21,351 nucleotides of DNA from a virus (Duplodnaviria > Heunggongvirae > Uroviricota > Caudoviricetes). Below the pieces are notes generated by a model. The model did no database searches and had not been told where the DNA came from. It saw nothing but the letters and a program-made list of their open reading frames with translations. Position 1 is the stretch's first letter; every line of letters begins with the position of its first letter. The stretch lies in the IMG/VR virus record IMGVR_UViG_2861043448_000004, positions 1-21,351 of that record. The stretch is one strand, 5' to 3'. The position numbers were made by a program, and so were the translations under genes. Below, one piece after another: positions 1 through 21,351 of the stretch.

Positions 1-165
1 AAGAAATAGGGCTTCCACCTGGGAAGCCCTTTCTTTTTATAGTTCGGCTGTATGTAGGGTACAGCACGATGAATCTGTTAGAGGCGCAATAGTGACAGAT
101 TTGATTATCAATTCCTATTTTGTTCTAAGGATAAAACCTTAGGTTGTGATCATCCGCACAATCCC

Positions 166-408
166 TTAGTAACGCCAGCGGTCATAACGCTGATATTTCG
201 GCACTTTTGGTGCTTTAATCGCCTTAATAACCCACACCACCGCAATCGCCAGTAGTAACCACGGCAGCAACTTAATCATCAATGCCAGCATACCGCCGAG
301 GAACATAATGGCCGTCGCCACAACCAGCGCGGCGATAATGCCCAGCAACGAAACGCCGGTGACCATCAGCATGACAAAAAAGCCAAACACAAAAAGTAGT
401 TCCAGCAT
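166..408 (-). CDS. pspG: Phage shock protein G, small inner-membrane protein (80 aa)
   Basis: Translation from the internal ATG at 406..408 (MLELLFVFGFFVMLMVTGVSLL...KYQRYDRWRY) matches my recollection of E. coli PspG almost residue for residue; GGGAGAG Shine-Dalgarno precedes it. The 150-aa track ORF is an upstream over-extension. Confidence 0.8.
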   Translation of the reverse strand: MLELLFVFGFFVMLMVTGVSLLGIIAALVVATAIMFLGGMLALMIKLLPWLLLAIAVVWVIKAIKAPKVPKYQRYDRWRY

Positions 409-442
409 GATGCTCTCCCAAATATGAAATCTCTTGCTGGCA

Positions 443-459
443 TTACAAGAATCATGCCA
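443..459 (-). promoter_or_regulatory. Candidate sigma54 (-24/-12) promoter upstream of pspG
   Basis: Minus strand reads TGGCATGATTCTTGTAA, close to the sigma54 consensus TGGCAC-N5-TTGCW; pspG is known to be PspF/sigma54 dependent. Position relative to the start codon is plausible. Confidence 0.35.
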
Positions 460-541
460 AAAATAATCTATTGATTTAACAGCAAAATGCCCCGCGACGG
501 TGCGCAGGGCGTGGTGAATTTGACTACTTTTTGGTGAAAAG

Positions 542-1579
542 TTAACGCTTATCCGCCACCAGTTTGAGCGCGTGTTCCAGCACATTAATGTCTGCACCCG
601 CTTTATGGGCATTTTCACTTAAATAACGCCGCCACTGCCGCGCGCCAGGAATACCCTGGAACAAGCCCAACATATGCCGGGTAATATGGCCGAGATACGT
701 CCCCTGGCTGAGTTCACGCTCAATGTACGGATACATGGCGCGCACTACCGCCACTGGATCGGCATCGGTATCCGAGGAACCAAAGATCTCCCGGTCTACC
801 GCCGCCAGAATACCCGGATTCTGATACGCCTCGCGCCCGACCATCACGCCATCCATATGTTGCAGGTGTGCTTTGGCCTCTTCCAGCGACTTGATACCAC
901 CGTTAATCGACATTGTCAGATGCGGAAAGTCACGCTTCAGTTGATACACACGCGGATAATCGAGCGGCGGGATTTCACGGTTTTCTTTCGGGCTTAACCC
1001 CGAAAGCCAGGCTTTACGTGCGTGGATGATAAACATCTCACACTCGCCTTTGCCGGAAACGGTGTTGATGAAATCGCAGAGAAATTCATAGCTGTCCTGG
1101 TCATCGATGCCAATACGCGTTTTCACCGTCACTGGAATCGACACCACATCGCGCATCGCTTTCACGCAGTCGGCAACCAGCTGCGCATTACCCATCAGAC
1201 ACGCACCAAACATGCCGTTCTGCACCCGGTCAGACGGGCAGCCGACATTCAGGTTGATCTCATCATATCCACGCGCTTCTGCCAGCTTCGCACACTGTGC
1301 CAGCGCCGCCGGATCGCTACCGCCGAGTTGCAACGCTACCGGATGTTCTTCTTCACTGTACGCCAGGTAATCACCTTTACCGTGAATAATCGCCCCTGTG
1401 GTCACCATTTCGGTATACAGCAACGTATTGCGGGAAAGCAGACGCAAGAAATAGCGGCAATGTCTGTCCGTCCAGTCGAGCATAGGAGCAATGCTAAACC
1501 GAGAACTCCAGTAAGCGCCAGTTTTTTCAGGCATCACGCTGGTTTGATTAGTTTTCTGTGTTTCAGGATTATCGTGCAT
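542..1579 (-). CDS. dusA: tRNA-dihydrouridine synthase A
   Basis: 345-aa translation is collinear with E. coli DusA over the whole length (TIM-barrel Dus motifs such as [14 protein letters not shown] and [23 protein letters not shown]). The first ~30 residues differ from my recollection of the K-12 sequence, as expected if the prophage supplies a replacement 5' end. Confidence 0.9.
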
Positions 1580-1667
1580 TTTTGAACATTTCAGGCTATT
1601 TTTCTCGCGTTAGGTTCCCGCACAGGTTCCCACGCTTTATGGGAACCCGAAATAACGAGGTCGTGTA

Positions 1668-2765
1668 ATGGCGTACTATAACATAGAGAAACGACTAAAA
1701 TCCGATGGCACACCACGCTATCGCTGTAATGTGATTATCAAAGAAAAAGGTGTTATCACTTACAGGGAAAGCAAAACATTCCCTAAACATGCTCATGCCA
1801 AAACATGGGGCGCACAGAAAGTGATGGAATTAGATCTATATGGCATTCCATCATCAAATGCTGTTGACGGACTTACAGTCCGTGACTTACTACACAAATA
1901 TTTAAATGACCCAAATGCCGGAGGTAAAGCAGGCCGTACTAAAAGATATGTGCTGGAACTGCTTATGGATAGTGACATCTCCGCGATCAAACTATCTGAA
2001 CTGACAGAAAATGACGTAATTGAACATTGCAGGCTAAGAAACAACGCTGGTGCAGGCCCAGCAACAGTCAGCCACGATGTTAGTTATCTTGGCAGTGTTC
2101 TGGATGCGGCAAAACCTGTATACGGAATCAATTACACATCAAACCCGGCGAAAAGCGCTCGTCCATATCTACTTAAACTCGGTTTGATTGGTAAATCAAA
2201 CCGTCGTAATCGTAGACCAGCATCTGATGAACTGAACATGCTCATTGAAGGCCTTCAACAACGATCTACTCATAAATGCTCAAAAATTCCGTTCGTTGAT
2301 ATCCTCAAATTTTCTGTGTGGTCCTGTATGCGAATCGGAGAAGTATGCCGGTTACGATGGGAAGATCTCGACCAGGAACAAAAATCTATACTAGTAAGAG
2401 ACAGGAAAGATCCACGTAAAAAGGAAGGCAACCATATGAAAGTTGCCTTGCTTGGGGAAGCCTGGGATATCGTCCAGCGACAACCCAAAAAATCAGAATT
2501 CATTTTTCCATATAACAGCACTTCTGTTACCGCAGGATTTCAGAGGGTAAGAAGCAAATTAGGTATTAAAGATCTGAGATACCATGATTTGCGTAGAGAA
2601 GGGGCAAGTCGCTTATTTGAGGCTGGTTTTAGTATTGAGGAAGTCGCTCAGGTTACAGGGCATCGTTCATTAAACGTGCTATGGCAGGTATATACCGAAC
2701 TGTATCCGAAATCTTTACATAATCGTTTTGAAGAACTCCAAAGGAGCAGAAATAAGACCTCTTGA
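1668..2765 (+). CDS. int: Phage integrase, tyrosine recombinase (dusA-associated family)
   Basis: 365-aa ORF starting 88 bp upstream of and divergent from the dusA start; C-terminal catalytic region HDLRREGASRLFEAGFSIEEVAQVTGHRSLNVLWQVY carries the tyrosine recombinase H-x-x-R ... H ... Y signature; GAGG Shine-Dalgarno 7 nt upstream of the ATG. Confidence 0.9.
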   Translation: MAYYNIEKRLKSDGTPRYRCNVIIKEKGVITYRESKTFPKHAHAKTWGAQKVMELDLYGIPSSNAVDGLTVRDLLHKYLNDPNAGGKAGRTKRYVLELLMDSDISAIKLSELTENDVIEHCRLRNNAGAGPATVSHDVSYLGSVLDAAKPVYGINYTSNPAKSARPYLLKLGLIGKSNRRNRRPASDELNMLIEGLQQRSTHKCSKIPFVDILKFSVWSCMRIGEVCRLRWEDLDQEQKSILVRDRKDPRKKEGNHMKVALLGEAWDIVQRQPKKSEFIFPYNSTSVTAGFQRVRSKLGIKDLRYHDLRREGASRLFEAGFSIEEVAQVTGHRSLNVLWQVYTELYPKSLHNRFEELQRSRNKTS

Positions 2766-2813
2766 CACTGTTTATCCATACAGTTAAAAATAATACTGTA
2801 TACAAATACAGTG
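2762..2813 (+). promoter_or_regulatory. Sigma70-like promoter overlapped by two LexA (SOS) boxes
   Basis: TTGACA at 2762..2767; two CTGT-N8-ACAG boxes at 2768..2783 (CTGTTTATCCATACAG) and 2796..2811 (CTGTATACAAATACAG), the second a near-consensus 20-mer TACTGTATACAAATACAGTG; located immediately upstream of the dinI-like gene. Confidence 0.6.
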
Positions 2814-2825
2814 TAGGGGACTTTT

Positions 2826-3074
2826 ATGCGTATTGAAATCTGCATAGCCAAAGAAAAAATGACTAAAATGCCAACCGGTGCTGTGGATGCGTTAAAGGAA
2901 GAATTAACCCGACGCATCAGTAAACGTTATGACGATGTAGAAGTGATCGTAAAAGCCACCAGCAACGATGGCCTTTCTGTTACGCGCACCGCTGATAAAG
3001 ATTCAGCTAAAACTTTTGTTCAGGAGACTCTGAAAGATACCTGGGAGTCTGCTGACGAGTGGTTTGTTCATTAA
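2826..3074 (+). CDS. DinI-family SOS-response protein (prophage copy)
   Basis: 82-aa translation [11 protein letters not shown]...[11 protein letters not shown] resembles E. coli DinI (MRIEVTIAK...TWESADDWFV) end to end; AGGGGA Shine-Dalgarno 5 nt upstream; preceded by LexA boxes. Confidence 0.85.
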
Positions 3075-3105
3075 GTTCATCATCTCTGGACACCATTCAC
3101 TTGTA

Positions 3106-3134
3106 TTGACTTTAAGATCATTAAATTGTAATAA
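3106..3134 (+). promoter_or_regulatory. Candidate sigma70 promoter for the membrane protein-RT operon
   Basis: TTGACT at 3106..3111, 17-nt spacer, TAATAA(T) at 3129..3135; sits about 160 nt upstream of the ATG at 3297. Confidence 0.4.
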
Positions 3135-3296
3135 TTCAAAGGGATGGGGCAGGTTTTTCCTCTTGCGCATGCAAGGGCGGCTCTGATAATGAACAGTAAT
3201 ATTTTACTGTTGAGCTTATGCTCACTGATCCTGCCGGGCAGGATGTTCAACGGTTCCAATATATCCTGCCCCTTCCGCTTTTAAAAAGGATCTTTT

Positions 3297-3848
3297 ATGC
3301 ATGACAATATTTGGTTTACATATAAAGCACGTATCCAAGCGCACCATCGACTAGAATGGCTTGAAAAACACTCTCAATTTATCCTCGTTTGGTATGCTAT
3401 ATTGAGTGCGGTACTTTCAATTGTAACGTTGCGATTTCCAAAGGTTCTAGGAGATAATACAGATGTCGTTGCGGCGATACTTTCAGTGGCTCTACTGGGT
3501 ATTTCTCTGATCGTATCTAACCTAGATTTTCGTGGTCGAGCAATAGCCATGAGAAGGAATTATATTGCACTACAGCGACTCTATTTTGACATTACCACCA
3601 GTCAACAGTTATCTCTTGAACAGAAAGAAAAATATTTTAATTTGCTCAATGAGGTTGAGAATCACCGTGACATAGATGATAAAATTTCAAGGGTAACTCA
3701 AGTTGGACTTAAGACGAGGATCCCCACACAAAAAGAAAAAATAATTGTTATTTTATGGATATTACTTCGAATATTTATTACTGCCGCACTTTATATACTC
3801 CCATTAATATATCTTTGGATTGACTATGACTGCAAGCAGAATTTTTAA
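3297..3848 (+). CDS. Predicted multi-pass inner-membrane protein, partner of the reverse transcriptase
   Basis: 183-aa ORF with AGGA Shine-Dalgarno 6 nt upstream; hydrophobic helices FILVWYAILSAVLSIVTL, VVAAILSVALLGISLIVSNL and C-terminal IIVILWILLRIFITAALYILPLIYLWI; AT-rich codon usage unlike flanking genes; 3' end overlaps the RT start by 23 nt. Confidence 0.7.
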   Translation: MHDNIWFTYKARIQAHHRLEWLEKHSQFILVWYAILSAVLSIVTLRFPKVLGDNTDVVAAILSVALLGISLIVSNLDFRGRAIAMRRNYIALQRLYFDITTSQQLSLEQKEKYFNLLNEVENHRDIDDKISRVTQVGLKTRIPTQKEKIIVILWILLRIFITAALYILPLIYLWIDYDCKQNF

Positions 3849-5196
3849 AAAGTCATTCTCGAAAAAAAATCTTCTAAAAGTATACTCTGAAAAAATCAAA
3901 GAATCAGGAGCGATTGGCATAGATCGGATTCGCCCATCAAAACTTGATTTGACAATAAAAAATGAGATCACTTTCATTTTTGAAAAGGTTAATTCTGGCA
4001 ATTACAAATTTACAGCATATAAAGAAAAATTAATATCTAAAGGCGCTAACTCTACACCCAGACAGATTTCCATACCAACTGCTAGGGACAGAATTACTCT
4101 TAGAGCTCTCTGTGAATGCCTTACGGAAATATATCCTAAGTCCAGATTAAAACTACCACATACAGTAATTGACTCATTGAAAGAAGCATTAAACAACAGT
4201 CTATATGCTGAATATGCAAAAATAGATCTTAAAAGTTTCTATCCTTCAATTGAACATAAATTGATAATTAATGCAATAAAAAATAAAATTAGAAAAAAAG
4301 AAATTAGACAGTTAATAACATCATCATTAATCGTGCCTACTGTAAGTGGAACCACAGGAAGCAAAGGTATCCCTAATAATACCAGAGGAGTACCTCAGGG
4401 ATTAGCGATATCAAACATTTTAGCTGAAATATCACTATCTAATTTCGATGATGAAATCAATAAAATGCATGACATATGGTACATGCGATACGTTGATGAC
4501 ATTCTTATTTTAACACCAAAATATCAAGCAACAAAAATAGCTTCTCATATCATTGATAAGCTTCAATCATTAAATTTAAACCCACATCCATTAAATGAAG
4601 AGAACTCAAAATCCAAAGTAGGCAGTTTGGATGAAAGTTTTAACTTTTTGGGATACCACATAGAAAATCGAGAATTATTGATAAAACATGAGAGCATTCT
4701 TAGATTTGAGTCATCCTTAGCAAAAATTTTTACTGCATATAGGCACGCTCTACTACAAGCTAAAAGTAAGCGTGATAAAGAACGAGCTGTTGCATATTGT
4801 CAGTGGAAACTAAATCTCAGAATTACGGGATGTGTGTTTGAAGGTAAACGATTGGGATGGGTATCGTACTTCTCACAAATAACCTCAACAGCTCAACTTC
4901 GCTCTGTTAATCATACTATCAATAATCTTATCCGCCGATTCGGCCTTTCATCAGAAATAAAACCAAAATCTTTGATTAAAACTTTCTATGAACTCCGCAG
5001 AGGTAGAGCGGAGACTTTTAAATACATACCTAACTTTGACAATCTACATATATCTCAGAAACGAGAACTTGTTTCTATGTGGATAGGTAAAGAGAAGGAA
5101 AAAAAACTTAGCAATAGTGAAATAGAGAGGAAGTTTAAATTTAAAATTGCGAAATCAGTAAAAGAGCTTGAAGAGGATATTTCAGGAATATCATAG
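3826..5196 (+). CDS. Reverse transcriptase (defence-associated, non-retron motif pattern)
   Basis: 456 aa from the ATG at 3826 (track ORF begins at a TTG at 3820). RT motifs are all present: GIDRI, RQISIPTARDRITLRAL, YAEYAKIDLKSFYPSI, GVPQGLAISNILAEISL, YMRYVDDILIL (YVDD catalytic box), FNFLGYHI (FLG-type motif 7 rather than the retron VTG); about 170-aa C-terminal extension; AT-rich. Confidence 0.85.
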   Translation: MTASRIFKKSFSKKNLLKVYSEKIKESGAIGIDRIRPSKLDLTIKNEITFIFEKVNSGNYKFTAYKEKLISKGANSTPRQISIPTARDRITLRALCECLTEIYPKSRLKLPHTVIDSLKEALNNSLYAEYAKIDLKSFYPSIEHKLIINAIKNKIRKKEIRQLITSSLIVPTVSGTTGSKGIPNNTRGVPQGLAISNILAEISLSNFDDEINKMHDIWYMRYVDDILILTPKYQATKIASHIIDKLQSLNLNPHPLNEENSKSKVGSLDESFNFLGYHIENRELLIKHESILRFESSLAKIFTAYRHALLQAKSKRDKERAVAYCQWKLNLRITGCVFEGKRLGWVSYFSQITSTAQLRSVNHTINNLIRRFGLSSEIKPKSLIKTFYELRRGRAETFKYIPNFDNLHISQKRELVSMWIGKEKEKKLSNSEIERKFKFKIAKSVKELEEDISGIS

Positions 5197-5259
5197 ATAT
5201 GTAATCCATTAAGTCATTAAAATATATCGCAATAAACACACTATTTAAACTCACAAACC

Positions 5260-5300
5260 AGCCGCAGTATCCTGCCATGGCAAGTTGCTGCGGCTTTTTA
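5260..5300 (+). terminator. Candidate intrinsic terminator after the RT gene, possibly bidirectional
   Basis: AGCCGCAG (5260..5267) pairs with CTGCGGCT (5288..5295), inner palindrome TGCCATGGCA in the loop, followed by TTTTT at 5295..5299. Confidence 0.5.
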
Positions 5301-5303
5301 TGT

Positions 5304-5597
5304 TCAACGGATCAACAGCCAGATCAGAAGACACGCTACCATCGGCACAGCAAAATCCATCAGGCTTGCCACATCCCATGCGCGTGGATCAAAACCGCCC
5401 CACCACGGCATGTTAATCCGCTTGCCATGCCCGAACATTTCAATCCAGCGATATTATGCTTGGGTGTGTTCGCCCGCAATGAAGAACGTACAACTGGCTA
5501 TCGCTCCGTAAACCCAGTTTCCGGTAAAAAGCCCCACCAGTATCTGCGCAGCCACAGCACAAAGTGCATGAAGGAAAGGTGTTATACCCATTTTCAT
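5304..5597 (-). pseudogene. Small membrane protein gene interrupted by an in-frame TAA
   Basis: Minus-strand frame reads MKMGITPFLHALCAVAAQILVGLFTGNWVYGAIASCTFFIAGEHTQA, then TAA (5454..5456), then continues in the same frame YRWIEMFGHGKRINMPWWGGFDPRAWDVASLMDFAVPMVACLLIWLLIR to a TGA at 5304..5306. Hand translation; family not recognised. Confidence 0.35.
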
Positions 5598-5603
5598 CCT
5601 ACC

Positions 5604-5627
5604 CAATAAAACGGGGCGCACAGCCCC
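5604..5627 (-). terminator. Intrinsic terminator immediately after the tail fibre stop codon
   Basis: Minus strand GGGGCTGTGCGCCCC hairpin (5613..5627) followed by GTTTTATTG; lies 7 nt downstream of the stf stop. Confidence 0.5.
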
Positions 5628-5633
5628 TTAATA

Positions 5634-8477
5634 TTATTTAGAGGCAAGCGCCGCCTCAATTGCAGATAATCTTTGTTTTAATTCTGCGTTTTCTTCTTCC
5701 AGCGCGGTAACGCGATCATCTGTTTCACGGGCGACCTGAACAAGTAAGCCCGTCACGGCGGCGTAGTCAACATTCAGATAACGTGTTTCTTCACGTAATT
5801 CATTGCCGTCAACCGTTGGTCCCTGCAACTCTTTACCGTAATGAGTGAATGAGCCTACCGCTTCCGGTATTGCCTCCATTGCTTCCTGTGCAATAACACC
5901 AGCGTAAGGCAGTCCGTTTTCCTTAAGTGTGTAGGTGTACCCGTTCATTTTACGGATAGCTTCGGTTGCGTCACTGATAATCTGAATATTGTCTTTCAGC
6001 TCGCGGTCTGATAACTGATTCAGTGTTGTACAGTTAATAGCACCGTTTACATCAAACAGCTGACCTGACGATGTTTTTTGAGCATAAAACAGATACGCGG
6101 CAGACGTTCCAACCTCAAAAACGTTTTGTCGATCACCTGAACCCCACACCTTGACAGCAAATGGTAGTTCTGTATTACCTAAGTTCTGTAAAACAAAACG
6201 ATTGCCAGTCCCTGTTTGTTTTGTAAGAGTTAAATCAACAGTTGAGTTAACCTCATCCTTGTTGATAGTGAGCGCCTGCGCTTTAGCACCGTTAACAGCA
6301 CCTGTTTTGAGTTGAACCGCGCCGTCATTACCATTTAGCAGTATCTCAGCTCCGCTAAAGAAATTTTTTAGCGACAGCATCTTACTTACGCCGACTGATG
6401 AACCCAACGCCCACGCGAGAGAATTACCGGTGCTATCAAACCCACGTACAAAGCAATCCATTTTGCTATAGTCTGACGTGCTTCCAAGGACATCAATCCG
6501 CCCTCCGCCAGATTTTATCGGGTTAGATGTGGTTAATGACCTGACAGCAAGAGCGGTAGATGAATTGAGATCGTCTACTGTTAGTAATTTCTTCCATTCC
6601 TGCGTCGTTCCATTTTCAATTGTTCTTCCCCAAAAACCGGAATTGCGGCCTCCGAACTGCACAGCATAATTTTTACTAAATTGAACATGAATGCCGCCAA
6701 GAACCATAGAGCCTGCCGGGCCGTTTGTACTGCCTGCAATTGGTCTAAATTTGTCGACGTTATCAGTATGCTGAGCGTTCCAGTCTCGTCCTGTTTTTGT
6801 AAGCAGTCCTAATGTCGTGTCGAGCGCTTCGGTTAAAGTAAGGTTTTTAAATTTAACTGCGCTACTTTCGCCAAGACTTAAGTTGTTTCGCGCATCTTCT
6901 ACTGTTGTCGCACCTGTACCTCCTTGCCCAACAGCTAATGGCAACCAGCCAGTGCCATTATGACAACCCCACAAACCAGATTTGGAAACCTGTAAGCGTG
7001 GTGCGCCTGAAGAATACGTAGAATATACGTAAGTTGTTTCTTTTCCCTCTTCAACCCTTTCTGTTGATACATCTCTCTTCCATTCAGACCAGGTACCGCT
7101 ACCTCCTTCATATATTCGTCTATAAGTAATTCCCGGATTATTATAAGGGTGGTACACCTGAACGCAGGAAGAAGCAGTGTTGGCTCTCGTTTGGAGCACT
7201 ATTAAAGCGCCCGCCAGACCGATTGGGTAATTTAATTCTTCTGTTGCGTAAGCGCTCGTTGGTTGTTGATAGAAACCAGAATATTCACCGGTAAGGGTGT
7301 TTAGGTCAGTATTAGCAAGGCCAGCTTTTTGCTCATACATTACCCGCAAGTTCGCACGTGCTTGCTCGATAGTTCTTCCACCAGTACCACCCTGGGCTAA
7401 ACCTAACGGAGACCATTGTCCAGAAGAAGAATCATAAACCCCCCAACTCCCGTTAGTATGGATTTCAAAGAAACGATCACCAGTTGGACCATACATACGA
7501 GTTGTTGATTCATTTTGACCAAAGCGGCTTAATTCATCTCTGCGGGTATGACGTATCCATTGCGGGCCAGAACTTTGGCTGTAAATGTACGAATACAATG
7601 ATTTTGTATCTGAACCAACAAATAGACCGGAATATCTTTTTGTTGACACTTCTGATCTAACTATATAACCAGAAATAAGATTATCCCCGGCACTAGACGC
7701 TACTGATGGATAACCTTTCGCTGAGATGTAAATCCTGATAAATCCAATATAACCTGATGGCTCAACAGAGATATCAGTGCAGGTCATAGCAACTTCACCA
7801 AGACCAATATTGTTACCAACAACGGATTGTGCCTGGTTGCGATAATTAAGTGCGTCCGCTGCAGATTTCGCCGCGTTTGTTTCACTGGATTTAGCATTAG
7901 TTTCGCTGCTCTTTGCTGCTGCCTCGCTATTTTTCGCGTTGGTTTCTGATTTTTTGGCTGCTGTCGCGGAGTTTGCCGATGCAGTTTGTGAGGCCGCTGC
8001 CGCCTGTGCGCTGTTATCCGCATTCGTCTCAGACGTTTTTGCGGCCTTCGCGGAATTTCCTGCCGCCGTTGCCGAAGAGGCTGCACTACTGGCGCTCGAG
8101 GCTGCGCTCGTTTCTGATGATTTCGCTGCCTCTTTTGAGGCCGCCGCATCCCGGGCTGAGGTGGCAGCTTCTGACGCTTTCGTGGTCGCGGTGGATGCAG
8201 AAGTGGCTGCAGATTTTTGTGACGCTGCAGCATTCGTTTCTGACGTTTTCGCCGCACCGGCACTGGTAGCCGCCGCGCTTTTTGAGGACTCTGCAGCGGC
8301 AGCACTTTTTGATGCTTCAGTAGCCTTTGTTGATGCCGTTCCTGCGCTGGAAGACGCTGACTGAGCCGACGTCGCGGCCTGCCCGGCTGATGTGCTGGCT
8401 GCACGTGCTGAGCCTGCAGCATCAGTCGCATGGGTTCCCAGAGCACCACGCTGGCCGACTGCTCCGCACGGGTGCAT
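5634..8477 (-). CDS. stf: Side tail fibre protein lacking its N-terminal region, with C-terminal intramolecular chaperone (peptidase S74-like) domain
   Basis: Ala/Ser-rich repeats (SARAASTSAGQAATSAQ..., KTSETNA repeats) align with the part of lambda Stf that starts around residue 150 (from memory); two GQGGTG...ARxNL collar repeats; C-terminal LSDRELKDNIQ...VDYAAVTGLLVQ with ENAELKQRL coiled coil is typical of the self-cleaving chaperone domain. The first ATG directly follows the in-frame TGA of the upstream terminase fragment. Confidence 0.75.
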   Translation of the reverse strand: MHPCGAVGQRGALGTHATDAAGSARAASTSAGQAATSAQSASSSAGTASTKATEASKSAAAAESSKSAAATSAGAAKTSETNAAASQKSAATSASTATTKASEAATSARDAAASKEAAKSSETSAASSASSAASSATAAGNSAKAAKTSETNADNSAQAAAASQTASANSATAAKKSETNAKNSEAAAKSSETNAKSSETNAAKSAADALNYRNQAQSVVGNNIGLGEVAMTCTDISVEPSGYIGFIRIYISAKGYPSVASSAGDNLISGYIVRSEVSTKRYSGLFVGSDTKSLYSYIYSQSSGPQWIRHTRRDELSRFGQNESTTRMYGPTGDRFFEIHTNGSWGVYDSSSGQWSPLGLAQGGTGGRTIEQARANLRVMYEQKAGLANTDLNTLTGEYSGFYQQPTSAYATEELNYPIGLAGALIVLQTRANTASSCVQVYHPYNNPGITYRRIYEGGSGTWSEWKRDVSTERVEEGKETTYVYSTYSSGAPRLQVSKSGLWGCHNGTGWLPLAVGQGGTGATTVEDARNNLSLGESSAVKFKNLTLTEALDTTLGLLTKTGRDWNAQHTDNVDKFRPIAGSTNGPAGSMVLGGIHVQFSKNYAVQFGGRNSGFWGRTIENGTTQEWKKLLTVDDLNSSTALAVRSLTTSNPIKSGGGRIDVLGSTSDYSKMDCFVRGFDSTGNSLAWALGSSVGVSKMLSLKNFFSGAEILLNGNDGAVQLKTGAVNGAKAQALTINKDEVNSTVDLTLTKQTGTGNRFVLQNLGNTELPFAVKVWGSGDRQNVFEVGTSAAYLFYAQKTSSGQLFDVNGAINCTTLNQLSDRELKDNIQIISDATEAIRKMNGYTYTLKENGLPYAGVIAQEAMEAIPEAVGSFTHYGKELQGPTVDGNELREETRYLNVDYAAVTGLLVQVARETDDRVTALEEENAELKQRLSAIEAALASK

Positions 8478-9890
8478 TCATTCAGTGTTTCCTGCCGGAT
8501 AGCTGGCCGGATCAATTCGCTGGCTCTCCCCGTCGCTGTCACCGCGCAATGACTGCGTGATGTTGTAACGATCAATAATCCAGCGTTCGCCACGGCTGCC
8601 ATAGCCCGTTACCTGAACCACAAAACGGCGATGACGTCCCGCCTGCACATCCACTGTCGCCACAAGGAAATTAACGCCATCCGGCACACTGCGGGAAGGA
8701 ACTGGCTCTGCCCGCTGCTCAAGCAATTCACTTTTTCGTTGCTCCATGCTGGCGCGGGGAAGATAAGGTAATCCCCAGTCGGTATTGATAACCGTCTTGA
8801 GTGTCTCTTCACTTCCGGTTGTCTCGTATTCCTGTTCTGCAGTAAGCAGTTTGTAAACGAGTTGCGAGAGTGTCTGATAAGCAGCTGCCGGCCCCTCCAT
8901 CCAGAATGACGCAATACGTGAACGCCGGGGATCACCATAACGACTGCCATCTGCATTGATGGATTCACCATCCCGTAACCAGACCCCACGTCCGTTCAGC
9001 TCGCGTTTTTGTTCAGGCAAAATCCGTCCTGAACAGGAAGGACACTGAATATAAGCCGCCTCACTTGCCAGCACAGGATCGGCAATATCACGGAAACCAG
9101 CAACCACATCGCCGCAGGGCTGAAAATACTCACCACAGTGTGGACAGGGCCAGTACCAGCGACGGCGATCGCCACGGTTATAGAGCGACAGGATCCCCGT
9201 GGTTGGTGGAGCCTCATGCGGTGAAGTCCGTCGCCATTTCACATCCTTCACATCCCTGCCGGGGGAACTCTCCACCAGCGTCATACCACTGGACATAAAT
9301 GTGGTGGTACGTTTTGAGGCAAGAGAGAAGGCATCCCCCTCACCATCAATATCTTCCGGAAAACGGTCATAATCCGTCAGCGCCACGCATTTATAATCTG
9401 ATGAAGACATGATATTGACTGACGGCCAGCCGATTTTCAGGTAGTTGCCAGCAAGGAATGTTCTGTCATAAACGTTGTTGTCATTTTTGTTCGGACTCAG
9501 GCGACTGACCACTTCCGGGCTGACGCGAAACGTTCTGGCGAGTCGTTTTTTGGAGTGTTCGCGGGCTTTTTCCTCCGTCATCTGAATGATCAGCATATCA
9601 GCAGGATCGCAAATCACGTTGTAAATCACCCAGCCGTCAATCAGGCCGATAGTCTTGCCGGTTCGTGCCGGGCCAACAAATATCACTGCGTCGTATTCAC
9701 GCGAGGCCAGGCAGTTCATAGGCTCAATAACATACGGTGCCACCAGCGGATCCCACGGGACTGAGTTCCCTGCCCCCATGGGCACCCGCATATACTGAGC
9801 AACGGCATCAGCAACCCGCATTCGTCTCGGTGCGCGAAGGATATAACCTGAATCGGTTCGTGCTGCCTTTGCGGTTTCCTGATTCAGCAT
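8478..9890 (-). pseudogene. Terminase large subunit (GpA family), C-terminally truncated
   Basis: 470 aa against about 640 in lambda gpA; contains GPARTGKT Walker-A-like motif, zinc-finger-like WPCPHCGEYFQ ... CPSCSG and WIIDRYNI resembling lambda gpA ACPHCGEE and SWLIDRQII; start overlaps the small-subunit stop (TAATG) with GGAGGAG Shine-Dalgarno; ORF ends abruptly at TGA directly abutting stf. Confidence 0.75.
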
Positions 9891-10381
9891 TACTCCTCCT
9901 GCTGTAATTCCTCCTCATCATCCGCACCTGCTTCGGTCACCCGCAGGGCTATCTGATCGCGCAGATCATCAATAATGGACTGAACACGGCTCACAGCAGC
10001 AGGCTGCAGGCCGCAGTCACGTTCCAGAATATCCGGTAATGTCTCCAGCACCTGCACGACCGCTTTTGCCCAGATGGCAAACTCCCGTCTGACATCACTG
10101 GCCGGAATGAGTTGTGCCGTTTCCTGTTCGAACTTAAGACGCTCACGTTCAGACTGATACCAGGCTTTGCGTTCATGTGGATCCATTTCGCCCTCAGCAA
10201 CCGGCGGTGGTAACCCCATAAATTCAGTCAGAATATCGGTCAACCGGTATAGCTTGAGTTTGTCATGTCCACCAGCGGGACGAATGTTTTTCAGTCTTGC
10301 CACGACAGTCTGGCGGTGCAGACCAGATAAAGCCGCCAGTTGATTAATATTCAGCACCAGGTTTTTCAACTCATGATCCAT
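9890..10381 (-). CDS. Terminase small subunit (Nu1-like, N-terminal HTH)
   Basis: 163 aa; N-terminus MDHELKNLVLNINQLAALSGLHRQTVVARLKNIRPAGG is a winged-HTH resembling lambda Nu1; GGAGG Shine-Dalgarno 4-5 nt upstream; acidic C-terminus; translationally coupled to the large subunit. Confidence 0.65.
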   Translation of the reverse strand: MDHELKNLVLNINQLAALSGLHRQTVVARLKNIRPAGGHDKLKLYRLTDILTEFMGLPPPVAEGEMDPHERKAWYQSERERLKFEQETAQLIPASDVRREFAIWAKAVVQVLETLPDILERDCGLQPAAVSRVQSIIDDLRDQIALRVTEAGADDEEELQQEE

Positions 10382-10555
10382 ATTTCCTCCGGAGAGCTTT
10401 AAACATGCATCGTGCGAACAACTTTAAGAAAACGCGTTCGATGTCGAACAAAAAACACGCAATTCGACATACAAAAAACAAATAATCATTAATAATCAAT
10501 AAGATGTAAAGATGATGGTGGCCGATAAAAATGCAAAAACTAGCCTTTTTCCGCG

Positions 10556-10567
10556 ACGCTCCCGCCC
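10556..10567 (-). other. Candidate cosN cohesive-end site
   Basis: Minus strand reads ACGGGGCGGGAGCGTCGCGG, closely resembling lambda ACG-GGGCGGCGACCT-CGCGG (lambda cos recalled from memory); lies about 180 bp upstream of the terminase small-subunit start, as in lambda. Confidence 0.4.
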
Positions 10568-10998
10568 CGTGGCAGGCCACCCCACCGGGAGGACCCGTCA
10601 GCCTGACAGCTCTGACGAACGTCTGATACAACGCCTTGCATGAATGGCATCGGGATAATCCAGAAAGGCATAGCATCGTGCCCACAAGAATCTGTGTAAG
10701 TGTCCTGTTTCTTCCACCCCCGCACAGGACTGGCGAGCATGAGGGACAAACCCGCGAACCATAAACGCGGTAAAAACCCGGTGTGCATCGTTTTTGATTA
10801 TTCCCGCACACTCTCGCAGAAGGAGTTCCCCGTCGGGCTACGGTCTCTGTTAATACGGGAATACGGCGACGATACAGCGCATGATGTGTCAGGCTTGAAT
10901 ACCTTTATCCGTTAAAAGGGATATCAGTTAAATTATCCCGTGTAGGGTATAAGCCATTGTCAAAGACACTCGACATGGAATGGGCTTTGTAATAGCAA

Positions 10999-11020
10999 TA
11001 AAAAACCGCCCGGAGGCGGC
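10999..11020 (-). terminator. Candidate intrinsic terminator downstream of the 79-aa gene
   Basis: Minus strand GCCGCCTCCGGGCGG hairpin followed by TTTTTT (plus-strand A-run at 11000..11005). Confidence 0.45.
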
Positions 11021-11059
11021 ATTTCAAGTGTGACGTATGTTAGATCAAAAACTTAAATA

Positions 11060-11299
11060 CTAACTGTCGAATTTGTTTCGTAACTCCGGCGACAGTGACG
11101 ACCACCAGTTTATCGCTTCAAGTGCTTCTTTCTCTATATAATTTTTTTTATAGAATGCTTGCAATTGAGGTAGCACATTATCATGTGAGAATGCCTCTGA
11201 AATTTTGAAGTCTGCACCTAAGTGCATCGCTCCCATTTTCAATACCTTGAGATACCCATGGATTTCAGCATGTTTTTCAAAATCATCTAATATATTCAT
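11060..11299 (-). CDS. Hypothetical small protein (79 aa) between lysis genes and cos
   Basis: Intact ORF MNILDDFEKHAEIHGYLKVL...; followed by a terminator; family not recognised. Confidence 0.45.
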   Translation of the reverse strand: MNILDDFEKHAEIHGYLKVLKMGAMHLGADFKISEAFSHDNVLPQLQAFYKKNYIEKEALEAINWWSSLSPELRNKFDS

Positions 11300-11326
11300 T
11301 TCTTCATCCTTTAGTGAGAGCGCTCA

Positions 11327-11354
11327 ACATACTACATACTACATACTACATAAT
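11327..11354. repeat. Tandem heptanucleotide repeat (ACATACT) x3 plus one imperfect unit
   Basis: ACATACT ACATACT ACATACT ACATAAT read directly; spans the Rz stop codon and the upstream region of the 79-aa gene. Confidence 0.85.
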
Positions 11355-11807
11355 GCACTGGGTGACGATATAGTTCTGCAGATAACTAATCTGTTTAGTC
11401 ACTGTGACGATTCGCTCTCTAAGGGTGAAATAATCCCGTTCAGCGGAGTCATTAAGTCGGGGGCTGGTAACATCGCCCAAGCTGCCGGTGCTGGTCGCTC
11501 CATTCGCGGGACATCTGGCGTTGAAGTGCAGCCCACACTTGCCAGTGCGAACACAACGCTGCAAATCATCAAGCTGCTTTTTAGCATCAGCTAAGTCCTT
11601 CGTGTATTTGGCATCCAGAGCCGCTACATCACGCTGGCGGATCTGCATGTCTTTGATGGTGGCGTTCGCCAGTTTCAGTTCTCTGGTGTTTTTGTCGCGC
11701 TGCTCTTTGTAAGTCATGGCGTTATCCCGGTAATGATTAACAGCCCATGACAGACAGACGATGATGCAGATAACCAGAGCGGAGATAATCGCGGTTAATC
11801 TGCTCAT
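11346..11807 (-). CDS. Rz: Spanin inner-membrane subunit Rz (i-spanin)
   Basis: [30 protein letters not shown]... is near-identical in its first ~70 residues to lambda Rz; ATG at 11807 overlaps the upstream stop (ATGA). Confidence 0.9.
11399..11587 (-). CDS. Rz1: Spanin outer-membrane lipoprotein Rz1 (o-spanin), embedded in the Rz +1 frame
   Basis: 62-aa ORF wholly inside Rz in another frame; lipobox LASVGC, proline-rich [12 protein letters not shown] and PLNGIISP motif shared with lambda Rz1. Confidence 0.8.
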
Positions 11808-12178
11808 TTCTGCCCCCACAAACAGACTTCACGCTCAATCTCCCGACGAGTCATCAGTCCTTTCCATTGCTTACCGCCAGCGTATGTCCAGCGACGTAGC
11901 TGATCACACGCACCTTTGATATCGTCCCGGTTGATTTTGCGAAGAAGCGTCGATGTTCTGAAATTTCCAGTATCCGGAGGAAACAACACGATCTCCACTG
12001 AAGCAGGTGCCGACGTTGGTTTCGGCAGACGACGTAACTGCTCAACTATTGCTGCGCACGCCGCGCTCTGAAATTTTCGCCCCGCCTCGCTTATCAGGCT
12101 CTTACCAGCAAATGCCCCTTTGTTGGGGTGTCGCCAGTACGTGTTCACACTGGGCGGGAAAGGAAGGATCAACTTCAT
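11804..12178 (-). pseudogene. Chimeric ORF: RusA resolvase N-terminus fused to endolysin C-terminus
   Basis: Residues 1 to about 68 (LPFPPSVNTYWRH...VEIVLFPPD) resemble RusA (LPWPPSNNRYYRH...) but stop before the catalytic acidic cluster; the remainder [54 protein letters not shown] matches the C-terminus of a DLP12 RrrD-type lysozyme (from memory). Confidence 0.6.
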
Positions 12179-12501
12179 ACTTTCAGGCCCCTCTCATGTA
12201 ACCAGTGGGCTGCACGCAACCTGGCGTTCTCCTCACCGGCAAGCAGTGCGCGGATGATACCGACCGCCTCGCTGTCGTCGTCCTTCACTGCGGTATGAAG
12301 CGTGATCCCCCGGGCCACGCCACGCTTTATCGTGATGACGCCTTTTTTCTCCAGTGCGCGAAGATGCTCCACGGCTGCATTCACTGAACGGTATCCCAGC
12401 ATGGTTGCCACCTCCTGATTGGTTGGCAGAAAGCCACGCTCTTGCTGGTAAGAAATCAGAATATCCAGCACCTGCTGCTGGCATTGAGTTAACGTCGTCA
12501 T
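12175..12501 (-). CDS. LexA-like winged-helix DNA-binding protein with no peptidase domain
   Basis: 108 aa; MTTLTQCQQQVLDILISYQQERGFLPTNQEVATMLGYRSVNAAVEHLRALEKKGVITIKRGVARGITL parallels LexA residues 1 to about 70 (MKALTARQQEVFDLI...[30 protein letters not shown]); no S24 Ser/Lys domain follows. Confidence 0.6.
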   Translation of the reverse strand: MTTLTQCQQQVLDILISYQQERGFLPTNQEVATMLGYRSVNAAVEHLRALEKKGVITIKRGVARGITLHTAVKDDDSEAVGIIRALLAGEENARLRAAHWLHERGLKV

Positions 12502-13151
12502 GCCGCCATCTCCCTAACCAGTTTTTCCGCCTGCTGGCGAACCTGCGCCAGAAACGCCTCACCACATGCCTCAAGTTCATCGCGCCCGATGTAGCTGATT
12601 GCCGGTCCCTTCCAGGTCTTATCGAAAACAGCAATAGCACCAGCGAAGAAAGCGCCTGTCGGCACCTGCTTCTCATCCTTCGGGATAAACCAGGCAGGCA
12701 GTTCAAAACCAATACGCCCGCGAATAAAAGCAATATGGTCCGCATCTTCCGGCCACCACACTTCGCTGGTGGCAGCTTTGATCAGGAAAACATAGCGCCC
12801 ACCCTTATCACGCATGGCACTGGCATGTTTCATGATGTAACGCATGCCGGTGATGTATTGCCCCTCATGCTGACTGGCGCGGCTGTATGGGGGATTACCA
12901 AAGGCAGCCCCTTTAAGCTCCGCAAGACGTTCTGACCAGTCATGCGCCAGCGCGTTGTCTTCCGCCGTGTAATACGCAGCACATTTGGCGTTATCACCGT
13001 CAGTGAACAGATCCAGAACAAACGGGCCAAACAGGGTGTTAATTCCCCAGAAAATGTTGTCCGGCGTGCGCCACTGATCGCCCACTTCCTTCAGTTCATG
13101 GGCTGGTTTGTTCCGCAGTTCCACCAGCGCCTGGCAATATTTATTACTCAT
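12498..13151 (-). CDS. Phage Dam-like DNA N6-adenine methyltransferase (orphan)
   Basis: 217 aa from the ATG at 13151 (TAATG overlap with the upstream stop); NPPY catalytic motif in AAFGNPPYSRAS; no adjacent restriction endonuclease. Confidence 0.75.
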   Translation of the reverse strand: MSNKYCQALVELRNKPAHELKEVGDQWRTPDNIFWGINTLFGPFVLDLFTDGDNAKCAAYYTAEDNALAHDWSERLAELKGAAFGNPPYSRASQHEGQYITGMRYIMKHASAMRDKGGRYVFLIKAATSEVWWPEDADHIAFIRGRIGFELPAWFIPKDEKQVPTGAFFAGAIAVFDKTWKGPAISYIGRDELEACGEAFLAQVRQQAEKLVREMAA

Positions 13152-13639
13152 TAAGCCCCCACGTAATTCCCTGACAGATACCACTCATCACCCGGTACAG
13201 CGCGCTTGCTGCTTTTCCGTAAACACCGCTCACGACGCGCAAGAAAATTGTTTCGCTCTGGCTGGGAGTGGCTTTCACGGAATGCCGCCATCCACACCGT
13301 TGCAGCACGACGGTATAAGCCCCTCGACTCCAGTTCTTCCGCCTGGCGGGTCAGGCACAAAATCACCCGGGGATCGTTAGTGCCGACATAGAAATTGCGC
13401 ACAGGTCTGGTTTCACGAACTGGTTGCGGTTCCGCCTCCTGCGCTCTCTCAGTCAGGCGCGGGAAATGTCTGCGTGTATCCCCTTCACAACGGTGAGCCA
13501 CACGACCACTCTGACGTAACTTGCTTGCTGACTGCAGAACGCGCTGCCGTGAGTAACCTGCAAAAGCATCCGCAATGTCTCCGGAAGTACACCCCGGATG
13601 GGCTTCAATGTATTTCTGAACTTCATTCAAAAGACTCAT
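13151..13639 (-). CDS. Hypothetical phage protein (YfdN-like; PerC-like motif near C-terminus)
   Basis: About 162 aa from the ATG at 13639; segment LESRGLYRRAATVWMAAF resembles the PerC/Pch family signature (from memory); translationally coupled on both sides. Confidence 0.45.
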   Translation of the reverse strand: MSLLNEVQKYIEAHPGCTSGDIADAFAGYSRQRVLQSASKLRQSGRVAHRCEGDTRRHFPRLTERAQEAEPQPVRETRPVRNFYVGTNDPRVILCLTRQAEELESRGLYRRAATVWMAAFRESHSQPERNNFLARRERCLRKSSKRAVPGDEWYLSGNYVGA

Positions 13640-13641
13640 GA

Positions 13642-14460
13642 TCACCCCCTGAATCCTGCCGGGATCTGGCTGTAGTCCACGTTGTCGTAACTGGCTTTGA
13701 AGTACGGGTCCTCGCGTCTGGCTGCAGATACCGCAGGAACTTCCCAGGATTCTTCGAAATGACGATCCGGACCAAAGAACGTGACAGCCTGTTTCACAAA
13801 TTGTGTGCCGCTGTTACCCATCGCAGATACCCAGCCCGCGTAGCGTTTCACACCTTCCAGCATGGTTTCGGGGTTTACCCCCTCATTCAAACGGGCTTTC
13901 CAGGCTTTGAAGGCTGCAGATTTTGAATTGCCACCAGCACGTTTGGGATATACCAGCCATGCCTGCTCAAACTCCGGAGAGTATTCCGGTCGGTTTGAAC
14001 GAACTCGCACGGACTCATCAACTGATGCACCAACAGCTATTGGTTCATTGACTGGTTCTTTGACTGGTTCAAAAGAGTGACTGGTTCTGGGTGAATCTCC
14101 TGCACTACCCCCTGGTGCAACTCCTGCACTACCTGGTGAATTTGCTGCACCAGATAGTGAATTATTTGCACTACCCCCTAGTGAATCTCCTGCACCATCC
14201 AGATGAAGGAGATAGATATTACTTGAGTTACCTTTTTCACCTTTCCGGGTGACTTTTTTTACCAGCCCGGACTCACAAAGGGCCGCAATATGATTCATCA
14301 CAGAACGTTTGCTAATCTCGCACTGGTCAGCAATATGCTGGTAGCTGGGCCAGCACTCACCCTGATCGCTGGCATTATCAGCCAGCTTGATCAGAACCAG
14401 TTTTCGCAATGGATTACCCACTCGAATTTTCATCGCTTTAACCATCAGCTCCATACTCAT
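13642..14460 (-). CDS. Phage replication initiation protein (N-terminal HTH, repeat linker, C-terminal domain)
   Basis: 272 aa; N-terminal LRKLVLIKLADNASDQGECWPSYQHIADQCEISKRSVMNHIAALCESGLVKK is a replication-initiator-type winged HTH; low-complexity Gly/Ser/Ala/Pro linker encoded by DNA direct repeats; gene order matches the lambda O position. Confidence 0.65.
   Translation of the reverse strand: MSMELMVKAMKIRVGNPLRKLVLIKLADNASDQGECWPSYQHIADQCEISKRSVMNHIAALCESGLVKKVTRKGEKGNSSNIYLLHLDGAGDSLGGSANNSLSGAANSPGSAGVAPGGSAGDSPRTSHSFEPVKEPVNEPIAVGASVDESVRVRSNRPEYSPEFEQAWLVYPKRAGGNSKSAAFKAWKARLNEGVNPETMLEGVKRYAGWVSAMGNSGTQFVKQAVTFFGPDRHFEESWEVPAVSAARREDPYFKASYDNVDYSQIPAGFRG
14049..14200. repeat. Direct-repeat arrays inside the replication gene (candidate origin iterons)
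   Basis: Three copies of TGACTGGTTC (14049..14086) then about five imperfect ~22-bp units of GGTGAATCTCCTGCACTACCCCCT type (14090..14200). Confidence 0.5.
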
Positions 14461-14693
14461 GCTGCACCTCCGAGATGCTTCATGTTTTTTCCGGAGCGAA
14501 AGGCTATAAGCGGCATACTGACGCGGTAATTACGGCCCAGCGGTTCACAAATCACCTTCTGGCATTCACGGTCAACCAGGCTAACACGTAGAACATGCCC
14601 TGCAGGTGTGGTGTACCACTGCCCAACTGTAGGAATTGATGTTTTTTTACGCTGAAGCAAACGGCAAATATTGAGGATCAACGGATTAAGCAT
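14457..14693 (-). CDS. Hypothetical small phage protein (78 aa)
   Basis: ORF with ATGA-type overlaps to both neighbours in the early-right operon; no recognised family. Confidence 0.45.
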   Translation of the reverse strand: MLNPLILNICRLLQRKKTSIPTVGQWYTTPAGHVLRVSLVDRECQKVICEPLGRNYRVSMPLIAFRSGKNMKHLGGAA

Positions 14694-15522
14694 GACGATG
14701 CCCTCCGCTGATATTCAGGAGACGGTGAATATGAAAATTAGCCTTATCCGCCAGACGAATACGTTCAGCCTGCAAGTTAAGAAGGGTTTCTACCAGAACT
14801 TGATGCGCCTGCGGATCCGAAAGAGTTACCTTGCGCAGAGCACGTAGTGCAGTTGTTACATAACTGAGTTTATGTAAGTCTTCATCATTCAGACGAGTGA
14901 GGGCTGGGACAGTAGCCATGATGGCAGCCTCCGATAACAGTGAATTACCTTCACCACCGGAAACGCCAATTTCGCTGGTGGTGAACTGAACGGGGTTGGC
15001 GTAACCGGCGTTATCGGAAACCGGCGCACCTTTCGGTGCCCCCGTCCAGCCCACCATAATTTGGGTGTGCACAGACGCAGACGATAAAAAAGACGCTGGC
15101 GCGTCATATATCGCCGATAACATTTCCAGGACGCCAATCCCGGCACCCGCTTTATAAGGTGCCTGAACAGTGTAACGTCCCGGAATGGCAGAATCAATGT
15201 GCTGGTGGTCCTTCACACTCAACAAAATCACGCCTGAATTTCCACAAAGGACTAAAGCACTCATGCGGGTAGTCTTTGCGAAGATAGATAACGCGCTGTG
15301 TTTCTGGCTCCCAACGAATAACATGGACATAAAGCCCTCTTCCGTCACGAAACCAGCGGTTAAGTTCCTGCACAACTCGCCCCCCACAGTCAGGTAAAGT
15401 TCTCTGTGGTTACTTACAGCCAGGTGATTTGGTAATCTGCATTCATGCCGTAACAACAGGTGTTCAGCGACACTGACCACCAGCTGTTGCGACAAACGGT
15501 TATTTGCCGTTAAACTGTTCAT
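14686..15522 (-). CDS. Hypothetical phage protein (278 aa), possibly YdaU-like
   Basis: Long intact ORF, translationally coupled to the upstream gene; family assignment tentative and from memory only. Confidence 0.5.
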   Translation of the reverse strand: MNSLTANNRLSQQLVVSVAEHLLLRHECRLPNHLAVSNHRELYLTVGGELCRNLTAGFVTEEGFMSMLFVGSQKHSALSIFAKTTRMSALVLCGNSGVILLSVKDHQHIDSAIPGRYTVQAPYKAGAGIGVLEMLSAIYDAPASFLSSASVHTQIMVGWTGAPKGAPVSDNAGYANPVQFTTSEIGVSGGEGNSLLSEAAIMATVPALTRLNDEDLHKLSYVTTALRALRKVTLSDPQAHQVLVETLLNLQAERIRLADKANFHIHRLLNISGGHRHA

Positions 15523-16082
15523 GCGTTAGTTTCTCCACAGACACAAAACGCCACGACGCCCGGAGCTGCACACTCGCGGGCGTCACTCTTTTCTGGAGCG
15601 CAAAAGATTTTGTAGACCAGTGCTGCATGCTCCTGGAGCTTCGAAATTGACAGATACAACTCATCATTAATTGCTGTCTGCTCGTGTGGCTCCACTACCC
15701 CATCTTCGATTGCCGAACGAATCTGCTTTGAGTAACTCCCGATCTGTTCGATGACTTCCAGCAGGCGCTGGTTTATATCGGCGTTCTCTACTTCCTCAAT
15801 TTCAGGAAGCGATACAAACACCCCACCAGCAGACTGTGCGACAGCATCCGCAATGTAGTGAGTGCCAGCCGCGCGCTGTAAAATCATTGCCCATCCCAGC
15901 GGGAAAATCTGATCGCCATCTGCACGAAGGCGGTTGAATAAAGCGTTCTCTGTTACATCCAGCCACTCAGCAGCTTCAGCGTAACCCCCCGGCAACGCCG
16001 CGATAGTTTTTCTGACAGCTTTCACGTACCACTCAGGCTGTTTTTCTACTTTCCAGTGATGCTTACCCACGGTTAGCCTCAT
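15519..16082 (-). CDS. Putative CII-like early regulatory protein (187 aa)
   Basis: Sits immediately downstream of the cro-like gene in the cII position; identity inferred from position more than from sequence. Confidence 0.4.
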   Translation of the reverse strand: MRLTVGKHHWKVEKQPEWYVKAVRKTIAALPGGYAEAAEWLDVTENALFNRLRADGDQIFPLGWAMILQRAAGTHYIADAVAQSAGGVFVSLPEIEEVENADINQRLLEVIEQIGSYSKQIRSAIEDGVVEPHEQTAINDELYLSISKLQEHAALVYKIFCAPEKSDARECAAPGVVAFCVCGETNA

Positions 16083-16113
16083 CGTTCTGTGGTTAAAAAT
16101 TGAAGGTGTTCTG

Positions 16114-16314
16114 TTAATCTTTCGGATAGATATCCGGTCTTAAGTCAGATTTCGTAATTGCACCTGACGTGCATTGCTCAAGTTTTTTAGCCAGCACAAA
16201 ACTGGCTTTTTTATAACCATTGAAAACCAGCCGTAAGTAGCCTGGTGTTGAGCCAACTTTTCCGGCCAACTCACCCTGCTGTTCTTTGGTTAAAGAGTCC
16301 CAATACGCTTTCAT
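16114..16314 (-). CDS. Cro/YdaS-family HTH regulator
   Basis: 66 aa from the ATG at 16314 (GGAGGT Shine-Dalgarno 7 nt upstream); MKAYWDSLTKEQQGELAGKVGSTPGYLRLVFNGYKKASF...LRPDIYPKD resembles Rac YdaS-type Cro proteins; divergent from CI. The 167-aa track ORF over-extends across the operators. Confidence 0.65.
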   Translation of the reverse strand: MKAYWDSLTKEQQGELAGKVGSTPGYLRLVFNGYKKASFVLAKKLEQCTSGAITKSDLRPDIYPKD

Positions 16315-16320
16315 ACAATA

Positions 16321-16387
16321 TGTACCTCCGGTATACATATTACATGATTGAGATGAACCTTCAAGATACTTGTACCTTATCGGTACA
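16321..16387. promoter_or_regulatory. OR-like operator cluster with divergent pR and pRM-like promoters
   Basis: Three 17-bp sites of form TGTACC-N5-GRTACA: TGTACCtccggTATACA (16321..16337), TGAACCttcaaGATACT (16354..16370), TGTACCttatcGGTACA (16371..16387). Minus-strand pR candidate TTGAAG-16-TAATAT; plus-strand TTGTAC (16370..16375) and TTTAAT (16393..16398) would place the transcript start at the CI ATG (leaderless, as for lambda pRM). Confidence 0.5.
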
Positions 16388-16404
16388 AAGGTTTTAATTT
16401 CTTT

Positions 16405-17079
16405 ATGAAAACAGTCCATGACATCCGGCGGTCTAACGCCAGAAAACTGAGAGATGGTGTTGGCGGGAATTCTTCCTTTGCCACCATGATTGATCGCGAG
16501 CCAACCCAGACCAGCAGGTTTATGGGAGATGGTGCAACTAAAAATATCGGTGACAGCATGGCACGGCACATCGAAAAATGTTTCGACCTGCCTGTCGGAT
16601 GGCTTGATCAAGAACACCAGACAACGAACATCACAAAAAAACCTGACGTTTCAATCACTAACAAACAAATAACGTTAGTCCCTGTCATATCATGGGTACA
16701 GGCCGGAGCATGGAAAGAAGTTGGCTATTCTGAGGTTGATTTGAGCACAGCAGAAACTTATCCCTGCCCTGTACCCTGTGGCGAAATGACTTATATCTTG
16801 CGGGTGATTGGTGATTCAATGATTGATGAGTACCGCCCGGGAGACATGATTTTTGTTGATCCTGAAGTCCCTGCCTGCCACGGTGACGACGTTATTGCAT
16901 TGATGCACGATACAGGCGAAACCACCTTCAAGCGGTTGATAGAAGATGGAACACAGCGTTACCTCAAAGCATTAAACCCAAACTGGCCTGAACCTTACAT
17001 TAAGATCAACGGTAATTGCTCTATAATTGGTACAGTGATTTTCTCAGGAAAACCAAGAAGATACAAAATAAAGGCCTAA
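16405..17079 (+). CDS. CI-like prophage repressor with LexA-type S24 autopeptidase domain
   Basis: 224 aa; N-terminal HTH; Ala-Gly cleavage site in WVQAGAWKE; catalytic Ser in VIGDSMIDEY and Lys in TTFKRLIEDG. Confidence 0.85.
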   Translation: MKTVHDIRRSNARKLRDGVGGNSSFATMIDREPTQTSRFMGDGATKNIGDSMARHIEKCFDLPVGWLDQEHQTTNITKKPDVSITNKQITLVPVISWVQAGAWKEVGYSEVDLSTAETYPCPVPCGEMTYILRVIGDSMIDEYRPGDMIFVDPEVPACHGDDVIALMHDTGETTFKRLIEDGTQRYLKALNPNWPEPYIKINGNCSIIGTVIFSGKPRRYKIKA

Positions 17080-17091
17080 TCAATATTTATA

Positions 17092-17113
17092 ACCTGCTTC
17101 GGCAGGTTTTTTT
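17092..17113 (+). terminator. Intrinsic terminator after the CI gene
   Basis: ACCTGCttcgGCAGGT hairpin followed by TTTTTTT. Confidence 0.65.
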
Positions 17114-17117
17114 ATAC

Positions 17118-17161
17118 TTGACAATGTACCCTTAAGATACATAATGTATCTATAGGATACA
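17118..17161 (+). promoter_or_regulatory. pL-like promoter overlapped by two operator sites
   Basis: TTGACA (17118..17123), CATAAT (17140..17145); operators TGTACCcttaaGATACA (17125..17141) and TGTATCtatagGATACA (17145..17161) share the half-site family seen in the OR region. Confidence 0.5.
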
Positions 17162-17745
17162 TAACACAGGCAAGATTAAACTAAATTTGGTTGTAACACG
17201 GCGTATGGCACATGCGTCGTTAGCGGTCTGGGGACGTTAAAGGGGACAATCCACTCCTTGCTCGGGCAAACAAACCAGGTAGCCGGAATGTGCAAGTCAA
17301 TGATGATGCTGATAAGACGCCTAACCAGCGTGGCGATCCGGTTTGACGCCTGGGAAGAGACCAGGGTGCAACGATGAGGGCATTTATGGAACCGCGACAA
17401 AGTGTGGTGCCGTAACTGGCTAAGTGCTCTCAGCGTTGTGGTAATCCGCGAAATGGCGCGGCGGTAAGTATGGCGGGGTTACTCTTTCCCCGTTGAGGAC
17501 ACCGGATTGTCAGGTTGACCATACGCCTGAGTGACAACCCCACCACAACAGCCACTGCTTTGGCGGTACCAGTTTGTACACTTGCTTCCGGCTGGTACCG
17601 CTCTTTTTACAAAACAGAGAAGAGCATCACCGGACGACGGGCTCATAACCCAATCCATCCGGGCGGCTGCCACCGCAGGTGTTCTTCTCTGTTTTGTGGA
17701 GAAACCAACCGACCTTGCAGGGTCGATATGATGAGGAGCAGCAAA

Positions 17746-18108
17746 ATGGCTAGCGAACGCAGTACTGATGTGCAGGCATTTATCGGGGAGCTGGACGGCG
17801 GCGTATTTGAAACCAAAATCGGCGCAGTTCTCAGTGAAGTCGCTTCCGGTGTGATGAACACGAAAACCAAAGGTAAGGTCTCACTCAACCTGGAAATCGA
17901 ACCATTTGATGAGAACCGTGTGAAAATCAAACACAAACTCTCATATGTTCGCCCGACTAACCGCGGGAAAATTTCCGAAGAAGACACCACCGAAACGCCG
18001 ATGTATGTCAATCGCGGTGGTCGCCTGACTATTCTGCAGGAGGACCAGGGACAATTACTGACTCTTGCCGGTGAACCTGACGGAAAACTCCGCGCAGCAG
18101 GTCGTTAA
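17746..18108 (+). CDS. Hypothetical phage protein (120 aa), YfdP-like
   Basis: ATG at 17746 with GAGGAG Shine-Dalgarno 8 nt upstream; resemblance to CPS-53 YfdP is from memory by size and position next to a YfdQ-like gene. The 197-aa track ORF is an upstream over-extension. Confidence 0.5.
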   Translation: MASERSTDVQAFIGELDGGVFETKIGAVLSEVASGVMNTKTKGKVSLNLEIEPFDENRVKIKHKLSYVRPTNRGKISEEDTTETPMYVNRGGRLTILQEDQGQLLTLAGEPDGKLRAAGR

Positions 18109-18173
18109 TATCGTTCTTAATAAACTGATTATTTATCTCATCACTGAATATTTTTATATAGTGAGGACTTATT

Positions 18174-18998
18174 ATGTCTCAGAACTTAGACGCAACCGCA
18201 ATTAATCAAATCCATGCCCTTATTTCTGCTCAGGGTGTTAATGAAATTATCAGTAAGATTGGTGCCGATGCTGTGGCATTGCCTGAGAATTTCCGCATTC
18301 ATGATCTGGAAAAATTTAATTTAAATCGCTTCCGTTTCCGTGGTGCGCTTTCCACTGCCAGCATCGATGACTTTACCCGTTATTCTAAAGTTCTTGCAGA
18401 TGAAGGCACCCGCTGCTTTATCGATGCCGATAATATGCGTGCCGTCAGTGTGCTTAACCTGGGTACTATTGATGAACCAGGTCACGCAGATAACACCGCC
18501 ACTCTCAAACTGAAAAAGACAGCACCGTTCTCTGCTCTGTTGTCTGTTAACGGCGAGCGTAACTCCCAGAAGTCACTGGCAGAATGGATTGAAGACTGGG
18601 CCGACTACCTTGTGGGCTTTGATGCTAATGGTGACGCCATTCAGGCAACCAAAGCGGCTGCGGCGATCCGTAAAATCACAATTGAAGCGAACCAGACCGC
18701 TGATTTTGAAGATAATGACTTCAGCGGCAAACGCTCCCTGATGGAGTCTGTCGAAGCGAAGACCAAAGACATTATGCCAGTGGCATTTGAATTTAAATGC
18801 GTTCCGTTTGAAGGTCTGAAAGAACGTCCGTTTAAATTACGCCTCAGCATTATCACTGGCGATCGTCCTGTACTGGTTCTGCGCATTATTCAGCTGGAAG
18901 CGGTACAGGAAGAAATGGCTAACGAATTTCGTGATCTGCTTGTTGAGAAATTCAAAGACAGCAAAGTAGAAACCTTTATTGGTACTTTCACCGCCTGA
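18174..18998 (+). CDS. Hypothetical phage protein (274 aa), YfdQ-like (DUF2303-type)
   Basis: Intact [25 protein letters not shown]...; length and sequence match my recollection of E. coli CPS-53 YfdQ; function unknown. Confidence 0.65.
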
Positions 18999-19172
18999 TT
19001 TCATTACTGCAAATGCCCCTGCGGGGGCGTTTACGGAAGCGATAATTTTAACTATTGCCGCCCCTATAAAGAACCATTAAACAATAACGTGACGAAGCTA
19101 TTGATAGTAAATGAAGCACTTGCAAAATAATTGCATTGCGTATATATACACATGTGTTGTATTACAGCGATA

Positions 19173-19967
19173 ATGGTAAAGCAAATGATTAACTCTGAAG
19201 CAATTGAGCAACTAATGTGGCTATGGTCCTTATTTGACATTAAATTCTTATCTATTCTTGCCGCTGCCTTCACTATATATTTTGGCGTGCAAAAAATATC
19301 AAAAAAGGTGACAGTGTCGTATTCAGCAAATGCAAGTAGAATATATGACATGCATATATCAACCATAATCCTGAATAATAAAAGAGATAATGCAATTGCT
19401 ATATCTTCAATCAATATGGAGGTTGAAGGTAAAGGGATACTACAAGTTATTAAATTTGACTCCCCTCTTCTTTTAAAGAACTATGATTCTTTAAAAGTTG
19501 AACCACCAAAATTTAGCAGCCTTTATAATAATGATGGCGTAGTTAAGTTAGATATTTATGATAAGTTTCATTTTTATATAATCACGACATCTGGAGATGA
19601 AATTAAATGTATTTCTGAAAATAAATATGTGGCACCAAACATGGAAAACAAAATAGCTACAGACATAAGAAAATTTAATGGCATTGTCTTAACAAACAGA
19701 ATGTCTTATATTTTTTTCTATGCAAATGACAACAGAGAGAAATACTGCATAATAGATGTTTCATTGTTCATAAATGGTGACAACCCATTTCATTTTAATT
19801 TTTTAAAAGAAGATGAATTAAGAGATTTTTCTAGCATCCTTATTAGTTACGGATATCACCAACAGTTTAAAAGTTATGCATTGTTTAAAATAGACAACCA
19901 TCTTGCTCCTTCTTTGGTTTTAAATAAATCAATGATAGAAAATAATATTATTGAAATGAATAAGTAA
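19173..19967 (+). CDS. AT-rich membrane-anchored protein of unknown function (cargo gene)
   Basis: Start uncertain (ATG at 19173 or 19185; track ORF begins at a TTG at 19131); one N-terminal hydrophobic helix LMWLWSLFDIKFLSILAAAFTIYFG then about 230 soluble residues rich in N/K/I/F/Y; strongly AT-biased codons relative to neighbours. Confidence 0.55.
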   Translation: MVKQMINSEAIEQLMWLWSLFDIKFLSILAAAFTIYFGVQKISKKVTVSYSANASRIYDMHISTIILNNKRDNAIAISSINMEVEGKGILQVIKFDSPLLLKNYDSLKVEPPKFSSLYNNDGVVKLDIYDKFHFYIITTSGDEIKCISENKYVAPNMENKIATDIRKFNGIVLTNRMSYIFFYANDNREKYCIIDVSLFINGDNPFHFNFLKEDELRDFSSILISYGYHQQFKSYALFKIDNHLAPSLVLNKSMIENNIIEMNK

Positions 19968-20003
19968 CTCACCGGGTGCAGCCGGTTATGATGGAGAAAT
20001 GAT

Positions 20004-20273
20004 ATGAATACCTTGTTTTTACTGATGGCTGAATTCAATACCCCAAACATTGAACTCTCAGCAGTTAGTCAAAAATACTTTGGTATGAGTCCAGCCACAG
20101 CAGAAGCAAAAGCAAACGCTTGTAAGTTGCCTGTACCTACATATCGCATCGGTACATCACAAAAAGCAAAACGCTGCATCAACATTCAGGATCTTGCGGA
20201 ATATATTGACAAAAGACGGGAAGAAGGGCGAGCTGAGTGGGAAAAAGTCAGAACGGAAAAAAAATATAACTAA
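20004..20273 (+). CDS. PrtN-family (pyocin activator-like) DNA-binding protein
   Basis: 89 aa; N-terminus MNTLFLLMAEFNTPNIELSAVSQKYFGMS and LPVPTYRIG ... DLAEYIDKRREE match the PrtN family pattern as I recall it. Confidence 0.55.
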   Translation: MNTLFLLMAEFNTPNIELSAVSQKYFGMSPATAEAKANACKLPVPTYRIGTSQKAKRCINIQDLAEYIDKRREEGRAEWEKVRTEKKYN

Positions 20274-20287
20274 ACTAAAACTATGGA

Positions 20288-20315
20288 TAACCCGTATATG
20301 TACGGGTTATTTTTC
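20288..20315 (+). terminator. Candidate intrinsic terminator between convergent genes
   Basis: AACCCGTAtatgTACGGGTT hairpin followed by ATTTTTC; overlaps the stop codon of the minus-strand gene. Confidence 0.45.
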
Positions 20316-20855
20316 TTTATCACTATCTTTTCTTGATTTGAACAATCCACTAACAACGAAACCAACCAAACCAACAATACTAATTGTACTTGTACCTAGT
20401 AATGCAACGATCGCTTCAACTGGAGCCTTTCCTTCATGTGCAATAAGAAACGATGTAAACATTGCGACAACGAATAAGCACCAACACGACATAAACCAAA
20501 CCGTGAATGATGCCATTTTTGTCCGGAGCTCATTGTCTATTTCTTTACCAGTTGCGTCAGCTATCTTATCCCGTACTTGTGATTTGAGCATATCAAGCTG
20601 AGCTTGAAGACTGTCCATTCTGTTCTGCTGCATAAACTCATGCAATGCACCAGTATTAGAACCAAACTCTTCTTCCTCCAGAATAGCCTTATTTTCTGAA
20701 GAAGAATCATCATCGCGTTCATGATTAGACGGCTCAAATGCGGATTCAAAAGCCTGCTCTTGACTGTCAGTAGAGTTTAAGGATGCTTCAGAGCGACCAT
20801 TTTCAACACCTGCGGCCGCTCCGATCAGTTTATAGATATCTGAATTATGAGACAT
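20307..20855 (-). CDS. Small membrane protein with acidic N-terminal region; candidate toxin partner of the Panacea protein
   Basis: 182 aa; N-terminal half acidic and polar with predicted coiled coil (LQAQLDMLKSQVRDKIADATGKEIDNELRTKM); C-terminal two hydrophobic helices (FTVWFMSCWCLFVVAMFTSFLIA and AIVALLGTSTISIVGLVGFVVSGLF); starts 22 bp downstream of the Panacea gene on the same strand. Confidence 0.55.
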   Translation of the reverse strand: MSHNSDIYKLIGAAAGVENGRSEASLNSTDSQEQAFESAFEPSNHERDDDSSSENKAILEEEEFGSNTGALHEFMQQNRMDSLQAQLDMLKSQVRDKIADATGKEIDNELRTKMASFTVWFMSCWCLFVVAMFTSFLIAHEGKAPVEAIVALLGTSTISIVGLVGFVVSGLFKSRKDSDKEK

Positions 20856-20877
20856 GTCATCCCTGAATATTACTTTT

Positions 20878-21351
20878 TCAGAGGCCCTGACATTGCTGTC
20901 GGTTATTCAATAAATCATGATAATAAGCCTTGATCGCATCATTTGAGATGATCGACGAGCCAATACCATTATAAGCTTGTGACCAAGGCGTACCTGGCAT
21001 ATGAGTTAGAGTTGATAACTCAATTCCATTTTTCGAGCCGTAAAACTTATAAACAGCCCCGATAATGCTCTCTGCTTGCGGATCCATAGTAACGATGCCA
21101 CCAAAAGGAGCTACTGCTACATTCGTAACAGGTTTATTCCCATAGTCTTTGAAAGCATCGTACATTCCAGGAATAACTGGACCGTACTTCCACGCGGAGA
21201 CACATTCATTGAGCAAAGGCTTACCTGTTAATGCTAAATAGTAACCATGGGCAATATAAGTAAGCTTCTGCAGTTGCATGTGGGTCAGAGGATTATGATG
21301 TTGGTTTCCCAACGTTATGAATTTATTGGCTATTTGTACCGGACTGTACAT
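20878..21351 (-). CDS. Panacea-domain (DUF4065, SocA-like) protein; candidate antitoxin
   Basis: 157 aa; MQLQKLTYIAHGYYLALTGKPLLNECVSAWKYGPVIPGMYDAFKDYG matches the Panacea core pattern (KLQKLLYyaqG ... pLf ... AW.yGPV ... Y). Start codon is the last three bases of the window, so the upstream region is unseen. Confidence 0.65.
   Translation of the reverse strand: MYSPVQIANKFITLGNQHHNPLTHMQLQKLTYIAHGYYLALTGKPLLNECVSAWKYGPVIPGMYDAFKDYGNKPVTNVAVAPFGGIVTMDPQAESIIGAVYKFYGSKNGIELSTLTHMPGTPWSQAYNGIGSSIISNDAIKAYYHDLLNNRQQCQGL

Follow-up and report, generated by a model that had tools for sequence, protein, structure and literature searches.

The 88-bp interval between the divergent starts of dusA and of an integrase gene, int, holds one short GC-rich word three times (positions 1580-1667 of the window, by which we mean the whole stretch of 21,351 nucleotides analysed here), and this raises the question of which protein reads these repeats. 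A first-pass annotation had placed GGTTCCC, or its inverted form GGGAACC, at three positions between the two genes and proposed that they are arm-type sites of the integrase or regulatory binding sites. The DNA of the window comes from E. coli and matches strain 035152 and others in two pieces at 100% identity. It represents the remnant of a lambdoid E. coli prophage that has inserted into dusA at its 5' end. It carries pspG and dusA, followed by int, a DinI-like gene and a gene for a SLATT protein with a reverse transcriptase. Further on, the decayed prophage displays tail-fibre, portal and terminase remnants, along with lysis, replication and immunity genes and a PrtN-family gene.

The three positions were confirmed exactly: GGTTCCC occupies 1613-1619 and 1625-1631 of the plus strand, and its minus-strand copy lies at 1641-1647. 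The repeat unit itself is longer than the 7-mer first noticed. It spans at least 8 nt and occurs as two direct copies of AGGTTCCC that start 12 bp apart (candidate arm-type site 1, 1612..1619, and site 2, 1624..1631, both on the plus strand), followed by a copy that is inverted with respect to the first two (candidate site 3, GGGTTCCCA on the minus strand, 1640..1648). The stretch that bears them reads ...cgcgttAGGTTCCCgcacAGGTTCCCacgctttatGGGAACCCgaaataacgaggtcgtgtaATG, and an 8-bp inverted repeat without mismatches, GGTTCCCA-N7-TGGGAACC, is made up of copies 2 and 3.

A 7-mer is short, and the simplest account of the triplet would be chance repetition in a short intergenic stretch. The count of GGTTCCC alone is compatible with this account, as 10 of 100 shuffles reach four or more matches. 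The distribution of the copies argues against it. Three of the four matches in the 21.3-kb window are packed in 35 bp, where 1.86 matches would be expected in the whole window, and at least three copies of any 7-mer within 40 nt form only 0.085 clusters per dinucleotide-shuffled window, with 7.5% of the shuffles containing any such cluster. Clustering of the triplet hence exceeds chance expectation. Two empty dusA loci (5.3 kb each) contain zero copies of GGTTCCC. Together with the copies on the second arm, the architecture across species and the invariance at the population level described below, the clustering refutes chance repetition, to which we assign a negligible probability.

The borders of the element emerge from a four-way comparison of attachment sites, in which attB is represented by the empty locus of strain IAI1, attL by the window, attR by strain 035152 and attP by the phage mEp460. 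On the left-hand side, attL and attB agree at 99/100 positions up to the core. To the right of the core, attL up to int equals the mEp460 attP at 188/190 positions and attR equals attB at 186/190. These matches identify TCGAGCAT (1476..1483), the sole block identical in all four sites, as the crossover block. This core codes for Met-Leu-Asp of DusA. In the window it sits in an imperfect dyad, CCAG-TCGAGCAT-AGG (1472-1486), which in attP becomes perfect (CCTAT-CGAGC-ATAGG). The arms of the dyad likely represent the core-type half-sites, and their sequence differs from the arm motif RGGYTCCC. The same core is common to Yersinia phage YeP1 and phage EKP1, and the core of the Morganella phage is TCCAGCAT.

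The resulting hybrid dusA (542..1579, minus strand, 345 codons) appears in the list of open reading frames, matches Pfam Dus with E = 7.8e-105 and is annotated in RefSeq on identical sequence. It is chromosomal from 542 to ~1475, and its last part, 1484..1579 on the minus strand, is a phage-borne replacement 5' end of 32 codons that is present as an identical stretch in the mEp460 attP. The native 5' end has been displaced and survives in strain 035152 as a 105-bp pseudogene at the far prophage end (contig L004, 23911..24015). This pseudogene and the close agreement of attL with attP right of the core support the earlier suggestion that the element replaces the dusA 5' end on integration, as published for the family of dusA-specific integrases (PMC4482086, PMC8409611). 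The comparison with empty dusA loci recommended by the first-pass annotation thus defined both core and junction, and the 5' end in the window is not identical to that of the unoccupied loci. Its remark that the 5' end differs from that of K-12 is true, but the K-12 5' end is ~81% identical, so the signal is weaker than assumed: right of the core, the window matches the K-12-type empty locus at 81/100 positions and is unrelated to the A36-type empty locus.

These two kinds of empty locus deserve a separate remark. Both the A36 type (L003, 2785-2925) and the K-12 type (IAI1; L002, 2785-4478) are found in E. coli, and dusA (331 aa, MPAESHTVYPAYRF...) directly adjoins zur in 1123 of 5426 genomes. 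In the K-12-type locus, ~1.7 kb stand in place of ~140 bp; this segment includes a DUF2713 gene as well as a dusA 5' end with 81% identity to its phage-borne counterpart and with the same element signature (CGTGCATTTT, 'MH.N' start). A 12/13 nucleotide match is present at the would-be int start (E = 0.1). A tblastn search of this locus for a fossil int found nothing, nor was a second copy of the core found in it. The K-12-type 5' end may be the fossil of an older dusA element; alternatively, the phage may have copied such a host.

The window ends ~300 bp before attR, and for this reason a search inside it for the far-end core returned the attL copy only (the end lies ~250-300 bp short of attR). 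The far-end core and the distal sites were located in strain 035152 instead, so that the search of the far prophage end for the duplicated core, suggested earlier, succeeded ~250-300 bp beyond the window. There, gatAGGTTCCCaatAGGCTCCCac is found at L004 23850-23869, 51-62 bp from the core and ~250 bp beyond the window end. It consists of a second pair of the same motif, AGGTTCCC-AAT-AGGCTCCC. Beyond attR, strain 035152 continues with the 105-bp dusA 5' pseudogene, the DUF2713 gene and then zur. The motif is strikingly confined to these places. Within 49.9 kb of strain 035152, each of the four matches to AGG[TC]TCCC falls in an att arm, and 5/7 matches to the looser GG[TC]TCCC in the 24-kb prophage fall inside the att arms.

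The free phage mEp460 has an uninterrupted attP of ~240 bp in which a single core is flanked by all five copies, and the same contiguous attP is present in three IMG/VR metagenomic viral contigs. Counted from the first base of the core TCGAGCAT as 0, the direct sites AGGTTCCC and AGGCTCCC lie at -62 and -51, with an IHF-like site next, at -33. Past the core come the 96-bp copy of the dusA 5' end and a T-tract region, and then the int-proximal arm with direct sites 1 and 2 at +136 and +148, inverted site 3 at +164 and the int start at +192. One motif is hence shared by both arms of attP, away from the crossover core. The IHF-like site, a match to WATCAANNNNTTR with one mismatch on the minus strand, starts exactly at -33 in all five attP, and the sequence around it diverges among them; the number of IHF-consensus matches in any single sequence is at chance level, and the weight of this site lies in its positional conservation across the five attP. 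At the population level, the attL side with int adjoining dusA is present in 739 of 5426 complete E. coli genomes (~14%), and the attR side with the distal sites in 661 E. coli genomes.

This arrangement leads us to read the three copies, with a probability of roughly 0.8, as arm-type sites of the dusA-specific integrase that form the cluster nearer to int. Judged from the sequence, the small N-terminal domain of Int would bind the arm sites, and its core-binding and catalytic domains would hold the core. IHF would bend the DNA, allowing attP to fold into a complex able to recombine with dusA, which offers no more than a bare core. Once integrated, the element would retain the triplet in attL, i.e., in the window, and the distal pair would go to attR. 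Excision would then need both clusters of sites plus RdfN.

Comparison across relatives offers a greater level of detail. The motif is GGTTCCC or GGCTCCC in mEp460 and the window, AGCACCCC in five copies in YeP1, AGGACACC or GGGACACC (GGACACC) in Morganella phage IME1369_02, which has AGCACCCC as one distal copy, and GTACACC in EKP1, whose record is named Elizabethkingia phage. The integrases of YeP1, the Morganella phage and EKP1 are 67-69% identical to that of the window. All three phages display two direct sites, a gap of ~40 bp, the core and a mimic of the dusA 5' end, and their proximal arm holds, immediately ahead of int, a direct pair of sites plus an inverted one. Throughout these four lineages, the layout of two sites, core and three sites is constant and the motif changes in concert at all sites. 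As a side observation, the attP/int/dinI/PrtN module of the EKP1 record (OM284015.1, L169) is near-identical, both in layout and in sequence, to that of a Klebsiella locus (L099), and the record carries a dusA mimic of the enterobacterial type; the host assignment of EKP1 therefore looks doubtful.

In a broader sample of 81 loci from ~80 species, with integrases 52-100% identical to that of the window, a direct pair of GC-rich 8-mers at 11-12 bp spacing is found at most 90 nt upstream of int in 70 loci. The remaining 11 show no clear direct pair. Such pairs are present in 15 of 324 control windows taken inside int (5%) and in one of 81 shuffles. An inverted third copy accompanies the pair in 31 of the 70 pair-bearing loci. 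dusA lies divergent from int in 54 of the 75 loci with enough upstream DNA, and 21 have no adjacent dusA. Two non-dusA loci were inspected, one next to a gene for an SrmB-like DEAD-box helicase (Xenorhabdus; L119, 932-2500) and one next to a gene for an ABC-transporter substrate-binding protein (Raoultella; L136, 829-2500). Both retain the AGCACCCC direct pair, with integrases 52-64% identical to that of the window, indicating that the repeats belong to the integrase module and not to dusA. Within the species, 72 E. coli viral contigs show variation at 10 of 24 positions in spacers, loop or flanks and at 0 of 21 positions inside the sites (Fisher p = 6e-4). Copies on the second arm, concerted change of the motif and the direct pair upstream of int in relatives thus bear out the arm-type reading first offered, and the repeats do occur in other dusA-integrated elements.

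A second class of repeats was noted in loci from Vibrio, Shewanella, Colwellia and Photobacterium (L141, L146-L148, L154-L158). These (T/C)TGAATT(A/G)CG-like units are spaced 10 bp apart, 40-100 nt upstream of int, and lie upstream of the arm pair. They could be sites of RdfN or of an accessory protein. The same loci carry a conserved TAGGAC(A/G)A immediately before the int start, in the place of the enterobacterial inverted third site.

The integrase (1668..2765, plus strand, 365 aa) belongs to the dusA-specific tyrosine integrases, with a Pfam Phage_integrase match at E = 8e-21 and 1538 homologues. Its AlphaFold2 model has a mean pLDDT of 83, and the N-domain alone reaches 88.7. The predicted N-domain, which extends to residue 58, comprises strands at 2-10, 16-26 and 29-38 and a helix at 41-58, with pLDDT about 90. 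It is followed by a predicted linker, with pLDDT < 50 at residues 62-64, a predicted helical core-binding domain at 71-171 (weak Pfam Int_N match) and a predicted catalytic domain at 186-364. In having a beta-beta-beta-alpha domain at its N-terminus, tethered by a flexible linker, the model shares the layout of arm-binding integrases. With the full-length model as query, Foldseek gave Tn1549 integrase (residues 82-397) as the top match, and full-length lambda Int (5j0n, 1z1g, 1z1b), which aligns over ~360 columns, is among the best structural matches.

Searches with the N-domain in isolation yielded no significant match to known arm-binding domains. Foldseek returned nothing for it at E <= 0.001 (best 0.05, with dsRBD-like folds as top matches), and no arm-binding domain of lambda or Tn916 appears among its top 50. 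Pfam Arm-DNA-bind_4 gave sub-threshold matches only (E = 0.011 to 0.19, the best at E 0.011; 3/17 members). Alignment with the lambda N-domain by hhalign is weak (E = 0.007, probability 5%), and a profile search of the PDB sequences with the N-domain yielded nothing relevant.

The link between the motif and this domain is visible in covariation. Among 68 loci, motif distance correlates with N-domain distance at r = 0.61, and the partial correlation given the rest of Int is 0.60 (Mantel, permutation p <= 0.0005). The partial correlation of the motif with the rest of Int is -0.22. Relative to their own variability, residues 23, 29 and 30 (strands 2 and 3) are the most informative about motif class. 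This correlation of motif and N-domain could also come from physical linkage, with the sites located 20-70 bp from the 5' end of int.

Another candidate reader of the repeats is the excision directionality factor RdfN, a member of the PrtN family. Recombination directionality factors often bind direct repeats in att arms, and the window encodes an RdfN homologue by its RefSeq name (20004..20273, plus strand) on the side of attP away from int. In every phage examined (mEp460, YeP1, EKP1 and the Morganella phage), a homologue lies immediately beyond attP as seen from int, and at 47-53% identity the homologues diverge between lineages with different motifs. They do so about as much as Int, so their divergence does not discriminate between the two candidate readers. 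Such factors, as for lambda Xis, P2 Cox and L5 Xis, normally have their sites on a single arm, where these separate the core from the arm-type sites. The repeats studied here are instead distributed over both arms (2 + 3), with the motif at the outer end of each, and the motif tracks the N-domain of Int. If RdfN were the reader, the extra domain of Int, which is of a size suited to binding DNA, would have no target. The position of the motif and this otherwise targetless domain lead us to favour Int, and binding of the repeats by RdfN instead appears improbable, even though RdfN is essential for excision in dusA elements (PMC8409611).

The location of the triplet would also suit a transcriptional operator of divergent dusA and int promoters, bound by a prophage or host regulator and without any role in recombination. 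The triplet sits in the sole non-coding DNA that separates the two divergent genes, its copies 2 and 3 make up a perfect palindrome, a conserved TATTTT stands 9 nt upstream, and the element must provide a promoter for dusA (PMC8409611). An operator without other function would leave unexplained the two copies across the core, ~200 bp off in attP and 22 kb off in the prophage. Moreover, the palindrome is absent from more than half of the relatives, which keep the direct pair, and the sites persist beside neighbours other than dusA. We know of no other universal regulator in dusA elements, of which int is the only universal feature. This last point was made by Farrugia 2015 (PMC4482086). A purely regulatory role is accordingly very unlikely in our judgement.

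The inverted pair could, finally, act as a hairpin in RNA or DNA, such as a structure in the int 5' UTR, a terminator or a cruciform. It would have an 8-bp stem and a 7-nt loop, and the stem arms change together in relatives, to GGTCCCCA/TGGGGACC in locus L087 and to CAGCACCCC/GGGGTGCTG in YeP1. Its folding energy is unremarkable, however (z = -1.17), with 21 of 200 shuffles folding at least as well, and the element has neither a T-run nor a terminator call. Copies 2 and 3 are unequal in some close relatives (GGCTCCC with GGGGACC), the inverted copy is missing in 39/70 loci, and a hairpin would leave site 1 and the two distal sites unexplained. An RNA hairpin was rejected on the basis of folding energy and incomplete conservation, and we give a hairpin of any kind only a slight chance of accounting for the repeats.

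Whether arm-type sites in this position additionally affect transcription is a separate matter. The hexamer TATTTT (1597..1602, plus strand) is, from its conservation, a candidate -10 element of the int promoter. It ends exactly 9 nt before site 1 in 44/71 related loci and forms part of a module conserved across genera, GTGCAT (1574-1579)-N17-TATTTT-N9-site 1, which likewise accompanies target genes other than dusA. T-tracts ~10 bp apart occupy the region between the dusA start and site 1 (1580-1603). A consensus scan of 1400-1800 for sigma-70 promoters and terminators found nothing, and inspection of both strands by hand gave no convincing -35/-10 pair. Of the "attachment and control region" initially proposed, the attachment part thus stands, and the control part, in an interval with no sigma-70 consensus promoter, is a matter of what we infer from conservation and spacing.

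Int occupancy of the triplet may repress int, because the triplet begins ~2 nt after the predicted start of the int transcript; the three sites would then lie at about +3 to +38 of it. We hold it as a tentative, rather doubtful proposal that the triplet doubles as an operator through which Int represses its own gene and ties dusA expression to the recombination state of the prophage. The dusA part of this proposal follows from the origin of the hybrid gene, whose promoter and 5' end come from the same 88-bp interval. If true, a tRNA-modification enzyme of the host would be expressed according to whether Int occupies its arm sites, and thereby in step with prophage recombination. A related case is PAI I of E. 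coli 536, where IHF, bound in the att region, controls the int promoter of the island (PMC7286903). As in PAI I, sites of a recombination protein would overlap the int promoter or leader, where their occupancy can set the level of int; unlike there, the overlap is deduced here from the TATTTT-N9-site 1 geometry alone.

The closest functional model for the whole attachment site is phage lambda, whose attP carries the arm-type sites P1, P2 and P'1-P'3, bound by the N-domain of lambda Int, and the IHF site H'. Like lambda attP, the site described here spans ~240 bp and has five short repeats that are unlike the core and are split 2 + 3 on unequal arms. Adjacent copies stand about one helical turn apart, and an IHF-like site lies between the core and the nearer cluster. 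Int itself, as predicted, likewise has an extra small N-domain on a flexible linker. In contrast to lambda, the site sequence RGGYTCCC is unrelated, the long arm includes a coding stretch of 96 bp by which the target gene is rebuilt, and int, whose leader contains the triplet, points away from attP. The directionality factor also differs, being a PrtN-family protein encoded across attP and not beside int, and the N-domain of Int gave no significant match to the arm-binding domain of lambda Int. The attP is hence functionally a complex attP of the lambda type and, by context and junctions, a dusA-specific integrase element.

The element agrees with the published dusA islands and prophages in its insertion in the dusA 5' end with int divergent from dusA, in the new dusA N-terminus and promoter that it supplies and in semi-conserved attL/attR repeats (PMC4482086, PMC8409611), as well as in the location of RdfN across attP (PMC8409611). 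The papers on dusA integrases define only the 21-bp core repeats (PMC4482086, PMC8409611). The words "arm" and "arm-type" are absent from the text of PMC4482086, PMC8409611 and PMC6070778, and a full-text literature search for dusA with arm-type returned two reviews only. The arm clusters, the IHF-like site and the lineage-specific variants of the sites are therefore additions to the published picture of dusA integrases. Arm sites are mechanistically expected for this class of recombinase, and finding them does not change the view of how the class works.

dusA-specific integrases serve prophages (including Stx-converting ones), islands for resistance or metal tolerance and IncC-mobilisable elements in hundreds of species. 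A full map of attP indicates which DNA a functional mini-element needs and where exactly the borders of prophages and islands lie, and it explains why both ends are conserved. Moreover, the relatives provide at least five site specificities, a natural series in which these are matched with variants of the N-domain (notably at residues 23, 29 and 30) and which could serve to investigate arm recognition or to re-engineer it.

Nearest to the window are mEp460 (NC_019716), Lys8385Vzw, phiSTEC1575-Stx2k, SKA5 and 1720a-02, with integrases 98-99.5% identical (98% for mEp460). In mEp460 and its relatives, the int-proximal arm is identical but for one loop base (acgTtttat vs acgCtttat), and dinI follows int. 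The mEp460 record has no att or arm features annotated. Unlike mEp460, the prophage in the window is decayed, carries other cargo, namely a SLATT and UG17 reverse transcriptase pair, and is cut before attR.

This cargo lies right after int and dinI (3297-5196), where the gene for the SLATT_5 protein (3297..3848) overlaps that for the reverse transcriptase (3826..5196). PADLOC recognized both genes (RTasSLATT, E = 1.5e-56; RT_UG17, E = 1.2e-158), and SLATT with RT_UG17 is a defence-associated reverse transcriptase pair that the prophage carries as cargo. At the opposite end, a hypothetical gene (20307..20855, minus strand) and a Panacea-domain gene (20878..21351, minus strand, cut by the window end) lie between rdfN and attR, a position taken in mEp460 by two different small genes. 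PADLOC gave no match for the hypothetical gene.

Several further repeats were noted elsewhere in the window. Just upstream of the DinI-like gene (2826..3074), the stretch 2778-2815 contains ACTGTAT three times and the palindrome TACTGTATACAAATACAGT, which resembles a LexA box (CTGT-N8-ACAG); a promoter is annotated there in the mEp460 record. In the lysis-gene region, the heptamer CATACTA is repeated ~3.6 times in tandem (11327-11352). Three direct (T)TGACTGGTTC copies at 14047-14090, within a replication-like helix-turn-helix gene (13642..14460, minus strand), are candidate origin iterons. Downstream of the cI-like gene (16405..17079), the stretch 17092-17165 holds a terminator-like hairpin, cctgcttcggcaggttttttt, followed by TTGACA, the perfect palindrome GATACATAATGTATC and then GGATACATAA, a candidate promoter and operator of the operon on the yfdP side.

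Follow-up and report, generated by a model that had tools for sequence, protein, structure and literature searches.

Two LexA-type operators at the promoter of a dinI-like gene in an Escherichia coli lambdoid prophage remnant: a probable self-contained phage module

Two palindromes of the LexA type lie around a promoter-like sequence at the end of an integrase gene, upstream of a dinI-like gene, and the question raised by this locus is whether they place a DinI homologue under SOS control and whether the position next to the integrase has any part in it. The window, that is, the whole stretch of 21,351 nucleotides that was analysed, is an E. coli lambdoid prophage remnant at dusA. It is 100% identical to at least 51 complete E. 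coli genomes, in which the context is dusA/pspG/qorA; since the host is E. coli, the specificity of E. coli LexA applies. The dinI module sits between the att/int end and the side tail-fibre genes, in the direction opposite to that of the tail-fibre genes. We consider it highly probable that positions 2762-3074 form a self-contained moron, consisting of a sigma-70 promoter, two high-affinity LexA operators and a phage copy of dinI. The features of the locus are as follows.

1668-2765, plus strand: tyrosine integrase gene, dusA-associated, whose 3′ end adjoins the dinI module
2762-2767, plus strand: −35 hexamer TTGACA, a perfect match, which includes the integrase stop codon TGA (2763-2765)
2768-2783, plus strand: LexA box 1, CTGTTTATCCATACAG (20-mer at 2766-2785, CACTGTTTATCCATACAGTT), filling the spacer between −35 and −10
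2786-2791, plus strand: −10 hexamer AAAAAT from the promoter scan, with an 18-nt spacer
2785-2790, plus strand: alternative −10 hexamer TAAAAA, with a 17-nt spacer
2796-2811, plus strand: LexA box 2, CTGTATACAAATACAG (20-mer at 2794-2813, TACTGTATACAAATACAGTG), over the predicted start and the early 5′UTR
2815-2820, plus strand: Shine-Dalgarno sequence AGGGGA, 5 nt before the ATG, read from the sequence
2826-3074, plus strand: dinI-like gene, 82 aa, RefSeq "DinI-like family protein" WP_001217553.1

The sequence from position 2760 on reads tcTTGACACTGTTTATCCATACAGttaaaaataataCTGTATACAAATACAGtgtaggggacttttATG. An exact-pattern search for CTGT-N8-ACAG gave three matches in the window, at 2768-2783, 2796-2811 and 15404-15419, where the expectation per window is 0.23 ± 0.53 and three or more sites occurred in 0 of 100 shuffles. 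The expected number of pairs of such sites within 44 bp of each other is about 1e-4 per window by arithmetic from the shuffle rate. The preliminary description had reported two such sites at 2762-2813, one of them near-consensus, and this proved accurate: both match the pattern exactly, and the 20-mers of box 2 and box 1 agree with the LexA consensus TACTGTATATATATACAGTA at 17 and 15 of the 20 positions, respectively. Both boxes form the 16-bp palindrome that is required of an E. coli-type LexA operator.

The heterology index (HI), which had been proposed as a check on both boxes, came to 4.6 at box 1 and 3.7 at box 2, like the values of classical SOS operators; it was calculated with a matrix that was built from 31 E. 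coli LexA sites and that differs from the original Lewis 1994 matrix. The leave-one-out values of the known sites obtained with this matrix correlate with the published HI (Spearman 0.80) on a scale of approximately 1:1, and the matrix was checked further on one site read from the K-12 sequence. Classical SOS genes have an HI of 13 or lower, so both boxes fall inside the range of proven LexA sites (PMC11228462 Table 1). Among the 42,664 20-mers on both strands of the window, only box 1 and box 2 have an HI below 12. The third CTGT-N8-ACAG match, at 15404-15419 upstream of isrK/C4, has an HI of 16-17, which is poor, and it is probably non-functional as a LexA site. The palindromes were also considered as an RNA structure or terminator at the 3′ end of int, similar to sib of lambda; this was rejected, as the stem of each would be limited to 4 bp, with a loop of 8 nt, and a terminator scan of the plus strand gave nothing.

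The arrangement TTGACA-18-AAAAAT at 2762-2791 has 10 of 12 matches in the promoter scan. Its −10 hexamer is weak (4/6), and in this AT-rich stretch matches of the promoter type are no rarity, 8 having been found where 4.6 were expected. Box 1 lies in the spacer, and box 2 begins 5 nt past the −10 hexamer and ends 14 nt before the dinI-like ATG, which agrees with the earlier placement of the sites within and just downstream of a TTGACA promoter. The boxes are 12 bp apart (28 bp centre to centre), and both overlap the predicted core promoter or start site, box 2 being over the start, which is predicted at about 2798 from the position of the −10 hexamer. The promoter had been placed directly after the integrase stop codon; this is near the mark, but strictly the two overlap, as the TGA lies inside the −35 hexamer.

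The gene downstream encodes a DinI homologue, as had been claimed. The 82-aa protein matches Pfam PF06183 over the whole profile (1-63/63; 1.1e-19, 70.9 bits against a cut-off of 24.2), PHROG 189 "RecA filament binding protein DinI" (5.7e-31) and the PDB entries 1GHH/7YWA over residues 1-81 (3.7e-13). It is 46% identical to K-12 DinI, including the C-terminal motif aligned with TWESADDWFV. The acidic C-terminal helix of DinI is reportedly implicated in RecA binding (Voloshin et al. 2001, cited in PMC3121763).

Of 5426 complete E. coli genomes, 1791 contain the unit from the −35 hexamer to the dinI stop codon, as do 103 phage records (mEp460, cdtI, Stx phages); a single genome has up to 7 copies, and several O157 strains have 4-6. 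The edges of the module are sharp, at the −35 hexamer on the left and at the stop codon on the right. With regard to a moron, its own promoter, an orientation against the late genes and sharp edges were seen, and the terminator is present in relatives and replaced in the window. Because the homology begins at the −35 hexamer irrespective of the upstream sequence, the adjacency to the integrase is incidental; the same module adjoins ssrA, yecD-side sequence or hypothetical genes in other phages, which argues against the meaning that had been read into it. The position beside the integrase would be a by-product of the site that the module occupies in such phages.

A contig scan with the DinI-like protein gave just 4 near-identical loci; the diversity analysed here comes from IMG/VR scans with three diverged homologues and from contigs of Salmonella homologues. 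Among the 48 unique upstream regions, which belong to DinI-like genes at 60-100% amino acid identity, 46 have two boxes with an HI below 11 at about −59 and −31. Box 1 is kept at −59/−60 and box 2 at −30 to −33 from the ATG in the homologues, and the substitutions in the upstream regions are mainly in the flanks, the box interiors and the spacer between the boxes. The order of TTGACA, box, −10, box and Shine-Dalgarno sequence is found in diverged E. coli and Salmonella relatives in which the box sequences differ (for example, CTGTATAAATAACCAG, CTGATTGTTTATACAG, CTGTATATCCAACCAG and CTGTACATAACTACAG). The −35 hexamer is TTGACA in all seven aligned phage or prophage promoters and TTGTCA in chromosomal K-12 dinI. 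In the homologues, AAAAAT, AATAAT or TATAAA stands at the place of the −10 hexamer, and AGGGA, AGGAG or AGGAA at that of the Shine-Dalgarno sequence. The centre-to-centre spacing of the boxes varies from 26 to 29 bp among the homologues; therefore, cooperative binding of LexA is not implied.

In the undamaged cell, a LexA dimer on box 1, between the −35 and −10 hexamers, would block the binding of RNA polymerase, and a second dimer on box 2, over the start, would block initiation or escape, so that occupancy of both boxes together would give tight repression. After DNA damage, RecA filaments would induce the self-cleavage of LexA, both operators would become clear, and the DinI-like protein would be made. 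By homology with E. coli DinI, its acidic C-terminal helix may bind RecA filaments, and the bound protein may modulate both the stability of the filaments and their co-protease activity. The earlier claim of a dinI homologue under SOS control stands as far as a dual-operator LexA-type promoter is concerned, for which the quality, position and conservation of the operators and the published control of phage dinI genes argue (PMC3121763, PMC8072944, PMC7556043); damage inducibility of this allele is predicted.

LexA control of phage dinI homologues is already established for Gifsy-1/2/3, PhiKO2, Serratia OS31 and Tum of 186, and the present locus is an ordinary representative of a common, already described type of phage accessory module, with no new mechanism. 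The same module is present, at 92-97% nucleotide identity, in mEp460 (gp21, JQ182728) and as copies in cdtI, CP-1639, BP-4795 and Stx1a/2a/2c phages. In mEp460, int is likewise followed by dinI and by the oppositely directed side tail-fibre genes, and the same TTGACA is annotated as a promoter in GenBank. The LexA boxes are unannotated in the records of this group, which keep a conserved stem-loop and a terminator in the dinI 3′UTR, whereas the window has SLATT and reverse-transcriptase genes there. K-12 dinI (b1061) is likewise an SOS gene, encoding an 81-aa modulator of the RecA filament with the same C-terminal acidic motif, and its box has an HI of 4.6 by the same matrix; however, it has a single box, ACCTGTATAAATAACCAGTA, overlapping the −10 hexamer, a −35 hexamer of TTGTCA and its own terminator, whereas the phage version has two boxes flanking the −10 hexamer.

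The din-like gene of PhiKO2, for which LexA regulation has been reported, and p60 of Serratia OS31 resemble the present gene in being opposite to tail-fibre genes and in the LexA site, close to the consensus, that lies a few bp upstream of them (PMC7556043 and its ref. 79). They differ in that PhiKO2 (a linear plasmid prophage) and OS31 (a Serratia siphovirus) are other phage types, one site is described, and the translation of OS31 p60 is coupled to that of a second gene. Tum of 186, Fels-2 and PSP3 is also a LexA-repressed phage gene with DinI-like sequence (PMC3121763 Discussion), but its 146 aa include an antirepressor half, either fused to the DinI-like half or next to it, whereas the 82 aa encoded in the window align end to end with the 81-aa DinI. 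In a transcriptome study, the dinI-like gene c0943 of CFT073 moved with sulA, umuD, recN and dinI (PMC2817434).

More than one LexA site per promoter is known from lexA (2 boxes), recN (3) and Salmonella chromosomal dinI (2), as listed in PMC8072944 Table 1 for SOS promoters with 2-3 boxes, and from the colicin genes, in which 2 overlapping boxes give tight repression (PMC2994835). The second box of Salmonella chromosomal dinI is very weak (HI 17.6), whereas both boxes in the window are strong and lie 12 bp apart. In the literature searched, no paper was found that explicitly describes a dual-box promoter of this kind from E. coli phages.

The importance of the locus is modest: the module is present in about one third of complete E. 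coli genomes, and no new question is opened, because LexA control of phage dinI is already established. In a polylysogen, the host SOS network would gain several DinI paralogues that are predicted to be SOS-inducible, and each copy would bring two further high-affinity LexA sites; RecA filament dynamics, mutagenesis and prophage repressor cleavage could change with this dosage. Records that mark only a promoter, such as that of mEp460, could have the two boxes added to their annotation.

Among the alternatives to a LexA-controlled dinI moron, the first concerns a second protein of the LexA type encoded by the prophage itself.

12175-12501, minus strand: LexA-DNA-binding-domain-only protein, 108 aa, with no cleavage domain

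The palindromes might also, or instead, serve as operators of this protein, which could hold dinI and host SOS genes off once the host LexA is gone; we regard this as unlikely. The protein matches the entire LexA_DNA_bind domain of Pfam (1.8e-17) and is 42% identical to residues 1-86 of E. coli LexA, with the recognition helix RSxNAAxEH and the wing RGI kept, and no strong LexA-type site other than box 1 and box 2 occurs in the 21-kb window. The N-terminal domain of LexA alone binds DNA weakly because dimerisation resides in the C-terminal domain, which the 108-aa protein lacks, having a 40-aa tail in its place. Its gene is common among lambdoid phages, and in several of them (cdtI, PhiR40_1, phiSTEC1575-Stx2k, SKA5, 2H10 and Stx2c phages) the dinI module is present too; however, this co-occurrence may just reflect phage kinship, and the module is far more widely spread in phage records than the 108-aa gene (103 vs 61). 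A homologue of the LexA N-terminal domain has a known regulatory role in Bacillus phage GIL01 (PMC6182141). In the literature searched, no description of the nin-region protein with a LexA DNA-binding domain was found.

The second alternative concerns the cassette that follows dinI in the window and replaces the usual dinI 3′UTR and terminator, a replacement specific to a subset of E. coli prophages.

3075-5196, plus strand: SLATT and UG17 reverse-transcriptase (RT) cassette
3106-3135 and about 3143-3275, plus strand: cassette leader, with a promoter-like site (extended −10) and a structured RNA, respectively
3297-3848, plus strand: SLATT gene
3820/3826-5196, plus strand: RT (UG17) gene

With the usual 3′UTR and terminator replaced, read-through from the LexA-controlled promoter into the cassette is possible. 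The promoter might then matter mainly by this read-through, which would make the SLATT/RT genes, a candidate defence, damage-inducible and dinI little more than a leader; this appears even less likely than operators of the 108-aa protein. The 3′UTR and intrinsic terminator that are seen in mEp460 and in 59 distinct 3′ flanks of related loci are replaced in the window from the first post-stop base, at which the cassette match begins in the genomes listed, and a canonical terminator was not found on the plus strand of 3075-3296. SLATT/RT comes after a dinI-like gene, or what remains of one, at all loci inspected (prophages at the dusA site and on the yecD side, and those IMG/VR contigs that extend upstream), and in the yecD-side lineage dinI is frameshifted while both boxes are intact. 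On the other hand, the cassette has the promoter-like site of its own noted above, and cassettes of 97-98% identity persist where the dinI promoter and the 5′ half of the gene are deleted (L185, L191). Approximately 90% of the genomes with the dinI module are without the cassette (187 genomes with the cassette vs 1791 with the module), and the simplest account of the linkage is insertion at a cargo hotspot; cdtABC, pagK or a pyocin gene occupies the same slot elsewhere. In more distant UG17/SLATT cassettes (RT identity 62-84%), the 700 nt upstream contain neither dinI nor a LexA box; with these cassettes and two lineages without the dinI promoter, SLATT/RT was rejected as an obligate part of a LexA-controlled operon. 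An Rfam search of the dinI/leader region and of the mEp460 dinI 3′UTR gave no known RNA family. A combination of the two alternatives, in which host LexA and the 108-aa protein share the operators, the phage could re-silence dinI and host SOS genes after the loss of LexA, and the loss of the terminator adds damage-inducible read-through into SLATT/RT, is less probable than either.

A very improbable reading is that the locus is a switch of the Gifsy type, i.e., a LexA-controlled operon with an antirepressor payload directed against the prophage repressor. The comparison with Gifsy was made by the text and tables of PMC3121763 and PMC8072944. The likeness to Gifsy-1/-2/-3 is that there, too, a prophage encodes a DinI paralogue outside the immunity region and a strong LexA box closely precedes its ATG (Lemire et al. 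2011, PMC3121763; Mérida-Floriano et al. 2021, PMC8072944). Mitomycin C or nalidixic acid induces the dinI homologues of Gifsy-1/2/3, which have LexA boxes (PMC3121763); the HI of these boxes is 3.9-5.3 and the induction 4.6- to 23-fold (PMC8072944 Table 1). In phage 186, moreover, the antirepressor Tum is fused to a DinI-like half (PMC3121763). However, one box is reported for the damage-induced dinI-gfoA/gftA-irsA operons and two are present here, and the Gifsy dinI lies 1.3 kb downstream of the replication genes, whereas that of the window is at the int/tail-fibre junction. The Gifsy operons run on into the antirepressor that triggers induction, whereas no such gene follows dinI in the window, where the repressor candidate is of the self-cleaving type.

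16405-17079: prophage repressor candidate, 224 aa, with a Peptidase_S24 self-cleavage domain (1.5e-26)

The protein of the window is DinI-only, with 82 aa against 146 for Tum. Only mechanical ORFs of 40 and 46 aa, neither plausible, occur in 3064-3284; 3075-3296 is the leader of the RT cassette, which travels with the cassette even without the dinI promoter; and in mEp460 and most relatives a terminator comes immediately after dinI. Since no antirepressor follows dinI and the repressor candidate carries an S24 domain, the boxes are very probably not the induction switch. The link to prophage induction dynamics that had been suggested stays hypothetical; in the nearest systems studied, Gifsy-1 and Gifsy-3, non-polar deletions of the dinI homologues had no significant effect on the level or rate of induction (PMC3121763 Discussion, where the data are not shown).

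Finally, that the palindromes are chance matches or relics without a regulatory role is hardly credible: the prophage is indeed defective, with a tail-fibre gene abutting a truncated terminase gene, but such a pair is hardly expected by chance, the HI is low at both boxes, and the layout has been kept across Escherichia and Salmonella while the box sequences changed.

The window is a piece of E. coli chromosome in which dusA is the insertion site of a defective lambdoid prophage. At least 51 complete E. coli genomes match positions 2600–3300 with 100% identity, and the same genes are annotated in RefSeq.

Features of the window (coordinates, strand, description)
542–1579, minus strand, dusA
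1668–2765, plus strand, tyrosine integrase
2826–3074, plus strand, DinI-like gene, 82 aa
3075–5196, plus strand, SLATT and reverse-transcriptase cassette (PF18160; PADLOC RTasSLATT 1.5e-56; PADLOC RT_UG17 1.2e-158)
3297–3848, plus strand, SLATT protein
3820/3826–5196, plus strand, UG17-class reverse transcriptase
5634–8477, minus strand, tail-fibre gene, 947 aa, with Ala/Ser-rich repeats and a C-terminal Peptidase_S74 chaperone domain
8478–9890, minus strand, truncated large-terminase gene, with the gpA ATPase and 116/294 positions of the nuclease domain
12175–12501, minus strand, LexA-DNA-binding-domain-only protein, 108 aa (Pfam LexA_DNA_bind 1.8e-17; PHROG 362)
14686–15522 and 15519–16082, ORFs of the C4/isrK region
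14974–15162, minus strand, C4 antisense RNA and isrK Hfq-binding RNA (Rfam 82.8 bits and 63.7 bits, both above gathering scores)
16405–17079, plus strand, CI-like repressor candidate, 224 aa, with a Peptidase_S24 domain, adjoining a YdaS-like gene
20878–21351, minus strand, SocA/Panacea antitoxin-domain protein, running off the window end

The tail-fibre gene ends exactly at the start of the truncated large-terminase gene (5634–9890, minus strand), which indicates that most morphogenesis genes were deleted and that the prophage is defective. Strain AR434 has the identical junction and a different decay pattern. Beyond the terminase gene, the lysis, nin-like, replication and immunity genes follow.

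A pattern search of the window gave three exact CTGT-N8-ACAG palindromes, at 2768–2783 (box 1), 2796–2811 (box 2) and 15404–15419, where 0.23 are expected, and none of 100 shuffles contained three. The two sites at a TTGACA promoter reported in the preliminary description are correct and clearly non-random. The promoter reads TTGACA CTGTTTATCCATACAG TT AAAAAT AATA CTGTATACAAATACAG TGT AGGGGA CTTTT ATG, which the promoter scan returned as TTGACA-18-AAAAAT. Box 1 fills the spacer between the −35 and −10 elements, and box 2 starts 5 nt past the −10 and spans the predicted start site, leaving 14 nt to the ATG. The location next to the integrase was also described correctly, although the promoter does not strictly follow the integrase stop codon, which lies at 2763–2765 inside TTGACA.

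The heterology index (HI), whose lower values denote closer likeness to proven SOS operators, was computed with our own matrix, built on 31 LexA sites of E. coli known from the literature, in place of the original one. The leave-one-out values correlated with the published HI at a Spearman coefficient of 0.80 on a roughly 1:1 scale (PMC11228462 Table 1), and the dinI site among the 31 is present in the K-12 sequence. With this matrix, the HI is 3.7 for box 2 (TACTGTATACAAATACAGTG) and 4.6 for box 1 (CACTGTTTATCCATACAGTT), which is the classical SOS range of the sulA, recA and dinI sites. The scan with the same matrix found no other 20-mer with an HI below 12 in the window, and the site at 15404–15419 is poor (HI 16–17).

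The gene behind the promoter is a DinI homologue, as had been proposed. The 82-aa protein matches Pfam DinI across the full domain, PHROG 189 and the solved DinI chains 1GHH/7YWA, and aligns with K-12 DinI over its entire length at 46% identity, a 10-residue C-terminal segment included. A Tum-like fusion was considered and rejected, the protein being DinI-only.

In DNA searches, the segment that begins at the −35 and closes with the dinI stop codon proved to be a module shared by many genomes and phages. Of 5426 complete E. coli genomes, 1791 carry it, in as many as 7 copies each, and it was also found in 103 phage records, among them those of mEp460, cdtI, CP-1639 and many Stx1a/2a/2c phages. 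From IMG/VR and phage records, 48 different sequences upstream of DinI-like genes were collected (60–100% amino-acid identity to the window protein); in 46 of them two boxes are present, each with an HI under 11, at roughly −59 and −31 relative to the ATG. In near-identical copies, substitutions fall in the flanks, box interiors, −35 and inter-box spacer, and the CTG/CAG arms are seldom changed. In distant E. coli and Salmonella relatives, the order TTGACA, box, −10, box, SD is kept and the box sequences differ, box 1 being CTGTATAAATAACCAG or CTGATTGTTTATACAG and box 2 CTGTATATTCAACCAG, CTGTATATCCAACCAG, CTGTACATCTAAACAG or CTGTACATAACTACAG. Across the homologues, the centres of the two boxes are 26 to 29 bp apart, a variation that does not point to strict helical phasing.

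LexA control is established for the dinI homologues of Gifsy-1/2/3, where a LexA box adjoins dinI, mitomycin C treatment leads to accumulation of the DinI protein, and nalidixic acid induces expression 4.6- to 23-fold at HI 3.9–5.3 (PMC3121763; PMC8072944). It is also reported for the PhiKO2 homologue and predicted for Serratia phage OS31, whose dinI-like gene lies opposite a tail-fibre gene, as in the window (PMC7556043). Whereas chromosomal K-12 dinI has a single box over its −10, the phage module has two; no description of this dual-box arrangement in E. coli phages was found in the literature searched. The dinI-like promoter is a two-operator layout within the known class of LexA-controlled phage dinI genes, a small variation on a known theme.

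The suggested SOS control of the dinI-like gene is well supported by the sequence, comparative and literature evidence. In the best-supported reading, LexA would repress the promoter through two independent strong operators, one blocking RNA polymerase binding and the other lying over the predicted start site. RecA filaments would induce LexA cleavage and release both operators, and the product would then affect RecA filaments in the manner of DinI. With two strong operators, the promoter is predicted to be tightly repressed and to allow little basal expression, in line with descriptions of multi-box and low-HI promoters (PMC2994835).

The significance attached to the neighbouring integrase was not borne out. 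Homology of the module begins at window 2757–2762, at the −35, regardless of what precedes it (this integrase, ssrA, a yecD-side junction or a hypothetical gene), so that the adjacency is incidental and indicates no functional coupling. It reflects the usual place of the module between the att/int end and the tail-fibre genes. In mEp460, int and dinI are likewise followed by an oppositely oriented side tail fibre gene, and the same TTGACA is marked as a promoter in the depositors' annotation. The proposed link to prophage induction dynamics is unsupported, being weakened by the non-polar deletions of the Gifsy-1 and Gifsy-3 dinI homologues, which had no significant effect on induction (PMC3121763). 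The Gifsy operon runs on into an antirepressor driving induction, whereas no such gene follows dinI in the window, where the repressor candidate has an S24 self-cleavage domain.

On the 3' side, relatives carry a conserved 3'UTR stem-loop and an intrinsic terminator after dinI, which in the window are replaced by the SLATT/reverse-transcriptase cassette from the first post-stop base. No canonical terminator was found between dinI and SLATT, so SOS-driven read-through is conceivable. The cassette occurs in 187 complete E. coli genomes; among those listed, the match begins at the first base past the dinI-like stop. All inspected loci, which comprise two different prophage lineages and the IMG/VR contigs reaching far enough upstream, have a dinI-like gene or the remnant of one immediately before the cassette. 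On the other hand, the cassette persists in two lineages that lack the dinI promoter, neither dinI nor LexA boxes lie upstream of more distant UG17 cassettes, and the same slot elsewhere holds cdtABC, pagK or a pyocin gene with its own LexA box. Functional read-through from the dinI promoter is accordingly given a low probability, and the linkage is treated as insertion into a cargo hotspot.

In the yecD-side prophage of THO-003 and S5 (loci L173/L175, 2259–2478), the dinI-like gene is frameshifted with a premature stop; the SLATT/reverse-transcriptase cassette after it is intact, as is the promoter, including its two LexA boxes. In Salmonella prophages (L207–L211, about 2040–2120), a Pyocin_S/Cloacin-domain bacteriocin gene with its own TTGACA promoter and LexA box (TGCTGTATATACATCCACCA, HI 7.2) lies downstream of the dinI-like module and terminator, which indicates that the slot collects varied cargo, some of it independently SOS-controlled. 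The 220-nt cassette leader contains a promoter-like site with an extended −10 (3106–3135) and a stable structured RNA at about 3143–3275 (z = −3.0; no Rfam match). Its modelled long-range pairing, with a GGGGCAGG/CCUGCCCC-like stem, may represent a cassette-associated non-coding RNA.

The conserved dinI 3'UTR occurs in mEp460 (locus L002, 3337–3450) and 58 other distinct 3' flanks (e.g., loci L009, L081 and L206–L211). Phage dinI-like genes whose 3' flank is long enough almost all have it; the window has no copy at up to 3 mismatches. Its stem, GGCUGG...CCAGCC with G:C to A:U exchanges, encloses the almost invariant loop UCAUUCAAUACUCGCACUAUCGAA, which is more conserved than the coding sequence. 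Behind this stem-loop lies a variable terminator hairpin that shows compensatory changes. The element has no Rfam family and, by analogy with Klebsiella DinR (PMC10907235), may be a 3'UTR-derived small RNA.

Both the C4 and the isrK RNA are located within a mechanical ORF that carries an Ash-family domain and are preceded by a CII/CP76-like gene; some 240 nt separate isrK from the third CTGT-N8-ACAG (15404–15419) upstream of it. The arrangement is that of a P1/P7- or Gifsy-type antirepressor-control region, here within a lambdoid prophage.

The 108-aa protein, whose gene has a Dam methylase gene on one side and a lysozyme remnant on the other, consists of a LexA DNA-binding domain and a 40-aa C-terminal tail, without the S24 cleavage domain. 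It is 42% identical to E. coli LexA residues 1–86, with the recognition-helix motif largely kept (RSxNAAxEH) and the wing RGI kept. Its gene is common in the lambdoid nin region, and tblastn gave matches in 61 phage records, of which 54 are full length (SfV, cdtI and Stx2c phages). The protein might be a non-cleavable LexA mimic that binds SOS boxes, perhaps including boxes 1 and 2; no description of such a protein was found in the literature searched.

What the first reader, a model, noticed from the sequence alone, without database searches (positions are those of the whole stretch)
3106..3296. Promoter and structured 155-nt leader upstream of the RT cassette; candidate template ncRNA
A near-consensus promoter (TTGACT-17-TAATAAT) is followed by a leader containing GGGGCAGG (3146..3153), which is exactly complementary to CCTGCCCC (3265..3272), about 110 nt downstream and 25 nt before the ATG. 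Between them are local hairpins CTTGC-GCAT-GCAAG (3162..3175) and ATCCTGC-CGG-GCAGGAT (3228..3244). Flanking inverted repeats around internal hairpins recall the a1/a2 architecture of retron msr-msd and the structured ncRNAs of DRT2 and DRT9, which the RT uses as template. The effector-before-RT order is known for retron Sen2, so an ncRNA-effector-RT layout is not unprecedented.
Basis: seen in the sequence. Interest (0 to 1): 0.6.

Follow-up and report, generated by a model that had tools for sequence, protein, structure and literature searches.

The report
DRT10 defence system template RNA
The structured stretch in front of the reverse-transcriptase cassette is the small non-coding RNA of the DRT10 (UG17) anti-phage system, whose short loop is copied again and again into tandem-repeat DNA; it is real and conserved, but it was described in 2025-2026.

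Summary
The genes downstream are a SLATT_5 protein (3297-3848) and a UG17 reverse transcriptase (3826-5196). This makes the locus a DRT10 defence system.

The leader is the DRT10 ncRNA, about 3142-3278. It has a basal stem SL1, four internal hairpins SL2-SL5 and two loops. A model built from it finds the same RNA upstream of SLATT in all 27 fetched loci whose RT is at least 50% identical. All five helices covary: 24 of 37 pairs show compensatory changes and 96% of cells pair.

Loop B (3245-3264) carries the A-B-A' pattern CAA-CGGUUC-CAA. The window is 98% identical over 211 nt to the allele whose loop B matches the published Eco3DRT10 template. That system makes protein-primed, telomerase-like (GAATCATTG)n DNA. 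The window differs at two template bases, so I predict (GAACCGTTG)n.

Novelty: already known (Tang et al. 2025; Sanchez-Nieto et al. 2026; Ramirez et al. 2026). The RNA is not annotated in RefSeq and is absent from Rfam.

The parts
3106..3135 (+). Sigma-70-type promoter: -35 TTGACT at 3106-3111, TG extension at 3127-3128, -10 AATAAT at 3130-3135.
   Evidence: Scan gives 10 of 12 matches with a TG extension. A -10-like hexamer lies at the same distance upstream of the ncRNA in nearly all 27 homologous loci. The implied start, about 7 nt downstream, is about 3142.
3142..3278 (+). DRT10 (UG17) ncRNA of the Eco3 type, about 137 nt. The ends are inferred by homology.
   Evidence: Published Eco3 residue numbers (U15, U43, G44, U62, U64, G86, G104, U105-U106, C107, U110, G111, C116, A117, U119, A120-U123) all fall on the matching bases if nt 1 = 3142. 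Model R1 scores 188 bits here and E = 1e-11 to 1e-36 in 27 other loci.
3142..3153 (+). SL1 5' arm: GGA at 3142-3144 plus GGGGCAGG at 3146-3153. It pairs with 3265-3276.
   Evidence: MFE fold. 9 of 11 pairs show compensatory changes and 97% of cells pair. The unfitted alignment recovers the helix.
3160..3177 (+). SL2 hairpin.
   Evidence: 7 pairs, 3 of them compensatory, 95% of cells paired. The C3166U change in the IHE3034 allele keeps the pair as U-G.
3178..3191 (+). Loop A, CGGCUCUGAUAAUG. The sequence is highly conserved. It is the second, non-repetitive template site.
   Evidence: The sequence is nearly invariant across loci. U43/G44 of Eco3 correspond to 3184/3185. The Eco3 loop A gives only a short product of about 10 nt (10.64898/2026.06.29.735271).
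3192..3211 (+). SL3 hairpin, AT-rich.
   Evidence: 8 pairs, 7 of them compensatory, 97% of cells paired.
3212..3223 (+). SL4 hairpin, GAGC-UUAU-GCUC.
   Evidence: 4 pairs, 2 of them compensatory, 97% of cells paired.
3227..3245 (+). SL5 (3228-3244), the template-boundary hairpin, flanked by G3227 and G3245. These correspond to G86 and G104, which form a Hoogsteen pair in Eco3.
   Evidence: 7 pairs, 3 of them compensatory. Both G's and the UU linker are invariant in 22 of 22 sequences. The boundary role was shown for Eco3.
3245..3264 (+). Loop B, the template loop: GUUCAACGGUUCCAAUAUAU.
   Evidence: It lies between SL5 and the SL1 3' arm. 19 of 21 distinct homologous loops carry a CAA...CAA repeat at period 9-11, against a mean of 1.9 in shuffles.
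3248..3256 (+). Predicted template A-B = CAACGGUUC. The predicted cDNA repeat is 5'-GAACCGTTG-3'.
   Evidence: This is the position of the Eco3 template CAAUGAUUC (C107-C115). It differs at 3251 (U to C) and 3253 (A to G).
3257..3260 (+). Predicted realignment segment A' = CAAU. C3257 corresponds to C116, the first templated base in Eco3.
   Evidence: The fourth base of A (C) no longer matches A' (U), which gives a dG:rU wobble on realignment. Fourth-base mismatches were tolerated in Eco3.
3265..3276 (+). SL1 3' arm: CCUGCCCC at 3265-3272 plus UCC at 3274-3276.
3297..3848 (+). SLATT_5 two-transmembrane effector gene. Its ribosome-binding site AAGGA lies at 3286-3290.
   Evidence: PADLOC RTasSLATT 1.5e-56 and Pfam SLATT_5 1.3e-28. 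RefSeq annotation in identical loci.
3826..5196 (+). UG17 reverse transcriptase, 456 aa. It overlaps SLATT by 23 nt. YVDD is at residues 222-225 and the C-terminal residue is Ser456.
   Evidence: PADLOC RT_UG17 1.2e-158. Translation. S456, R371, K385 and Y388 are invariant in an 18-sequence alignment. The same protein is listed in Table S1 of Tang et al..
5613..5627 (.). GC-rich hairpin, terminator-like on both strands, between the cassette and the convergent tail-fibre gene.
   Evidence: It is a consensus match only.

Best explanation
Region 3106-3296 is the promoter and non-coding RNA of a DRT10 (UG17 RT + SLATT) anti-phage system of the Eco3 type.

Transcription from the TTGACT / TG-AATAAT promoter starts at about 3142. 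The first roughly 137 nt (3142-3278) fold into a basal stem SL1 (GGGGCAGG/CCUGCCCC plus GGA/UCC), which closes a ring of four hairpins (SL2-SL5) and two single-stranded loops.

The following steps are inferred by homology to Eco3DRT10:

1. Two RT monomers bind one RNA.
2. The monomer on loop B starts DNA synthesis from the hydroxyl of its own C-terminal Ser456, opposite C3257.
3. It copies CAACGGUUC (3248-3256) up to the boundary set by SL5 and the G3227-G3245 anchor.
4. The nascent 3' end then unpairs and re-anneals on the downstream CAA(U) at 3257-3260.
5. The cycle repeats, giving kilobase-long single-stranded (GAACCGTTG)n covalently attached to the RT, in a telomerase-like way.
6. Host ExoI (SbcB) keeps this DNA in check. 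During infection, changed ssDNA metabolism is thought to let the product activate the SLATT membrane effector and abort the infection.

Shown here: the gene identities, the conserved covarying RNA fold, the conserved promoter position, the A-B-A' pattern, and near-identity to the allele that matches published Eco3.

Inferred from the literature: priming, the repeat product, the stoichiometry, the SbcB control and SLATT activation.
For: Gene content:
- RT_UG17 at 1.2e-158 and RT-associated SLATT at 1.5e-56. SLATT_5 and RVT_1 in Pfam.
- An RT and SLATT agreeing with the window's over every stretch shown are listed in Tang et al. Table S1 with the ncRNA flag TRUE.

Fold and conservation:
- Fold of -59 kcal/mol, z = -4.1.
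- Model R1 finds the RNA at the same place and on the same strand upstream of SLATT in all 27 loci with RT at least 50% identical, from Xenorhabdus, Photorhabdus, Buttiauxella, Pseudomonas, Stutzerimonas, Stenotrophomonas and Bordetella. E-values run from 1e-11 to 1e-36.
- Covariation: 96.3% of cells paired against about 50% when partners are slid. 24 of 37 pairs have changes on both sides. 118 compensatory cells against 4-15 in slid controls. All five helices covary.
- An independent MAFFT + RNAalifold run gives the same five helices, with 18 of 35 pairs compensatory.

Template:
- 19 of 21 distinct loop B sequences carry the A-B-A' pattern at the fixed offset, against 1.9 expected.
- The IHE3034 allele, 98.1% identical over 211 nt, carries CAAUGAUUC-CAAU. 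That is the published Eco3 template, whose cDNA is GAATCATTG.
- Every published residue number that I checked maps correctly.
- G86/G104 and the UU linker are invariant. RT residues S456, R371, K385 and Y388 are invariant.

Promoter:
- The promoter position is conserved across loci.
Against: - No experiment exists for this exact allele. Its product, (GAACCGTTG)n, is a prediction.
- Equating the IHE3034-type allele with the laboratory Eco3DRT10 rests on the matching template and about 20 matching numbered residues. I could not see a deposited sequence, because the Eco3 rows and Table S9 were truncated in the stored supplement.
- The window allele has an imperfect A/A' match (CAAC against CAAU). 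It also has an overlapping 4-nt repeat, GUUC...GUUC, at period 8. Register or precision could therefore differ from Eco3.
- The homologous sequences are related, so shuffle controls overstate significance.
- Whether the RNA is released from the SLATT-RT leader or separately terminated is unknown. No terminator lies between it and SLATT.
- The two groups disagree on whether cDNA rises or falls on infection.
Confidence: 0.93

Rival explanations
1. A retron-like msr-msd RNA. The flanking inverted repeat would act as a1/a2, and the RT would prime from a branching guanosine 2'-OH to make a single-copy branched msDNA.
For: There is a superficial likeness: a terminal inverted repeat encloses internal hairpins. 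Some database entries name the homologous RTs 'retron-type'.
Against: The RT's best match is UG17, not a retron model. The partner is a SLATT protein. The C-terminal Ser456 is invariant, and in Eco3 the DNA is linked to protein and insensitive to RNase. The product in the sister allele is a 9-nt tandem repeat, not a copy of a long msd. The loop carries a conserved A-B-A' pattern.
Confidence: 0.02
2. Only a cis-acting 5' leader, such as an attenuator or a translational control element for SLATT-RT. In this reading the structure regulates expression and is not a template.
For: The RNA lies in the 155-nt leader, ends 18 nt before the SLATT ATG, and has no terminator between itself and SLATT. A 9-bp alternative hairpin (3236-3244 with 3263-3271) followed by a U-rich tract exists in E. 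coli.
Against: The alternative hairpin is not conserved: 55% of cells pair, no better than shuffled or slid controls. The five-helix fold, loop A and the A-B-A' pattern are conserved instead. In Eco3 the RNA co-purifies with the RT and suffices with RT and dNTPs for repeat synthesis. In a UG17-A system the ncRNA complements in trans.
Confidence: 0.03
3. A DRT9-type ncRNA whose loop templates a homopolymer (poly-dA) rather than a tandem repeat.
For: Tang et al. say the DRT10 and DRT9 ncRNAs resemble each other. The RT has a weak secondary match to Drt9, 7e-20.
Against: Loop B has no poly-U template. No poly-dA was detected for a DRT10 system. The RT is UG17, not UG28.
Confidence: 0.01
4. Chance inverted repeats in an AT-rich intergenic spacer next to a fortuitous promoter-like match.
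For: An 8-bp inverted repeat occurs in 17% of shuffles. Promoter-like hits are near the expected number.
Against: Fold z = -4.1. The covariation and positional conservation span genera whose RTs are only 50-84% identical.
Confidence: 0.01

Closest known systems
Eco3DRT10 ncRNA (Tang et al. 2025, PMC12632851; Ramirez et al. 2026, 10.64898/2026.06.29.735271)
   Same: Same family and same clade. Shared features: a five-stem-loop ring, loop A, a G-G anchor at the base of SL5, a UU 5' linker, an AUAU 3' linker, a 9-nt template followed by CAA(U), a 456-aa RT ending in Ser456, and an overlapping SLATT gene. The window is 98.1% identical over 211 nt to the E. coli allele that carries the published template.
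   Different: There are four substitutions. Two of them lie in the 9-nt template (3251 U to C, 3253 A to G), so the predicted repeat is GAACCGTTG rather than GAATCATTG. The fourth base of A no longer matches A'. The window's version of the 44-nt stretch covering loop B is the commoner one in complete E. coli genomes: 153 of 187 carriers, against 34 of the Eco3 type. As far as the three papers show, it has not been tested.
UG17-A DRT10 of Escherichia sp. E3659 (Sanchez-Nieto et al. 2026, 10.64898/2026.04.29.721553)
   Same: An ncRNA-SLATT-RT tripartite module. The basal stem SL1 is essential, the ncRNA has its own promoter, and the cDNA is a tandem repeat.
   Different: That RNA is 143 nt with six predicted stem-loops and templates a 7-nt AGTAATA repeat from two ACU motifs. 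Models are reported to work only within subtypes. In line with this, R1 found nothing in the alphaproteobacterial UG17 loci.
DRT9 (UG28) ncRNA
   Same: A structured ncRNA upstream of the RT. A template loop follows a stem-loop, and DNA synthesis is protein-primed.
   Different: DRT9 copies a poly-U tract into poly-dA homopolymer, primes from tyrosine, and has no SLATT partner.
Telomerase RNA / TERT
   Same: A short internal template with a downstream alignment segment (A'), a structured 5' template-boundary element, and repeat-addition processivity. Tang et al. draw this analogy.
   Different: DRT10 primes from a protein rather than a chromosome end. One pseudo-symmetric RNA binds two RTs. Its role is defence, not end maintenance.
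Retron msr-msd
   Same: A terminal inverted repeat encloses internal hairpins upstream of an RT cassette that includes an effector.
   Different: Retrons prime from a branching G 2'-OH and copy the msd once into msDNA. Their RT clade is different, and they have no A-B-A' pattern.

Membership tests
DRT10 (UG17) defence system | Reverse transcriptase of the UG17 group with an intact YVDD catalytic motif | tested here: met
   PADLOC RT_UG17 at 1.2e-158, full length. RYVDD is at residues 221-225 and invariant.
DRT10 (UG17) defence system | Adjacent, tightly coupled SLATT (SLATT_5) two-transmembrane effector gene | tested here: met
   Pfam SLATT_5 at 1.3e-28 and PADLOC RTasSLATT at 1.5e-56. The gene overlaps the RT start by 23 nt (3826-3848).
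DRT10 (UG17) defence system | [quoted passage not shown] | tested here: met
   Found in all 27 fetched loci with RT at least 50% identical. 24 of 37 pairs are compensatory. The unfitted alignment agrees.
DRT10 (UG17) defence system | [quoted passage not shown] | tested here: met
   CAA-CGGUUC-CAA at 3248-3259, 3 nt after SL5. 19 of 21 distinct homologous loops show it, against 1.9 expected.
DRT10 (UG17) defence system | Conserved C-terminal priming residue (Ser456 in the Eco3 type) and RNA-anchoring residues R371, K385 and Y388 | tested here: met
   All four are invariant in the 18-sequence alignment spanning 59-84% identity. Their chemical role could not be tested here.
DRT10 (UG17) defence system | [quoted passage not shown] | not testable with these tools
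   Shown for Eco1-3 and six other homologues. For this allele it is predicted only, as (GAACCGTTG)n.
DRT10 (UG17) defence system | Phage defence that requires the RT, SLATT and the ncRNA | not testable with these tools
   Shown for Eco3 and the E3659 system.
Retron (msr-msd + RT) | Retron-clade RT and an msr with a conserved branching G next to the a1/a2 repeats | tested here: not met
   The RT is classed as UG17, not a retron. In Eco3 the DNA is linked to protein and not to RNA. The loop carries A-B-A' rather than a long msd.
Rfam families | Match to any curated RNA family at the gathering score | tested here: not met
   There is no hit in 3050-3350 beyond noise, E at least 0.19. The DRT10 ncRNA is not in Rfam 15.

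The most novel reading that the evidence does not exclude
The window's loop B may make a different or less uniform product than the laboratory Eco3 system. Its 44-nt stretch covering loop B is the commoner version in complete E. coli genomes (153 of 187 carriers). Both of its internal template substitutions are natural. They leave an imperfect A/A' match (CAAC against CAAU) and create a second overlapping 4-nt register, GUUC-AACG-GUUC, with period 8. If repeat sequence or precision affects how easily SLATT is triggered, or which phages are sensed, then natural template polymorphism would tune DRT10 rather than being neutral. A related weak hint: across 14 distinct predicted repeat units, self-complementarity is lower than in composition-matched shuffles (68 against 81.8; the units are not independent). 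This suggests selection to keep the product single-stranded.
Probability: 0.1. Interest if true: 0.45.

Novelty: already known. Interest (0 to 1): 0.2.

Why it matters
The finding is correct and biologically rich. This small RNA both scaffolds two reverse transcriptases and templates telomerase-like repeat DNA for phage defence. The system, its RNA, its template logic and its structure were published in 2025-2026, and this RT/SLATT pair is already in the published dataset.

Three practical points remain:

- The RNA is not annotated in RefSeq genomes and has no Rfam family, so genome scans will keep rediscovering it.
- The commoner E. coli version of the template differs from the one studied. 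That gives a direct, cheap prediction: (GAACCGTTG)n.
- The window shows the system retained next to the integrase of a decayed dusA-integrated prophage.

Tried and rejected
1. Loop A to loop B pairs in the single-sequence MFE (3179-3180 with 3256-3257; 3183-3185 with 3251-3253). They do not covary: 80% of cells pair, no better than shuffles (481 of 500 shuffles reach the observed value), and RNAalifold does not predict them. Rejected.

2. Alternative 9-bp hairpin, GGGCAGGAT at 3236-3244 with ATCCTGCCC at 3263-3271. It arises because SL1 and SL5 share GGCAGG/CCUGCC in E. coli, and could have been an attenuator or switch. Only 55% of cells pair in homologues, equal to the controls. Rejected as a conserved feature.

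3. The idea that the two template substitutions (U to C, A to G) are compensatory and preserve an AAY-G-RUU palindrome in the template or product. The observed 6 of 9 self-pairing is reached by 53-70% of shuffled units. Rejected.

4. Rfam, at gathering score and at permissive E-values. No family matched.

5. Looking up the Eco3 ncRNA sequence, strain and A-B-A' tables in the supplement of Tang et al. The Eco3 rows of Table S2 and Tables S3-S9 are truncated in the stored copy. I inferred identity from the template and the residue numbering instead.

6. ORF-based location of SLATT starts in homologues. This was unreliable because of alternative start codons. I replaced it with the WFTYKAR motif anchor and then the covariance model.

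7. Model R1 found nothing in the alphaproteobacterial UG17 loci with 31-35% RT identity. This fits the reported subtype-specific ncRNAs and was not pursued.

Full report
**1. The observation**

- TTGACT lies at 3106-3111 and TAATAAT at 3129-3135. The scan scores the promoter as TTGACT-18-AATAAT with a TG extension, 10 of 12 matches.
- GGGGCAGG at 3146-3153 is exactly complementary to CCTGCCCC at 3265-3272.
- The hairpins lie at 3162-3175 and 3228-3244.

On their own these are weak evidence. At least one 8-bp inverted repeat occurs in 17% of shuffles of 3106-3296. Promoter-like matches are near the expected number, 15 found against 10.9 expected.

The whole leader, however, folds far better than chance: -59 kcal/mol, z = -4.1, and 0 of 200 shuffles fold as well. 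The fold is a long basal stem enclosing four hairpins. The other two lie at 3192-3211 and 3212-3223.

**2. The genes**

- ORF 3297-3848 is a SLATT_5 two-transmembrane protein (Pfam 1.3e-28; PADLOC RT-associated SLATT 1.5e-56).
- The next ORF is a UG17 reverse transcriptase (PADLOC RT_UG17 1.2e-158, full length).
- RefSeq annotation of identical E. coli loci places the RT start at the ATG at 3826. This gives a 456-aa protein that overlaps SLATT by 23 nt and ends ...EEDISGIS.

UG17 + SLATT is the system now called DRT10.

**3. What is published**

Tang et al. (bioRxiv, October 2025, PMC12632851) reported the following.
- DRT10 is tripartite: ncRNA, SLATT and RT.
- RIP-seq of Eco3DRT10 showed a 137-nt ncRNA upstream of SLATT.
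- A covariance model from 307 homologues gave a large central stem-loop decorated with four smaller ones.
- The RT makes protein-primed (Ser456) tandem repeats of 5'-GAATCATTG-3'. These are copied from a 9-nt segment of the template loop that follows SL5.
- An A-B-A' pattern (CAAU-GAUUC-CAAU) lets the nascent DNA realign, as in telomerase.

Sanchez-Nieto et al. (April 2026) defined subtypes UG17-A, -B and -C with subtype-specific ncRNAs. They also showed that the basal stem SL1 is essential, that the ncRNA complements in trans, and that host SbcB restrains toxicity.

Ramirez et al. (June 2026) solved cryo-EM structures. Two RTs bind one pseudo-symmetric RNA. Loop A gives only a short abortive product. 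The template window is set geometrically between the SL5 and SL1 anchors. The anchor elements are the G86-G104 Hoogsteen pair contacted by R371, the 5' linker U105-U106, the 3' linker A120-U123, and RT residues K385 and Y388.

**4. Placing the window in that framework**

The 211-nt region 3090-3300 occurs in 187 of 5,426 complete E. coli genomes at 95% identity or more. It is always chromosomal. Only the SLATT CDS is annotated under the match.

Aligning representative alleles shows that the IHE3034-type allele is 98.1% identical to the window and carries GUUCAAUGAUUCCAAUAUAU in loop B. That is the published Eco3 template followed by A'.

If Eco3 nt 1 is set to window 3142, every published residue number I could check falls on the right base:
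- U15, U62 and U64 fall in the two U-tracts.
- U43 and G44 fall in loop A.
- G86 and G104 flank SL5, followed by U105-U106.
- C107, U110, G111, C116, A117 and U119 fall in the template and A'.
- A120-U123 map to AUAU at 3261-3264.

The stretches of the RT and SLATT sequences shown from Table S1 of Tang et al. (UG17_locus_495, ncRNA flag TRUE) agree with the window's proteins.

The window differs from the Eco3-type allele at four bases:
- 3141, just upstream of nt 1.
- 3166 in SL2, where C-G becomes U-G in the other allele and the pair is kept.
- 3251 and 3253, both inside the 9-nt template.

The window's template is therefore CAACGGUUC (3248-3256) with A' = CAAU (3257-3260). The predicted product is (GAACCGTTG)n. 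On realignment the fourth base would form a dG:rU wobble. Fourth-base mismatches were tolerated in Eco3.

The window-type loop B is the commoner one: 153 of 187 carriers are identical over 3239-3282, and 34 carry the two-mismatch version.

**5. Independent test of the structure**

A protein search gave a graded series of RT homologues from 84% to 59% identity. An 18-sequence alignment shows that S456, R371, K385, Y388 and YVDD are invariant.

A scan of one genome per species returned 44 loci. I built covariance model R1 from four E. coli alleles and the five-stem-loop structure.
- R1 found one strong hit (E = 1e-11 to 1e-36) in every one of the 27 loci with RT at least 50% identical. The loci come from Xenorhabdus, Photorhabdus, Buttiauxella, Pseudomonas, Stutzerimonas, Stenotrophomonas, Bordetella and an uncultured proteobacterium.
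- Each hit lies on the RT strand, just upstream of SLATT.
- R1 found nothing in the alphaproteobacterial loci with 31-35% identity.

On the model-fitted alignment, 96.3% of cells form standard pairs, against 49-57% when partners are slid by 1-3 columns. 24 of 37 pairs show changes on both sides. There are 118 compensatory cells, against 4-15 in the slid controls. Every helix covaries.

That alignment leans towards the model, so I repeated the test with plain MAFFT + RNAalifold on 22 distinct sequences. The same five helices came out, with 18 of 35 pairs compensatory. For example, column pair 10/142 reads GC 12, AU 6, GU 4, and pair 14/138 reads AU 16, GC 5.

The flanking G-G and the UU linker are invariant in 22 of 22 sequences.

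**6. The template loop**

Loop B begins with a conserved GUUCAA. In 19 of 21 distinct loop sequences the CAA at loop positions 4-6 recurs 9-11 nt downstream. Between the two copies the B segment varies in sequence and length (CGGUUC, UGAUUC, CGGUACU, AUGUACU, AGGUUACU and others). Shuffling the variable part gives a mean of 1.9 and a maximum of 7 in 2,000 trials.

The two exceptions are L009 and L015/L016. They may use 2-nt repeats or another register.

The window, L005, L030 and L028/L029 also have a GUUC...GUUC repeat at period 8 starting at the anchor G. By the geometric-boundary model this register should not be used, but that is untested.

**7. Promoter and leader**

In nearly all 27 loci a -10-like hexamer lies 3-6 nt upstream of the model start. 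The variants are TAGAAT, TAAGAT, TAAAAT, TATAAT, TACAGT and TACTCT, with AATAAT, CATACT and TATAAA in the enterobacterial loci. The hexamer is often preceded by TG. This places the start at about model position 5, which is 3142 and agrees with the Eco3 5' end.

The RNA ends 12-30 nt before the SLATT ribosome-binding site, with no terminator between. The RNA is therefore physically part of the SLATT-RT leader. How the discrete species is produced is not settled here.

**8. Alternatives examined**

- The loop A to loop B pairs of the single-sequence MFE are not supported by covariation.
- The E. coli-specific 9-bp alternative hairpin, 3236-3244 with 3263-3271, is not supported either.
- The idea that the two template substitutions are compensatory for a palindrome fails a shuffle test. 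If anything, the predicted repeat units are depleted in self-complementarity: 68 against 81.8, nominal P about 0.002, with units that are not independent.
- No Rfam family matches.
- The retron, pure cis-leader, DRT9-type and chance readings are each contradicted by the evidence above.

**9. Context**

The cassette sits between a dusA-adjacent tyrosine integrase plus a DinI-like gene and a convergent tail-fibre gene. The prophage is lambdoid and appears defective.

**10. Verdict**

The interpretation as a template ncRNA for the RT is supported. The retron analogy is not.

The element is the DRT10 (UG17) ncRNA of the Eco3 type, so it is already known. What this analysis adds is an independent confirmation of the fold, the finding that the commoner E. 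coli template differs from the studied one, and a specific product prediction. Interest is low for discovery purposes (0.2), although the biology is remarkable.

Noticed in passing
window 14974-15162 (-): Rfam matches above the gathering score to C4 antisense RNA (82.8 bits) and isrK Hfq-binding RNA (63.7 bits). They lie side by side inside or next to ORF 14686-15522 (PHROG transcriptional regulator). This looks like a P1/P7-type antirepressor-control module in the prophage immunity region.
   Followed up: no
window 5634-10381 (-): The prophage looks defective. A 470-aa ORF matches only positions 332-754 of the 1,330-position large-terminase profile. Its stop codon abuts the start of the 947-aa tail-fibre gene (8477/8478). 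No portal, capsid or tail genes lie between them, which suggests a large internal deletion. The small terminase lies at 9890-10381.
   Followed up: partly
window 542-3074; loci L001-L004: The cassette has two chromosomal contexts in E. coli. In the window and AR434 the order is dusA - tyrosine integrase - DinI-like - ncRNA - SLATT - RT. In IHE3034, MS6192 and 01G17 the order is prfC - DinI-like - ncRNA - SLATT - RT, with no integrase on that side. DinI is frameshifted in MS6192 and 01G17.
   Followed up: no
window 3153 (allele in L001 and L003): In the MS6192-type allele, which the spread sample suggests is roughly 70 genomes, G3153 is U. This breaks the innermost SL1 pair (U opposite C3265). 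The same allele also differs in the SL2 loop (3168), and MS6192 itself differs in the SL5 loop (3237).
   Followed up: no
window 3146-3153, 3228-3244, 3263-3272: In E. coli, SL1 and SL5 are built from the same words (GGCAGG and AUCCUGCC), so alternative pairings of up to 9 bp are possible. The alternative 9-bp hairpin is not conserved in other genera. Probably because the hairpins are palindromic, model R1 also scores 26 bits on the opposite strand.
   Followed up: yes
window 5277-5609 (+) / about 5304-5591 (-): The 110-aa plus-strand ORF after the RT has no Pfam, PADLOC or PHROG match. RefSeq instead annotates a minus-strand hypothetical gene here. That gene is a pseudogene with an internal stop in the genome whose ncRNA region is identical (AR434). 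The region is probably decayed sequence rather than part of the system.
   Followed up: partly
loci L031-L046: UG17-like RTs from alphaproteobacteria (31-35% identity; Sphingomonas, Phaeobacter, Sulfitobacter and others) gave no hit to the Eco3-type RNA model. This fits the reported subtype-specific ncRNAs. I did not examine their upstream regions.
   Followed up: no
loop B of L009 (1809-1950) and of L015/L016: Two loop B variants lack the CAA...CAA pattern: GUUCACACUUUCUCUAAUCU and GUUCUAAGAUGACUCAAACCCG. They may use 2-nt A/A' repeats, a shifted register, or be inactive.
   Followed up: no
predicted repeat units across loci (A5 loop B): The 14 distinct predicted repeat units have less antiparallel self-complementarity than composition-matched shuffles: summed best pairing 68 against 81.8, nominal P about 0.002. 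The sequences are related, so this is only a hint that the products are kept single-stranded.
   Followed up: partly

Follow-up and report, generated by a model that had tools for sequence, protein, structure and literature searches.

A probable, apparently intact DRT10 anti-phage system carried as cargo in a defective prophage

Genes and features at the locus

The locus described in this report lies in a 21,351-nucleotide viral sequence (IMG/VR record IMGVR_UViG_2861043448_000004), which we call the window. It comprises two overlapping protein-coding genes, for a SLATT-family membrane protein and a reverse transcriptase (RT), and a predicted noncoding RNA (ncRNA) upstream of them. Its features are listed below by window position, with the evidence for each in parentheses.

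3075..5229, + strand: cargo insert of 2,155 bp, holding the whole DRT10 module (empty site in sister prophage L021)
3106..3135, + strand: predicted sigma-70-like promoter of the ncRNA, TTGACT / 18-nt spacer / TG-AATAAT (consensus and positional conservation)
3142..3278, + strand: predicted DRT10 ncRNA, about 137 nt (ends placed by register with Eco3DRT10; comparative fold)
3142..3153, + strand: basal stem, 5' strand, partner 3265-3276 (helix 1, two-sided changes at 8 of 11 pairs)
3158..3180, + strand: stem-loop 2 (helix 2, 9 pairs, 3 compensatory)
3192..3211, + strand: stem-loop 3 (helix 3, 6 pairs, 2 compensatory)
3212..3223, + strand: stem-loop 4 (helix 4, 4 pairs, 1 compensatory)
3228..3244, + strand: stem-loop 5, proposed template-boundary element (helix 5, 5 pairs, 1 compensatory)
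3248..3256, + strand: predicted template A-B, CAAC-GGUUC, ncRNA nt 107-115 (register with Eco3DRT10)
3257..3260, + strand: predicted realignment segment A', CAAU, nt 116-119 (register and pattern in homologues)
3265..3276, + strand: basal stem, 3' strand, partner 3142-3153 (consensus fold and MFE)
3297..3848, + strand: SLATT_5 membrane protein, 183 aa (PADLOC RTasSLATT, Pfam and NCBIfam SLATT_5, hydropathy)
3826..5196, + strand: UG17 (DRT10) reverse transcriptase, 456 aa (PADLOC RT_UG17, E = 1.2e-158; near-identity to OKX54664)
4489..4500, + strand: catalytic YVDD codons, RT residues 222-225 (sequence; kept in 15 of 15 homologues)
5191..5193, + strand: Ser456 codon, last RT residue, the priming residue in Eco3DRT10 (C-terminus ...EEDISGIS)

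An initial annotation, made from the sequence alone, had drawn attention to the gene pair. The 183-aa open reading frame (ORF), the 456-aa RT, their 23-nt overlap (3826-3848) and the YVDD box were all found as it gave them. Its remark that both genes are AT-rich relative to the prophage backbone also holds: the G+C content is 36.1% for the SLATT gene and 32.6% for the RT gene, whereas the window as a whole has 46.0%, and the integrase, DinI-like and tail-fibre genes nearby have 42-48%. Matches to curated families lie far above threshold, and the SLATT-RT pair recurs in 188 of 5426 complete E. coli genomes; the pair is therefore not a chance arrangement of ORFs.

The upstream gene encodes a protein that matches PADLOC RTasSLATT (E = 1.5e-56), Pfam SLATT_5 (E = 1.3e-28, 100 bits; cutoff 29.5) and NCBIfam SLATT_5 (136 bits; cutoff 60). 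Comparison with SLATT families, which the initial annotation had proposed, thus assigns the protein to SLATT_5 above the curated cutoffs. Kyte-Doolittle hydropathy (19-residue window) marks three stretches as hydrophobic (approximately residues 25-48, 54-79 and 146-177), in agreement with the three transmembrane helices originally predicted. No SLATT structure was found when the PDB was searched by sequence.

The RT was compared with profiles of the RT classes, as had likewise been suggested. The best model was PADLOC RT_UG17, matched over its full length (526 bits, E = 1.2e-158; residues 3-458 of the 458-aa translation, model positions 1-429 of 429), and the runner-up PADLOC model was Drt3a (127 bits, E = 2.6e-37). 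Pfam RVT_1 covers RT residues 74-281. About 175 aa remain beyond it, which fits the C-terminal extension of ~170 aa described earlier. Motif 7 is, as was noted, FLG (residues 274-276) and not VTG, and PQG occurs at residue 190. The terminal serine is the same in all 15 homologues. The longest RT ORF begins at TTG 3820 and has 458 aa, whereas RefSeq and the homologues start at the ATG; Tang et al. remarked on an identical two-residue start misannotation in the Eco3DRT10 RT (PMC12632851).

These results bear on the idea that the enzyme is the RT of a retron or of a group II intron-type mobile retroelement. Matches of this kind do exist, to a group II RT/maturase (TIGR04416, 144 bits; cutoff 300) and a retron St85 RT (58.7 bits; cutoff 235), and the PDB sequence search, which found no DRT10 structure, gave group II and retron-type RTs as the entries closest in sequence. 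However, both scores fall far under the curated cutoffs, and Rfam searches over the whole window found neither a group II intron nor a retron msr/msd RNA. The RT also lacks a maturase or endonuclease domain, and its motif 7 is not of the VTG type. With the thresholds missed and the cognate RNAs absent, we rejected this explanation, which has virtually no chance of being correct. The initial annotation had correctly favored the UG/Abi or DRT class over a retron, group II intron or DGR: the RT belongs to UG17.

Relation of the cassette to DRT10 and to other systems

The association of UG17 with SLATT was on record by 2022 (PMC9226505), and phage defence by the pair was demonstrated, and the name DRT10 given, in 2025 (PMC12632851, Tang et al.). 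The defence function, the ncRNA, serine priming and telomerase-like repeat addition are the subject of publications of 2025-2026, so DRT10 was already known in all of these respects. Phage defence has been demonstrated for Eco1-3DRT10 (PMC12632851) and for E3659 UG17-A (bioRxiv 10.64898/2026.04.29.721553).

The closest of these systems is Eco3DRT10 of E. coli 703491 (RT OKX54664), which protects from BASEL phages and depends on the RT active site, SLATT and the ncRNA (PMC12632851). Its RT differs from that of the window at 5 of 399 comparable residues (98.7% identity), and Table S1 of Tang et al. contains E. coli RTs that are one position away from the window RT over the stretch shown there. 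The two loci share the order of ncRNA, SLATT_5 gene and overlapping gene for a 456-aa UG17 RT, as well as the architecture and numbering of the ncRNA, the YVDD box and the C-terminal Ser456. They are set apart by the five RT residues and by two template bases. NCCP12480 (L018) has an RT that is 1 of 397 residues from that of Eco3DRT10, and it has the Eco3 template; compared with the window, 4 positions of its 201-nt ncRNA region and 4 residues of its SLATT are changed.

We conclude that the locus very probably holds all three parts of the anti-phage system DRT10, in an Eco3DRT10-like form of UG17 subtype A that appears intact and is carried as cargo. We see nothing in the sequence that would argue against membership in DRT10. 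The module consists of the ncRNA, the SLATT_5 membrane protein and the UG17 RT. It has three parts and not the two of the initial annotation, which overlooked the ncRNA at 3142-3278, because this RNA is present and is essential in the published system.

The initial annotation had instead proposed that the two genes form a new RT-based abortive-infection module, as yet uncharacterised and apart from the described DRT and Abi systems. By sequence alone, the gene order and domains are unlike those of retron Ec48 or DRT1, and Pfam returns only the generic RVT_1 family. This reading is nevertheless extremely improbable and was rejected, since the family assignment and identity of the RT already refute it: RT_UG17 matches at full length, and the enzyme is 98.7% identical to a characterised one. 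The window also has the ncRNA with its A-B-A' pattern, and the serine used for priming. It had also been held that no known RT system fits the order and domains, but a SLATT gene followed by an overlapping RT gene is the predominant published UG17 architecture. The RT thus lies firmly within a described type whose partner and gene order it shares, which is the finding that the initial annotation had itself named as decisive against its proposal. Its suggestion that the membrane protein is the effector fared better, in that SLATT is the proposed effector, and is needed for defence, in the published, near-identical Eco3DRT10 (PMC12632851).

More distant relatives help to place the system. UG17-A is a subtype found in Pseudomonadota, to which the system of Escherichia sp. 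E3659 also belongs (Sanchez-Nieto et al. 2026, bioRxiv 10.64898/2026.04.29.721553). That system shares the ncRNA-SLATT-RT order, needs all three parts for defence and makes tandem-repeat cDNA; by its description, it differs in lineage, in its ncRNA (143 nt, six stem-loops in the model) and in a 7-nt repeat. DRT9 (UG28) is another class 2 UG RT that makes protein-primed repetitive DNA from a short ncRNA template, and Tang et al. called its ncRNA fold similar to that of DRT10 (PMC12632851). DRT9 differs in making poly-dA from a poly-U template, in priming on tyrosine and in forming a hexamer, and the PADLOC Drt9 model scores the window RT at 69 bits, compared with 526 for UG17. DRT3 (UG3+UG8) does not fit: NCBIfam Drt3a reaches 112.6 bits against a cutoff of 200, and no second RT (Drt3b) occurs in the insert, which holds a single RT gene.

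Retron Ec48, which consists of an RT and a 2TM effector, also couples RT-made DNA to a membrane effector that aborts infection. The window differs in having no msr/msd RNA and an RT that is not of the retron type, and its effector lies upstream and belongs to SLATT_5. With telomerase (TERT and telomerase RNA), DRT10 shares a short template, a downstream alignment segment, a structured 5' boundary and repeat-addition processivity, although it primes on its own serine and not on a chromosome end, is smaller, at about 40% of hTERT, and acts in defence against phages together with a membrane effector. This likeness is a mechanistic resemblance; Tang et al. proposed that it is evolutionary too (PMC12632851).

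The noncoding RNA and its template

The Eco3DRT10 ncRNA is 137 nt long and lies upstream of SLATT (PMC12632851). We aligned the corresponding regions of 15 loci from six genera (Escherichia, Xenorhabdus, Photorhabdus, Buttiauxella, Pseudomonas and Stutzerimonas), placing the SLATT starts of the homologues by tblastn anchoring, and derived a consensus fold with RNAalifold, with slid pairing partners and 500 shuffles as controls. The consensus is a basal stem that encloses four stem-loops, for a total of five helices. Pairing is possible in 98.5% of cells, as opposed to 48-54% with slid partners, and compensatory changes occur at 15 of 35 pairs, a count matched by none of the 500 shuffles. The single-sequence MFE fold of the 137-nt unit alone has helices that match the consensus. 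An MFE fold of the whole 222-nt intergenic region, which placed GGGGCAGG on the wrong CCUGCC copy and had no basal stem, was discarded; the comparative fold and that of the 137-nt unit both settle the pairing.

The promoter-like sequence at 3106-3135 is predicted to drive the ncRNA, on the basis of its consensus match and conserved position. It agrees with the consensus at 10 of 12 positions and has an extended -10 TG, and its -10 element ends 7 nt ahead of 3142. A -10-like hexamer (TAGAAT, TATAAT or CATACT) is found at the equivalent spot in the Pseudomonas, Photorhabdus and Xenorhabdus homologues. At gathering thresholds, Rfam searches of the whole window gave no match within 3075-5300, which puts the DRT10 ncRNA outside all curated Rfam families; the only matches in the window were C4 antisense RNA and isrK, near 15 kb.

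With nt 1 set at 3142, segments A (nt 107-110), B (111-115) and A' (116-119) fall at positions equal to those published for Eco3DRT10. The A-B-A' pattern begins 3 nt past stem-loop 5, which lies directly 5' of the template loop, and in Eco3DRT10 the repeat products disappear when this stem-loop alone is scrambled (PMC12632851). The sole A-A' pattern common to all 15 homologues is (U)CAA...(U)CAA, with a period of 9-10 nt. We therefore take this as the register, in which the product of the window allele is predicted to be protein-primed ssDNA, (GAACCGTTG)n.

The repeat sequence is a prediction, because the template of the window differs from that of Eco3DRT10 at two positions. The Eco3 template was deduced from the published cDNA motif, GAATCATTG, and then found present in E. 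coli genomes. The window template, CAACGGUUC, differs from the Eco3 allele, CAAUGAUUC, at 3251 and 3253 (nt 110 and 112), and the predicted repeat of GAACCGTTG instead of GAATCATTG follows from these changes. In the window allele, A and A' match by 3 nt and a G:U wobble, as compared with 4 nt in Eco3DRT10.

A DRT10 system could also use another register, in which GUUC...GUUC (3245-3248 and 3253-3256) would yield an 8-nt repeat, (CGTTGAAC)n, or an 8/9-nt mixture with imprecise periodicity. No exact A-A' match in the loop of the window is longer than GUUC-AACG-GUUC, and cryptic re-annealing sites make Eco1DRT10 imprecise, according to Tang et al. (PMC12632851). We consider this unlikely. The GUUC repeat is missing in 12 of the 15 homologues, whereas CAA...CAA occurs in every one; in Eco3DRT10, a comparable UUC...UUC pair does not prevent the CAAU register from giving precise 9-nt repeats (PMC12632851); and copying would have to reach the base directly adjoining stem-loop 5.

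Returning to the 9-nt register, both template alleles are present among the 188 E. coli genomes that carry the pair: 154 have the window template and 34 have that of Eco3. No co-variation was found between template allele and SLATT. The window-type template is found with two SLATT variants that are 20 residues apart, and the Eco3 template with a SLATT just 4 residues from that of the window. The lack of co-variation disfavors a sequence-specific reading of the repeat by SLATT. The existence of two discrete alleles in near-identical systems leaves a slim chance that the repeat sequence itself matters. If so, selection could favor repeats that elude recognition or degradation by a phage factor, or that adjust how SLATT is engaged, and the window would represent the commoner specificity, other than the studied Eco3 one.

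Genomic setting, proposed mechanism and meaning

The insert lies between a DinI-like gene and tail-fibre genes in a defective prophage at dusA. Sister dusA prophage L021, in which the site is empty, is homologous to the window up to 3074 and again from 5230, with 35 nt in between. Position 3074 is the stop codon of the DinI-like gene, and integrase+DinI homology in 724 genomes stops there too. In sister prophages, the corresponding site is empty or holds other cargo. The cassette is thus a discrete 2.16-kb cargo, in keeping with the suggestion that it was acquired separately. The location next to the integrase, which had also been emphasized, is seen in the window, but not at yecD and prfC, where prophage ends carry the cassette without an adjoining integrase; what stays constant beside it is the DinI-like gene and the genes for tail fibres. 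A megablast search of 50,697 phage records with the cassette found no match, and it was seen in chromosomal prophages only. RefSeq labels the two genes "SLATT domain-containing protein" and "reverse transcriptase domain-containing protein", and the ncRNA has no annotation.

The state of the prophage might suggest that the cassette is a silent or decaying remnant, nonfunctional in its source strain. The structural module is gone, so that a tail-fibre gene abuts a truncated terminase gene, and in AR434 the phage genes next to the cassette are pseudogenes. However, both ORFs are intact and keep every residue needed for catalysis and priming, the promoter and helices of the ncRNA appear undamaged, and the cassette is 100% identical across many unrelated E. 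coli isolates. Selection for the cargo would be expected to preserve it as the phage genes around it decayed. Decay is accordingly very unlikely, and an intact DRT10 remains our preferred reading.

The steps of the mechanism are experimental for the 98.7%-identical Eco3DRT10, with the repeat DNA demonstrated both in vivo and in vitro (PMC12632851), and their extension to the window allele is by homology. The 137-nt ncRNA would be transcribed from its own promoter and bound by the RT, which would use the hydroxyl of its own C-terminal Ser456 as the primer for DNA synthesis; in Eco3DRT10, the S456A mutation abolishes both cDNA synthesis and defence (PMC12632851). The RT would then copy the 9-nt template, CAACGGUUC, whose 5' limit would be fixed by the adjoining stem-loop 5. 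The nascent DNA would be released, and its 3' end would re-anneal at the downstream CAAU (A'). Telomerase-like cycling through these steps would produce long ssDNA tandem repeats, (GAACCGTTG)n, attached covalently to the RT.

SLATT, as the proposed pore-forming effector, would abort the infection. In one published model, the cDNA would restrain SLATT, which would be freed by loss of the cDNA upon infection. In another, build-up of the cDNA would activate SLATT, with host SbcB limiting the build-up and a phage SSB-like protein promoting it; the SbcB dependence and the SSB-like phage trigger were demonstrated in E3659, not in the Eco3 type (bioRxiv 10.64898/2026.04.29.721553). The two preprints are at odds on whether the cDNA rises or falls upon infection, so any model that couples repeat DNA to SLATT is tentative across the family.

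Control of the SLATT effector by repeat DNA is a question for the whole family, which the window sequence does not advance, and the value of the locus as a discovery is small, the defence function, serine priming and repeat addition having been published for a 98.7%-identical enzyme. Its use lies partly in annotation, given that the RefSeq gene labels are generic and the ncRNA is unlabelled. In addition, the window carries the commoner natural template allele, which is predicted to specify a repeat other than the one that has been studied.

A UG17 reverse transcriptase and its SLATT partner

The cassette is a DRT10 system, a class that is already known. Its two protein-coding genes overlap as the initial annotation had described:

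3297..3848, + strand: SLATT_5 membrane protein gene, 183 aa (ORF listing)
3826..5196, + strand: reverse transcriptase (RT) gene, 456 aa from the ATG at 3826, frame end at 5196 (ORF with the RefSeq start)

With the ATG at 3826, which is the RefSeq choice and is likewise used in all homologues, the RT gene shares 23 nt with the upstream gene. Other features claimed for the pair were also recovered. The RT carries YVDD at residues 222-225 and FLG at residues 274-276, and the Pfam RVT_1 domain spans residues 74-281, leaving a long C-terminal extension of ~175 aa. A Kyte-Doolittle scan of the small protein finds three hydrophobic segments, the number of membrane segments proposed, and both genes are AT-rich (36.1% GC for the SLATT gene and 32.6% for the RT gene, vs 46.0% for the window).

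The earlier leaning toward the UG/DRT class was correct. The PADLOC RT_UG17 model aligns with the RT over the full length (E 1.2e-158, 526 bits), with Drt3a as the second-best PADLOC model (127 bits), and the RT scores far under the curated cut-offs of the NCBIfam models for group II intron RT, Drt3a, Drt2 and retron St85 RT. The small protein exceeds the cut-offs of SLATT_5 in both Pfam (100 bits vs 29.5) and NCBIfam (136 bits vs 60), and is also matched by the PADLOC RTasSLATT model (E 1.5e-56). The earlier view that the module is uncharacterised is therefore wrong, because a UG17 RT with a SLATT_5 partner in this order is the published DRT10 system; a match of this kind had been named beforehand as grounds for rejecting that view.

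In 2022, UG17 RTs were reported to be strongly associated with SLATT proteins and enriched in defense islands; the same paper noted that some E. coli strains cannot do without the exonuclease SbcB because of a UG17 system (PMC9226505). Three UG17 operons from E. coli were subsequently found to protect against BASEL phages, and the system was named DRT10 (Tang et al., bioRxiv 2025, PMC12632851). Defense requires the RT active site, the SLATT gene and a 137-nt ncRNA upstream of the SLATT gene; the C-terminal Ser456 of the RT is the primer, and the product consists of kilobase-long tandem repeats of a 9-nt unit made in a telomerase-like cycle, which is directed by an A-B-A' pattern (A and B are copied, A' is the re-annealing segment) in the template loop just 3' of stem-loop 5 (PMC12632851). 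Another UG17-A system has the same three parts and 7-nt repeats, and is controlled by host SbcB and an SSB-like phage trigger (Sanchez-Nieto et al., bioRxiv 2026). Tang et al. (PMC12632851) found that infection lowers cDNA and proposed that cDNA restrains SLATT; Sanchez-Nieto et al. (bioRxiv 2026) found that infection raises first-strand cDNA and proposed that its accumulation activates SLATT.

The window RT is nearly identical to that of the model system Eco3DRT10 (OKX54664), with 5 differences in the 399 residues available for comparison. In the supplement of Tang et al. (PMC12632851), an entry describes the OKX54664 annotation as two residues too long at the N-terminus, and the TTG/ATG start ambiguity of the window RT corresponds to the same two-residue overannotation. 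Table S1 of that paper includes E. coli RTs that, over the stretch shown, differ from the window RT at a single position. The cassette with its flanks (3100-5300) occurs in 188 of 5426 complete E. coli genomes, many copies being 100% identical.

For Eco3DRT10, binding of the ncRNA by the RT, serine priming, repeat addition along A-B-A', constitutive single-stranded repeat DNA and the need for SLATT and ncRNA in defense have all been demonstrated (PMC12632851). By likeness, the window RT would bind its ncRNA, begin DNA synthesis on its own serine and add repeats of the unit GAACCGTTG along A-B-A'; the single-stranded repeat DNA would be constitutive, and defense would need both SLATT and the ncRNA.

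The upstream noncoding RNA and its predicted template

Both genes of the proposed two-part module stand, but a third part, an upstream ncRNA with a conserved fold and compensatory pairs, had been missed. It lies with a promoter-like site in the 222-nt gap that separates the SLATT gene from a DinI-like gene:

ending at 3135, + strand: sigma-70-like promoter, TTGACT / 18 nt / TG-AATAAT (consensus match)
3142-3153 paired with 3265-3276, + strand: ncRNA basal stem, enclosing four stem-loops (consensus fold)
3158-3180, 3192-3211, 3212-3223 and 3228-3244, + strand: the four stem-loops (consensus fold)

An RT scan with one genome per species yielded 14 full-length relatives (58-84% identity), belonging to Xenorhabdus, Photorhabdus, Buttiauxella, Pseudomonas and Stutzerimonas. 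YVDD and the terminal serine, the last residue, are invariant in the 15 RTs, window included. In 14/14 relatives, the region upstream of SLATT aligns to window 3140-3287, and in other genera a -10-like hexamer resides at an equal distance upstream of the ncRNA. Standard pairs occupy 98.5% of pair cells of the fold, vs 48-54% when partners are slid by 1-3 columns. Compensatory changes occur at 15 of 35 pairs, a count reached by none of 500 shuffles, and 8 of the 11 basal-stem pairs covary.

The last stem-loop is followed by a loop of ~20 nt. When nt 1 is set at 3142, 7 nt past the -10, this loop reads CAAC-GGUUC-CAAU at nt 107-110, 111-115 and 116-119, and these A, B and A' positions coincide exactly with those published for Eco3DRT10 (U110, C116, A117, U119; PMC12632851). 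The repeat product is predicted to be (GAACCGTTG)n. Following one round of copying, the 3'-terminal ...GTTG can anneal to A' (CAAU) by three Watson-Crick pairs plus a G:U pair; Tang et al. observed tolerance of a fourth-position mismatch (PMC12632851). The loop could also be read as GUUC-AACG-GUUC, with an 8-nt period, but this register is unlikely: 12 of the 15 homologues lack it, whereas all 15 have CAA...CAA.

From the published Eco3 cDNA motif GAATCATTG, the Eco3 template is deduced to be CAAUGAUUC. E. coli NCCP12480, whose RT matches the Eco3DRT10 RT at all but 1 of 397 residues, has this allele (T at 3251, A at 3253). Across the 201-nt ncRNA region, NCCP12480 and the window show four differences, two of them inside the 9-nt template. 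A 37-mer across the loop cleanly divides the 188 carriers: 154 match the window exactly and 34 have two mismatches. Against an 81-mer carrying the Eco3 template, those 34 genomes show 99% identity or more. Among complete E. coli genomes, the template loop (3245-3260) exists in exactly two alleles: CAACGGUUC, whose carriers include the window and ST131, and CAAUGAUUC, whose carriers include the Eco3DRT10 type, IHE3034 and CE10. The window allele is the commoner one (154 vs 34 genomes). It is shared with Xenorhabdus, and one Photorhabdus has it with an extra U (CAACGGUUCU). The allele of the template is not linked to SLATT divergence: SLATTs 20 residues apart share the window template, and the Eco3 template is also paired with a SLATT just 4 residues off that of the window. 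This agrees with the published tolerance of template mutations (PMC12632851).

Insertion site and neighboring elements

The following features flank the cassette or lie elsewhere in the window:

542-1579, - strand: dusA, at the start of the window
1668-2765: tyrosine integrase gene (profile matches)
2826-3074: DinI-like gene, after the integrase gene (profile matches)
5634-8477, - strand: tail-fibre gene, 947 aa, with a C-terminal S74 chaperone domain, directly abutting the large-terminase gene
8478-9890, - strand: large-terminase gene, 470 aa, nuclease domain truncated, adjoining the tail-fibre gene
14974-15162, - strand: C4 antisense RNA (82.8 bits) and isrK (63.7 bits), side by side (Rfam)
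20878-21351, - strand: Panacea/SocA antitoxin-domain gene, with a 182-aa ORF directly downstream

Integrases specific for dusA insert at its 5' end and restore the gene. Judging from gene layout, the arrangement in the window is presumably of this type; dusA is intact, and 89 nt separate its 5' end from the integrase gene start. Compared with an empty-site sister dusA prophage (L021), homology ends at 3074 and returns at 5230, which delimits the module as a discrete insert of 2,155 bp. The integrase and DinI pair occurs in 724 genomes, vs only 188 for the cassette. The DinI-like/tail-fibre site (3074/3075, 5229/5230) of dusA prophages carries variable cargo: DRT10 in the window, the type III secretion (T3SS) effectors EspM2 and EspW in a second sister (L020), and none in L021 and a third (L022), where a short gap, 35 nt of non-homologous sequence in L021, leads from DinI to the genes on the tail-fibre side. 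In yecD and prfC prophages, the cassette again lies between a DinI-like gene and tail-fibre genes, without an adjacent integrase. The hotspot proposed initially is therefore supported, although what stays constant around it is the DinI/tail-fibre end of lambdoid prophages rather than the integrase. Deletion of the associated tyrosine recombinase had no effect on DRT10 defense (PMC12632851).

The window prophage is defective, having lost portal, head and tail genes. Between insert and tail-fibre gene, 5304-5591 (- strand) matches a hypothetical gene of 95 aa. NCCP12480 has an intact copy; the copy in AR434, a genome identical to the window over 3100-5300 (cassette and flanks), has an internal stop and is annotated as a pseudogene. 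In Edwardsiella piscicida (L016, 3001-3147), an isolated 49-residue fragment matches RT residues 298-346 at 94% identity. No full-length RT surrounds this fragment, which appears to be left over from a DRT10 RT gene.

A near-consensus LexA box (TACTGTATACAAATACAGTG, CTGT-N8-ACAG) at 2794-2813 sits between a promoter-like TTGACA at 2762 and the DinI-like gene directly upstream of the insert, and this gene is therefore probably SOS-inducible. Read-through from it into the DRT10 module after DNA damage is conceivable.

The C4 antisense RNA/isrK pair, inside or beside an Ash-family ORF (14686-15522), marks a P1/P7- and Gifsy-type immunity/antirepressor control region within the lambdoid remnant. 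A second AT-rich stretch (28-35% GC at 19.0-20.2 kb) contains a 278-aa ORF at 19131-19967 (+ strand), for which Pfam gave no match, and the neighboring 182-aa ORF at 20307-20855 (- strand) has no match either; together with the Panacea/SocA gene, the latter may form a PanA-type toxin-antitoxin pair at the other prophage end.

RefSeq labels the two proteins in carrier genomes only as "SLATT domain-containing protein" and "reverse transcriptase domain-containing protein". Because a sequence search found no solved structure for either the SLATT protein or the RT, and Rfam holds no family for the DRT10 ncRNA, the gain in practice is an improved annotation of three features.

Follow-up and report, generated by a model that had tools for sequence, protein, structure and literature searches.

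A probable compound deletion scar between terminase and tail-fibre remnants in a dusA-integrated lambdoid prophage of Escherichia coli

The cryptic lambdoid prophages of Escherichia coli K-12 (Qin, Rac, and DLP12) and the defective prophages of O157 Sakai have big deletions in their morphogenesis genes, carry terminase fragments beside stf/tfa, and keep the integrase together with pieces of the tail fibre. Loss of terminase and portal genes, with retention of tail-fibre and integrase genes, has been reported as the norm for incomplete prophages, in which tail-fibre genes are statistically enriched (PMC7744054). Integration at dusA has been described for the dusA-associated integrase (DAI) elements in a study of their integrase and att site (Farrugia et al. 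2015, PMC4482086); the DAI study has no bearing on terminase/fibre junctions. An independent terminase-fibre fusion is present in E. coli 23CRST014, where a prophage beside potB contains an in-frame TerL(1-374)::Stf(66-end) coding sequence of 1,565 aa (WP_487539938.1). Among intact lambdoid siphophages, mEp460 (NC_019716.1) and cdtI (NC_009514.1) have terS (DUF1441), TerL, W, and portal DNA that is 97-99% identical to that of the prophage lineage considered here.

The window, which is the whole stretch of 21,351 nt that was analyzed, has a Dus gene (542..1579) and a tyrosine integrase gene (1668..2765) on its dusA side. Its closest counterpart, E. coli 035152 (NZ_CP101705.1), has a fragment labeled 'tRNA-dihydrouridine synthase, missing C-terminus' just past the position at which the window ends. 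DAI elements have this arrangement, in which a tyrosine integrase gene adjoins dusA and a short piece of dusA (here seen in 035152) closes the opposite end, and by these features the element is a dusA-integrated prophage. Both the integration site and the phage lineage differ from those of the K-12 and Sakai cryptic prophages, and for the dusA remnant, unlike in that comparison, sister genomes reveal the step-wise history directly. The window shares with mEp460 the same DinI, a 365-aa integrase (97%), and the gene order TerS-TerL-W-portal...L-K-I-J-lom-stf-(cargo)-dinI-int. In mEp460 coordinates, the breakpoints fall at nt 1917 in TerL (codon 466), nt 4164 in portal, and nt 19514 in stf (codon 143), and the window lacks ∼17.6 kb between the first and the last of these. 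The two also differ in that the L remnant of the window is of the lambda type (100% identical to lambda, ∼65% to mEp460 L), the window stf is just 88% identical to mEp460 stf, and the UG17 reverse transcriptase (RT)/SLATT cargo of the window does not appear in the stf-dinI interval as listed for mEp460.

The minus-strand open reading frame (ORF) at 9890..8478 encodes 470 aa and ends with the codons AAC ACT GAA TGA. The TGA (8480..8478) closes the terminase ORF, and the very next codon is the ATG (8477..8475) that opens a 947-aa fibre ORF (8477..5634), so that the motif TGAATG occupies 8475..8480 on the minus strand. The sequence-only reading had described this motif as the breakpoint of a single deletion joining terminase to tail fibre in one frame. 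The end of the 470-aa ORF, the TGA, and the adjoining ATG are positioned as that reading had given them. It is also true that the ATG follows the TGA in the same frame, but this mostly follows from how the ORFs were delimited, because the upstream bound of the fibre-frame ORF is the same stop; the shared frame is thus largely built in.

The interpretation of the junction as a deletion scar was borne out, but neither its position nor its simplicity was. Positions 8435..8501 of the minus strand are a 67-nt remnant of the minor tail protein gene L, corresponding to approximately nt 9-75 of L, in which the L frame encodes RQETLNECTRAEQSASVVLWE. Over the 63 nt tested (8498..8436), identity to lambda J02459 13440-13502, a segment inside gene L, is 100%. 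The full lambda L gene has 232 codons and the window keeps only 63-67 nt, which makes this a remnant rather than a gene, and the PGAP label in 035152 and AR434 is 'phage minor tail protein L, missing C-terminus'. The true breakpoints are at 8495-8501, where TerL meets the L remnant, and at 8435-8436, where the L remnant meets stf. The latter (8435..8436, minus strand) is the older junction and shows a 2-nt AA microhomology when 035152 is compared with both ATCC 25922 stf and mEp460 L. A one-step deletion from terminase to stf was considered and dropped, as 52-67 nt beside the breakpoint proved to be gene L. The junction is therefore compound, TerL(1-465) followed by the 67-nt gpL remnant and Stf(∼143-end), and, as read from the alleles, it took at least three separate deletions.

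The TGA and ATG codons are both located inside the gpL remnant, in frames other than that of L. The TGAATG motif comes from the native lambda-L codons CTG AAT GAA TGC read in another frame and sits within TGAATGAATG, which gives a stop in both non-L frames. The pair would have no designed role and probably represents lambda-L codons 9-12 in a frame into which TerL ran by chance. With high probability (about 0.9), we regard 8435..8501 as a compound scar of deletions, without function, left in a mEp460/cdtI-like lambdoid prophage that is decaying in E. coli dusA, and we infer that both flanking ORFs are non-functional.

In the truncated large terminase ORF (8478..9890, minus strand), residues 1-465 are native TerL, and residues 466-470 (AGNTE) are encoded by out-of-frame gpL-remnant DNA. 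Up to residue 465 the protein matches the 700-aa TerL of strain 035152 exactly, after which the 235 C-terminal residues are gone and AGNTE stands in their place. The Pfam GpA_ATPase domain (PF05876) is complete, with residues 41-304 matching profile positions 2-247 of 247 (E = 7e-72). The GpA_nuclease domain (PF20454) is incomplete, covering only profile positions 1-116 of 294, compared to 1-294 of 294 in the 700-aa allele, and this identifies the protein as a truncated terminase, as had been proposed, rather than a full-length member of a shorter family. The adjacent small terminase subunit gene (DUF1441; 9890..10381, minus strand), a homologue of mEp460 gp01, is intact.

The fibre ORF (5634..8477, minus strand) begins with 14 codons of out-of-frame L DNA and then runs from approximately codon 143 of Stf to the natural end. 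Its homology begins at codon ∼143 of mEp460 Stf and codon ∼141 of ATCC 25922 Stf, and its DNA is 88-99.5% identical to stf of mEp460 and other E. coli prophages. The sequence-only estimate that some 150 N-terminal residues are missing was close: ∼142 are absent, among them the anchoring domain PF08400 (phage_tail_N), which spans residues 1-136 of mEp460 and ATCC 25922 Stf and has no match in the 947-aa ORF. The ORF retains the shaft with its Ala/Ser-rich repeats, the distal domain, and, at the C terminus, the S74 intramolecular chaperone (PF13884, residues 823-874), and a terminator-like hairpin (5613..5627, minus strand) lies just past the stf stop codon. Domain and allele comparison thus turned up neither a short full-length terminase nor a complete fibre. 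In identical DNA, PGAP annotates a 717-aa coding sequence (5634..7787, minus strand; WP_001753753.1, 'pyocin knob domain-containing S74 family peptidase') that starts at Met231 of the long ORF rather than at the ATG at 8477. Annotations of 11 public contigs include the 947-aa ORF as a gene, and 5/5 of those contigs that were read carry the ancestral portal-remnant junction.

The most recent step was evident from strain 035152, to which the 21.3-kb window is 100% identical apart from one 2,255-bp deletion. Window positions 1..8501 and 8495..15236 aligned at 100% to the 035152 locus (L003) with an overlap of exactly 7 nt, and positions 14421..21351 aligned at 100% with 0 mismatches, so the deletion is the sole difference over 21.3 kb. 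The overlap is the sequence TATCCGG (8495..8501, minus strand), the one retained copy of a 7-bp direct repeat, which joins TerL codons 464-466 to gene L nt 9-15. Both copies are present in the parental allele, at L003 6736-6742 and 8991-8997; the chance of 7 matching nt is ∼6e-5. Short repeats at both ends of the lost segment and a single copy in the derived allele are what a microhomology deletion leaves, and the event may have proceeded via RecA-independent microhomology-mediated slippage or illegitimate recombination. The interval present in 035152 holds the full end of the 700-aa TerL, W, and a 445-codon portal remnant and is colinear with mEp460 at 97%, which makes the window allele the derived one. 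The reverse order, an ancestral window allele with an insertion in 035152, was dropped, since the 2,255 bp by which 035152 is longer fill in TerL, W, and portal in an order colinear with mEp460. The comparison shows that the 2,255-bp deletion removed the last 235 TerL codons, gene W, and the portal remnant.

Earlier steps are shared. Outside the deletion, the dusA remnants of 035152, 2-101, and AR434 are 100% identical to the window in DNA sequence, and the portal'-L'-'stf and RusA'-'lysozyme scars are common to the window and to the dusA remnants of 035152 and its sisters. Allele comparison shows that an ancestor had already lost ∼8.7 kb, reaching from portal codon 445 into the first codons of L, and another ∼6.5 kb between L codon 25 and stf codon ∼143, and that the two losses left a portal remnant, 72 nt of L, and the truncated stf. 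By the same comparison, the 035152 lineage then lost 7.0 kb, including Q and holin. The junction of this 6,996-bp deletion (11971..11972, minus strand; RusA'-'lysozyme, common to 035152 by alignment to L002) marks the removal of holin, a DNA methyltransferase, two cargo genes, antiterminator Q, DUF968, and KilA-N. The ancestral portal'-L'-'stf junction was present in 16 complete genomes. The additional deletion from TerL codon 466 to L nt 9 is private to the window; its junction was found in 0/5,426 complete E. coli genomes (megablast of 8000..9000), the exact 470-aa protein had no record on look-up, and a 40-nt exact junction pattern had no match in JGI metagenome contigs or GTDB species representatives. 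The claim that everything between terminase and stf is absent holds for the portal, capsid, and tail genes, but not for the 67 nt of gene L; with the former lost, the prophage is unable to make particles, as the sequence-only reading had concluded.

In sister genomes, this dusA remnant has undergone at least four further secondary deletions, among them TerL524-stf (5 genomes), essD-portal (AR434), and YdaS-mid-TerL. In the 2-101 allele, another 475 nt of the fibre ORF is deleted. Because terminase is shorter and fibre longer in one allele than in the other, it had been considered that the window and 2-101 represented two independent large deletions from an intact prophage. This idea was dropped because 035152 displays the portal'-L'-'stf intermediate common to both, from which they derive by small secondary deletions. 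These genomes provide a base-pair-resolved nested deletion series (inferred ancestor, 035152, window, and at least three sister alleles) in which a lambda-like prophage erodes by short-homology deletions while the integrase, defence cargo, and distal tail fibre persist, an erosion pattern that agrees with published statistics on incomplete prophages (PMC7744054). This is ordinary prophage decay.

All known secondary deletions spare the int-dinI-SLATT-RT-'stf block, which could hint at selection on it. One explanation along this line is that the anchorless fibre, possibly with the DRT (UG17 RT plus SLATT), is a domesticated, host-beneficial gene under selection, with the junction as its upstream limit. 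At least five different deletions that leave the block in place, the intact stf 3' end with its S74 chaperone domain and terminator-like hairpin, and the enrichment of fibre genes in incomplete prophages (PMC7744054) would fit such a role. However, all carriers are 100% identical here, which indicates a young, clonal remnant with no time for purifying selection to show, and five events are too few to tell selection from chance or from proximity to the att site. The further loss of fibre sequence in 2-101 and the lack of an evident promoter also argue against domestication, which we regard as highly unlikely.

Antiterminator Q and the late-promoter region are deleted, which makes expression of the two ORFs doubtful. 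A terminator-like hairpin (GCCGCC-TCCG-GGCGGT plus a T-run; 11005..11020, minus strand; a consensus match only) lies 5' of terS, and this putative hairpin would block read-in transcription without Q. A promoter scan found fewer sites than in shuffled controls and none near the junction, and there is thus no case for an internal promoter. Should there be any transcription, low-level translation of the fibre ORF might occur, and any chimera arising by readthrough of the TGA would be rare and incidental. The terminase fragment, which retains the ATPase and a third of the nuclease domain, and the fibre without its anchor are probably pseudogene products with no role in particle formation. The AGGA motif, the intact stf 3' end, and the terminator do leave some expression possible, as a counterpoint to the scar reading.

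It had also been proposed that one deletion joined terminase to stf and that the TGA-ATG pair serves translational coupling or readthrough to a terminase-fibre chimera. This is physically possible, as the ORFs abut in matching frames and AGGA lies 8 nt 5' of the ATG at 8477, and the 23CRST014 fusion implies that such chimeras can be encoded. The 23CRST014 prophage is related (TerL 98%) and has likewise undergone a mid-TerL-to-stf deletion, with an 8-nt junction overlap, but it differs in having a direct TerL-stf join with no L remnant and no stop and in keeping half of PF08400. In the window, the 67-nt gene L remnant that contains both TGA and ATG stands between the two genes, and a junction built in at least three steps is at odds with a single fusion event. 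In the ancestral allele, the portal-remnant ORF ends within the same TGAATGAATG, at the neighbouring TGA, and this shows the pair to be a by-product of L sequence. Programmed coupling or readthrough would be recognized by a stop/start pair conserved among diverged relatives and by expression of the upstream ORF; the junction occurs in no other sequence searched, which implies no history of conservation. Together with the loss of Q and the late promoter, the upstream hairpin, and the absence of a nearby promoter, these observations leave the proposal unsupported on sequence grounds and its likelihood very remote. The value of the analysis is mainly corrective, in that a striking stop-start arrangement appears to be an accident of a tail-gene fragment and no regulatory device.

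A variant combining both ideas holds that the fibre (shaft, distal receptor-binding part, and S74), which lies beside the UG17 DRT/SLATT defence pair, is a host-serving gene coupled through TGA-ATG to the terminase fragment. Such a protein might, for instance, mask receptors, act in exclusion, or serve as a surface adhesin, and its existence would explain why at least five independent secondary deletions stopped short of the fibre; we consider it a very long shot.

Finally, an assembly or cloning artefact in a source strain that carries the 035152-type allele would account for a junction seen nowhere else in the collections searched within a window otherwise identical to 035152, but we give it next to no credence, as the 7-bp repeat is far too short for assemblers to join or collapse across, the flanks are error-free over 21 kb, a short direct repeat at the breakpoints is the classic mark of a real spontaneous deletion, and sister strains carry comparable real deletions with 2-nt microhomologies.

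Two open reading frames (ORFs) abut on the minus strand, which carries all genes of the terminase-fibre junction: a truncated large terminase (TerL) of 470 aa (9890..8478), which ends in AAC ACT GAA TGA with the TGA at 8480..8478, and a side tail fibre (Stf) ORF of 947 aa (8477..5634), whose ATG (8477..8475) is the triplet directly after that stop. The coordinates, lengths and shared frame had been given correctly in a sequence-only reading, which interpreted the junction as a deletion scar between two truncated genes in a prophage unable to form particles. In the PGAP annotation of identical DNA in other genomes, the fibre coding sequence starts at Met231, giving a protein of 717 aa.

Comparison of both proteins with domain profiles and homologues confirmed the truncations; the terminase is not a full-length member of a shorter family, nor is the fibre complete. 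The GpA ATPase domain of the 470-aa terminase is complete, and only positions 1-116 of the 294 in the GpA nuclease profile are covered. TerL of E. coli 035152 (NZ_CP101705.1), which has a sister dusA remnant, is 700 aa long with a nuclease domain covering 1-294/294, and its DNA continues sequence identical to that of the window. The two proteins are identical to residue 465, after which the window reads AGNTE-stop and the full protein EDWDVLL. At its C-terminus the fibre ORF retains the S74 chaperone domain, and no match to the PF08400 'prophage tail fibre N-terminal' domain was detected in its 947 aa. PF08400 occupies residues 1-136 in the full-length Stf homologues of phage mEp460, an intact relative, and E. 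coli ATCC 25922; homology to the window fibre starts at nt 429 (codon ~143) of mEp460 stf and at codon ~141 of ATCC 25922 stf.

The scar, the two truncations and the death of the prophage thus stand, but the proposed anatomy was wrong, because the scar is compound and a remnant of gene L supplies the TGA-ATG. Within gene L, lambda J02459 13440-13502 matches window 8498..8436 at 100% identity; the L-frame translation of this stretch is RQETLNECTRAEQSASVVLWE. A search with 8250..8491 recovered 16 genomes at 100% identity, where the annotation 'phage minor tail protein L, missing C-terminus' covers the first ~50 nt. Both the TGA and the ATG lie within this remnant and arise when CTG AAT GAA TGC, native to gene L, is read with the frame shifted by one base. 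In both non-L frames, the gene-L sequence TGAATGAATG (window 8471..8480, minus strand) has a stop, a TGA just ahead of an ATG. The truncated TerL of the window ends at its second TGA; the first, 4 nt ahead of the same ATG, is where a truncated portal ORF stops in the ancestral allele. L DNA, again out of frame, also makes up codons 1-14 of the 947-aa 'fibre' (MHPCGAVGQRGALG). Another ORF, of 272 aa (7784..8602, minus strand), uses the gene-L frame: it begins within the TerL remnant, crosses the L remnant and reads on across the Ala/Ser-rich repeats of stf in a frame other than that of the fibre. It has the look of a by-product of these GC-rich, low-complexity repeats and not of a real gene.

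Over 21.3 kb the window is 100% identical to 035152, with zero mismatches, except for one 2,255-bp deletion. Window 1..8501 corresponds to 17491..8991 of the 035152 stretch compared and window 8495..15236 to 6742..1, the alignments overlapping by 7 nt, TATCCGG. In 035152 this repeat occurs twice, once in TerL (6736-6742) and once where the L remnant begins (8991-8997); the window retains one copy (8495..8501). The deletion has the signature of a microhomology-mediated event and was presumably generated by that mechanism. In 035152 the deleted interval contains TerL codons 466-700, gene W and a 445-codon portal remnant. The interval is colinear with mEp460 at 97%, which marks the window allele as derived.

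Two older scars are common to 035152 and 15 other complete genomes. One joins portal nt 4164 to L nt ~9 at a 2-nt TA microhomology, with loss of ~8.7 kb in mEp460 coordinates (the rest of portal, protease/scaffold, head, tail tube, tape measure and M). The other joins L nt ~75 to stf codon ~143 at a 2-nt AA microhomology, with loss of ~6.5 kb (the remainder of L plus K, I, J, lom and the stf 5' end). In the same coordinates, the total loss from the TerL breakpoint to that in stf amounts to ~17.6 kb. As the sequence-only reading held, the prophage cannot form particles, since portal, head and tail genes are among the deleted stretches. A further 6,996-bp deletion, also common with 035152, produced a RusA'-'lysozyme fusion on the minus strand (11971..11972) with a 2-nt overlap at the junction and removed the holin, a DNA methyltransferase, two cargo genes (a nucleoid-associated protein gene and its neighbour), antiterminator Q, DUF968 and KilA-N.

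The TerL-L junction was found nowhere else. A megablast of window 8000..9000 against 5,426 complete E. coli genomes returned thousands of partial matches and none across the junction, terminase identity ending at 8492. The exact 470-aa protein was absent from the gene-position collection, the 40-nt exact junction sequence had no match in metagenome or species-representative contigs, and none of the five public contigs with the 947-aa ORF that were read contained the junction. The deletion is therefore recent and private. That the junction is an artefact of the sequence is far less probable, since assemblers are not misled by a repeat of 7 bp.

The same dusA remnant has undergone at least four further, different secondary deletions (between YdaS and mid-TerL, essD and mid-portal, TerL524 and stf, and RusA and lysozyme). 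Five complete genomes have the 2-101 type allele, in which 2,554 bp are lost from TerL codon 524 to within stf at a TA microhomology; in AR434 the deletion runs from the holin (essD) to mid-portal; and in at least three public contigs it runs from the YdaS-like gene to mid-TerL. All of these spared the att-proximal block int-dinI-SLATT-RT-'stf next to dusA.

Expression of the terminase-fibre pair is doubtful, because antiterminator Q and the region that holds the late promoter in lambdoid phages are both deleted, a terminator-like hairpin (11020..11005, minus strand) lies upstream of terS, the small terminase gene, and a promoter scan found no promoter near the junction. Given a transcript, re-initiation or rare UGA readthrough would be physically possible, since AGGA lies 8 nt upstream of the ATG at 8477 and the frames of the two ORFs match. 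Since the TGA-ATG is a by-product of the gene-L remnant and is not conserved, nothing argues for a functional role, and the earlier suggestion of coupling or readthrough is unsupported.

A terminase fragment beside a tail-fibre fragment is a typical deletion product in cryptic lambdoid prophages, such as Qin, Rac and DLP12. An independent in-frame fusion is present in E. coli 23CRST014, in a prophage beside potB (3086..7783 of the sequence compared): a 1,565-aa coding sequence, TerL(1-374)::Stf(~66-end), named 'terminase gpA endonuclease subunit' by PGAP, with an 8-nt overlap of the parental sequences where they join. Integrated at dusA, the window element is a lambdoid prophage of mEp460/cdtI type; its integrase adjoining dusA fits the DAI class (PMC4482086). 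According to large-scale surveys, the genes preferentially lost from incomplete prophages are those for terminase, portal and lysis, and tail-fibre and integrase genes are enriched in them (PMC7744054); exactly this pattern is seen at the present locus. The junction is a familiar case of ordinary prophage decay and thus of low interest.

Retention by selection of the consistently spared, anchorless fibre beside its neighbouring cargo is a possible but unlikely reading, and all carriers are identical in sequence. PADLOC identified a 183-aa SLATT_5 protein overlapping a 458-aa reverse transcriptase (3297..5196, plus strand) as RT-associated SLATT (E = 1.5e-56) and RT_UG17 (E = 1e-158), by which criteria the two form a predicted DRT-type defence pair, carried between stf and dinI/int, where mEp460 has no listed SLATT/RT genes. 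Between the reverse transcriptase and the stf stop, a 110-aa ORF (5277..5609, plus strand) had no Pfam or PADLOC match; the opposite strand of identical DNA carries, in the PGAP annotation, a 'hypothetical protein, internal stop' pseudogene. Near the far prophage end (20307..21351, minus strand), a 182-aa ORF precedes one of 157 aa, which reaches the window end and is annotated in identical 035152 DNA as a Panacea domain-containing protein; this pair may be a toxin-antitoxin-like system.

Follow-up and report, generated by a model that had tools for sequence, protein, structure and literature searches.

A probable deletion scar joining rusA to an rrrD-type endolysin gene in a defective Escherichia coli prophage

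The chimeric reading frame and its neighbours

The window analysed here is the whole 21,351-nucleotide stretch of IMG/VR record IMGVR_UViG_2861043448_000004, an Escherichia coli prophage integrated in the 5′ end of dusA. Its left end carries dusA, an integrase gene and a DinI-like gene, and its right end a repressor gene, YfdP/YfdQ, a PrtN-like gene and a Panacea-domain gene. The window ends ~400 bp before the right attachment site, and the equivalent part of a second copy of the prophage (L001) holds only a duplicated dusA fragment. On the minus strand lies an open reading frame of 124 amino acids (11804..12178), annotated in RefSeq as two pseudogene fragments, that we designate rusA'-'rrrD on the basis of the identity of its two halves to intact RusA and RrrD. 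Directly upstream is an early-operon gene (12175..12501, minus strand) for a 108-residue protein with a LexA DNA-binding domain (Pfam LexA_DNA_bind, E = 1.8e-17), whose stop codon overlaps the ATG of the chimeric frame in an ATGA arrangement. Downstream, the stop codon of the chimeric frame is overlapped by the start of an intact gene for the inner-membrane spanin Rz (11346..11807, minus strand; 153 residues; Pfam Phage_lysis, E = 1.4e-39; 'lysis protein' in RefSeq), and the outer-membrane lipoprotein spanin Rz1 is encoded within Rz in another frame (11399..11587, minus strand; Pfam Rz1, E = 1.5e-13), so both spanin genes are retained where a preliminary description of this DNA had placed them.

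That description had read the chimeric frame as ~68 residues of RusA followed by the last ~55 residues of an RrrD-type lysozyme, and comparison with L002 (NZ_CP053785.1), a near-identical prophage at dusA in which rusA and rrrD are both intact, bears this out with a true split of 69 plus 55. Residues 1-69 are identical (100%) to residues 1-69 of the 129-residue L002 RusA, and residues 70-124 are identical (100%) to residues 111-165 of the 165-residue L002 RrrD/R21-type endolysin, so the GH24 C-terminal lobe sequence is present. The rusA 5′ part (codons 1-69; 11973..12178, minus strand) ends before the catalytic residues, as judged from the alignment to PDB 1q8r, and the rrrD 3′ part (codons 111-165 and the stop codon; 11804..11970, minus strand) ends at the stop codon that Rz overlaps. 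Between them, when the window is aligned jointly with the left and right L002 flanks, the joint falls at a TA dinucleotide common to the two parents (11971..11972). The first two bases of codon 69 lie in the rusA part and its third base within the shared TA, which also holds the first base of rrrD codon 111.

Profile and structure searches recover the two halves unevenly. Pfam finds only a C-terminal Phage_lysozyme match (residues 70-115, profile positions 80-125 of 125); the RusA domain (PF05866) was absent from the chimeric frame at E <= 0.01, and full-length L002 RusA matches it with E = 4.9e-15. In PHROGs, the RusA-like family phrog_34 covers residues 1-69 (E = 2.7e-22) with no full-length RusA match, and endolysin families span residues 61 or 70 to 123, among them phrog_7910 (61-123). 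The best PDB matches are phage 21 lysozyme and E. coli RrrD (3hdf, 3hde and 4zpu; E ~1e-32), and matches to RusA are weak and confined to residues 3-70. Given that Pfam missed RusA, the assignment of the first half rests on identity to the intact relative and on PHROGs. With each half matching an intact gene of the syntenic L002 at 100%, the two-half match is not a matter of chance. Pairwise alignment and synteny together thus place each half colinear with a separate intact L002 gene, with a single joint between them, and the frame as a whole is not colinear with any one protein family.

An undeleted relative and the extent of the deletion

Window positions 8492..11972 correspond to L002 9193..12673 and window positions 11971..15413 to L002 19668..23110. 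Because these two flanks meet with an overlap of only the 2-bp TA, the deletion relative to L002 amounts to 6,996 bp; its joint is clean and contains no filler. In rusA and rrrD alike, the TA straddles a codon boundary (third position, then first position), so that the reading phase is kept across the joint and the 124-codon frame survives, an outcome with a chance of one in three. The preliminary description had proposed that one deletion explains the fusion, which this joint supports, and had taken rusA, Q, S and R to be consecutive, which does not hold here, as the deleted interval held eight complete genes besides parts of rusA and rrrD. Pfam identifies in the L002 copy of this interval a KilA-N gene, a DUF968 gene with an HNH-like motif and the Q antiterminator gene (PF06530); the remaining genes are a two-gene cargo cassette on the opposite strand, a 64-aa ORF, an N6/N4 DNA methylase gene and a P21-type holin gene (PF04971). 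The cassette lies between Q and the methylase gene (L002 14946-17317, plus strand) and encodes an NA37 nucleoid-associated protein and a 408-residue partner of unassigned family, neither of which matched a PADLOC model. This cargo position is variable, being occupied in other relatives by a 148-aa ORF, DUF6731, or a porin gene with an AraC gene.

We searched the window for second copies of the lost genes. When ten deleted or truncated L002 proteins were used as tblastn queries, the only sequence recovered was that of the two fused fragments. Further, Pfam and PHROGs scans of the other substantial window ORFs detected no Q, holin or lysozyme, and a hydrophobicity scan of all ORFs of at least 40 residues detected no holin-like candidate near the cassette. 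The earlier claim that Q, the holin and the 5′ end of the endolysin gene have been lost therefore stands, and the lambdoid lysis set with Q is incomplete in the window, with Rz and Rz1 only. A simple scan revealed no terminator-like site between the LexA-domain gene and Rz, so that Rz/Rz1 are now fused to the early operon. The first convincing hairpin and T-run (GCCGCCTCCGGGCGGT followed by the T-run; 11005-11020, minus strand) lies past a 79-aa ORF that follows Rz, and the lysis transcription unit probably ends there, ahead of the cos/terminase region.

The prophage had already lost other genes. Relative to L042 (NZ_CP098841.1), an essentially intact relative at dusA, 8,732 bp of head and tail genes are missing at an older joint where tail gene L meets the portal gene, and every locus with the rusA-rrrD joint shares or derives from this L-portal joint. 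The loss of head and tail genes thus predates the rusA-rrrD deletion, and the element was non-viable before that deletion took place. The window also carries a further deletion compared with two RefSeq genomes: L001 positions 6948..9192 are missing, and an L fragment is joined to a truncated terminase gene (window 8492-8501). This L-terminase joint, at 8501/8502 with the overlap CCGGATA, fuses the first L codons to the truncated terminase large subunit in a 470-aa ORF (8478..9890); no record among complete RefSeq E. coli genomes had the arrangement at >=80% coverage.

All mapped deletions fall between the tail-fibre gene and the cro-like gene, and the integrase gene, the DinI-like gene, the reverse-transcriptase pair, the tail-fibre gene, the repressor region and a toxin-antitoxin-like pair were kept in every mapped variant. 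The reverse-transcriptase pair (window 3297-5196, plus strand) consists of a SLATT_5 membrane-effector gene followed by the reverse transcriptase gene, a defence-associated pair carried as prophage cargo, for which the PADLOC model RT_UG17 matches the reverse transcriptase with E = 1e-158 and its SLATT partner is matched with E = 1.5e-56. At the element's right end (window 20307-21351, minus strand), a gene for a Panacea-domain (SocA-like antitoxin) protein lies upstream of a gene for a 182-aa protein that has two predicted C-terminal membrane segments and zero Pfam matches; these two may form a toxin-antitoxin pair. The S74-peptidase tail-fibre gene (window 5634-8477, minus strand; 717 aa in RefSeq) has a frame that stays open for 230 codons further upstream, across the L fragment to the terminase joint, which suggests that a longer ancestral fibre gene was truncated at its 5′ end. 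Downstream of the fibre gene are two short ORFs with hydrophobic segments (5304-5621, minus strand), annotated in RefSeq as one hypothetical gene with an internal stop. The tail-fibre region of L042 includes a segment that can invert, accompanied by a Pin-like serine recombinase and its crossover sites (L042 34935-34960, 36780-36805 and 36866-37429); compared with L042, the window has a different fibre module and no invertase.

Distribution of the joint

A megablast search of window positions 11300..12600 against 5,426 complete E. coli genomes found the whole stretch in two chromosomes, and thousands of genomes, L002 among them, match one side only. Strain 035152 (NZ_CP101705.1) is one carrier of the joint. 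The identical junction occurs in independent assemblies from China and Tanzania as well as in SRA/metagenome contigs: the same 39-nt sequence is present in nine loci (L001 and L003-L010), and the joint was also mapped in L013, L017, L035 and L041. The exact 124-aa protein (SZD50974.1) was found on 34 contigs in one look-up and in 60 blocks in the index; the look-up was by exact sequence, and all copies that it found are therefore identical. The intact arrangement is represented in 28 complete genomes that cover at least 80% of a 7.5-kb query, and many relatives share its gene order (LexA-like, RusA, KilA-N, DUF968, antiterminator, methylase, holin, lysozyme). One metagenome contig (L005; ENA ERZ27293264 k141_12038, positions 1-3460) has the rusA-rrrD joint beside a different immunity and replication-initiator region, with an HTH_3/S24 repressor and a P22-Cro-like gene. 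Two prophages may have recombined there, the joint may have formed a second time, or the metagenome assembly may be chimeric.

Deletion joints across the prophage family

We mapped other versions of the prophage (loci L002, L004-L021, L033-L035, L041 and L042) and the window to a composite reference. This gave 17 distinct deletion joints, 14 of which have TA inside the crossover overlap, where ~1.3 would be expected. The overlap is TA alone at eight joints, and TAC, GTAT, GATA, GGATA, TACCC and CCGGATA at one joint each; the three joints lacking TA have the overlaps CACCC and TGCC and, in one case, zero overlap. No dinucleotide of the region is rarer than TA (4.8%), and in 200,000 simulated random joints the probability of TA in an overlap of at least 2 bp was 0.053. 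The binomial probability of 14 of 17 is ~8e-16, a figure to be read with the fact that the joints share sites and hosts and are not fully independent.

TA lies at the break in 20 distinct sites, and five endpoints recur. In reference coordinates, endpoint 6462 is used three times, 6947 at the start of L five times (including the original L-portal joint), 23393 in ymfL twice, and 9202 in the terminase gene once as a left and once as a right partner. The fifth, 12673, is the rrrD breakpoint of the rusA-rrrD fusion and is used twice. Its second use is an independent deletion in L033 (GCA_016760455.1, ~7900-7925; reference 12673 joined to ~19190) that breaks rrrD at the same point, directly after CCAGTA, and has its other end inside KilA-N, between GGGCTTA and TCCACATTG; rusA is intact there and the fusion is a different one. 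The partner sites of this L033 deletion are alike at 9 of 11 bases (TACCCACGTTG and TATCCACATTG). Both ends of the rusA-rrrD joint lie at apparent hot spots, and for this reason the joint could have arisen more than once. L002 itself lacks ~285 bp comprising the end of ymfL and the adjacent gene (window 15414-15695 against L002 23108-23110), with a TAC overlap, and the ymfL endpoint of this loss is also the right partner of the large L-ymfL deletion in L011, L019 and L021.

The flanks of the TA sites have a weak preference: in a manual tally of the 20 sites, G stands two bases before TA in 14 and C two bases after it in 12. Next to each of the two window joints we also noted a copy of TATCCGG(C)AGGAAACA, the two copies being inverted relative to each other. 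The copy at the rusA-rrrD joint, located on its rusA side, is TATCCGGAGGAAACA (11971..11985, plus strand), for which a pattern search gave two window matches with 0 expected, and a near-identical inverted copy, TATCCGGCAGGAAACA (8486..8501, minus strand), stands at the start of tail gene L at the L-terminase joint. We rejected this 15/16-nt motif as a special signal, since ~40 kb of sequence should contain a gapped repeat of such length by chance alone. Its placement at both window joints is non-random, and the general preference for TA and its flanks describes it better.

Discussion

A probable single deletion and its product

Taken together, the identity of both halves to intact neighbours in L002 and the clean joint between the L002 flanks support a single deletion as the event that accounts for the rusA-rrrD fusion. 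The best explanation overall, in which we place high confidence, is that a defective lambdoid prophage in E. coli dusA underwent one illegitimate deletion of 6,996 bp across its late-regulatory and lysis genes, which joined rusA codon 69 to codon 111 of the rrrD-type endolysin gene at the shared TA and left the reading frame as its scar, most likely an inactive pseudogene. The deletion would have followed the loss of head and tail genes as one step of a continuing stepwise decay that differs between strains, and its joint would be a member of the TA-centred class with recurrent endpoints across the prophage family.

Three other readings of the fusion were weighed against this one. That the junction is an assembly or sequencing artefact has practically no chance of being correct, as two closed RefSeq chromosomes, each from a different country, have the identical 39 nt and so do seven more independent contigs, which refutes an artefact. 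One event is formally indistinguishable from two nested events that leave no intermediate, and two or more successive deletions might be considered for a prophage that piles up many deletions, reuses its endpoints and shares the rrrD endpoint with the deletion in L033; we nevertheless regard such a history as improbable, given that no intermediate arrangement occurs among the loci examined and that the joint carries the TA overlap alone with zero leftover sequence. The reading that we judge still less probable is that the chimeric protein is made and useful, for example with the N-terminal part of RusA binding DNA junctions or poisoning RusA dimers while attached to the lysozyme C-terminal lobe. 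The frame is indeed open, with a start codon in translational coupling with the early gene upstream, and at least 34 contigs carry the sequence without variation. However, an in-frame joint has a one-in-three chance of arising, the whole catalytic lobe of the lysozyme and roughly half of RusA are absent, further deletions in L008 extend into the neighbouring region, and L033 has formed a different fusion at the same site. The invariance is uninformative on selection, since it follows from the look-up by exact sequence and from recent common descent.

The residues that each parent has lost argue in the same direction. In the RusA structural work, R69, D70, D72, K76 and D90/D91 are critical for DNA binding and catalysis (PMC1636454). 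When intact L002 RusA is aligned to 1q8r, the RusA part of the chimera stops at D69, equivalent to K-12 D65, and the equivalents of all these residues lie in the deleted part of rusA, in agreement with the preliminary description, which had the RusA segment ending before its catalytic acidic residues. The lysozyme triad has the motif Glu-X8-Asp-X5-Thr (PMC9239132), found in intact RrrD as E35-X8-D44-X5-T50; it lies within residues 1-110 and is absent from the chimera. The alanine/glycine-rich signal-anchor segment that forms the intact RrrD N-terminus is likewise absent from a protein that starts as RusA, and no membrane segment was detected in the chimeric frame by hydrophobicity scan. Because the product is without the catalytic and main DNA-contact residues of RusA and without the signal-anchor and Glu-Asp-Thr triad of the lysozyme, it is most likely inactive, and the frame itself, judged from its sequence, is most likely a dead pseudogene that is in frame by accident. 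In both chromosomes that carry the whole stretch, RefSeq describes this DNA as a RusA fragment missing its C-terminus beside a glycoside hydrolase fragment missing its N-terminus, and the fusion alone is an ordinary, routine deletion-derived pseudogene already flagged there. The 124-aa chimera is deposited as SZD50974.1 under the name 'Lysozyme RrrD' despite its missing catalytic half.

With Q, the holin and the endolysin gone, the element would be unable to turn on late transcription or to lyse the cell, as far as its gene content can tell, and it is reasonable to expect that induction would be non-lytic. The spanins Rz and Rz1 alone would not be expected to bring about cell lysis, and would have no function without a holin and an endolysin. 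Losing Q, the holin and the endolysin may even be advantageous, since a defective prophage that kept them could plausibly kill its host on induction.

The origin of the TA joints

The strong preference for TA and the reuse of endpoints suggest that the breaks in this prophage are not random. TA might instead be ordinary microhomology from random breakage and end joining, with the TA rule and hot spots as sampling noise, in keeping with the fact that 2-bp overlaps are common in illegitimate recombination, that 3 of the 17 joints lack TA and that many joints share sites and so are not fully independent. We consider this unlikely, as random joining would have to hit the rarest dinucleotide of the region at the frequency calculated above, with 20 distinct TA sites at the breaks and five recurring endpoints. 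A preference of this kind leads us to a tentative proposal, for which we would claim possibility rather than probability: the rusA-rrrD joint may be among the products of an activity that cuts and rejoins DNA with a sequence preference and takes the prophage apart at TA with weak GNTANC flanks. The constant palindromic 2-bp crossover suggests a cut with a 2-nt stagger, any end of which could anneal to any other. A palindromic TA would let any two breaks join, and would thereby yield both the 2-bp TA joints and the recurrent endpoints. The candidate enzyme, whether a recombinase, a transposase or a nuclease, would be resident in the host lineage or belong to the prophage; none of the 2-nt-stagger kind is encoded in the window.

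The joints are similar to the products of serine invertases/resolvases and of IS630/Tc1-mariner transposases in that their minimal overlap is exactly 2 bp and is a constant palindromic dinucleotide, and their flanks have a weak dyad symmetry (GNTANC) as in 2-bp-stagger recombination and TA-targeting systems. Unlike TA-targeting transposition, the deleted segments here are without flanking transposon ends. Several specific agents were set aside. The Pin-like serine invertase of L042 is not a direct source, as its crossover sites have a TT/AA core and unrelated arms (TTCTCGCATACC-TT-GGTTTAGGAGAA, with the partner site upstream of the invertase gene). Gyrase trapped by quinolones cleaves ahead of a G and leaves a 4-bp stagger (PMC6379681), which is not an obvious fit to a constant TA with G at -2 and C at +2, so DNA gyrase is not supported. 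The attachment regions used by the element's integrase share an 83%-identical 107-bp dusA 5′ segment that has no evident relation to the TA sites, and for Rpn nucleases the published study consulted gives no matching cleavage-site preference. A literature search on TA-dinucleotide deletions in prophages returned nothing relevant, and we did not find this preference described in the papers searched. The pattern of TA and endpoint reuse is the only part of this analysis that might be of specialist interest, and a larger phylogenetically controlled census should come before any claim of mechanism.

Comparison with other prophages and implications

The parent genes belong to the same families as DLP12 rusA and the DLP12/phage 21 lysis cassettes (the essD/S21 pinholin, rrrD/R21 signal-anchor endolysin, rzpD/Rz and Rz1 genes), with intact L002 RusA matching PDB 1q8r at E = 1.9e-17, and they share the order rusA, Q, holin, endolysin, spanins. 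Unlike DLP12 and phage 21, KilA-N and DUF968 genes stand between rusA and Q in the undeleted arrangement, and cargo genes and the methylase gene stand between Q and the holin gene. In the window, by contrast, the holin gene and Q are deleted, and rusA and rrrD persist only as complementary halves fused in frame. The cryptic E. coli prophages DLP12, e14, Rac and Qin have undergone deletion-driven decay. The present element is like them in its stepwise loss of morphogenesis, lysis and late-regulation genes and in keeping its integrase, repressor and accessory cargo, here the reverse-transcriptase defence pair and the Panacea-domain pair. It differs from cryptic prophage decay in general in its strong TA preference at the crossover and in its reuse of endpoints.

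For annotation, the value of these results is that the 'Lysozyme RrrD' of the public record cannot be a lysozyme. For the element, the fusion marks a prophage whose own genes would not suffice to lyse the host. If the proposed cut-and-rejoin activity is real, prophage decay here would be partly enzyme-driven and site-biased, as opposed to the outcome of random illegitimate recombination. With one prophage at one chromosomal site in at least 17 deletion states across strains, this family is a naturally occurring setting in which to ask how prophages are taken apart, whether randomly or by an enzyme, and which genes are always kept.

Follow-up and report, generated by a model that had tools for sequence, protein, structure and literature searches.

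By itself, the N-terminal fragment of LexA retains SOS-box binding and repression, and has to be removed by ClpXP (PMC10584840), and a LexA DNA-binding domain joined to an unrelated dimeriser makes a working, tight repressor (PMC10521638). The only characterised phage protein belonging to the LexA N-terminal-domain (NTD) kind is gp6 of GIL01, a tectivirus of Bacillus thuringiensis. It is a truncated LexA homologue, 44% identical to the N-terminal domain of the host LexA, which binds a palindrome, GaCACAnnTGTGaC, located at −43.5 in the late promoter P3, and activates transcription (PMC6182141). LexA-domain-only proteins are common among predicted viral structures (BFVD), Tectiviridae included.

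The window considered here, the whole stretch of 21,351 nucleotides that was analysed, matches with 100% identity a degraded lambdoid prophage that sits at dusA in several E. coli chromosomes. It contains a protein of the stand-alone phage LexA-NTD type, like gp6 going by the description of the latter. We use the name LexN for this 108-aa LexA-NTD-only protein, whose gene and parts are as follows.

12175..12501, minus strand: LexN coding sequence, 108 aa (open reading frame; Pfam, PHROG, NCBIfam and PDB matches; RefSeq)
12298..12501, minus strand: LexA-type winged helix-turn-helix (wHTH), residues 1–68 (helices 6–22, 28–35 and 40–52, and a two-strand wing)
12343..12387, minus strand: recognition helix SVNAAVEHLRALEKK, residues 39–53 (phmmer alignment to LexA; family alignment)
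12280..12297, minus strand: flexible linker, residues 69–74 (pLDDT below 50 at 71–75; length depends on the subfamily)
12193..12279, minus strand: helical hairpin, residues 75–103 (helix 75–88, turn AGEEN, helix 93–103; two models, conservation)

The preliminary description of the window took this gene for a LexA DNA-binding domain without the autopeptidase domain, and both halves of that claim are borne out. Pfam LexA_DNA_bind (PF01726) matches LexN with 63.3 bits against a gathering threshold of 23.7 (E = 1.8e-17), residues 1–65 lying on positions 1–65 of 65, that is, on the whole model. The possibility that profile searches would lead to an unrelated winged-helix family was not realized either, as other winged-helix Pfam families gave E ≥ 0.017, all under their cutoffs. 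Peptidase_S24 has no Pfam match in LexN, which stops at residue 108 with rusA next. The NCBIfam equivalog for full-length lexA (TIGR00498) scores 65.5 bits, under its cutoff of 110.95, and only model positions 1–91 of 203 are covered. LexN thus falls outside the LexA repressor proper, having neither a full-length match nor the S24 Ser/Lys dyad nor the Ala-Gly cleavage loop, and, with the S24 autopeptidase domain absent, also outside the RecA-cleavable phage CI/S24 repressors. Because there is no autopeptidase domain, RecA*-stimulated self-cleavage in cis is impossible, and in this sense the proposal that LexN is uncleavable by activated RecA holds.

PHROG 362 ("transcriptional repressor") matches the entire protein (E = 6.3e-57, residues 1–108 on profile positions 1–106 of 106), among solved structures the E. 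coli LexA DNA-binding domain is the closest in sequence (1lea, E = 1.6e-14), and no PADLOC model matches LexN at E ≤ 0.001. The assignment of fold and family to the LexA N-terminal domain is unambiguous. It is also not new, as the RefSeq entry, WP_032235543.1, is named "LexA family transcriptional regulator"; the domain architecture is already in public annotation. Compared with the E. coli LexA N-terminal domain (1lea, 3jso; PF01726) in its natural context, LexN lacks the S24 Ser119/Lys156 domain and hence dimerisation through a C-terminal domain, has residue E44 replaced, carries the hairpin 75–103 where LexA has its cleavage loop, is phage-encoded, and in this lineage is not autoregulated from an SOS-box promoter of its own.

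According to Knegtel 1995, as cited in PMC13416735, the LexA residues that contact DNA are S39, N41, A42, E44 and E45. The LexN allele in the window has four of these five (S39, N41, A42 and E45) and has lost E44; in the phmmer alignment its recognition helix differs from that of LexA by P40V, E44V, K48R, A51E and R52K. We scored the DNA-reading residues in 17 family representatives aligned with E. coli LexA. S39 is present in all 17, N41 in 16 and A42 in 14, while R/K48, R/K52 and K53 are again found in 17/17; also retained in this alignment are A43, H46, L47, L50 and the wing motif R64-G65-I66. By contrast, E45 is kept in 9/17 only, and LexA E44 is replaced in every representative, by A, T, V, F or Y.

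In the alignment columns, most LexN subfamilies have S-P-N-A-A as does E. coli LexA, where B. subtilis LexA has SSSTV. The altered-specificity mutant LexA408 carries its changes at positions 40–42, which suggests that a largely intact P-N-A would still read the T of CTGT. Judged by these residues, the recognition helix appears to be of the CTGT-reading gammaproteobacterial type. However, positions 42–45 read AAVE, AAAE, AATD, AVAL, TVFI or TIAG depending on the subfamily, although the hosts of all subfamilies are Enterobacterales with one common SOS box, and this variation looks more like diversifying operator specificity than like constraint to one host site. We considered residue 44 by itself as a specificity marker and rejected it, since full-length LexA proteins of other taxa also have V, R or H there; residue 44 therefore cannot settle the target of LexN.

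Two AlphaFold2 models of LexN, built from 12 and 20 family sequences, have mean pLDDT values of 80.6 and 84.2 and agree on three helices plus a two-strand wing (residues 6–68), a disordered linker (71–75) and a helical hairpin. Structure prediction had been proposed as a check against the LexA N-terminal domain, and a LexA-type winged helix-turn-helix is what both models predict. The hairpin has a pLDDT of about 88–90 in the two models. Its conserved positions are A79, hydrophobic residues at 80, 82, 83, 86 and 87, A93, R94, R96, A97 (17/17 representatives), an aromatic residue at 100, and L101. Two hydrophobic stripes, A79/V80/I82-I83/L86-L87 and A93/A97/W100/L101, are kept down to 37% identity. 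The C-terminal 35 residues of LexN are a conserved structured module and no leftover. A dimeric four-helix bundle would be the simplest reading, because two short helices cannot bury both stripes alone; we infer that the hairpin, which defines the LexN family, is a candidate dimerisation module.

This idea is meaningful because a LexA fragment still represses (PMC10584840) and fusions of the LexA head to other dimerisers work (PMC10521638). Those fragments and fusions resemble LexN in being LexA heads without the protease domain, and they bind SOS operators (PMC10584840; PMC10521638). They are, however, breakdown products or laboratory constructs with an unaltered helix, whereas LexN is natural and under selection, and has an altered position 44 and a candidate dimeriser. 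Gp6, as described, ends 14 residues after helix 3 and is thus without the hairpin (PMC6182141). The weaker structural matches of LexN include MecI, MntR/DtxR and MarR, in which a winged helix-turn-helix is followed by a helical dimeriser. The likeness to these regulators (MecI/BlaI, MntR/DtxR, MarR) is architectural, with no sequence relationship, and their dimerisation domains are larger.

The phmmer alignment between LexN and LexA does not end with the head but extends through the linker, placing A88-G89-E90 on LexA A84-G85-E86. An alignment running past the hinge hints that the LexN family descended from a lexA truncated after the cleavage region. We rejected A88-G89 as a retained Ala-Gly cleavage site, as the pair is not conserved (AN, VG, DD, HN, ER, SC and others occur in the family) and sits at the turn of the helical hairpin.

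Among 5426 complete E. coli genomes, 2232 (~41%) carry LexN, with up to 4 copies per genome. Proteins 93–98% identical to it are encoded by SfV (orf42), SfII, SfIV, mEp460, the cdtI phage, phage 1720a-02 and many Stx2 phages, where they are annotated as "LexA DNA binding domain protein", "repressor, lexA family" or "hypothetical", and as "unknown" for orf42 of SfV. An exhaustive profile search together with scans of viral and genome contigs added distant subfamilies, 37–49% identical, in prophages of Citrobacter, Salmonella, Hafnia, Klebsiella, Enterobacter, Buttiauxella and relatives, all of them of the same length and with the C-terminal hairpin retained. Pairwise dN/dS among 54 LexN alleles has a median of 0.05, and the family is under strong purifying selection. 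LexN is thus a genuine prophage gene, strongly conserved, that encodes a LexA DNA-binding head with a short helical tail. A literature search returned no functional work on the enterobacterial LexN family, and no binding, dimerisation or expression data.

In Enterobacterales prophages, LexN is almost always immediately upstream of rusA, and in 77 of 80 close loci the two genes stand in this order and overlap by 4 nt. A 4-nt overlap of LexN with the downstream gene recurs in 80 of 99 distant loci, in which the next gene encodes RusA in 51 cases and a 67-aa protein in 27, rusA sometimes following one gene further on (as in locus L083). The upstream neighbours vary, and include genes for Dam, a C5 methyltransferase, PerC, DinI/c22 and an O-like protein. 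The exhaustive search also returned proteins with two matched LexA-domain stretches. In a further group of loci (L119–L126, match at 4001..4207) a LexA-type head, RSPNAAASHLKALEKKG, is joined to an unrelated C-terminal domain of ~90 aa in place of the hairpin, again directly upstream of rusA.

Within the window, the minus strand carries, in order, a cro-like ymfT, a CII-like gene, an ash-family gene, the O-like HTH/DnaD_N gene, a PerC-family gene, a phage dam, LexN and rusA, and the divergent repressor gene lies on the plus strand:

16405..17079, plus strand: CI-like S24 repressor, YmfK-like (Pfam Peptidase_S24, E = 1.5e-26; annotation)
12498..14460, minus strand: upstream operon genes as a block (Pfam, RefSeq)
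13642..14460, minus strand: O-like HTH/DnaD_N replication protein (Pfam, RefSeq)
13151..13645, minus strand: PerC-family protein, 164 aa (Pfam, RefSeq)
12498..13151, minus strand: phage Dam methyltransferase (Pfam, RefSeq)
12510..12514, minus strand: Shine-Dalgarno sequence GGGAG within the 3' end of dam, 8 nt upstream of the LexN ATG (sequence)
12498..12501, minus strand: ATGA overlap of the dam stop (TGA) and the LexN start (ATG) (sequence, ORF coordinates)
12175..12178, minus strand: ATGA overlap of the LexN stop and the rusA start (sequence)
11804..12178, minus strand: N-terminus of RusA (~69 aa) fused in frame to the C-terminus of a phage lysozyme (Pfam, RefSeq pseudogene notes)

The preliminary description placed LexN in a translationally coupled early-right operon and reported an SOS-cleavable CI in the same stretch. 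Coupling is seen in the ATGA overlaps at both ends of LexN and in the GGGAG inside dam, and an S24 CI is indeed encoded at 16405..17079. This CI-like repressor controls the divergent early-right operon that includes LexN. An internal promoter for LexN was considered and rejected, as a scan of the minus strand from 11300 to 16500 returned no promoter-like site, and the only terminator-like site between pR and LexN on that strand is one weak 5-bp stem (15105..15092) in the ash open reading frame. Because it has no promoter of its own and the path from pR is nearly free of terminators, LexN is a delayed-early gene of the early-right operon.

Downstream, the operon is damaged. The Phage_lysozyme Pfam match covers residues 70–115 of the fusion open reading frame, of which the lysozyme part makes up the last ~55 aa. 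Relatives have RusA, KilA-N, DUF968/HNH and Q intact at this site, and megablast identity breaks at about 11971. A single deletion took the KilA-N, DUF968/HNH, Q and holin genes and most of the endolysin gene, and therefore the prophage cannot express its late genes.

The preliminary description also reported a promoter with two LexA boxes at dinI as a plausible local target, and two perfect boxes are indeed present:

2766..3074, plus strand: region of the dinI-like gene and its SOS boxes (gene at 2826..3074; possible local target)
2768..2783 and 2796..2811, plus strand: perfect CTGT-N8-ACAG boxes before the dinI-like gene (sequence)

The two boxes, CACTGTTTATCCATACAGTT and TACTGTATACAAATACAGTG, are closely spaced and directly upstream of the dinI-like gene, and they could possibly be a LexN target. 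A third perfect CTGT-N8-ACAG (15404..15419, CTCTGTGGTTACTTACAGCC) lies within the ash-family open reading frame; we discounted it as an operator and regard it as probably due to chance, as it is coding, has a G+C-rich spacer, and is present in loci with and without LexN.

A closer connection to the SOS circuit is seen in the Klebsiella/Enterobacter subfamily, in which a strong terminator, then a sigma-70-like promoter and then a perfect SOS box at −10/+1 are found 0.44–0.62 kb upstream of LexN, with dinI and/or an 82-aa open reading frame between this promoter and LexN:

L083 3507..4408 and L095 3209..4327: unit from terminator, promoter and SOS box through LexN, Klebsiella/Enterobacter subfamily

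No terminator was predicted between the SOS-box promoter and LexN in L083. The promoter places LexN of this subfamily in the SOS circuit, where, going by the arrangement of sites, it is probably induced by SOS and expressed together with DinI, which modulates RecA* activity.

Across 182 LexN loci, we searched for CTGT-Nx-ACAG with spacings of 0–16 nt. Only x = 8 is enriched, with 36 distinct sites against 2–10 at other spacings, and no alternative half-site spacing stands out; the abundant ACAG-N14-CTGT was set aside as it represents palindromes in coding sequence. Canonical SOS boxes are 4–7x over-represented in the 182 loci around LexN genes. However, in a control restricted to loci with identical CI, the mean number of boxes was 1.28 with LexN (39 loci) and 1.0 without (7 loci), a comparison that involves few LexN-negative loci and shared ancestry. 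This control showed no difference, and we do not rely on the enrichment of SOS boxes as evidence for the target. Individual boxes also occur in coding sequence elsewhere in the family's loci. A near-consensus SOS box, TACTGTTTTTATATACAGTA, lies in the part of a 230-aa S24 CI gene that encodes the hinge region (L010 1095..1114; at least 12 loci), and a strong one, TACTGTAAAAATAAACAGTG, covers codons 3–9 of a gene for a DPPY-motif DNA methyltransferase after Q (L003 8086..8105), being found in 12 loci, distant ones included.

Taken together, we hypothesize that LexN is an uncleavable surrogate of LexA. This is the single most likely reading, plausible if unproven, and we would put its probability at roughly 0.4. 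LexN is a delayed-early protein of lambdoid prophages in which a LexA-type winged helix-turn-helix is joined by a short flexible linker to a two-helix hairpin. In this model, the hairpin would pair two LexN subunits, standing in for the C-terminal domain of LexA, and the dimer would bind palindromes with CTGT-type half-sites (SOS-box-like) and repress. Having neither the S24 domain nor a functional cleavage site, LexN would escape inactivation by activated RecA. It would be produced from the early-right operon after CI has disappeared, while host LexA is being destroyed, and would re-impose repression on LexA-type operators in lytic development, the candidate targets being SOS genes of the host, dinI of the prophage itself and competitors under LexA control. 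Support for the surrogate is mixed. The putative CTGT-type helix, the hairpin, the repressing LexA fragment, the subfamily with an SOS-box promoter and the enrichment at x = 8 only speak for it; the loss of E44, the diversity at 42–45, the equal SOS-box counts and the gp6 precedent count against it. So does the report that phage 1720a-02 suppresses the co-resident prophage phiNP with Cro alone being sufficient (bioRxiv 10.1101/2025.01.01.630987); phage 1720a-02 carries LexN, which that study did not cover.

The surrogate has one serious rival, which we consider nearly as likely although still doubtful. LexN may be a regulator of the gp6 type, with a LexA head acquired in the distant past that has come to read operators of its own, different ones in different subfamilies, and that turns a promoter of the phage, or one particular promoter of the host, on or off without affecting the SOS regulon in general. 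The precedent of gp6 itself, in which a truncated homologue of LexA has a new operator and acts as an activator, argues for this, as do the universal loss of E44, the diversification of 42–45 between subfamilies, the lack of SOS-box enrichment in LexN-positive over LexN-negative loci, and the PHROG 362 and RefSeq labels, which speak only of a generic transcriptional regulator or repressor. LexN differs from gp6 in host clade and virus family. Against the gp6-type reading, LexN phages already have the Q antiterminator for control of their late genes. The base-reading residues are mostly still LexA-like, and CTGT-type palindromes at other spacings are not enriched. No candidate operator in the style of gp6 was identified for LexN; the late promoter and Q are deleted in this window, and LexN is without an upstream intergenic region for autoregulation.

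The remaining alternatives are much less probable than either the surrogate or the gp6-type regulator. That LexN assists or directs the Holliday-junction resolvase RusA, or is a mere translational leader for it, would explain why the order and the overlap with rusA persist while the upstream neighbours vary, but linkage alone can preserve gene order in the compact nin region, the 67-aa protein takes the place of RusA in 27 loci, RusA acts as a self-sufficient homodimer, and a strongly selected sequence-reading winged helix-turn-helix suggests site-specific binding; we regard this connection as improbable. Still less credible is a role as a decoy or trans-substrate, in which the segment LLAGE would mimic the Ala84-Gly85 loop of LexA and engage the S24 site of LexA, CI or UmuD, or else RecA*. 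It takes its appeal from the alignment of A88-G89-E90 with the LexA loop, and against it stand the lack of conservation of the A-G pair in the family and the position of the segment, which forms the turn of a helical hairpin predicted with confidence and is no beta-strand loop. Finally, LexN might be a functionless, decaying remnant of a captured lexA, as might be thought from the window's own prophage, which is defective, with Q and lysis genes deleted. The data on selection and conservation effectively refute this, with the low dN/dS among the 54 alleles, a length and hairpin conserved across subfamilies only 37–49% identical, and the presence of LexN in the functional phages SfV, SfII, mEp460, cdtI and Stx2 phages.

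Induction of prophages and of Shiga toxin, release of colicins, mutagenesis and tolerance to antibiotics are all driven by the SOS response. Should LexN bind SOS boxes, this response in E. coli and Shigella would have a hidden modifier in a prophage gene that is very common, and LexN would also be a natural case of the synthetic-biology design of a LexA head plus a foreign dimeriser. The most far-reaching version, which we hold to be rather unlikely, is that LexN is a RecA-proof stand-in for LexA, present in about four in ten E. coli genomes, that re-closes SOS-box promoters after induction or infection. If so, recA, sulA, umuDC and the phage's own dinI would be shut off, rivals under LexA control, such as colicin lysis operons and prophages whose induction runs via LexA-regulated antirepressors, would be silenced, and SOS output, mutagenesis and the competition among prophages would be influenced by a gene of a prophage. 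In Klebsiella and Enterobacter, LexN and dinI behind an SOS-box promoter would then constitute an SOS-induced, non-cleavable negative feedback loop. If LexN instead reads an operator of its own, it would be a second, Gram-negative case, beside gp6 of GIL01, of phages re-tooling the LexA head. The family is already catalogued; its significance rests on its prevalence and on a question that can easily be tested.

Several other features of the window deserve mention. On the minus strand at 5634..9890, the gene for the large terminase subunit runs directly into a 947-aa tail-fibre-like open reading frame; the otherwise identical chromosome NZ_CP101705 has ~2.25 kb extra there (portal and tail-L fragments), which indicates a further internal deletion in the window. 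At the far end of the prophage (20307..21351, minus strand), a Panacea-domain protein (RefSeq) and an adjoining 182-aa protein, for neither of which PADLOC gave a match, may be a toxin-antitoxin pair. Two genes upstream of LexN is the PerC-family gene, and the O-like, PerC and dam genes overlap and are translationally coupled; PerC/Pch proteins are activators of virulence loci in pathogenic E. coli. Adjoining int and dinI, at 3297..5196 on the plus strand, are a SLATT-domain protein and a reverse transcriptase of the defence-associated class UG17 (PADLOC RT_UG17, E = 1e-158; RTasSLATT, E = 1.5e-56), which are likely an anti-phage DRT moron.

What the first reader, a model, noticed from the sequence alone, without database searches (positions are those of the whole stretch)
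14049..14200. Iteron-like direct repeats inside the replication initiator gene
Three TGACTGGTTC copies and about five ~22-bp imperfect repeats lie within the coding sequence, encoding the EPV and Gly/Ser-rich linker. Lambda places its origin iterons inside gene O in the same way. No helicase-loader (P or DnaC-like) gene follows, so the origin may be an orphan, able to titrate a related initiator from an incoming phage but not to replicate the element.
Basis: partly seen in the sequence, partly recalled or inferred. Interest (0 to 1): 0.35.

Follow-up and report, generated by a model that had tools for sequence, protein, structure and literature searches.

The report
Phage replication origin inside initiator gene
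The repeats are real and are almost certainly the binding sites and core of a phage replication origin built into its own initiator gene, as in phage lambda; the idea that this origin is a dead "orphan" is not supported, because viable phages carry the same module without a helicase-loader gene.

Summary
The gene at 13642-14460 (- strand) encodes a 272-aa initiator that is 99.6% identical to SfV Orf39.

**Iterons.** Its disordered linker is encoded by five 15-bp dyad-symmetric sites, GTGMA-N5-TKCAC, spaced 24/21/21/24 bp. The window holds 6 matches against 0.09 expected.

**Adjacent element.** Next to the array lies a 48-bp element with three GAACCAGTCA copies spaced 17 and 12 nt.

**Comparative evidence.** About 200 related loci from Gammaproteobacterial phages and prophages support a DNA-level function:
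- Every relative has its own dyad repeats at the same fixed distance from the element. 484 of 552 cores are dyads in register, against 0-6 of 552 out of register.
- The half-site sequence changes together with the recognition helix of the N-terminal winged-helix domain.
- Third codon positions in the element are 87-100% conserved, even where the amino acid varies.
- The same 10-mer is read in two reading frames.

**Orphan reading.** This is not supported. Phages deposited as complete genomes (SfV, mEp460, Ayreon, cdtI, Stx2c phages, ST64B) have the same gene order without a P, DnaC or DnaB gene. The initiator gene here is intact. The prophage itself is defective, but through deletions in its late region.

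**Verdict.** This is a lambda-like origin in a different initiator family, a new member of a known kind. The conserved element is a modestly novel side-finding. Origin activity has not been tested.

The parts
13642..14460 (-). Replication initiator gene (272 aa; SfV orf39 / mEp460 gp43 type)
   Evidence: ORF and translation. Pfam HTH_36, 1.8e-11. PHROG 270 'replication initiation protein', 6.9e-88. 99.6% amino-acid identity to SfV Orf39.
14203..14460 (-). N-terminal winged-helix DNA-binding domain (aa 1-86). The recognition helix, aa 51-64, lies at 14269-14310.
   Evidence: AlphaFold2 gives pLDDT 78-91 over aa 1-89, with helices 17-28, 40-47 and 51-64 and a beta-hairpin wing at 67-85. Foldseek matches are all winged-helix domains, including the DnaD N-terminal domain. 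The residues of helix 51-64 covary with the half-site sequence across relatives.
14181..14195 (-). Iteron 1, farthest from the conserved element (coding strand GTGCAggagaTTCAC)
14157..14171 (-). Iteron 2 (GTGCAaataaTTCAC)
14136..14150 (-). Iteron 3 (GTGCAgcaaaTTCAC)
14115..14129 (-). Iteron 4 (GTGCAggagtTGCAC, a perfect dyad)
14091..14105 (-). Iteron 5, next to the conserved element (GTGCAggagaTTCAC). It ends 2 nt before the AGA codon of the element.
   Evidence: The same position is occupied by a dyad in almost all relatives.
14041..14088 (-). Nucleotide-level conserved element: AGAACCAGTCAC TCTTTT GAACCAGTCAAA GAACCAGTCAAT GAACCA. Its three GAACCAGTCA copies lie at 14078-14087, 14061-14070 and 14049-14058, followed by a half copy at 14041-14046. 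GC content is 42%.
   Evidence: Present, with at most 8 of 35 mismatches and in frame, in 69 of 80 loci chosen only by N-domain protein similarity. Third codon positions are 0.87-1.00 conserved, against 0.30-0.77 at invariant N-domain residues. Spacing is always 17 nt, then 12 nt. All 115 assessable loci found by the DNA element alone carry the N-domain in the same ORF.
13645..13989 (-). C-terminal domain (aa 158-272), the presumed helicase-recruitment module
   Evidence: PHROG 26426 'replication protein', 1.5e-63; weaker hits to PHROG 1701 'DnaD-like helicase loader' and PHROG 9327 'primosomal protein'. Helices at 162-214 with moderate pLDDT. In AsXd-1 and Stx2_14040 the same domain is followed by DnaC-like and DnaB-like genes.

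Best explanation
The region 14041-14195 is the replication origin of an SfV-type lambdoid prophage. It lies inside the linker-coding part of the initiator gene.

**Proposed mechanism**
1. Dimers of the initiator's N-terminal winged-helix domain bind the five dyad-symmetric iterons (core GTGMA-N5-TKCAC; extended form TRGTGMA-N5-TKCACYA, 19 bp). The iterons are spaced about two helical turns apart.
2. The resulting nucleoprotein complex acts on the neighbouring conserved, relatively A+T-rich element of GAACCAGTCA repeats. This is the most likely site of strand opening or of a conserved second contact.
3. The C-terminal domain brings in a DnaB-type helicase. In SfV-type phages, which encode no loader, this would be the host DnaB-DnaC complex.

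**What is shown here, computationally:** the anatomy, the fixed register, the covariation between protein and DNA, the nucleotide-level constraint, and the occurrence of the same loader-less module in phages deposited as complete genomes.

**What is inferred:** initiator binding, unwinding at the element, recruitment of the host helicase, and origin firing.

The origin is therefore not an orphan for want of a loader. The prophage in the window is defective because of deletions in its late region.
For: **The pattern is specific.** There are 6 matches against 0.09 expected in the window. In SfV, mEp460, cdtI, PhiR63_1, ST64B and AsXd-1 the pattern occurs only in this array within the 3.8-10.8 kb fetched for each.

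**Relatives have their own dyad repeats in the same register.** Cores sit at -17, -41 and -62 nt from the element. 484 of 552 are 5-N5-5 dyads with at most 1 mismatch, against 0-6 of 552 at shifted offsets.

**Half-sites covary with recognition-helix residues:**
- S[KR]RS[VA][MI]xH goes with GTG[C/A]A.
- ISKRSVMRH and CDKRTAMRH go with GTGAC.
- MSRKTAIGH and MTRTTAINH go with GTGTA.
- IGRSTVK[SV]H goes with GGGCA.
- CSK[ST]AVRxH goes with TGCC[AG].

**The dyad extends beyond the selected positions.** Flanks that were not part of the selection extend it to 19 bp: T at -2 (0.90) pairs with A at +16 (0.66).

**The element is under nucleotide-level selection**. The same 10-mer is read in two frames in this gene. 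In Shewanella variants, where the spacing is 15 nt, both copies are read in one frame.

**The element keeps about 41% GC** even in Pseudomonas genes of about 60% GC.

**The N-domain, iterons and element travel as one unit.** They are joined to at least 8 unrelated C-terminal domains, each with its own partner gene. Natural chimeras have their junction at the element.

**Iteron copy number varies between alleles.** Alleles range from 242 to 302 aa, and cdtI has 8 iterons. The same is reported for lambda against Stx phages (PMC7466680).

**The lambda precedent.** The lambda origin lies in the middle of gene O. It has 19-bp imperfect inverted-repeat iterons bound by O dimers, next to an AT-rich tract (PMC7466680; annotated in NC_001416). 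P22 and phage L show the same arrangement (PMC8022706).

**The module occurs without a loader in phages deposited as complete genomes**.
Against: - There is no experimental origin mapping for this module in any paper I could search.
- The element is only mildly A+T-rich (42% GC). The least stable 40-mer of the gene lies on the other side of the iterons, at 14201-14240. The unwinding site is therefore uncertain.
- No DnaA box occurs anywhere in the window.
- The fold and partners of the C-terminal domain are not established. AlphaFold2 confidence is moderate to low beyond aa 160, and there is no PDB relative by sequence.
- Covariation shows that the repeats are bound by the N-domain. It does not show that binding leads to initiation.
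Confidence: 0.8

Rival explanations
1. Orphan origin. The repeats are a relic origin that cannot fire because no helicase loader is encoded. At most they titrate the initiator of an incoming related phage.
For: - No P, DnaC or DnaB gene follows the initiator.
- The prophage is a remnant. It has a RusA::lysozyme fusion, a truncated terminase and no head or tail genes.
- Plasmid-borne lambda iterons can block rep-lambda phages, although that effect also needs oop transcription (PMC3349717).
Against: - The identical loader-less gene order occurs in SfV, mEp460, Ayreon, cdtI, Stx2c phages and ST64B, all deposited as complete phage genomes.
- 54 of 70 loci with this C-terminal domain have no loader.
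- The initiator ORF is intact and is 100% identical in many E. coli genomes.
- A single chromosomal copy of five sites is a weak sink.
Confidence: 0.06
2. The repeats are initiator-binding sites, but their main role is regulatory rather than origin function. Possible roles are autorepression, a transcriptional roadblock, or copy-number control by handcuffing. The origin would lie elsewhere.
For: - Covariation proves binding specificity, not initiation.
- The adjacent element is not strongly A+T-rich.
- Iterons in plasmids also serve in control (general knowledge of iteron plasmids).
Against: - No other repeat array or A+T-rich candidate accompanies the module across relatives.
- The array keeps a fixed register to a nucleotide-conserved element.
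- The architecture parallels the mapped lambda origin (PMC7466680).
Confidence: 0.1
3. The repeats are by-products of slippage in a low-complexity Gly/Ser/Pro protein linker. They have no cis-acting DNA function.
For: - The encoded segment is predicted to be disordered, with pLDDT below 50 over aa 91-157.
- Copy number varies between alleles.
Against: - Coding constraints do not explain the dyad symmetry of each unit.
- They do not explain the fixed register, or the helix/half-site covariation.
- Linker peptides differ completely between relatives (GSAGDSP, PSDKMSP, GGAGAA, STPVPPE), yet the DNA architecture is the same.
- Synonymous sites in the element are conserved, and the 10-mer is read in two frames.
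Confidence: 0.03

Closest known systems
Phage lambda ori-lambda inside gene O (with Stx phages 933W and P27)
   Same: - The origin lies in the middle of the initiator gene, in the part that encodes the linker between the DNA-binding and helicase-recruiting domains.
- There are 4-6 tandem iterons of about 19 bp. Each is an imperfect inverted repeat with a 5-nt centre, and start-to-start spacing is 20-24 bp.
- A less G+C-rich element follows on the 3' side.
- Iteron number varies between phages, and the protein changes length accordingly (PMC7466680).
   Different: - The proteins share no detectable sequence similarity (BLASTP E = 0.02 over 22 residues). The Pfam family here is HTH_36, not Phage_rep_O.
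- The flanking element is a conserved set of GAACCAGTCA direct repeats at 42% GC, not a long A/T tract.
- No P gene follows.
P22 gene 18 and phage L gene 18 origins
   Same: The initiator gene contains its own iteron array. Specificity differs between related phages and is exchanged as a module (PMC8022706).
   Different: Those initiators are paired with a phage DnaB-type helicase, gp12. The repeat sequences and lengths differ (11-bp units in phage L).
SfV orf39 / mEp460 gp43 / ST64B sb42 / cdtI orf46 'replication protein'; E. coli K-12 CPS-53 yfdO-yfdN region (K-12 link from memory)
   Same: This is the same gene, at 87-99.6% amino-acid identity. It has the same neighbours: orf38, a PerC/YfdN-like gene, Dam, a LexA-like gene and RusA.
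   Different: None in kind. I found no published description of the origin of this module.
Iteron plasmids (RK2, pSC101, R6K, F) and the oriC unwinding element
   Same: Tandem initiator sites spaced about two helical turns apart lie next to a set of short tandem repeats where melting occurs. In oriC and RK2 these are 13-mers; here they are 12-nt-spaced 10-mers (general knowledge; PMC4081077, PMC4980987).
   Different: - The initiator here is not a Rep_3/WH1-WH2 protein.
- The origin lies inside a coding sequence.
- There are no DnaA boxes.

Membership tests
Lambda-type phage origin embedded in the initiator gene (functional class) | Three or more tandem repeats of about 20 bp inside the initiator ORF, between the DNA-binding and C-terminal domains | tested here: met
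   Five units lie at 14091-14195 and encode aa 89-124, between the winged-helix domain (aa 1-86) and the C-terminal domain (aa 158-272).
Lambda-type phage origin embedded in the initiator gene (functional class) | Each repeat is an imperfect inverted repeat, consistent with binding by a dimer | tested here: met
   GTGMA-N5-TKCAC in all five units. 484 of 552 cores in relatives are dyads, against 0-6 of 552 at shifted offsets.
Lambda-type phage origin embedded in the initiator gene (functional class) | An adjacent A+T-rich tract where unwinding starts | tested here: inconclusive
   The element has 42% GC against 50% for the gene. In relatives the mean is 41% against 52%. It is conserved at the nucleotide level, but it is not a strong A/T tract. 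The least stable 40-mer lies on the other side of the iterons, at 14201-14240.
Lambda-type phage origin embedded in the initiator gene (functional class) | The cognate initiator binds the repeats specifically | not testable with these tools
   Supported indirectly by covariation between the recognition helix and the half-site. EMSA or footprinting is needed.
Lambda-type phage origin embedded in the initiator gene (functional class) | The region supports initiation of replication | not testable with these tools
   No experiment was found in the literature I could search.
Lambda O protein family (Pfam PF04492, Phage_rep_O) | Sequence membership of the initiator | tested here: not met
   No PF04492 hit at E <= 0.01. 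BLASTP against lambda O gives only a 22-residue match at E = 0.02.
HTH_36 / PHROG 270 phage replication initiators (SfV Orf39 type) | Sequence membership of the initiator | tested here: met
   PF13730, 1.8e-11. phrog_270, 6.9e-88. 99.6% identity to SfV Orf39.
Initiator plus helicase-loader module (lambda O-P; DnaC or DnaB partner) | A loader or helicase gene immediately downstream of the initiator | tested here: not met
   PerC-like, Dam and LexA-like genes follow. The same holds in the SfV-type phage genomes examined. Relatives with the same C-terminal domain in AsXd-1 and Stx2_14040 do have DnaC-like and DnaB-like genes.
Iteron-plasmid Rep proteins (Rep_3 / WH1-WH2) | Sequence membership of the initiator | tested here: not met
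   No Rep_3 or related Pfam hit. No relative in the PDB by sequence.

The most novel reading that the evidence does not exclude
The 35-50-nt GAACCAGTCA-repeat element may be a previously undescribed, nucleotide-conserved origin core. It is shared by a very large family of temperate phages across Gammaproteobacteria: Enterobacterales, Pseudomonas, Aeromonas, Shewanella, Vibrionaceae, Marinomonas and Halomonadaceae.

What the evidence shows about it:
- It is tied to one winged-helix initiator N-domain.
- It is independent of iteron specificity.
- It is independent of which helicase system the C-terminal domain recruits.
- It is translated in two reading frames.

On this reading it would have two roles. 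It would be the site of strand opening, or of a conserved second contact by the initiator or a host factor. It would also be the homologous joint at which the specificity module (N-domain plus iterons) and the recruitment module (C-terminal domain plus partner gene) are shuffled.

The helix/half-site table would also give a readable recognition code for predicting replication incompatibility groups among prophages.
Probability: 0.45. Interest if true: 0.6.

Novelty: new member of a known kind. Interest (0 to 1): 0.42.

Why it matters
It assigns a concrete origin to one of the commonest replication modules of E. coli, Shigella and Salmonella prophages. About half of complete E. coli genomes carry a match to this gene. 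The module also occurs in Stx2c- and Stx2a-converting, cdt-converting and serotype-converting phages.

It shows that these phages do not need their own helicase loader. That points to the host DnaB-DnaC complex as the likely partner.

The covariation between recognition helix and half-site gives a way to predict which co-resident or incoming phages share replication specificity. That bears on exclusion and interference between prophages.

The conserved element gives phage-replication researchers a defined target for mutagenesis.

Tried and rejected
- **DnaA boxes.** TTWTNCACA has no match in the whole window.
- **Known RNA families at the locus.** None overlaps the repeats. The only Rfam hits are C4 and isrK, about 800 nt upstream.
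- **PDB sequence search.** Only spurious low-complexity matches.
- **Foldseek.** Only generic winged-helix matches, all with E above 0.01. Nothing informative for the C-terminal domain.
- **Lambda O homology.** None detectable.
- **Crude dyad count over whole genes.** Counting 5-N5-5 dyads with at most 1 mismatch discriminated poorly (4.7 against 2.1 per 100 nt). I replaced it with the fixed-offset test.
- **Sixth iteron-like site at 14940-14954.** It is absent from SfV and mEp460, so it is probably chance.
- **Literature.** Searches for SfV, orf39, iterons, the Stx-phage 'Eru' replication-unit typing papers, 'initiator-solo', and winged-helix iterons in lambdoid phages found no description of this origin.
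- **A strong A+T-rich tract.** Not found. There are only 37-42% GC stretches on both sides of the array.
- **A correction to my own notes.** An early notebook entry gave the core offsets as -20, -44 and so on. The correct values are -17, -41, -62, -83 or -86, and -107 nt from the AGA codon of the element.

Full report
**1. What is in the window**

The window is an E. coli chromosomal segment that carries a defective lambdoid prophage at dusA. It is 100% identical to strains such as 035152.

From left to right it holds:
- dusA;
- an integrase (1668-2765);
- DinI;
- a SLATT plus UG17 reverse-transcriptase defence pair;
- an S74 tail-fibre gene abutting a truncated large terminase;
- Rz;
- a RusA::lysozyme fusion ORF.

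Next comes an early-right operon on the - strand. In transcription order it is Cro-like, CII-like, Ash, orf38, the initiator (13642-14460), a PerC/YfdN-like gene, Dam, a LexA-like gene and RusA. An S24-peptidase repressor is divergently transcribed. The late region has been lost by deletion. The immunity and replication part looks intact.

**2. The observation**

The initiator ORF encodes 272 aa.
- The three TGACTGGTTC copies are at 14049, 14061 and 14078.
- Five units of 21-24 bp span 14091-14195.
- On the coding strand each unit has a 15-bp core, GTGCA-N5-T[T/G]CAC. The cores are spaced 24, 21, 21 and 24 bp apart.
- The degenerate pattern GTGMANNNNNTKCAC occurs six times in the window against 0.09 expected. 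Five of the six form this array.

One detail needs correcting. The 10-mer copies are 17 and 12 nt apart. The first copy is therefore translated as (R)TSH and the other two as EPV. The same DNA word is read in two frames, which already argues for a DNA repeat rather than a peptide repeat.

**3. The protein**

Family hits:
- Pfam places the N-terminus in HTH_36 (1.8e-11).
- PHROGs places the whole protein in family 270, 'replication initiation protein' (6.9e-88).
- Separate PHROG families match the N-terminal and C-terminal halves.

AlphaFold2, run on a 26-sequence alignment, gives three regions:
- a confident winged helix over aa 1-89, with the third helix at aa 51-64 and a beta-hairpin wing at 67-85;
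- a disordered stretch over aa 91-157;
- a moderately confident helical C-terminal domain.

Foldseek returns only winged-helix domains. The repeats thus encode the disordered linker. This is the same layout as in lambda gene O (PMC7466680).

**4. The same gene occurs in complete phage genomes**

| Phage(s) | Identity to the window gene |
|---|---|
| SfV Orf39 and Stx2c phages | 99.6% amino acid |
| mEp460, Ayreon, cdtI | about 99% nucleotide |
| ST64B | 87.5% amino acid |

In SfV, mEp460, cdtI, PhiR63_1 and ST64B the neighbours are the same as in the window. None of them has a P-, DnaC- or DnaB-like gene. Lack of a loader is therefore a normal property of this module. It is not a sign of decay.

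**5. Comparative anatomy**

I assembled three sets of relatives:
- **Phage records found by tblastn.** AsXd-1, Vibrio D67, Stx2a_F403, S107, phiV039C and S1249.
- **120 IMG/VR loci found by the DNA word** AGAACCAGTCACTCTTTNGAACCAGTCAA. All 115 assessable loci have the N-domain in the same ORF.
- **80 genome loci found only by N-domain peptide patterns, aa 1-87**. They come from Enterobacterales, Pseudomonas, Aeromonas, Shewanella, Marinomonas, Aliivibrio, Halomonadaceae, Marinobacter, Microbulbifer and Cardiobacteriaceae.

Five results follow.

(a) *Every relative has its own repeats at the same place.* Each has 3-5 (rarely more) units of 21-24 bp, and the linker peptides are unrelated. Each unit contains a 5-N5-5 dyad. 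The dyads sit at fixed offsets from the conserved element: -17, -41, -62, -83 or -86, and -107 nt. At the three proximal offsets, 484 of 552 cores are dyads with at most 1 mismatch. At offsets shifted by 3-9 nt the count is 0-6 of 552.

(b) *The half-site changes with the residues of helix 3*:

| Helix-3 residues | Half-site |
|---|---|
| S[KR]RS[VA][MI]xH | GTG[C/A]A |
| ISKRSVMRH, CDKRTAMRH | GTGAC |
| MSRKTAIGH, MTRTTAINH | GTGTA |
| IGRSTVK[SV]H | GGGCA |
| CSK[ST]AVRxH, ISHSSVRNH | TGCC[AG] |
| IDRSTVR[KR]H | TAGGC/TGCTT |

This covariation between protein and DNA is the strongest evidence that the repeats are binding sites of the N-domain.

(c) *The dyad extends to 19 bp.* In the window's specificity class, flanks that were not selected for extend it to TRGTGMA-N5-TKCACYA. 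This is the length reported for lambda iterons (PMC7466680).

(d) *The element next to the array is conserved as DNA.*
- In the protein-ascertained set, 69 of 80 loci carry it in frame with at most 8 of 35 mismatches.
- Third codon positions over R-T-S-H-S-F-E-P-V show 0.87-1.00 majority frequency. This holds even where the amino acid is only 43-57% conserved.
- Invariant residues of the N-domain show only 0.30-0.77 at third positions.
- The GAACCAGTCA copies are always spaced 17 nt, then 12 nt, with 2-4 copies and no background occurrences.
- Shewanella variants have 15-nt spacing, so both copies are read in the EPV frame.
- The element stays at about 41% GC even in Pseudomonas genes of about 60% GC.

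(e) *The unit of N-domain, iterons and element is joined to at least eight unrelated C-terminal domains.* Each has a characteristic downstream partner: P-like, DnaC-like, DnaB-like or primase-helicase.
- For the window's C-terminal domain, 54 loci have no loader, 14 have DnaC plus DnaB, and 2 have a P-like gene.
- The DnaC-like and DnaB-like identities were checked for AsXd-1 and Stx2_14040.
- Natural chimeras with another N-domain and iteron set fused to the SfV-type C-terminal domain have their junction at the element.

**6. Interpretation**

The array behaves as an iteron array. The region 14041-14195 has the architecture of a lambda-type origin: dimer-binding inverted repeats about two helical turns apart, inside the linker-coding part of the initiator gene, followed by a less G+C-rich conserved element.

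The element goes with the N-domain. It does not track iteron specificity or the helicase system. It is therefore unlikely to be a loader-specific site. It is more likely the region that the initiator complex melts, or a conserved second contact for the initiator or a host factor. It is also the joint at which modules are exchanged.

The C-terminal domain co-occurs with DnaC and DnaB genes in some phages and stands alone in others. This suggests that it recruits a DnaB-DnaC-type complex, taken from the host in SfV-type phages. These functional steps are inferences. No experiment on this module was found.

**7. The orphan-origin idea**

Its premise, that no loader means no replication, is contradicted by the phage genomes in section 4. 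The initiator gene here is intact and identical to widespread alleles.

The prophage cannot make particles, so the origin is 'cryptic' in that sense. Nothing in the sequence suggests it cannot fire after derepression.

Interference with an incoming phage of the same specificity is conceivable. There is a precedent with multicopy lambda iterons plus oop (PMC3349717). A single chromosomal array is a weak sink.

**8. Comparison and novelty**

The region works like ori-lambda. It is not a member of the lambda O protein family: there is no PF04492 hit and no BLASTP similarity. It is a member of the HTH_36 / PHROG 270 family typified by SfV Orf39.

An origin embedded in an initiator gene is textbook for lambda, P22 and phage L. 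The finding is therefore a new member of a known kind.

I did not find the following described for this module:
- the nucleotide-conserved GAACCAGTCA element, translated in two frames;
- the fixed register of the iterons;
- the helix/half-site code.

**9. Limits**

- All evidence is computational.
- The unwinding site is uncertain. The least stable DNA lies on the other side of the array.
- The fold and partners of the C-terminal domain are unresolved.
- Sequences in the comparative sets are related. Counts of loci are therefore not counts of independent events. Even so, the specificity classes recur in different genera and with different C-terminal domains.

Noticed in passing
window 14974-15061 (-) and 15086-15162 (-): Rfam finds a C4 antisense RNA (82.8 bits) and an isrK Hfq-binding RNA (63.7 bits). 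Both lie inside the mechanically called 278-aa 'Ash' ORF, just upstream of orf38 and the initiator on the same strand. A P1 immI-like antisense switch may gate expression of the replication operon.
   Followed up: no
window 3297-3848 (+) and 3820-5196 (+): A SLATT_5 protein and a UG17 reverse transcriptase sit next to the integrase. The PADLOC hits are RTasSLATT (1.5e-56) and RT_UG17 (1.2e-158), a DRT-type anti-phage defence pair carried by the prophage remnant.
   Followed up: partly
window 5634-12178: The prophage is a deletion remnant. ORF 11804-12178 fuses a RusA N-terminus to a lysozyme C-terminus. The large terminase is cut to 470 aa (8478-9890) and abuts an S74 tail-fibre gene (5634-8477). 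There are no head or tail genes. In strain K71-77 the same attachment site holds a different remnant.
   Followed up: partly
window 14940-14954 (+): A sixth match to the iteron pattern (GTGAATTACCTTCAC) lies about 745 nt upstream of the array. It is present in K71-77 but absent from SfV and mEp460, so it is probably chance.
   Followed up: yes
P0028, P0040, P0042, P0001, P0003; L004 (cdtI), L023, L131, L118: Alleles of this gene vary in repeat number.
- They carry 1, 2, 5, 6, 7 or 8 or more iterons. The 2-iteron allele P0028 is seen on 64 contigs.
- They also differ in the number of 12-nt units in the element.
- P0040 has lost the element and the last iteron.

Whether the short alleles still replicate is unknown.
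   Followed up: partly
P0059, P0069, P0072 (alignment A2): These are natural chimeras. An N-domain and iteron set of another specificity (GGGCA type or TGCC type) is fused to a nearly identical SfV-type C-terminal domain. The junction lies exactly at the conserved element.
   Followed up: partly
L204, L205, L209 (Shewanella); L184, L190 (Parashewanella): In these variants of the conserved element the first two GAACCAGTCA copies are 15 nt apart, not 17. Both are therefore read as E-P-V. The DNA word is kept while the reading frame changes.
   Followed up: partly
L174 (Erwinia tracheiphila) and L008 (Vibrio phage D67): A change in the residue just before the conserved His of the recognition helix, from N to R (ISKRSVMNH to ISKRSVMRH), goes with a half-site change from GTG[C/A]A to GTGAC. 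This is a candidate specificity-determining contact.
   Followed up: no
window 17123-17164 (+): A 20-bp tandem repeat of 2.1 copies (AATGTACCCATAAGATACAT) overlaps a strong promoter-like site (TTGACA-16-CATAAT, 17118-17145). It lies just past the repressor gene and a terminator-like hairpin at 17091-17108.
   Followed up: no

Follow-up and report, generated by a model that had tools for sequence, protein, structure and literature searches.

The window (the whole stretch of 21,351 nucleotides that was analysed, from the Caudoviricetes record IMGVR_UViG_2861043448_000004) carries a phage repressor gene, cI, and a cro gene, which are transcribed divergently from a gap of 90 bp. The cI gene (16405..17079, plus strand) encodes a repressor of 224 aa, which was assigned to the YmfK/CohE type by its Peptidase_S24 domain and its near-identity to YmfK. 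The cro gene (16114..16314, minus strand) is an open reading frame for 66 aa of the YmfT/CroE type with a GGAGG Shine-Dalgarno sequence at 16325-16329; the Pfam matches of its product, to YdaS_toxin and HTH_3, are sub-threshold. After cro lies a gene of the CII family (15519-16082, Pfam Phage_CP76), and downstream of both there are strong Rfam matches to the C4 antisense RNA and IsrK (14974-15162, minus strand). In the SfV and Ayreon records, the C4/IsrK matches sit in an open reading frame labelled "immunity region". PhiR49_1 and PhiR49_1_star were also considered as possible immunity-escape mutants, and this idea was rejected: the 31 differences between them all fall in the genes for terminase, portal and tail, and the switch has none.

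The Pfam Peptidase_S24 domain covers residues 93-212 of cI with an E-value of 1.5e-26. The protein aligns to the C-terminal domain of lambda cI, with TFKRL falling on TFKKL of lambda. Residues A100-G101 (VQAGAW), S138 (GDSM) and K176 (TFKRL) are invariant, and they are the counterparts of the lambda cleavage site and of its Ser/Lys catalytic dyad. Since these residues match, RecA-stimulated self-cleavage would be the expected route of induction. For the N-terminal domain, 17 sequences were compared with Pfam, and no HTH model matched any of them even at E<=1; nothing was found in NCBIfam to which the domain could be assigned. A profile of the domain matched the DNA-binding domain of SPC32H Rep (PDB 5D50) with an E-value of 3.8e-8, as well as a PDB entry named "phage repressor protein CI" with an E-value of 4e-4. 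The single-sequence AF2 model of residues 1-92 had a pLDDT of 59.8, which is too poor for use.

Three promoters are predicted around the repressor gene. The pR-like promoter of cro (16337..16364, minus strand) consists of the -35 element TTGAAG at 16364..16359, a 16-nt spacer and the -10 element TAATAT at 16342..16337. Its predicted +1 lies near 16330, and the leader of cro would be about 16 nt long and contain the GGAGG. The pRM-like promoter (16370..16405, plus strand) has TTGTAC at 16370-16375, a 17-nt spacer and TTTAAT at 16393-16398; at the usual distance of 7 nt, its +1 would be the A of the cI ATG (16405). Both promoters match the consensus at 8 of 12 positions and fall below the threshold of the promoter scanner. 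Their position and the comparison of species nevertheless suggest that both are promoters; in pR, the TTG of the -35 is kept from species to species, and so is the -10, which reads either TAATAT or CATAAT. The pL-like promoter (17118..17145, plus strand) has the structure TTGACA-16-CATAAT, matches the consensus at 11 of 12 positions and is directed away from cI. Its predicted +1 is near 17152, and the promoter sequence is invariant in all relatives. Upstream of it lies the intrinsic terminator of cI (17091..17108, plus strand), AACCTGCTTCGGCAGGTT followed by a T-run, which is also conserved in the relatives. Downstream of pL there is an ORF-poor leader of about 570 nt and then YfdP/YfdQ-like genes. 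We considered this leader as a structured RNA of the switch and rejected it: it had no Rfam match at E<=1, its MFE z-score was -1.6, and it is mosaic among the relatives.

The original prediction placed five dyad sites on these promoters, three between cro and cI and two over the pL-like promoter, and five are found at these places. We call them putative operator sites A to E. Site A (OR1-like, 16321-16337, TGTACCTCCGGTATACA) has one mismatch to the symmetrised pattern TGTAYC-N5-GRTACA and scores 12.5 bits; it starts at the last T of the pR -10 and spans the predicted pR +1 and the Shine-Dalgarno sequence of cro. Site B (OR2-like and weak, 16354-16370, TGAACCTTCAAGATACT), with two mismatches and 9.3 bits, overlaps the pR -35. 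Site C (OR3-like, 16371-16387, TGTACCTTATCGGTACA) is a perfect dyad of 23.7 bits that overlaps the -35 and the spacer of pRM. The spacer of pL is filled by site D (OL1-like, 17125-17141, TGTACCCTTAAGATACA), a literal match to the pattern with 22.4 bits, which overlaps the pL -10 by 2 nt. Site E (OL2-like, 17145-17161, TGTATCTATAGGATACA) fits TGTAYC-N5-GRTACA exactly and scores 19.6 bits; its first base is the last T of the pL -10, and it extends over the pL +1, in the same geometry as A on pR. The centres of A, B and C lie at -76, -43 and -26 relative to the cI start. The distance between centres is 33 bp (3.1 turns) for A and B, 17 bp (1.6 turns) for B and C, and 20 bp (1.9 turns) for D and E.

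The form first proposed for all five sites, TGTACC-N5-GRTACA, turned out to be literal for C and D only, with a chance expectation of 0.00, while A, B and E deviate from it at one or two positions. Sites with two mismatches to the symmetrised pattern are expected 1.89 times per window, and a single such site is not significant; two unrelated ones occur in the window, at 11969 and 20140. The whole 21-kb window was scanned with a weight matrix trained solely on sites C and D of relatives outside E. coli. The five highest positions were the five sites, and the next best reached only 4.1 bits. Five positions scored at least as high as site B, whereas 0.37 were expected from shuffles. Sites A, B and E were accepted on the basis of two independent tests, the weight matrix and the conservation across species. 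Chance is excluded as the origin of the dyads.

Conservation was assessed in relatives defined by a match to the N-terminal domain, with one genome per species and the phages yong2 (Hafnia) and EPP-1 (Edwardsiella) added. The footprint set covered about 24 enterobacterial species with 25 distinct OR regions, together with 26 distinct OL regions, and the genera represented include Escherichia, Pantoea, Klebsiella, Serratia, Rahnella, Proteus and Edwardsiella. No indels between A, B and C were found in the 25 distinct OR regions, and in nearly all relatives the sites start at -84/-85 (A), -51/-52 (B) and -34/-35 (C) from the cI ATG. Information content is high in the half-sites. In site C the half-sites do not vary at all over the 25 distinct sequences, and the N5 is free to vary, with an information content near zero. 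Site B keeps the same two deviations (TGaACC and ACt) in all relatives. Site D is a full dyad with a variable N5 in every relative. Site E keeps its left half in all of them; about nine divergent species have lost the right half, which otherwise mostly reads GAAACA. Among 104 loci, the usual form of E is TGTAYC-N5-GAAACA, with one mismatch, and the perfect dyad is unique to this window. The motif is absent from distant relatives in which the identity of the N-terminal domain drops to about 36%, and in Variovorax a different repeat of its own stands on both sides of the repressor gene. Comparison of half-sites with the recognition helix across related prophages had been proposed as a check, and it turned out that the TGTACC half-site, wherever it is retained, goes with a nearly invariant putative recognition helix, T-Q-x-S-R. 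The overlap with promoter elements, the phylogenetic footprint and the loss of the motif together with a different N-terminal domain all point to an operator family shared by both promoters, as was originally suggested.

The repressor gene was also predicted to have a leaderless transcript, with a pRM-like -10 lying 7 to 12 nt before the cI ATG and no Shine-Dalgarno sequence. TTTAAT occupies exactly these positions. The stretch from the in-frame stop at 16354 to the cI ATG contains no start codon, and the protein alignment of the relatives is conserved from residue 1 onward. Every relative has a -10-like hexamer (T[TCG]TAAT, TTAAAT, GAGAAT or TAGAAT) 6 nt before the ATG, rarely 7-9 nt, and the bases between the hexamer and the ATG are not conserved. 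The energy of the anti-Shine-Dalgarno duplex upstream of cI is -3.4 kcal/mol here and on average -2.4 kcal/mol over 24 relatives, compared to -1.9 +/- 2.4 for random sequence. Thus, no Shine-Dalgarno sequence for cI was detected in any relative, and the pairing energy equals the random background. For cro, the pairing energy is -11.3 kcal/mol (range -10.6 to -11.6), and the GGAGG is invariant in all relatives. Leaderless repressor mRNAs form a class to which lambda cI transcribed from pRM, racR, dicA and ymfK belong. In K-12, Romero et al. (2014) placed the ymfK transcription start at 1202156, which is the gene start (RVS_(I)-1202156, class I, leader 0; PMC4681348, Table S3), and ymfK is one of five leaderless E. 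coli mRNAs (PMC4681348; also Fig. 2E). The cI of the window is identical to YmfK at 223 of 224 residues, and in the e14 allele the -10 is unchanged and again stands 6 nt before the ATG. The leaderless nature of the cI mRNA is thus supported by experiment on the near-identical K-12 e14 allele. Such an mRNA would be translated without a Shine-Dalgarno sequence, as is lambda cI from pRM.

We read this region as the lysis/lysogeny switch of an e14/SfV-type lambdoid prophage, with the five dyads as the predicted binding sites of cI and Cro, and we put the probability of this reading at about 85%. Judging from the sequence, cI dimers, through the TQ-x-SR recognition helix of the N-terminal domain, and Cro dimers would bind the dyads. 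Sites A and B, 33 bp or about 3 helical turns apart, would shut off pR, A from its position over the +1 and the cro Shine-Dalgarno sequence and B over the -35. Sites D and E, 20 bp or about 2 turns apart, would shut off pL, D in the spacer and -10 and E over the +1. Because C overlaps the -35 and the spacer of pRM, its occupation would repress cI synthesis. Binding of excess cI to C may provide negative autoregulation, or binding of Cro to C may lead to lytic commitment; by analogy, C may be the first target of Cro. The centre of B, at -43, is within 1 bp of that of lambda OR2 (-42), and by this analogy B may activate pRM. After DNA damage, RecA-stimulated autocleavage of cI would free pR and pL. 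The e14 genes are DNA-damage inducible, and CohE has been described as a CI-like, SOS-responsive repressor. Unlike in lambda, B and C abut, and cooperative or alternate pairing therefore cannot be assumed. In addition, the site that matches the consensus best, C, is the one placed over the pRM -35, and the sites may therefore be filled in another order than in lambda. In the literature searched, no EMSA, footprint or ChIP result turned up for the binding of YmfK/CohE or YmfT/CroE to these sites. The region may also combine a non-lambda mode of autoregulation, in which the strongest and most conserved site, C, lies on the repressor's own -35 next to an abutting weak B at -43 and OL has two sites, with CohE-type operators as the cause of damage induction in e14-type prophages. 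We propose this joint reading tentatively and consider it somewhat less probable than its opposite.

It is possible, although unlikely, that the true operators are A, C and D only and that B and E are conserved as promoter sequence. Site B has a low score. The bases that it conserves fall on the TTG of the pR -35 and on the first T of the pRM -35, and a role as promoter sequence could be enough to explain why they are kept. Site E coincides with the pL discriminator and the initial transcribed region, and its right half is degenerate in most relatives, up to the loss seen in the divergent species. However, neither -35 hexamer includes the half-site positions at which B retains TGAACC and GR-AC. 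Different genera have retained the left half TGTACC of E as well as its common right half, GAAACA, and the site is placed on pL as A is on pR. Moreover, both B and E are among the top five of the window under a matrix that was not trained on them. Very little probability remains for the dyads being LexA boxes or sites of another host factor, with LexA directly controlling induction. Induction of most e14 genes has been reported to depend on LexA cleavage, and 13 predicted weak LexA boxes were cited (PMC11228462). Nevertheless, no CTGT-N8-ACAG with up to one mismatch is present in 16315-16404 or 17118-17161, the dyads have the form TGT-N11-ACA, a spacing unlike that of the LexA box, and the motif vanishes together with the type of N-terminal domain in distant relatives. 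A dependence on LexA cleavage is also expected indirectly, since cleavage of the repressor needs RecA amplification, as is seen for lambda in lexA(Ind-) strains.

We find it even harder to believe that the palindromes act as RNA hairpins or terminators and not as DNA binding sites. The terminator scanner did flag site C with the T-rich stretch that follows it, but this stretch corresponds to the pRM -10 region, and most relatives have no T-rich sequence there; the terminator reading of C was rejected on these grounds. The stems are merely 6-7 bp long. The same dyad also occurs in the untranscribed spacer of a promoter (D) and on both sides of divergent promoters. Another alternative concerns the transcript: a CII-dependent promoter of the pRE type, located within cro or past it, could supply most of the cI message as a longer, leadered transcript, and the start at the ATG would then give a minor maintenance transcript. 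Lambda uses pRE for establishment, and a CII-family gene follows cro in the window. We consider this improbable. A transcript of the pRE type would complement the leaderless pRM transcript and would not replace it, no pRE-like promoter was identified in the window, and there is no upstream Shine-Dalgarno sequence to serve a leadered transcript. In the K-12 lysogen, the class I start is at the ATG (PMC4681348). The further suggestion that the operators define the immunity specificity of the prophage can be kept in part: they are probably one component of it, but the C4/IsrK-type RNA module located nearby, downstream of cro, means that they are not its sole determinant.

The immunity region itself is already known and very common, and in this sense the finding is not new: an operator region is annotated in SfV, the leaderless start has been published, and the region is present in 1323 of 5426 complete E. 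coli genomes, where the RefSeq gene names are ymfK and ymfT. In the literature searched, which did not include the SfV genome paper and Mehta 2004 (e14), neither the operator consensus nor the exact operator 17-mers were found. The induction of e14 has been attributed to weak LexA boxes (PMC11228462), and the e14 genes have been called a YmfT regulon (PMC10602906). A Reg-Seq preprint included the ymfT and ymfJ promoters, and its text gives no footprint for either. The operator model offers a simpler account of e14 induction than weak LexA boxes or a YmfT regulon. CohE-type operators, and not LexA boxes or a YmfT regulon, may be what makes e14-type prophages inducible by DNA damage. About one in four complete E. 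coli genomes carries such a prophage, and Stx2c- and Cdt-I-converting phages are of this type. What is read here is a standard lambdoid switch, so the value of the result is practical and not conceptual. It lies in an explicit operator model backed by conservation, with the consensus TGTACC-N5-GGTACA, five sites and a defined promoter geometry. This model could help to predict heteroimmunity among co-resident prophages, and footprinting, ChIP and experiments with a non-cleavable repressor are easy to design from it.

We compared the switch with known systems. In e14 of E. coli K-12, where the two regulators are ymfK/cohE and ymfT/croE, the OR has six differences in 131 nt, none of them in promoter hexamers, spacing or consensus positions of the half-sites. 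The terminator, pL and site D have the same architecture as in the window. Site E of e14 is TGTACCCAAGAGAAACA, compared to the perfect dyad of the window. After about 17165, the pL leader and the downstream genes differ: ymfJ follows in e14, and the ORF-poor leader with YfdP/YfdQ-like genes in the window. The Shigella phage SfV (U82619), cdtI, Stx2c-converting phages, Ayreon and SfIV have 97.5-98.8% nucleotide identity to the window over cro, cI and OL. The "putative operator region" of the SfV record corresponds to 16320-16388 of the window and spans A to C, the promoter annotated in the Ayreon record corresponds to 17118-17145, and both records annotate the cI terminator. SfV has a different insert downstream of pL, and the exact site E of the window occurs in none of the relatives compared. 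No N gene was recognised in the window, and SfIV, SfV and SfII are likewise without a recognised N gene (PMC3851460). SPC32H Rep, from a Salmonella phage (PDB 5D50), is a tetramer on DNA and is switched off by an antirepressor (PMC9638917), whereas the cI of the window has an S24 self-cleavage domain. The residues of the recognition helix differ from those of SPC32H Rep, and the operators are therefore expected to differ.

The N-terminal domain of cI has no detectable sequence similarity to the lambda, 434 or P22 repressors. The operator, promoter and repressor properties of lambda used for comparison here are established knowledge. As in lambda, cI and cro are divergent with three 17-bp dyads between them, operators lie over pL beyond cI, the second site is centred at about -42/-43, the cI mRNA begins with its AUG, and the repressor is an S24 autopeptidase with Ala-Gly, Ser and Lys. 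Unlike in lambda, the half-site is TGTACC and not TATCAC, OL has two sites and not three, the spacings are 33, 17 and 20 bp instead of 23-24 bp, and the OR3-like site C is centred at -26 over the -35, compared to about -19 for lambda OR3. Thus, as originally proposed, the layout mirrors the OR/OL arrangement of lambda with a different recognition sequence, and it departs from lambda in the number of OL sites and in the spacings.

The window's site E, a putative OL2-like operator at 17145-17161, reads TGTATCTATAGGATACA, a perfect dyad, and this sequence was found in no other of the 104 fetched loci. The closest relatives carry TGTATCTAAAAGAAACA at this site, which differs from that of the window by three substitutions; of these, one brings the window's site back to the consensus half-site. 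The perfect site E may lead to a tighter repression of the pL-like promoter in the window's lineage. E. coli AR434 matches the window at 100%.

The pL-like promoter is followed by a leader of about 570 nt (17162-17727) in which no convincing ORF was found. Its base composition is G-skewed, with a GC content of 55%. Within the leader, a hairpin with a T-run spans about 17563-17608, and a second, long hairpin, ACAAAACAGAGAAGA...TCTTCTCTGTTTTGT, spans about 17609-17697. A search of Rfam at E<=1 gave no match for the leader, and its MFE z-score was -1.6. A putative terminator is placed between pL and its genes, although the phage has no recognised N gene. Across the relatives the leader is mosaic, and sequence comparison shows that it is absent from both phage SfV and the E. 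coli K-12 prophage e14. Immediately after site E, a conserved pL-leader sequence, …acaggcaggacgcccacgaagtagccgcc…, recurs in many relatives, e14-type E. coli loci among them (switch loci L005, L009-L013, L015, L017, L019 and L028); the window lacks it at the same place. In Hafnia phage yong2 (locus L003) the position of the ORF-poor leader is occupied by a tRNA-Gly(CCC) gene (2472-2545, + strand), which is another indication that the pL-leader slot is a mosaic cargo site.

The start codon of the repressor is probably mis-annotated in the GenBank records of both yong2 and Edwardsiella phage EPP-1 (locus L004), where the positions to be compared are 1606 vs 1723 and 1586 vs 1520, respectively. 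The repressor in the yong2 record is too short and loses its DNA-binding domain; that in the EPP-1 record is extended upstream and runs through the operators. The true start in both phages is likely the conserved MKT..., which a -10 hexamer precedes at a distance of 6-7 nt.

Downstream of cro and cII, the minus-strand segment 14974-15162 strongly matched two Rfam families, C4 antisense RNA with 82.8 bits and IsrK with 63.7 bits. Both matches are nested in an ORF (14686-15522, minus strand) that has a Pfam Phage_ASH domain and whose homologues are labelled "immunity region" in the GenBank records of phages SfV and Ayreon. This segment looks like a second immunity module, RNA-based and similar to those of P1 and P4.

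Two perfect tandem LexA-type boxes, CTGT-N8-ACAG (2768-2783 and 2796-2811), lie between a tyrosine-recombinase-like ORF (1668-2765, + strand) and an 82-aa ORF (2826-3074, + strand) that appears DinI-like by eye. The latter is an ordinary prophage cargo gene with predicted SOS regulation.

In Variovorax paradoxus (locus L030), a distant relative whose cI homologue has 36% identity in the N-terminal domain, TAGCGAAACGCG-like repeats flank the repressor gene on both sides. The OR/OL architecture is like that of the window, but the specificity is different.
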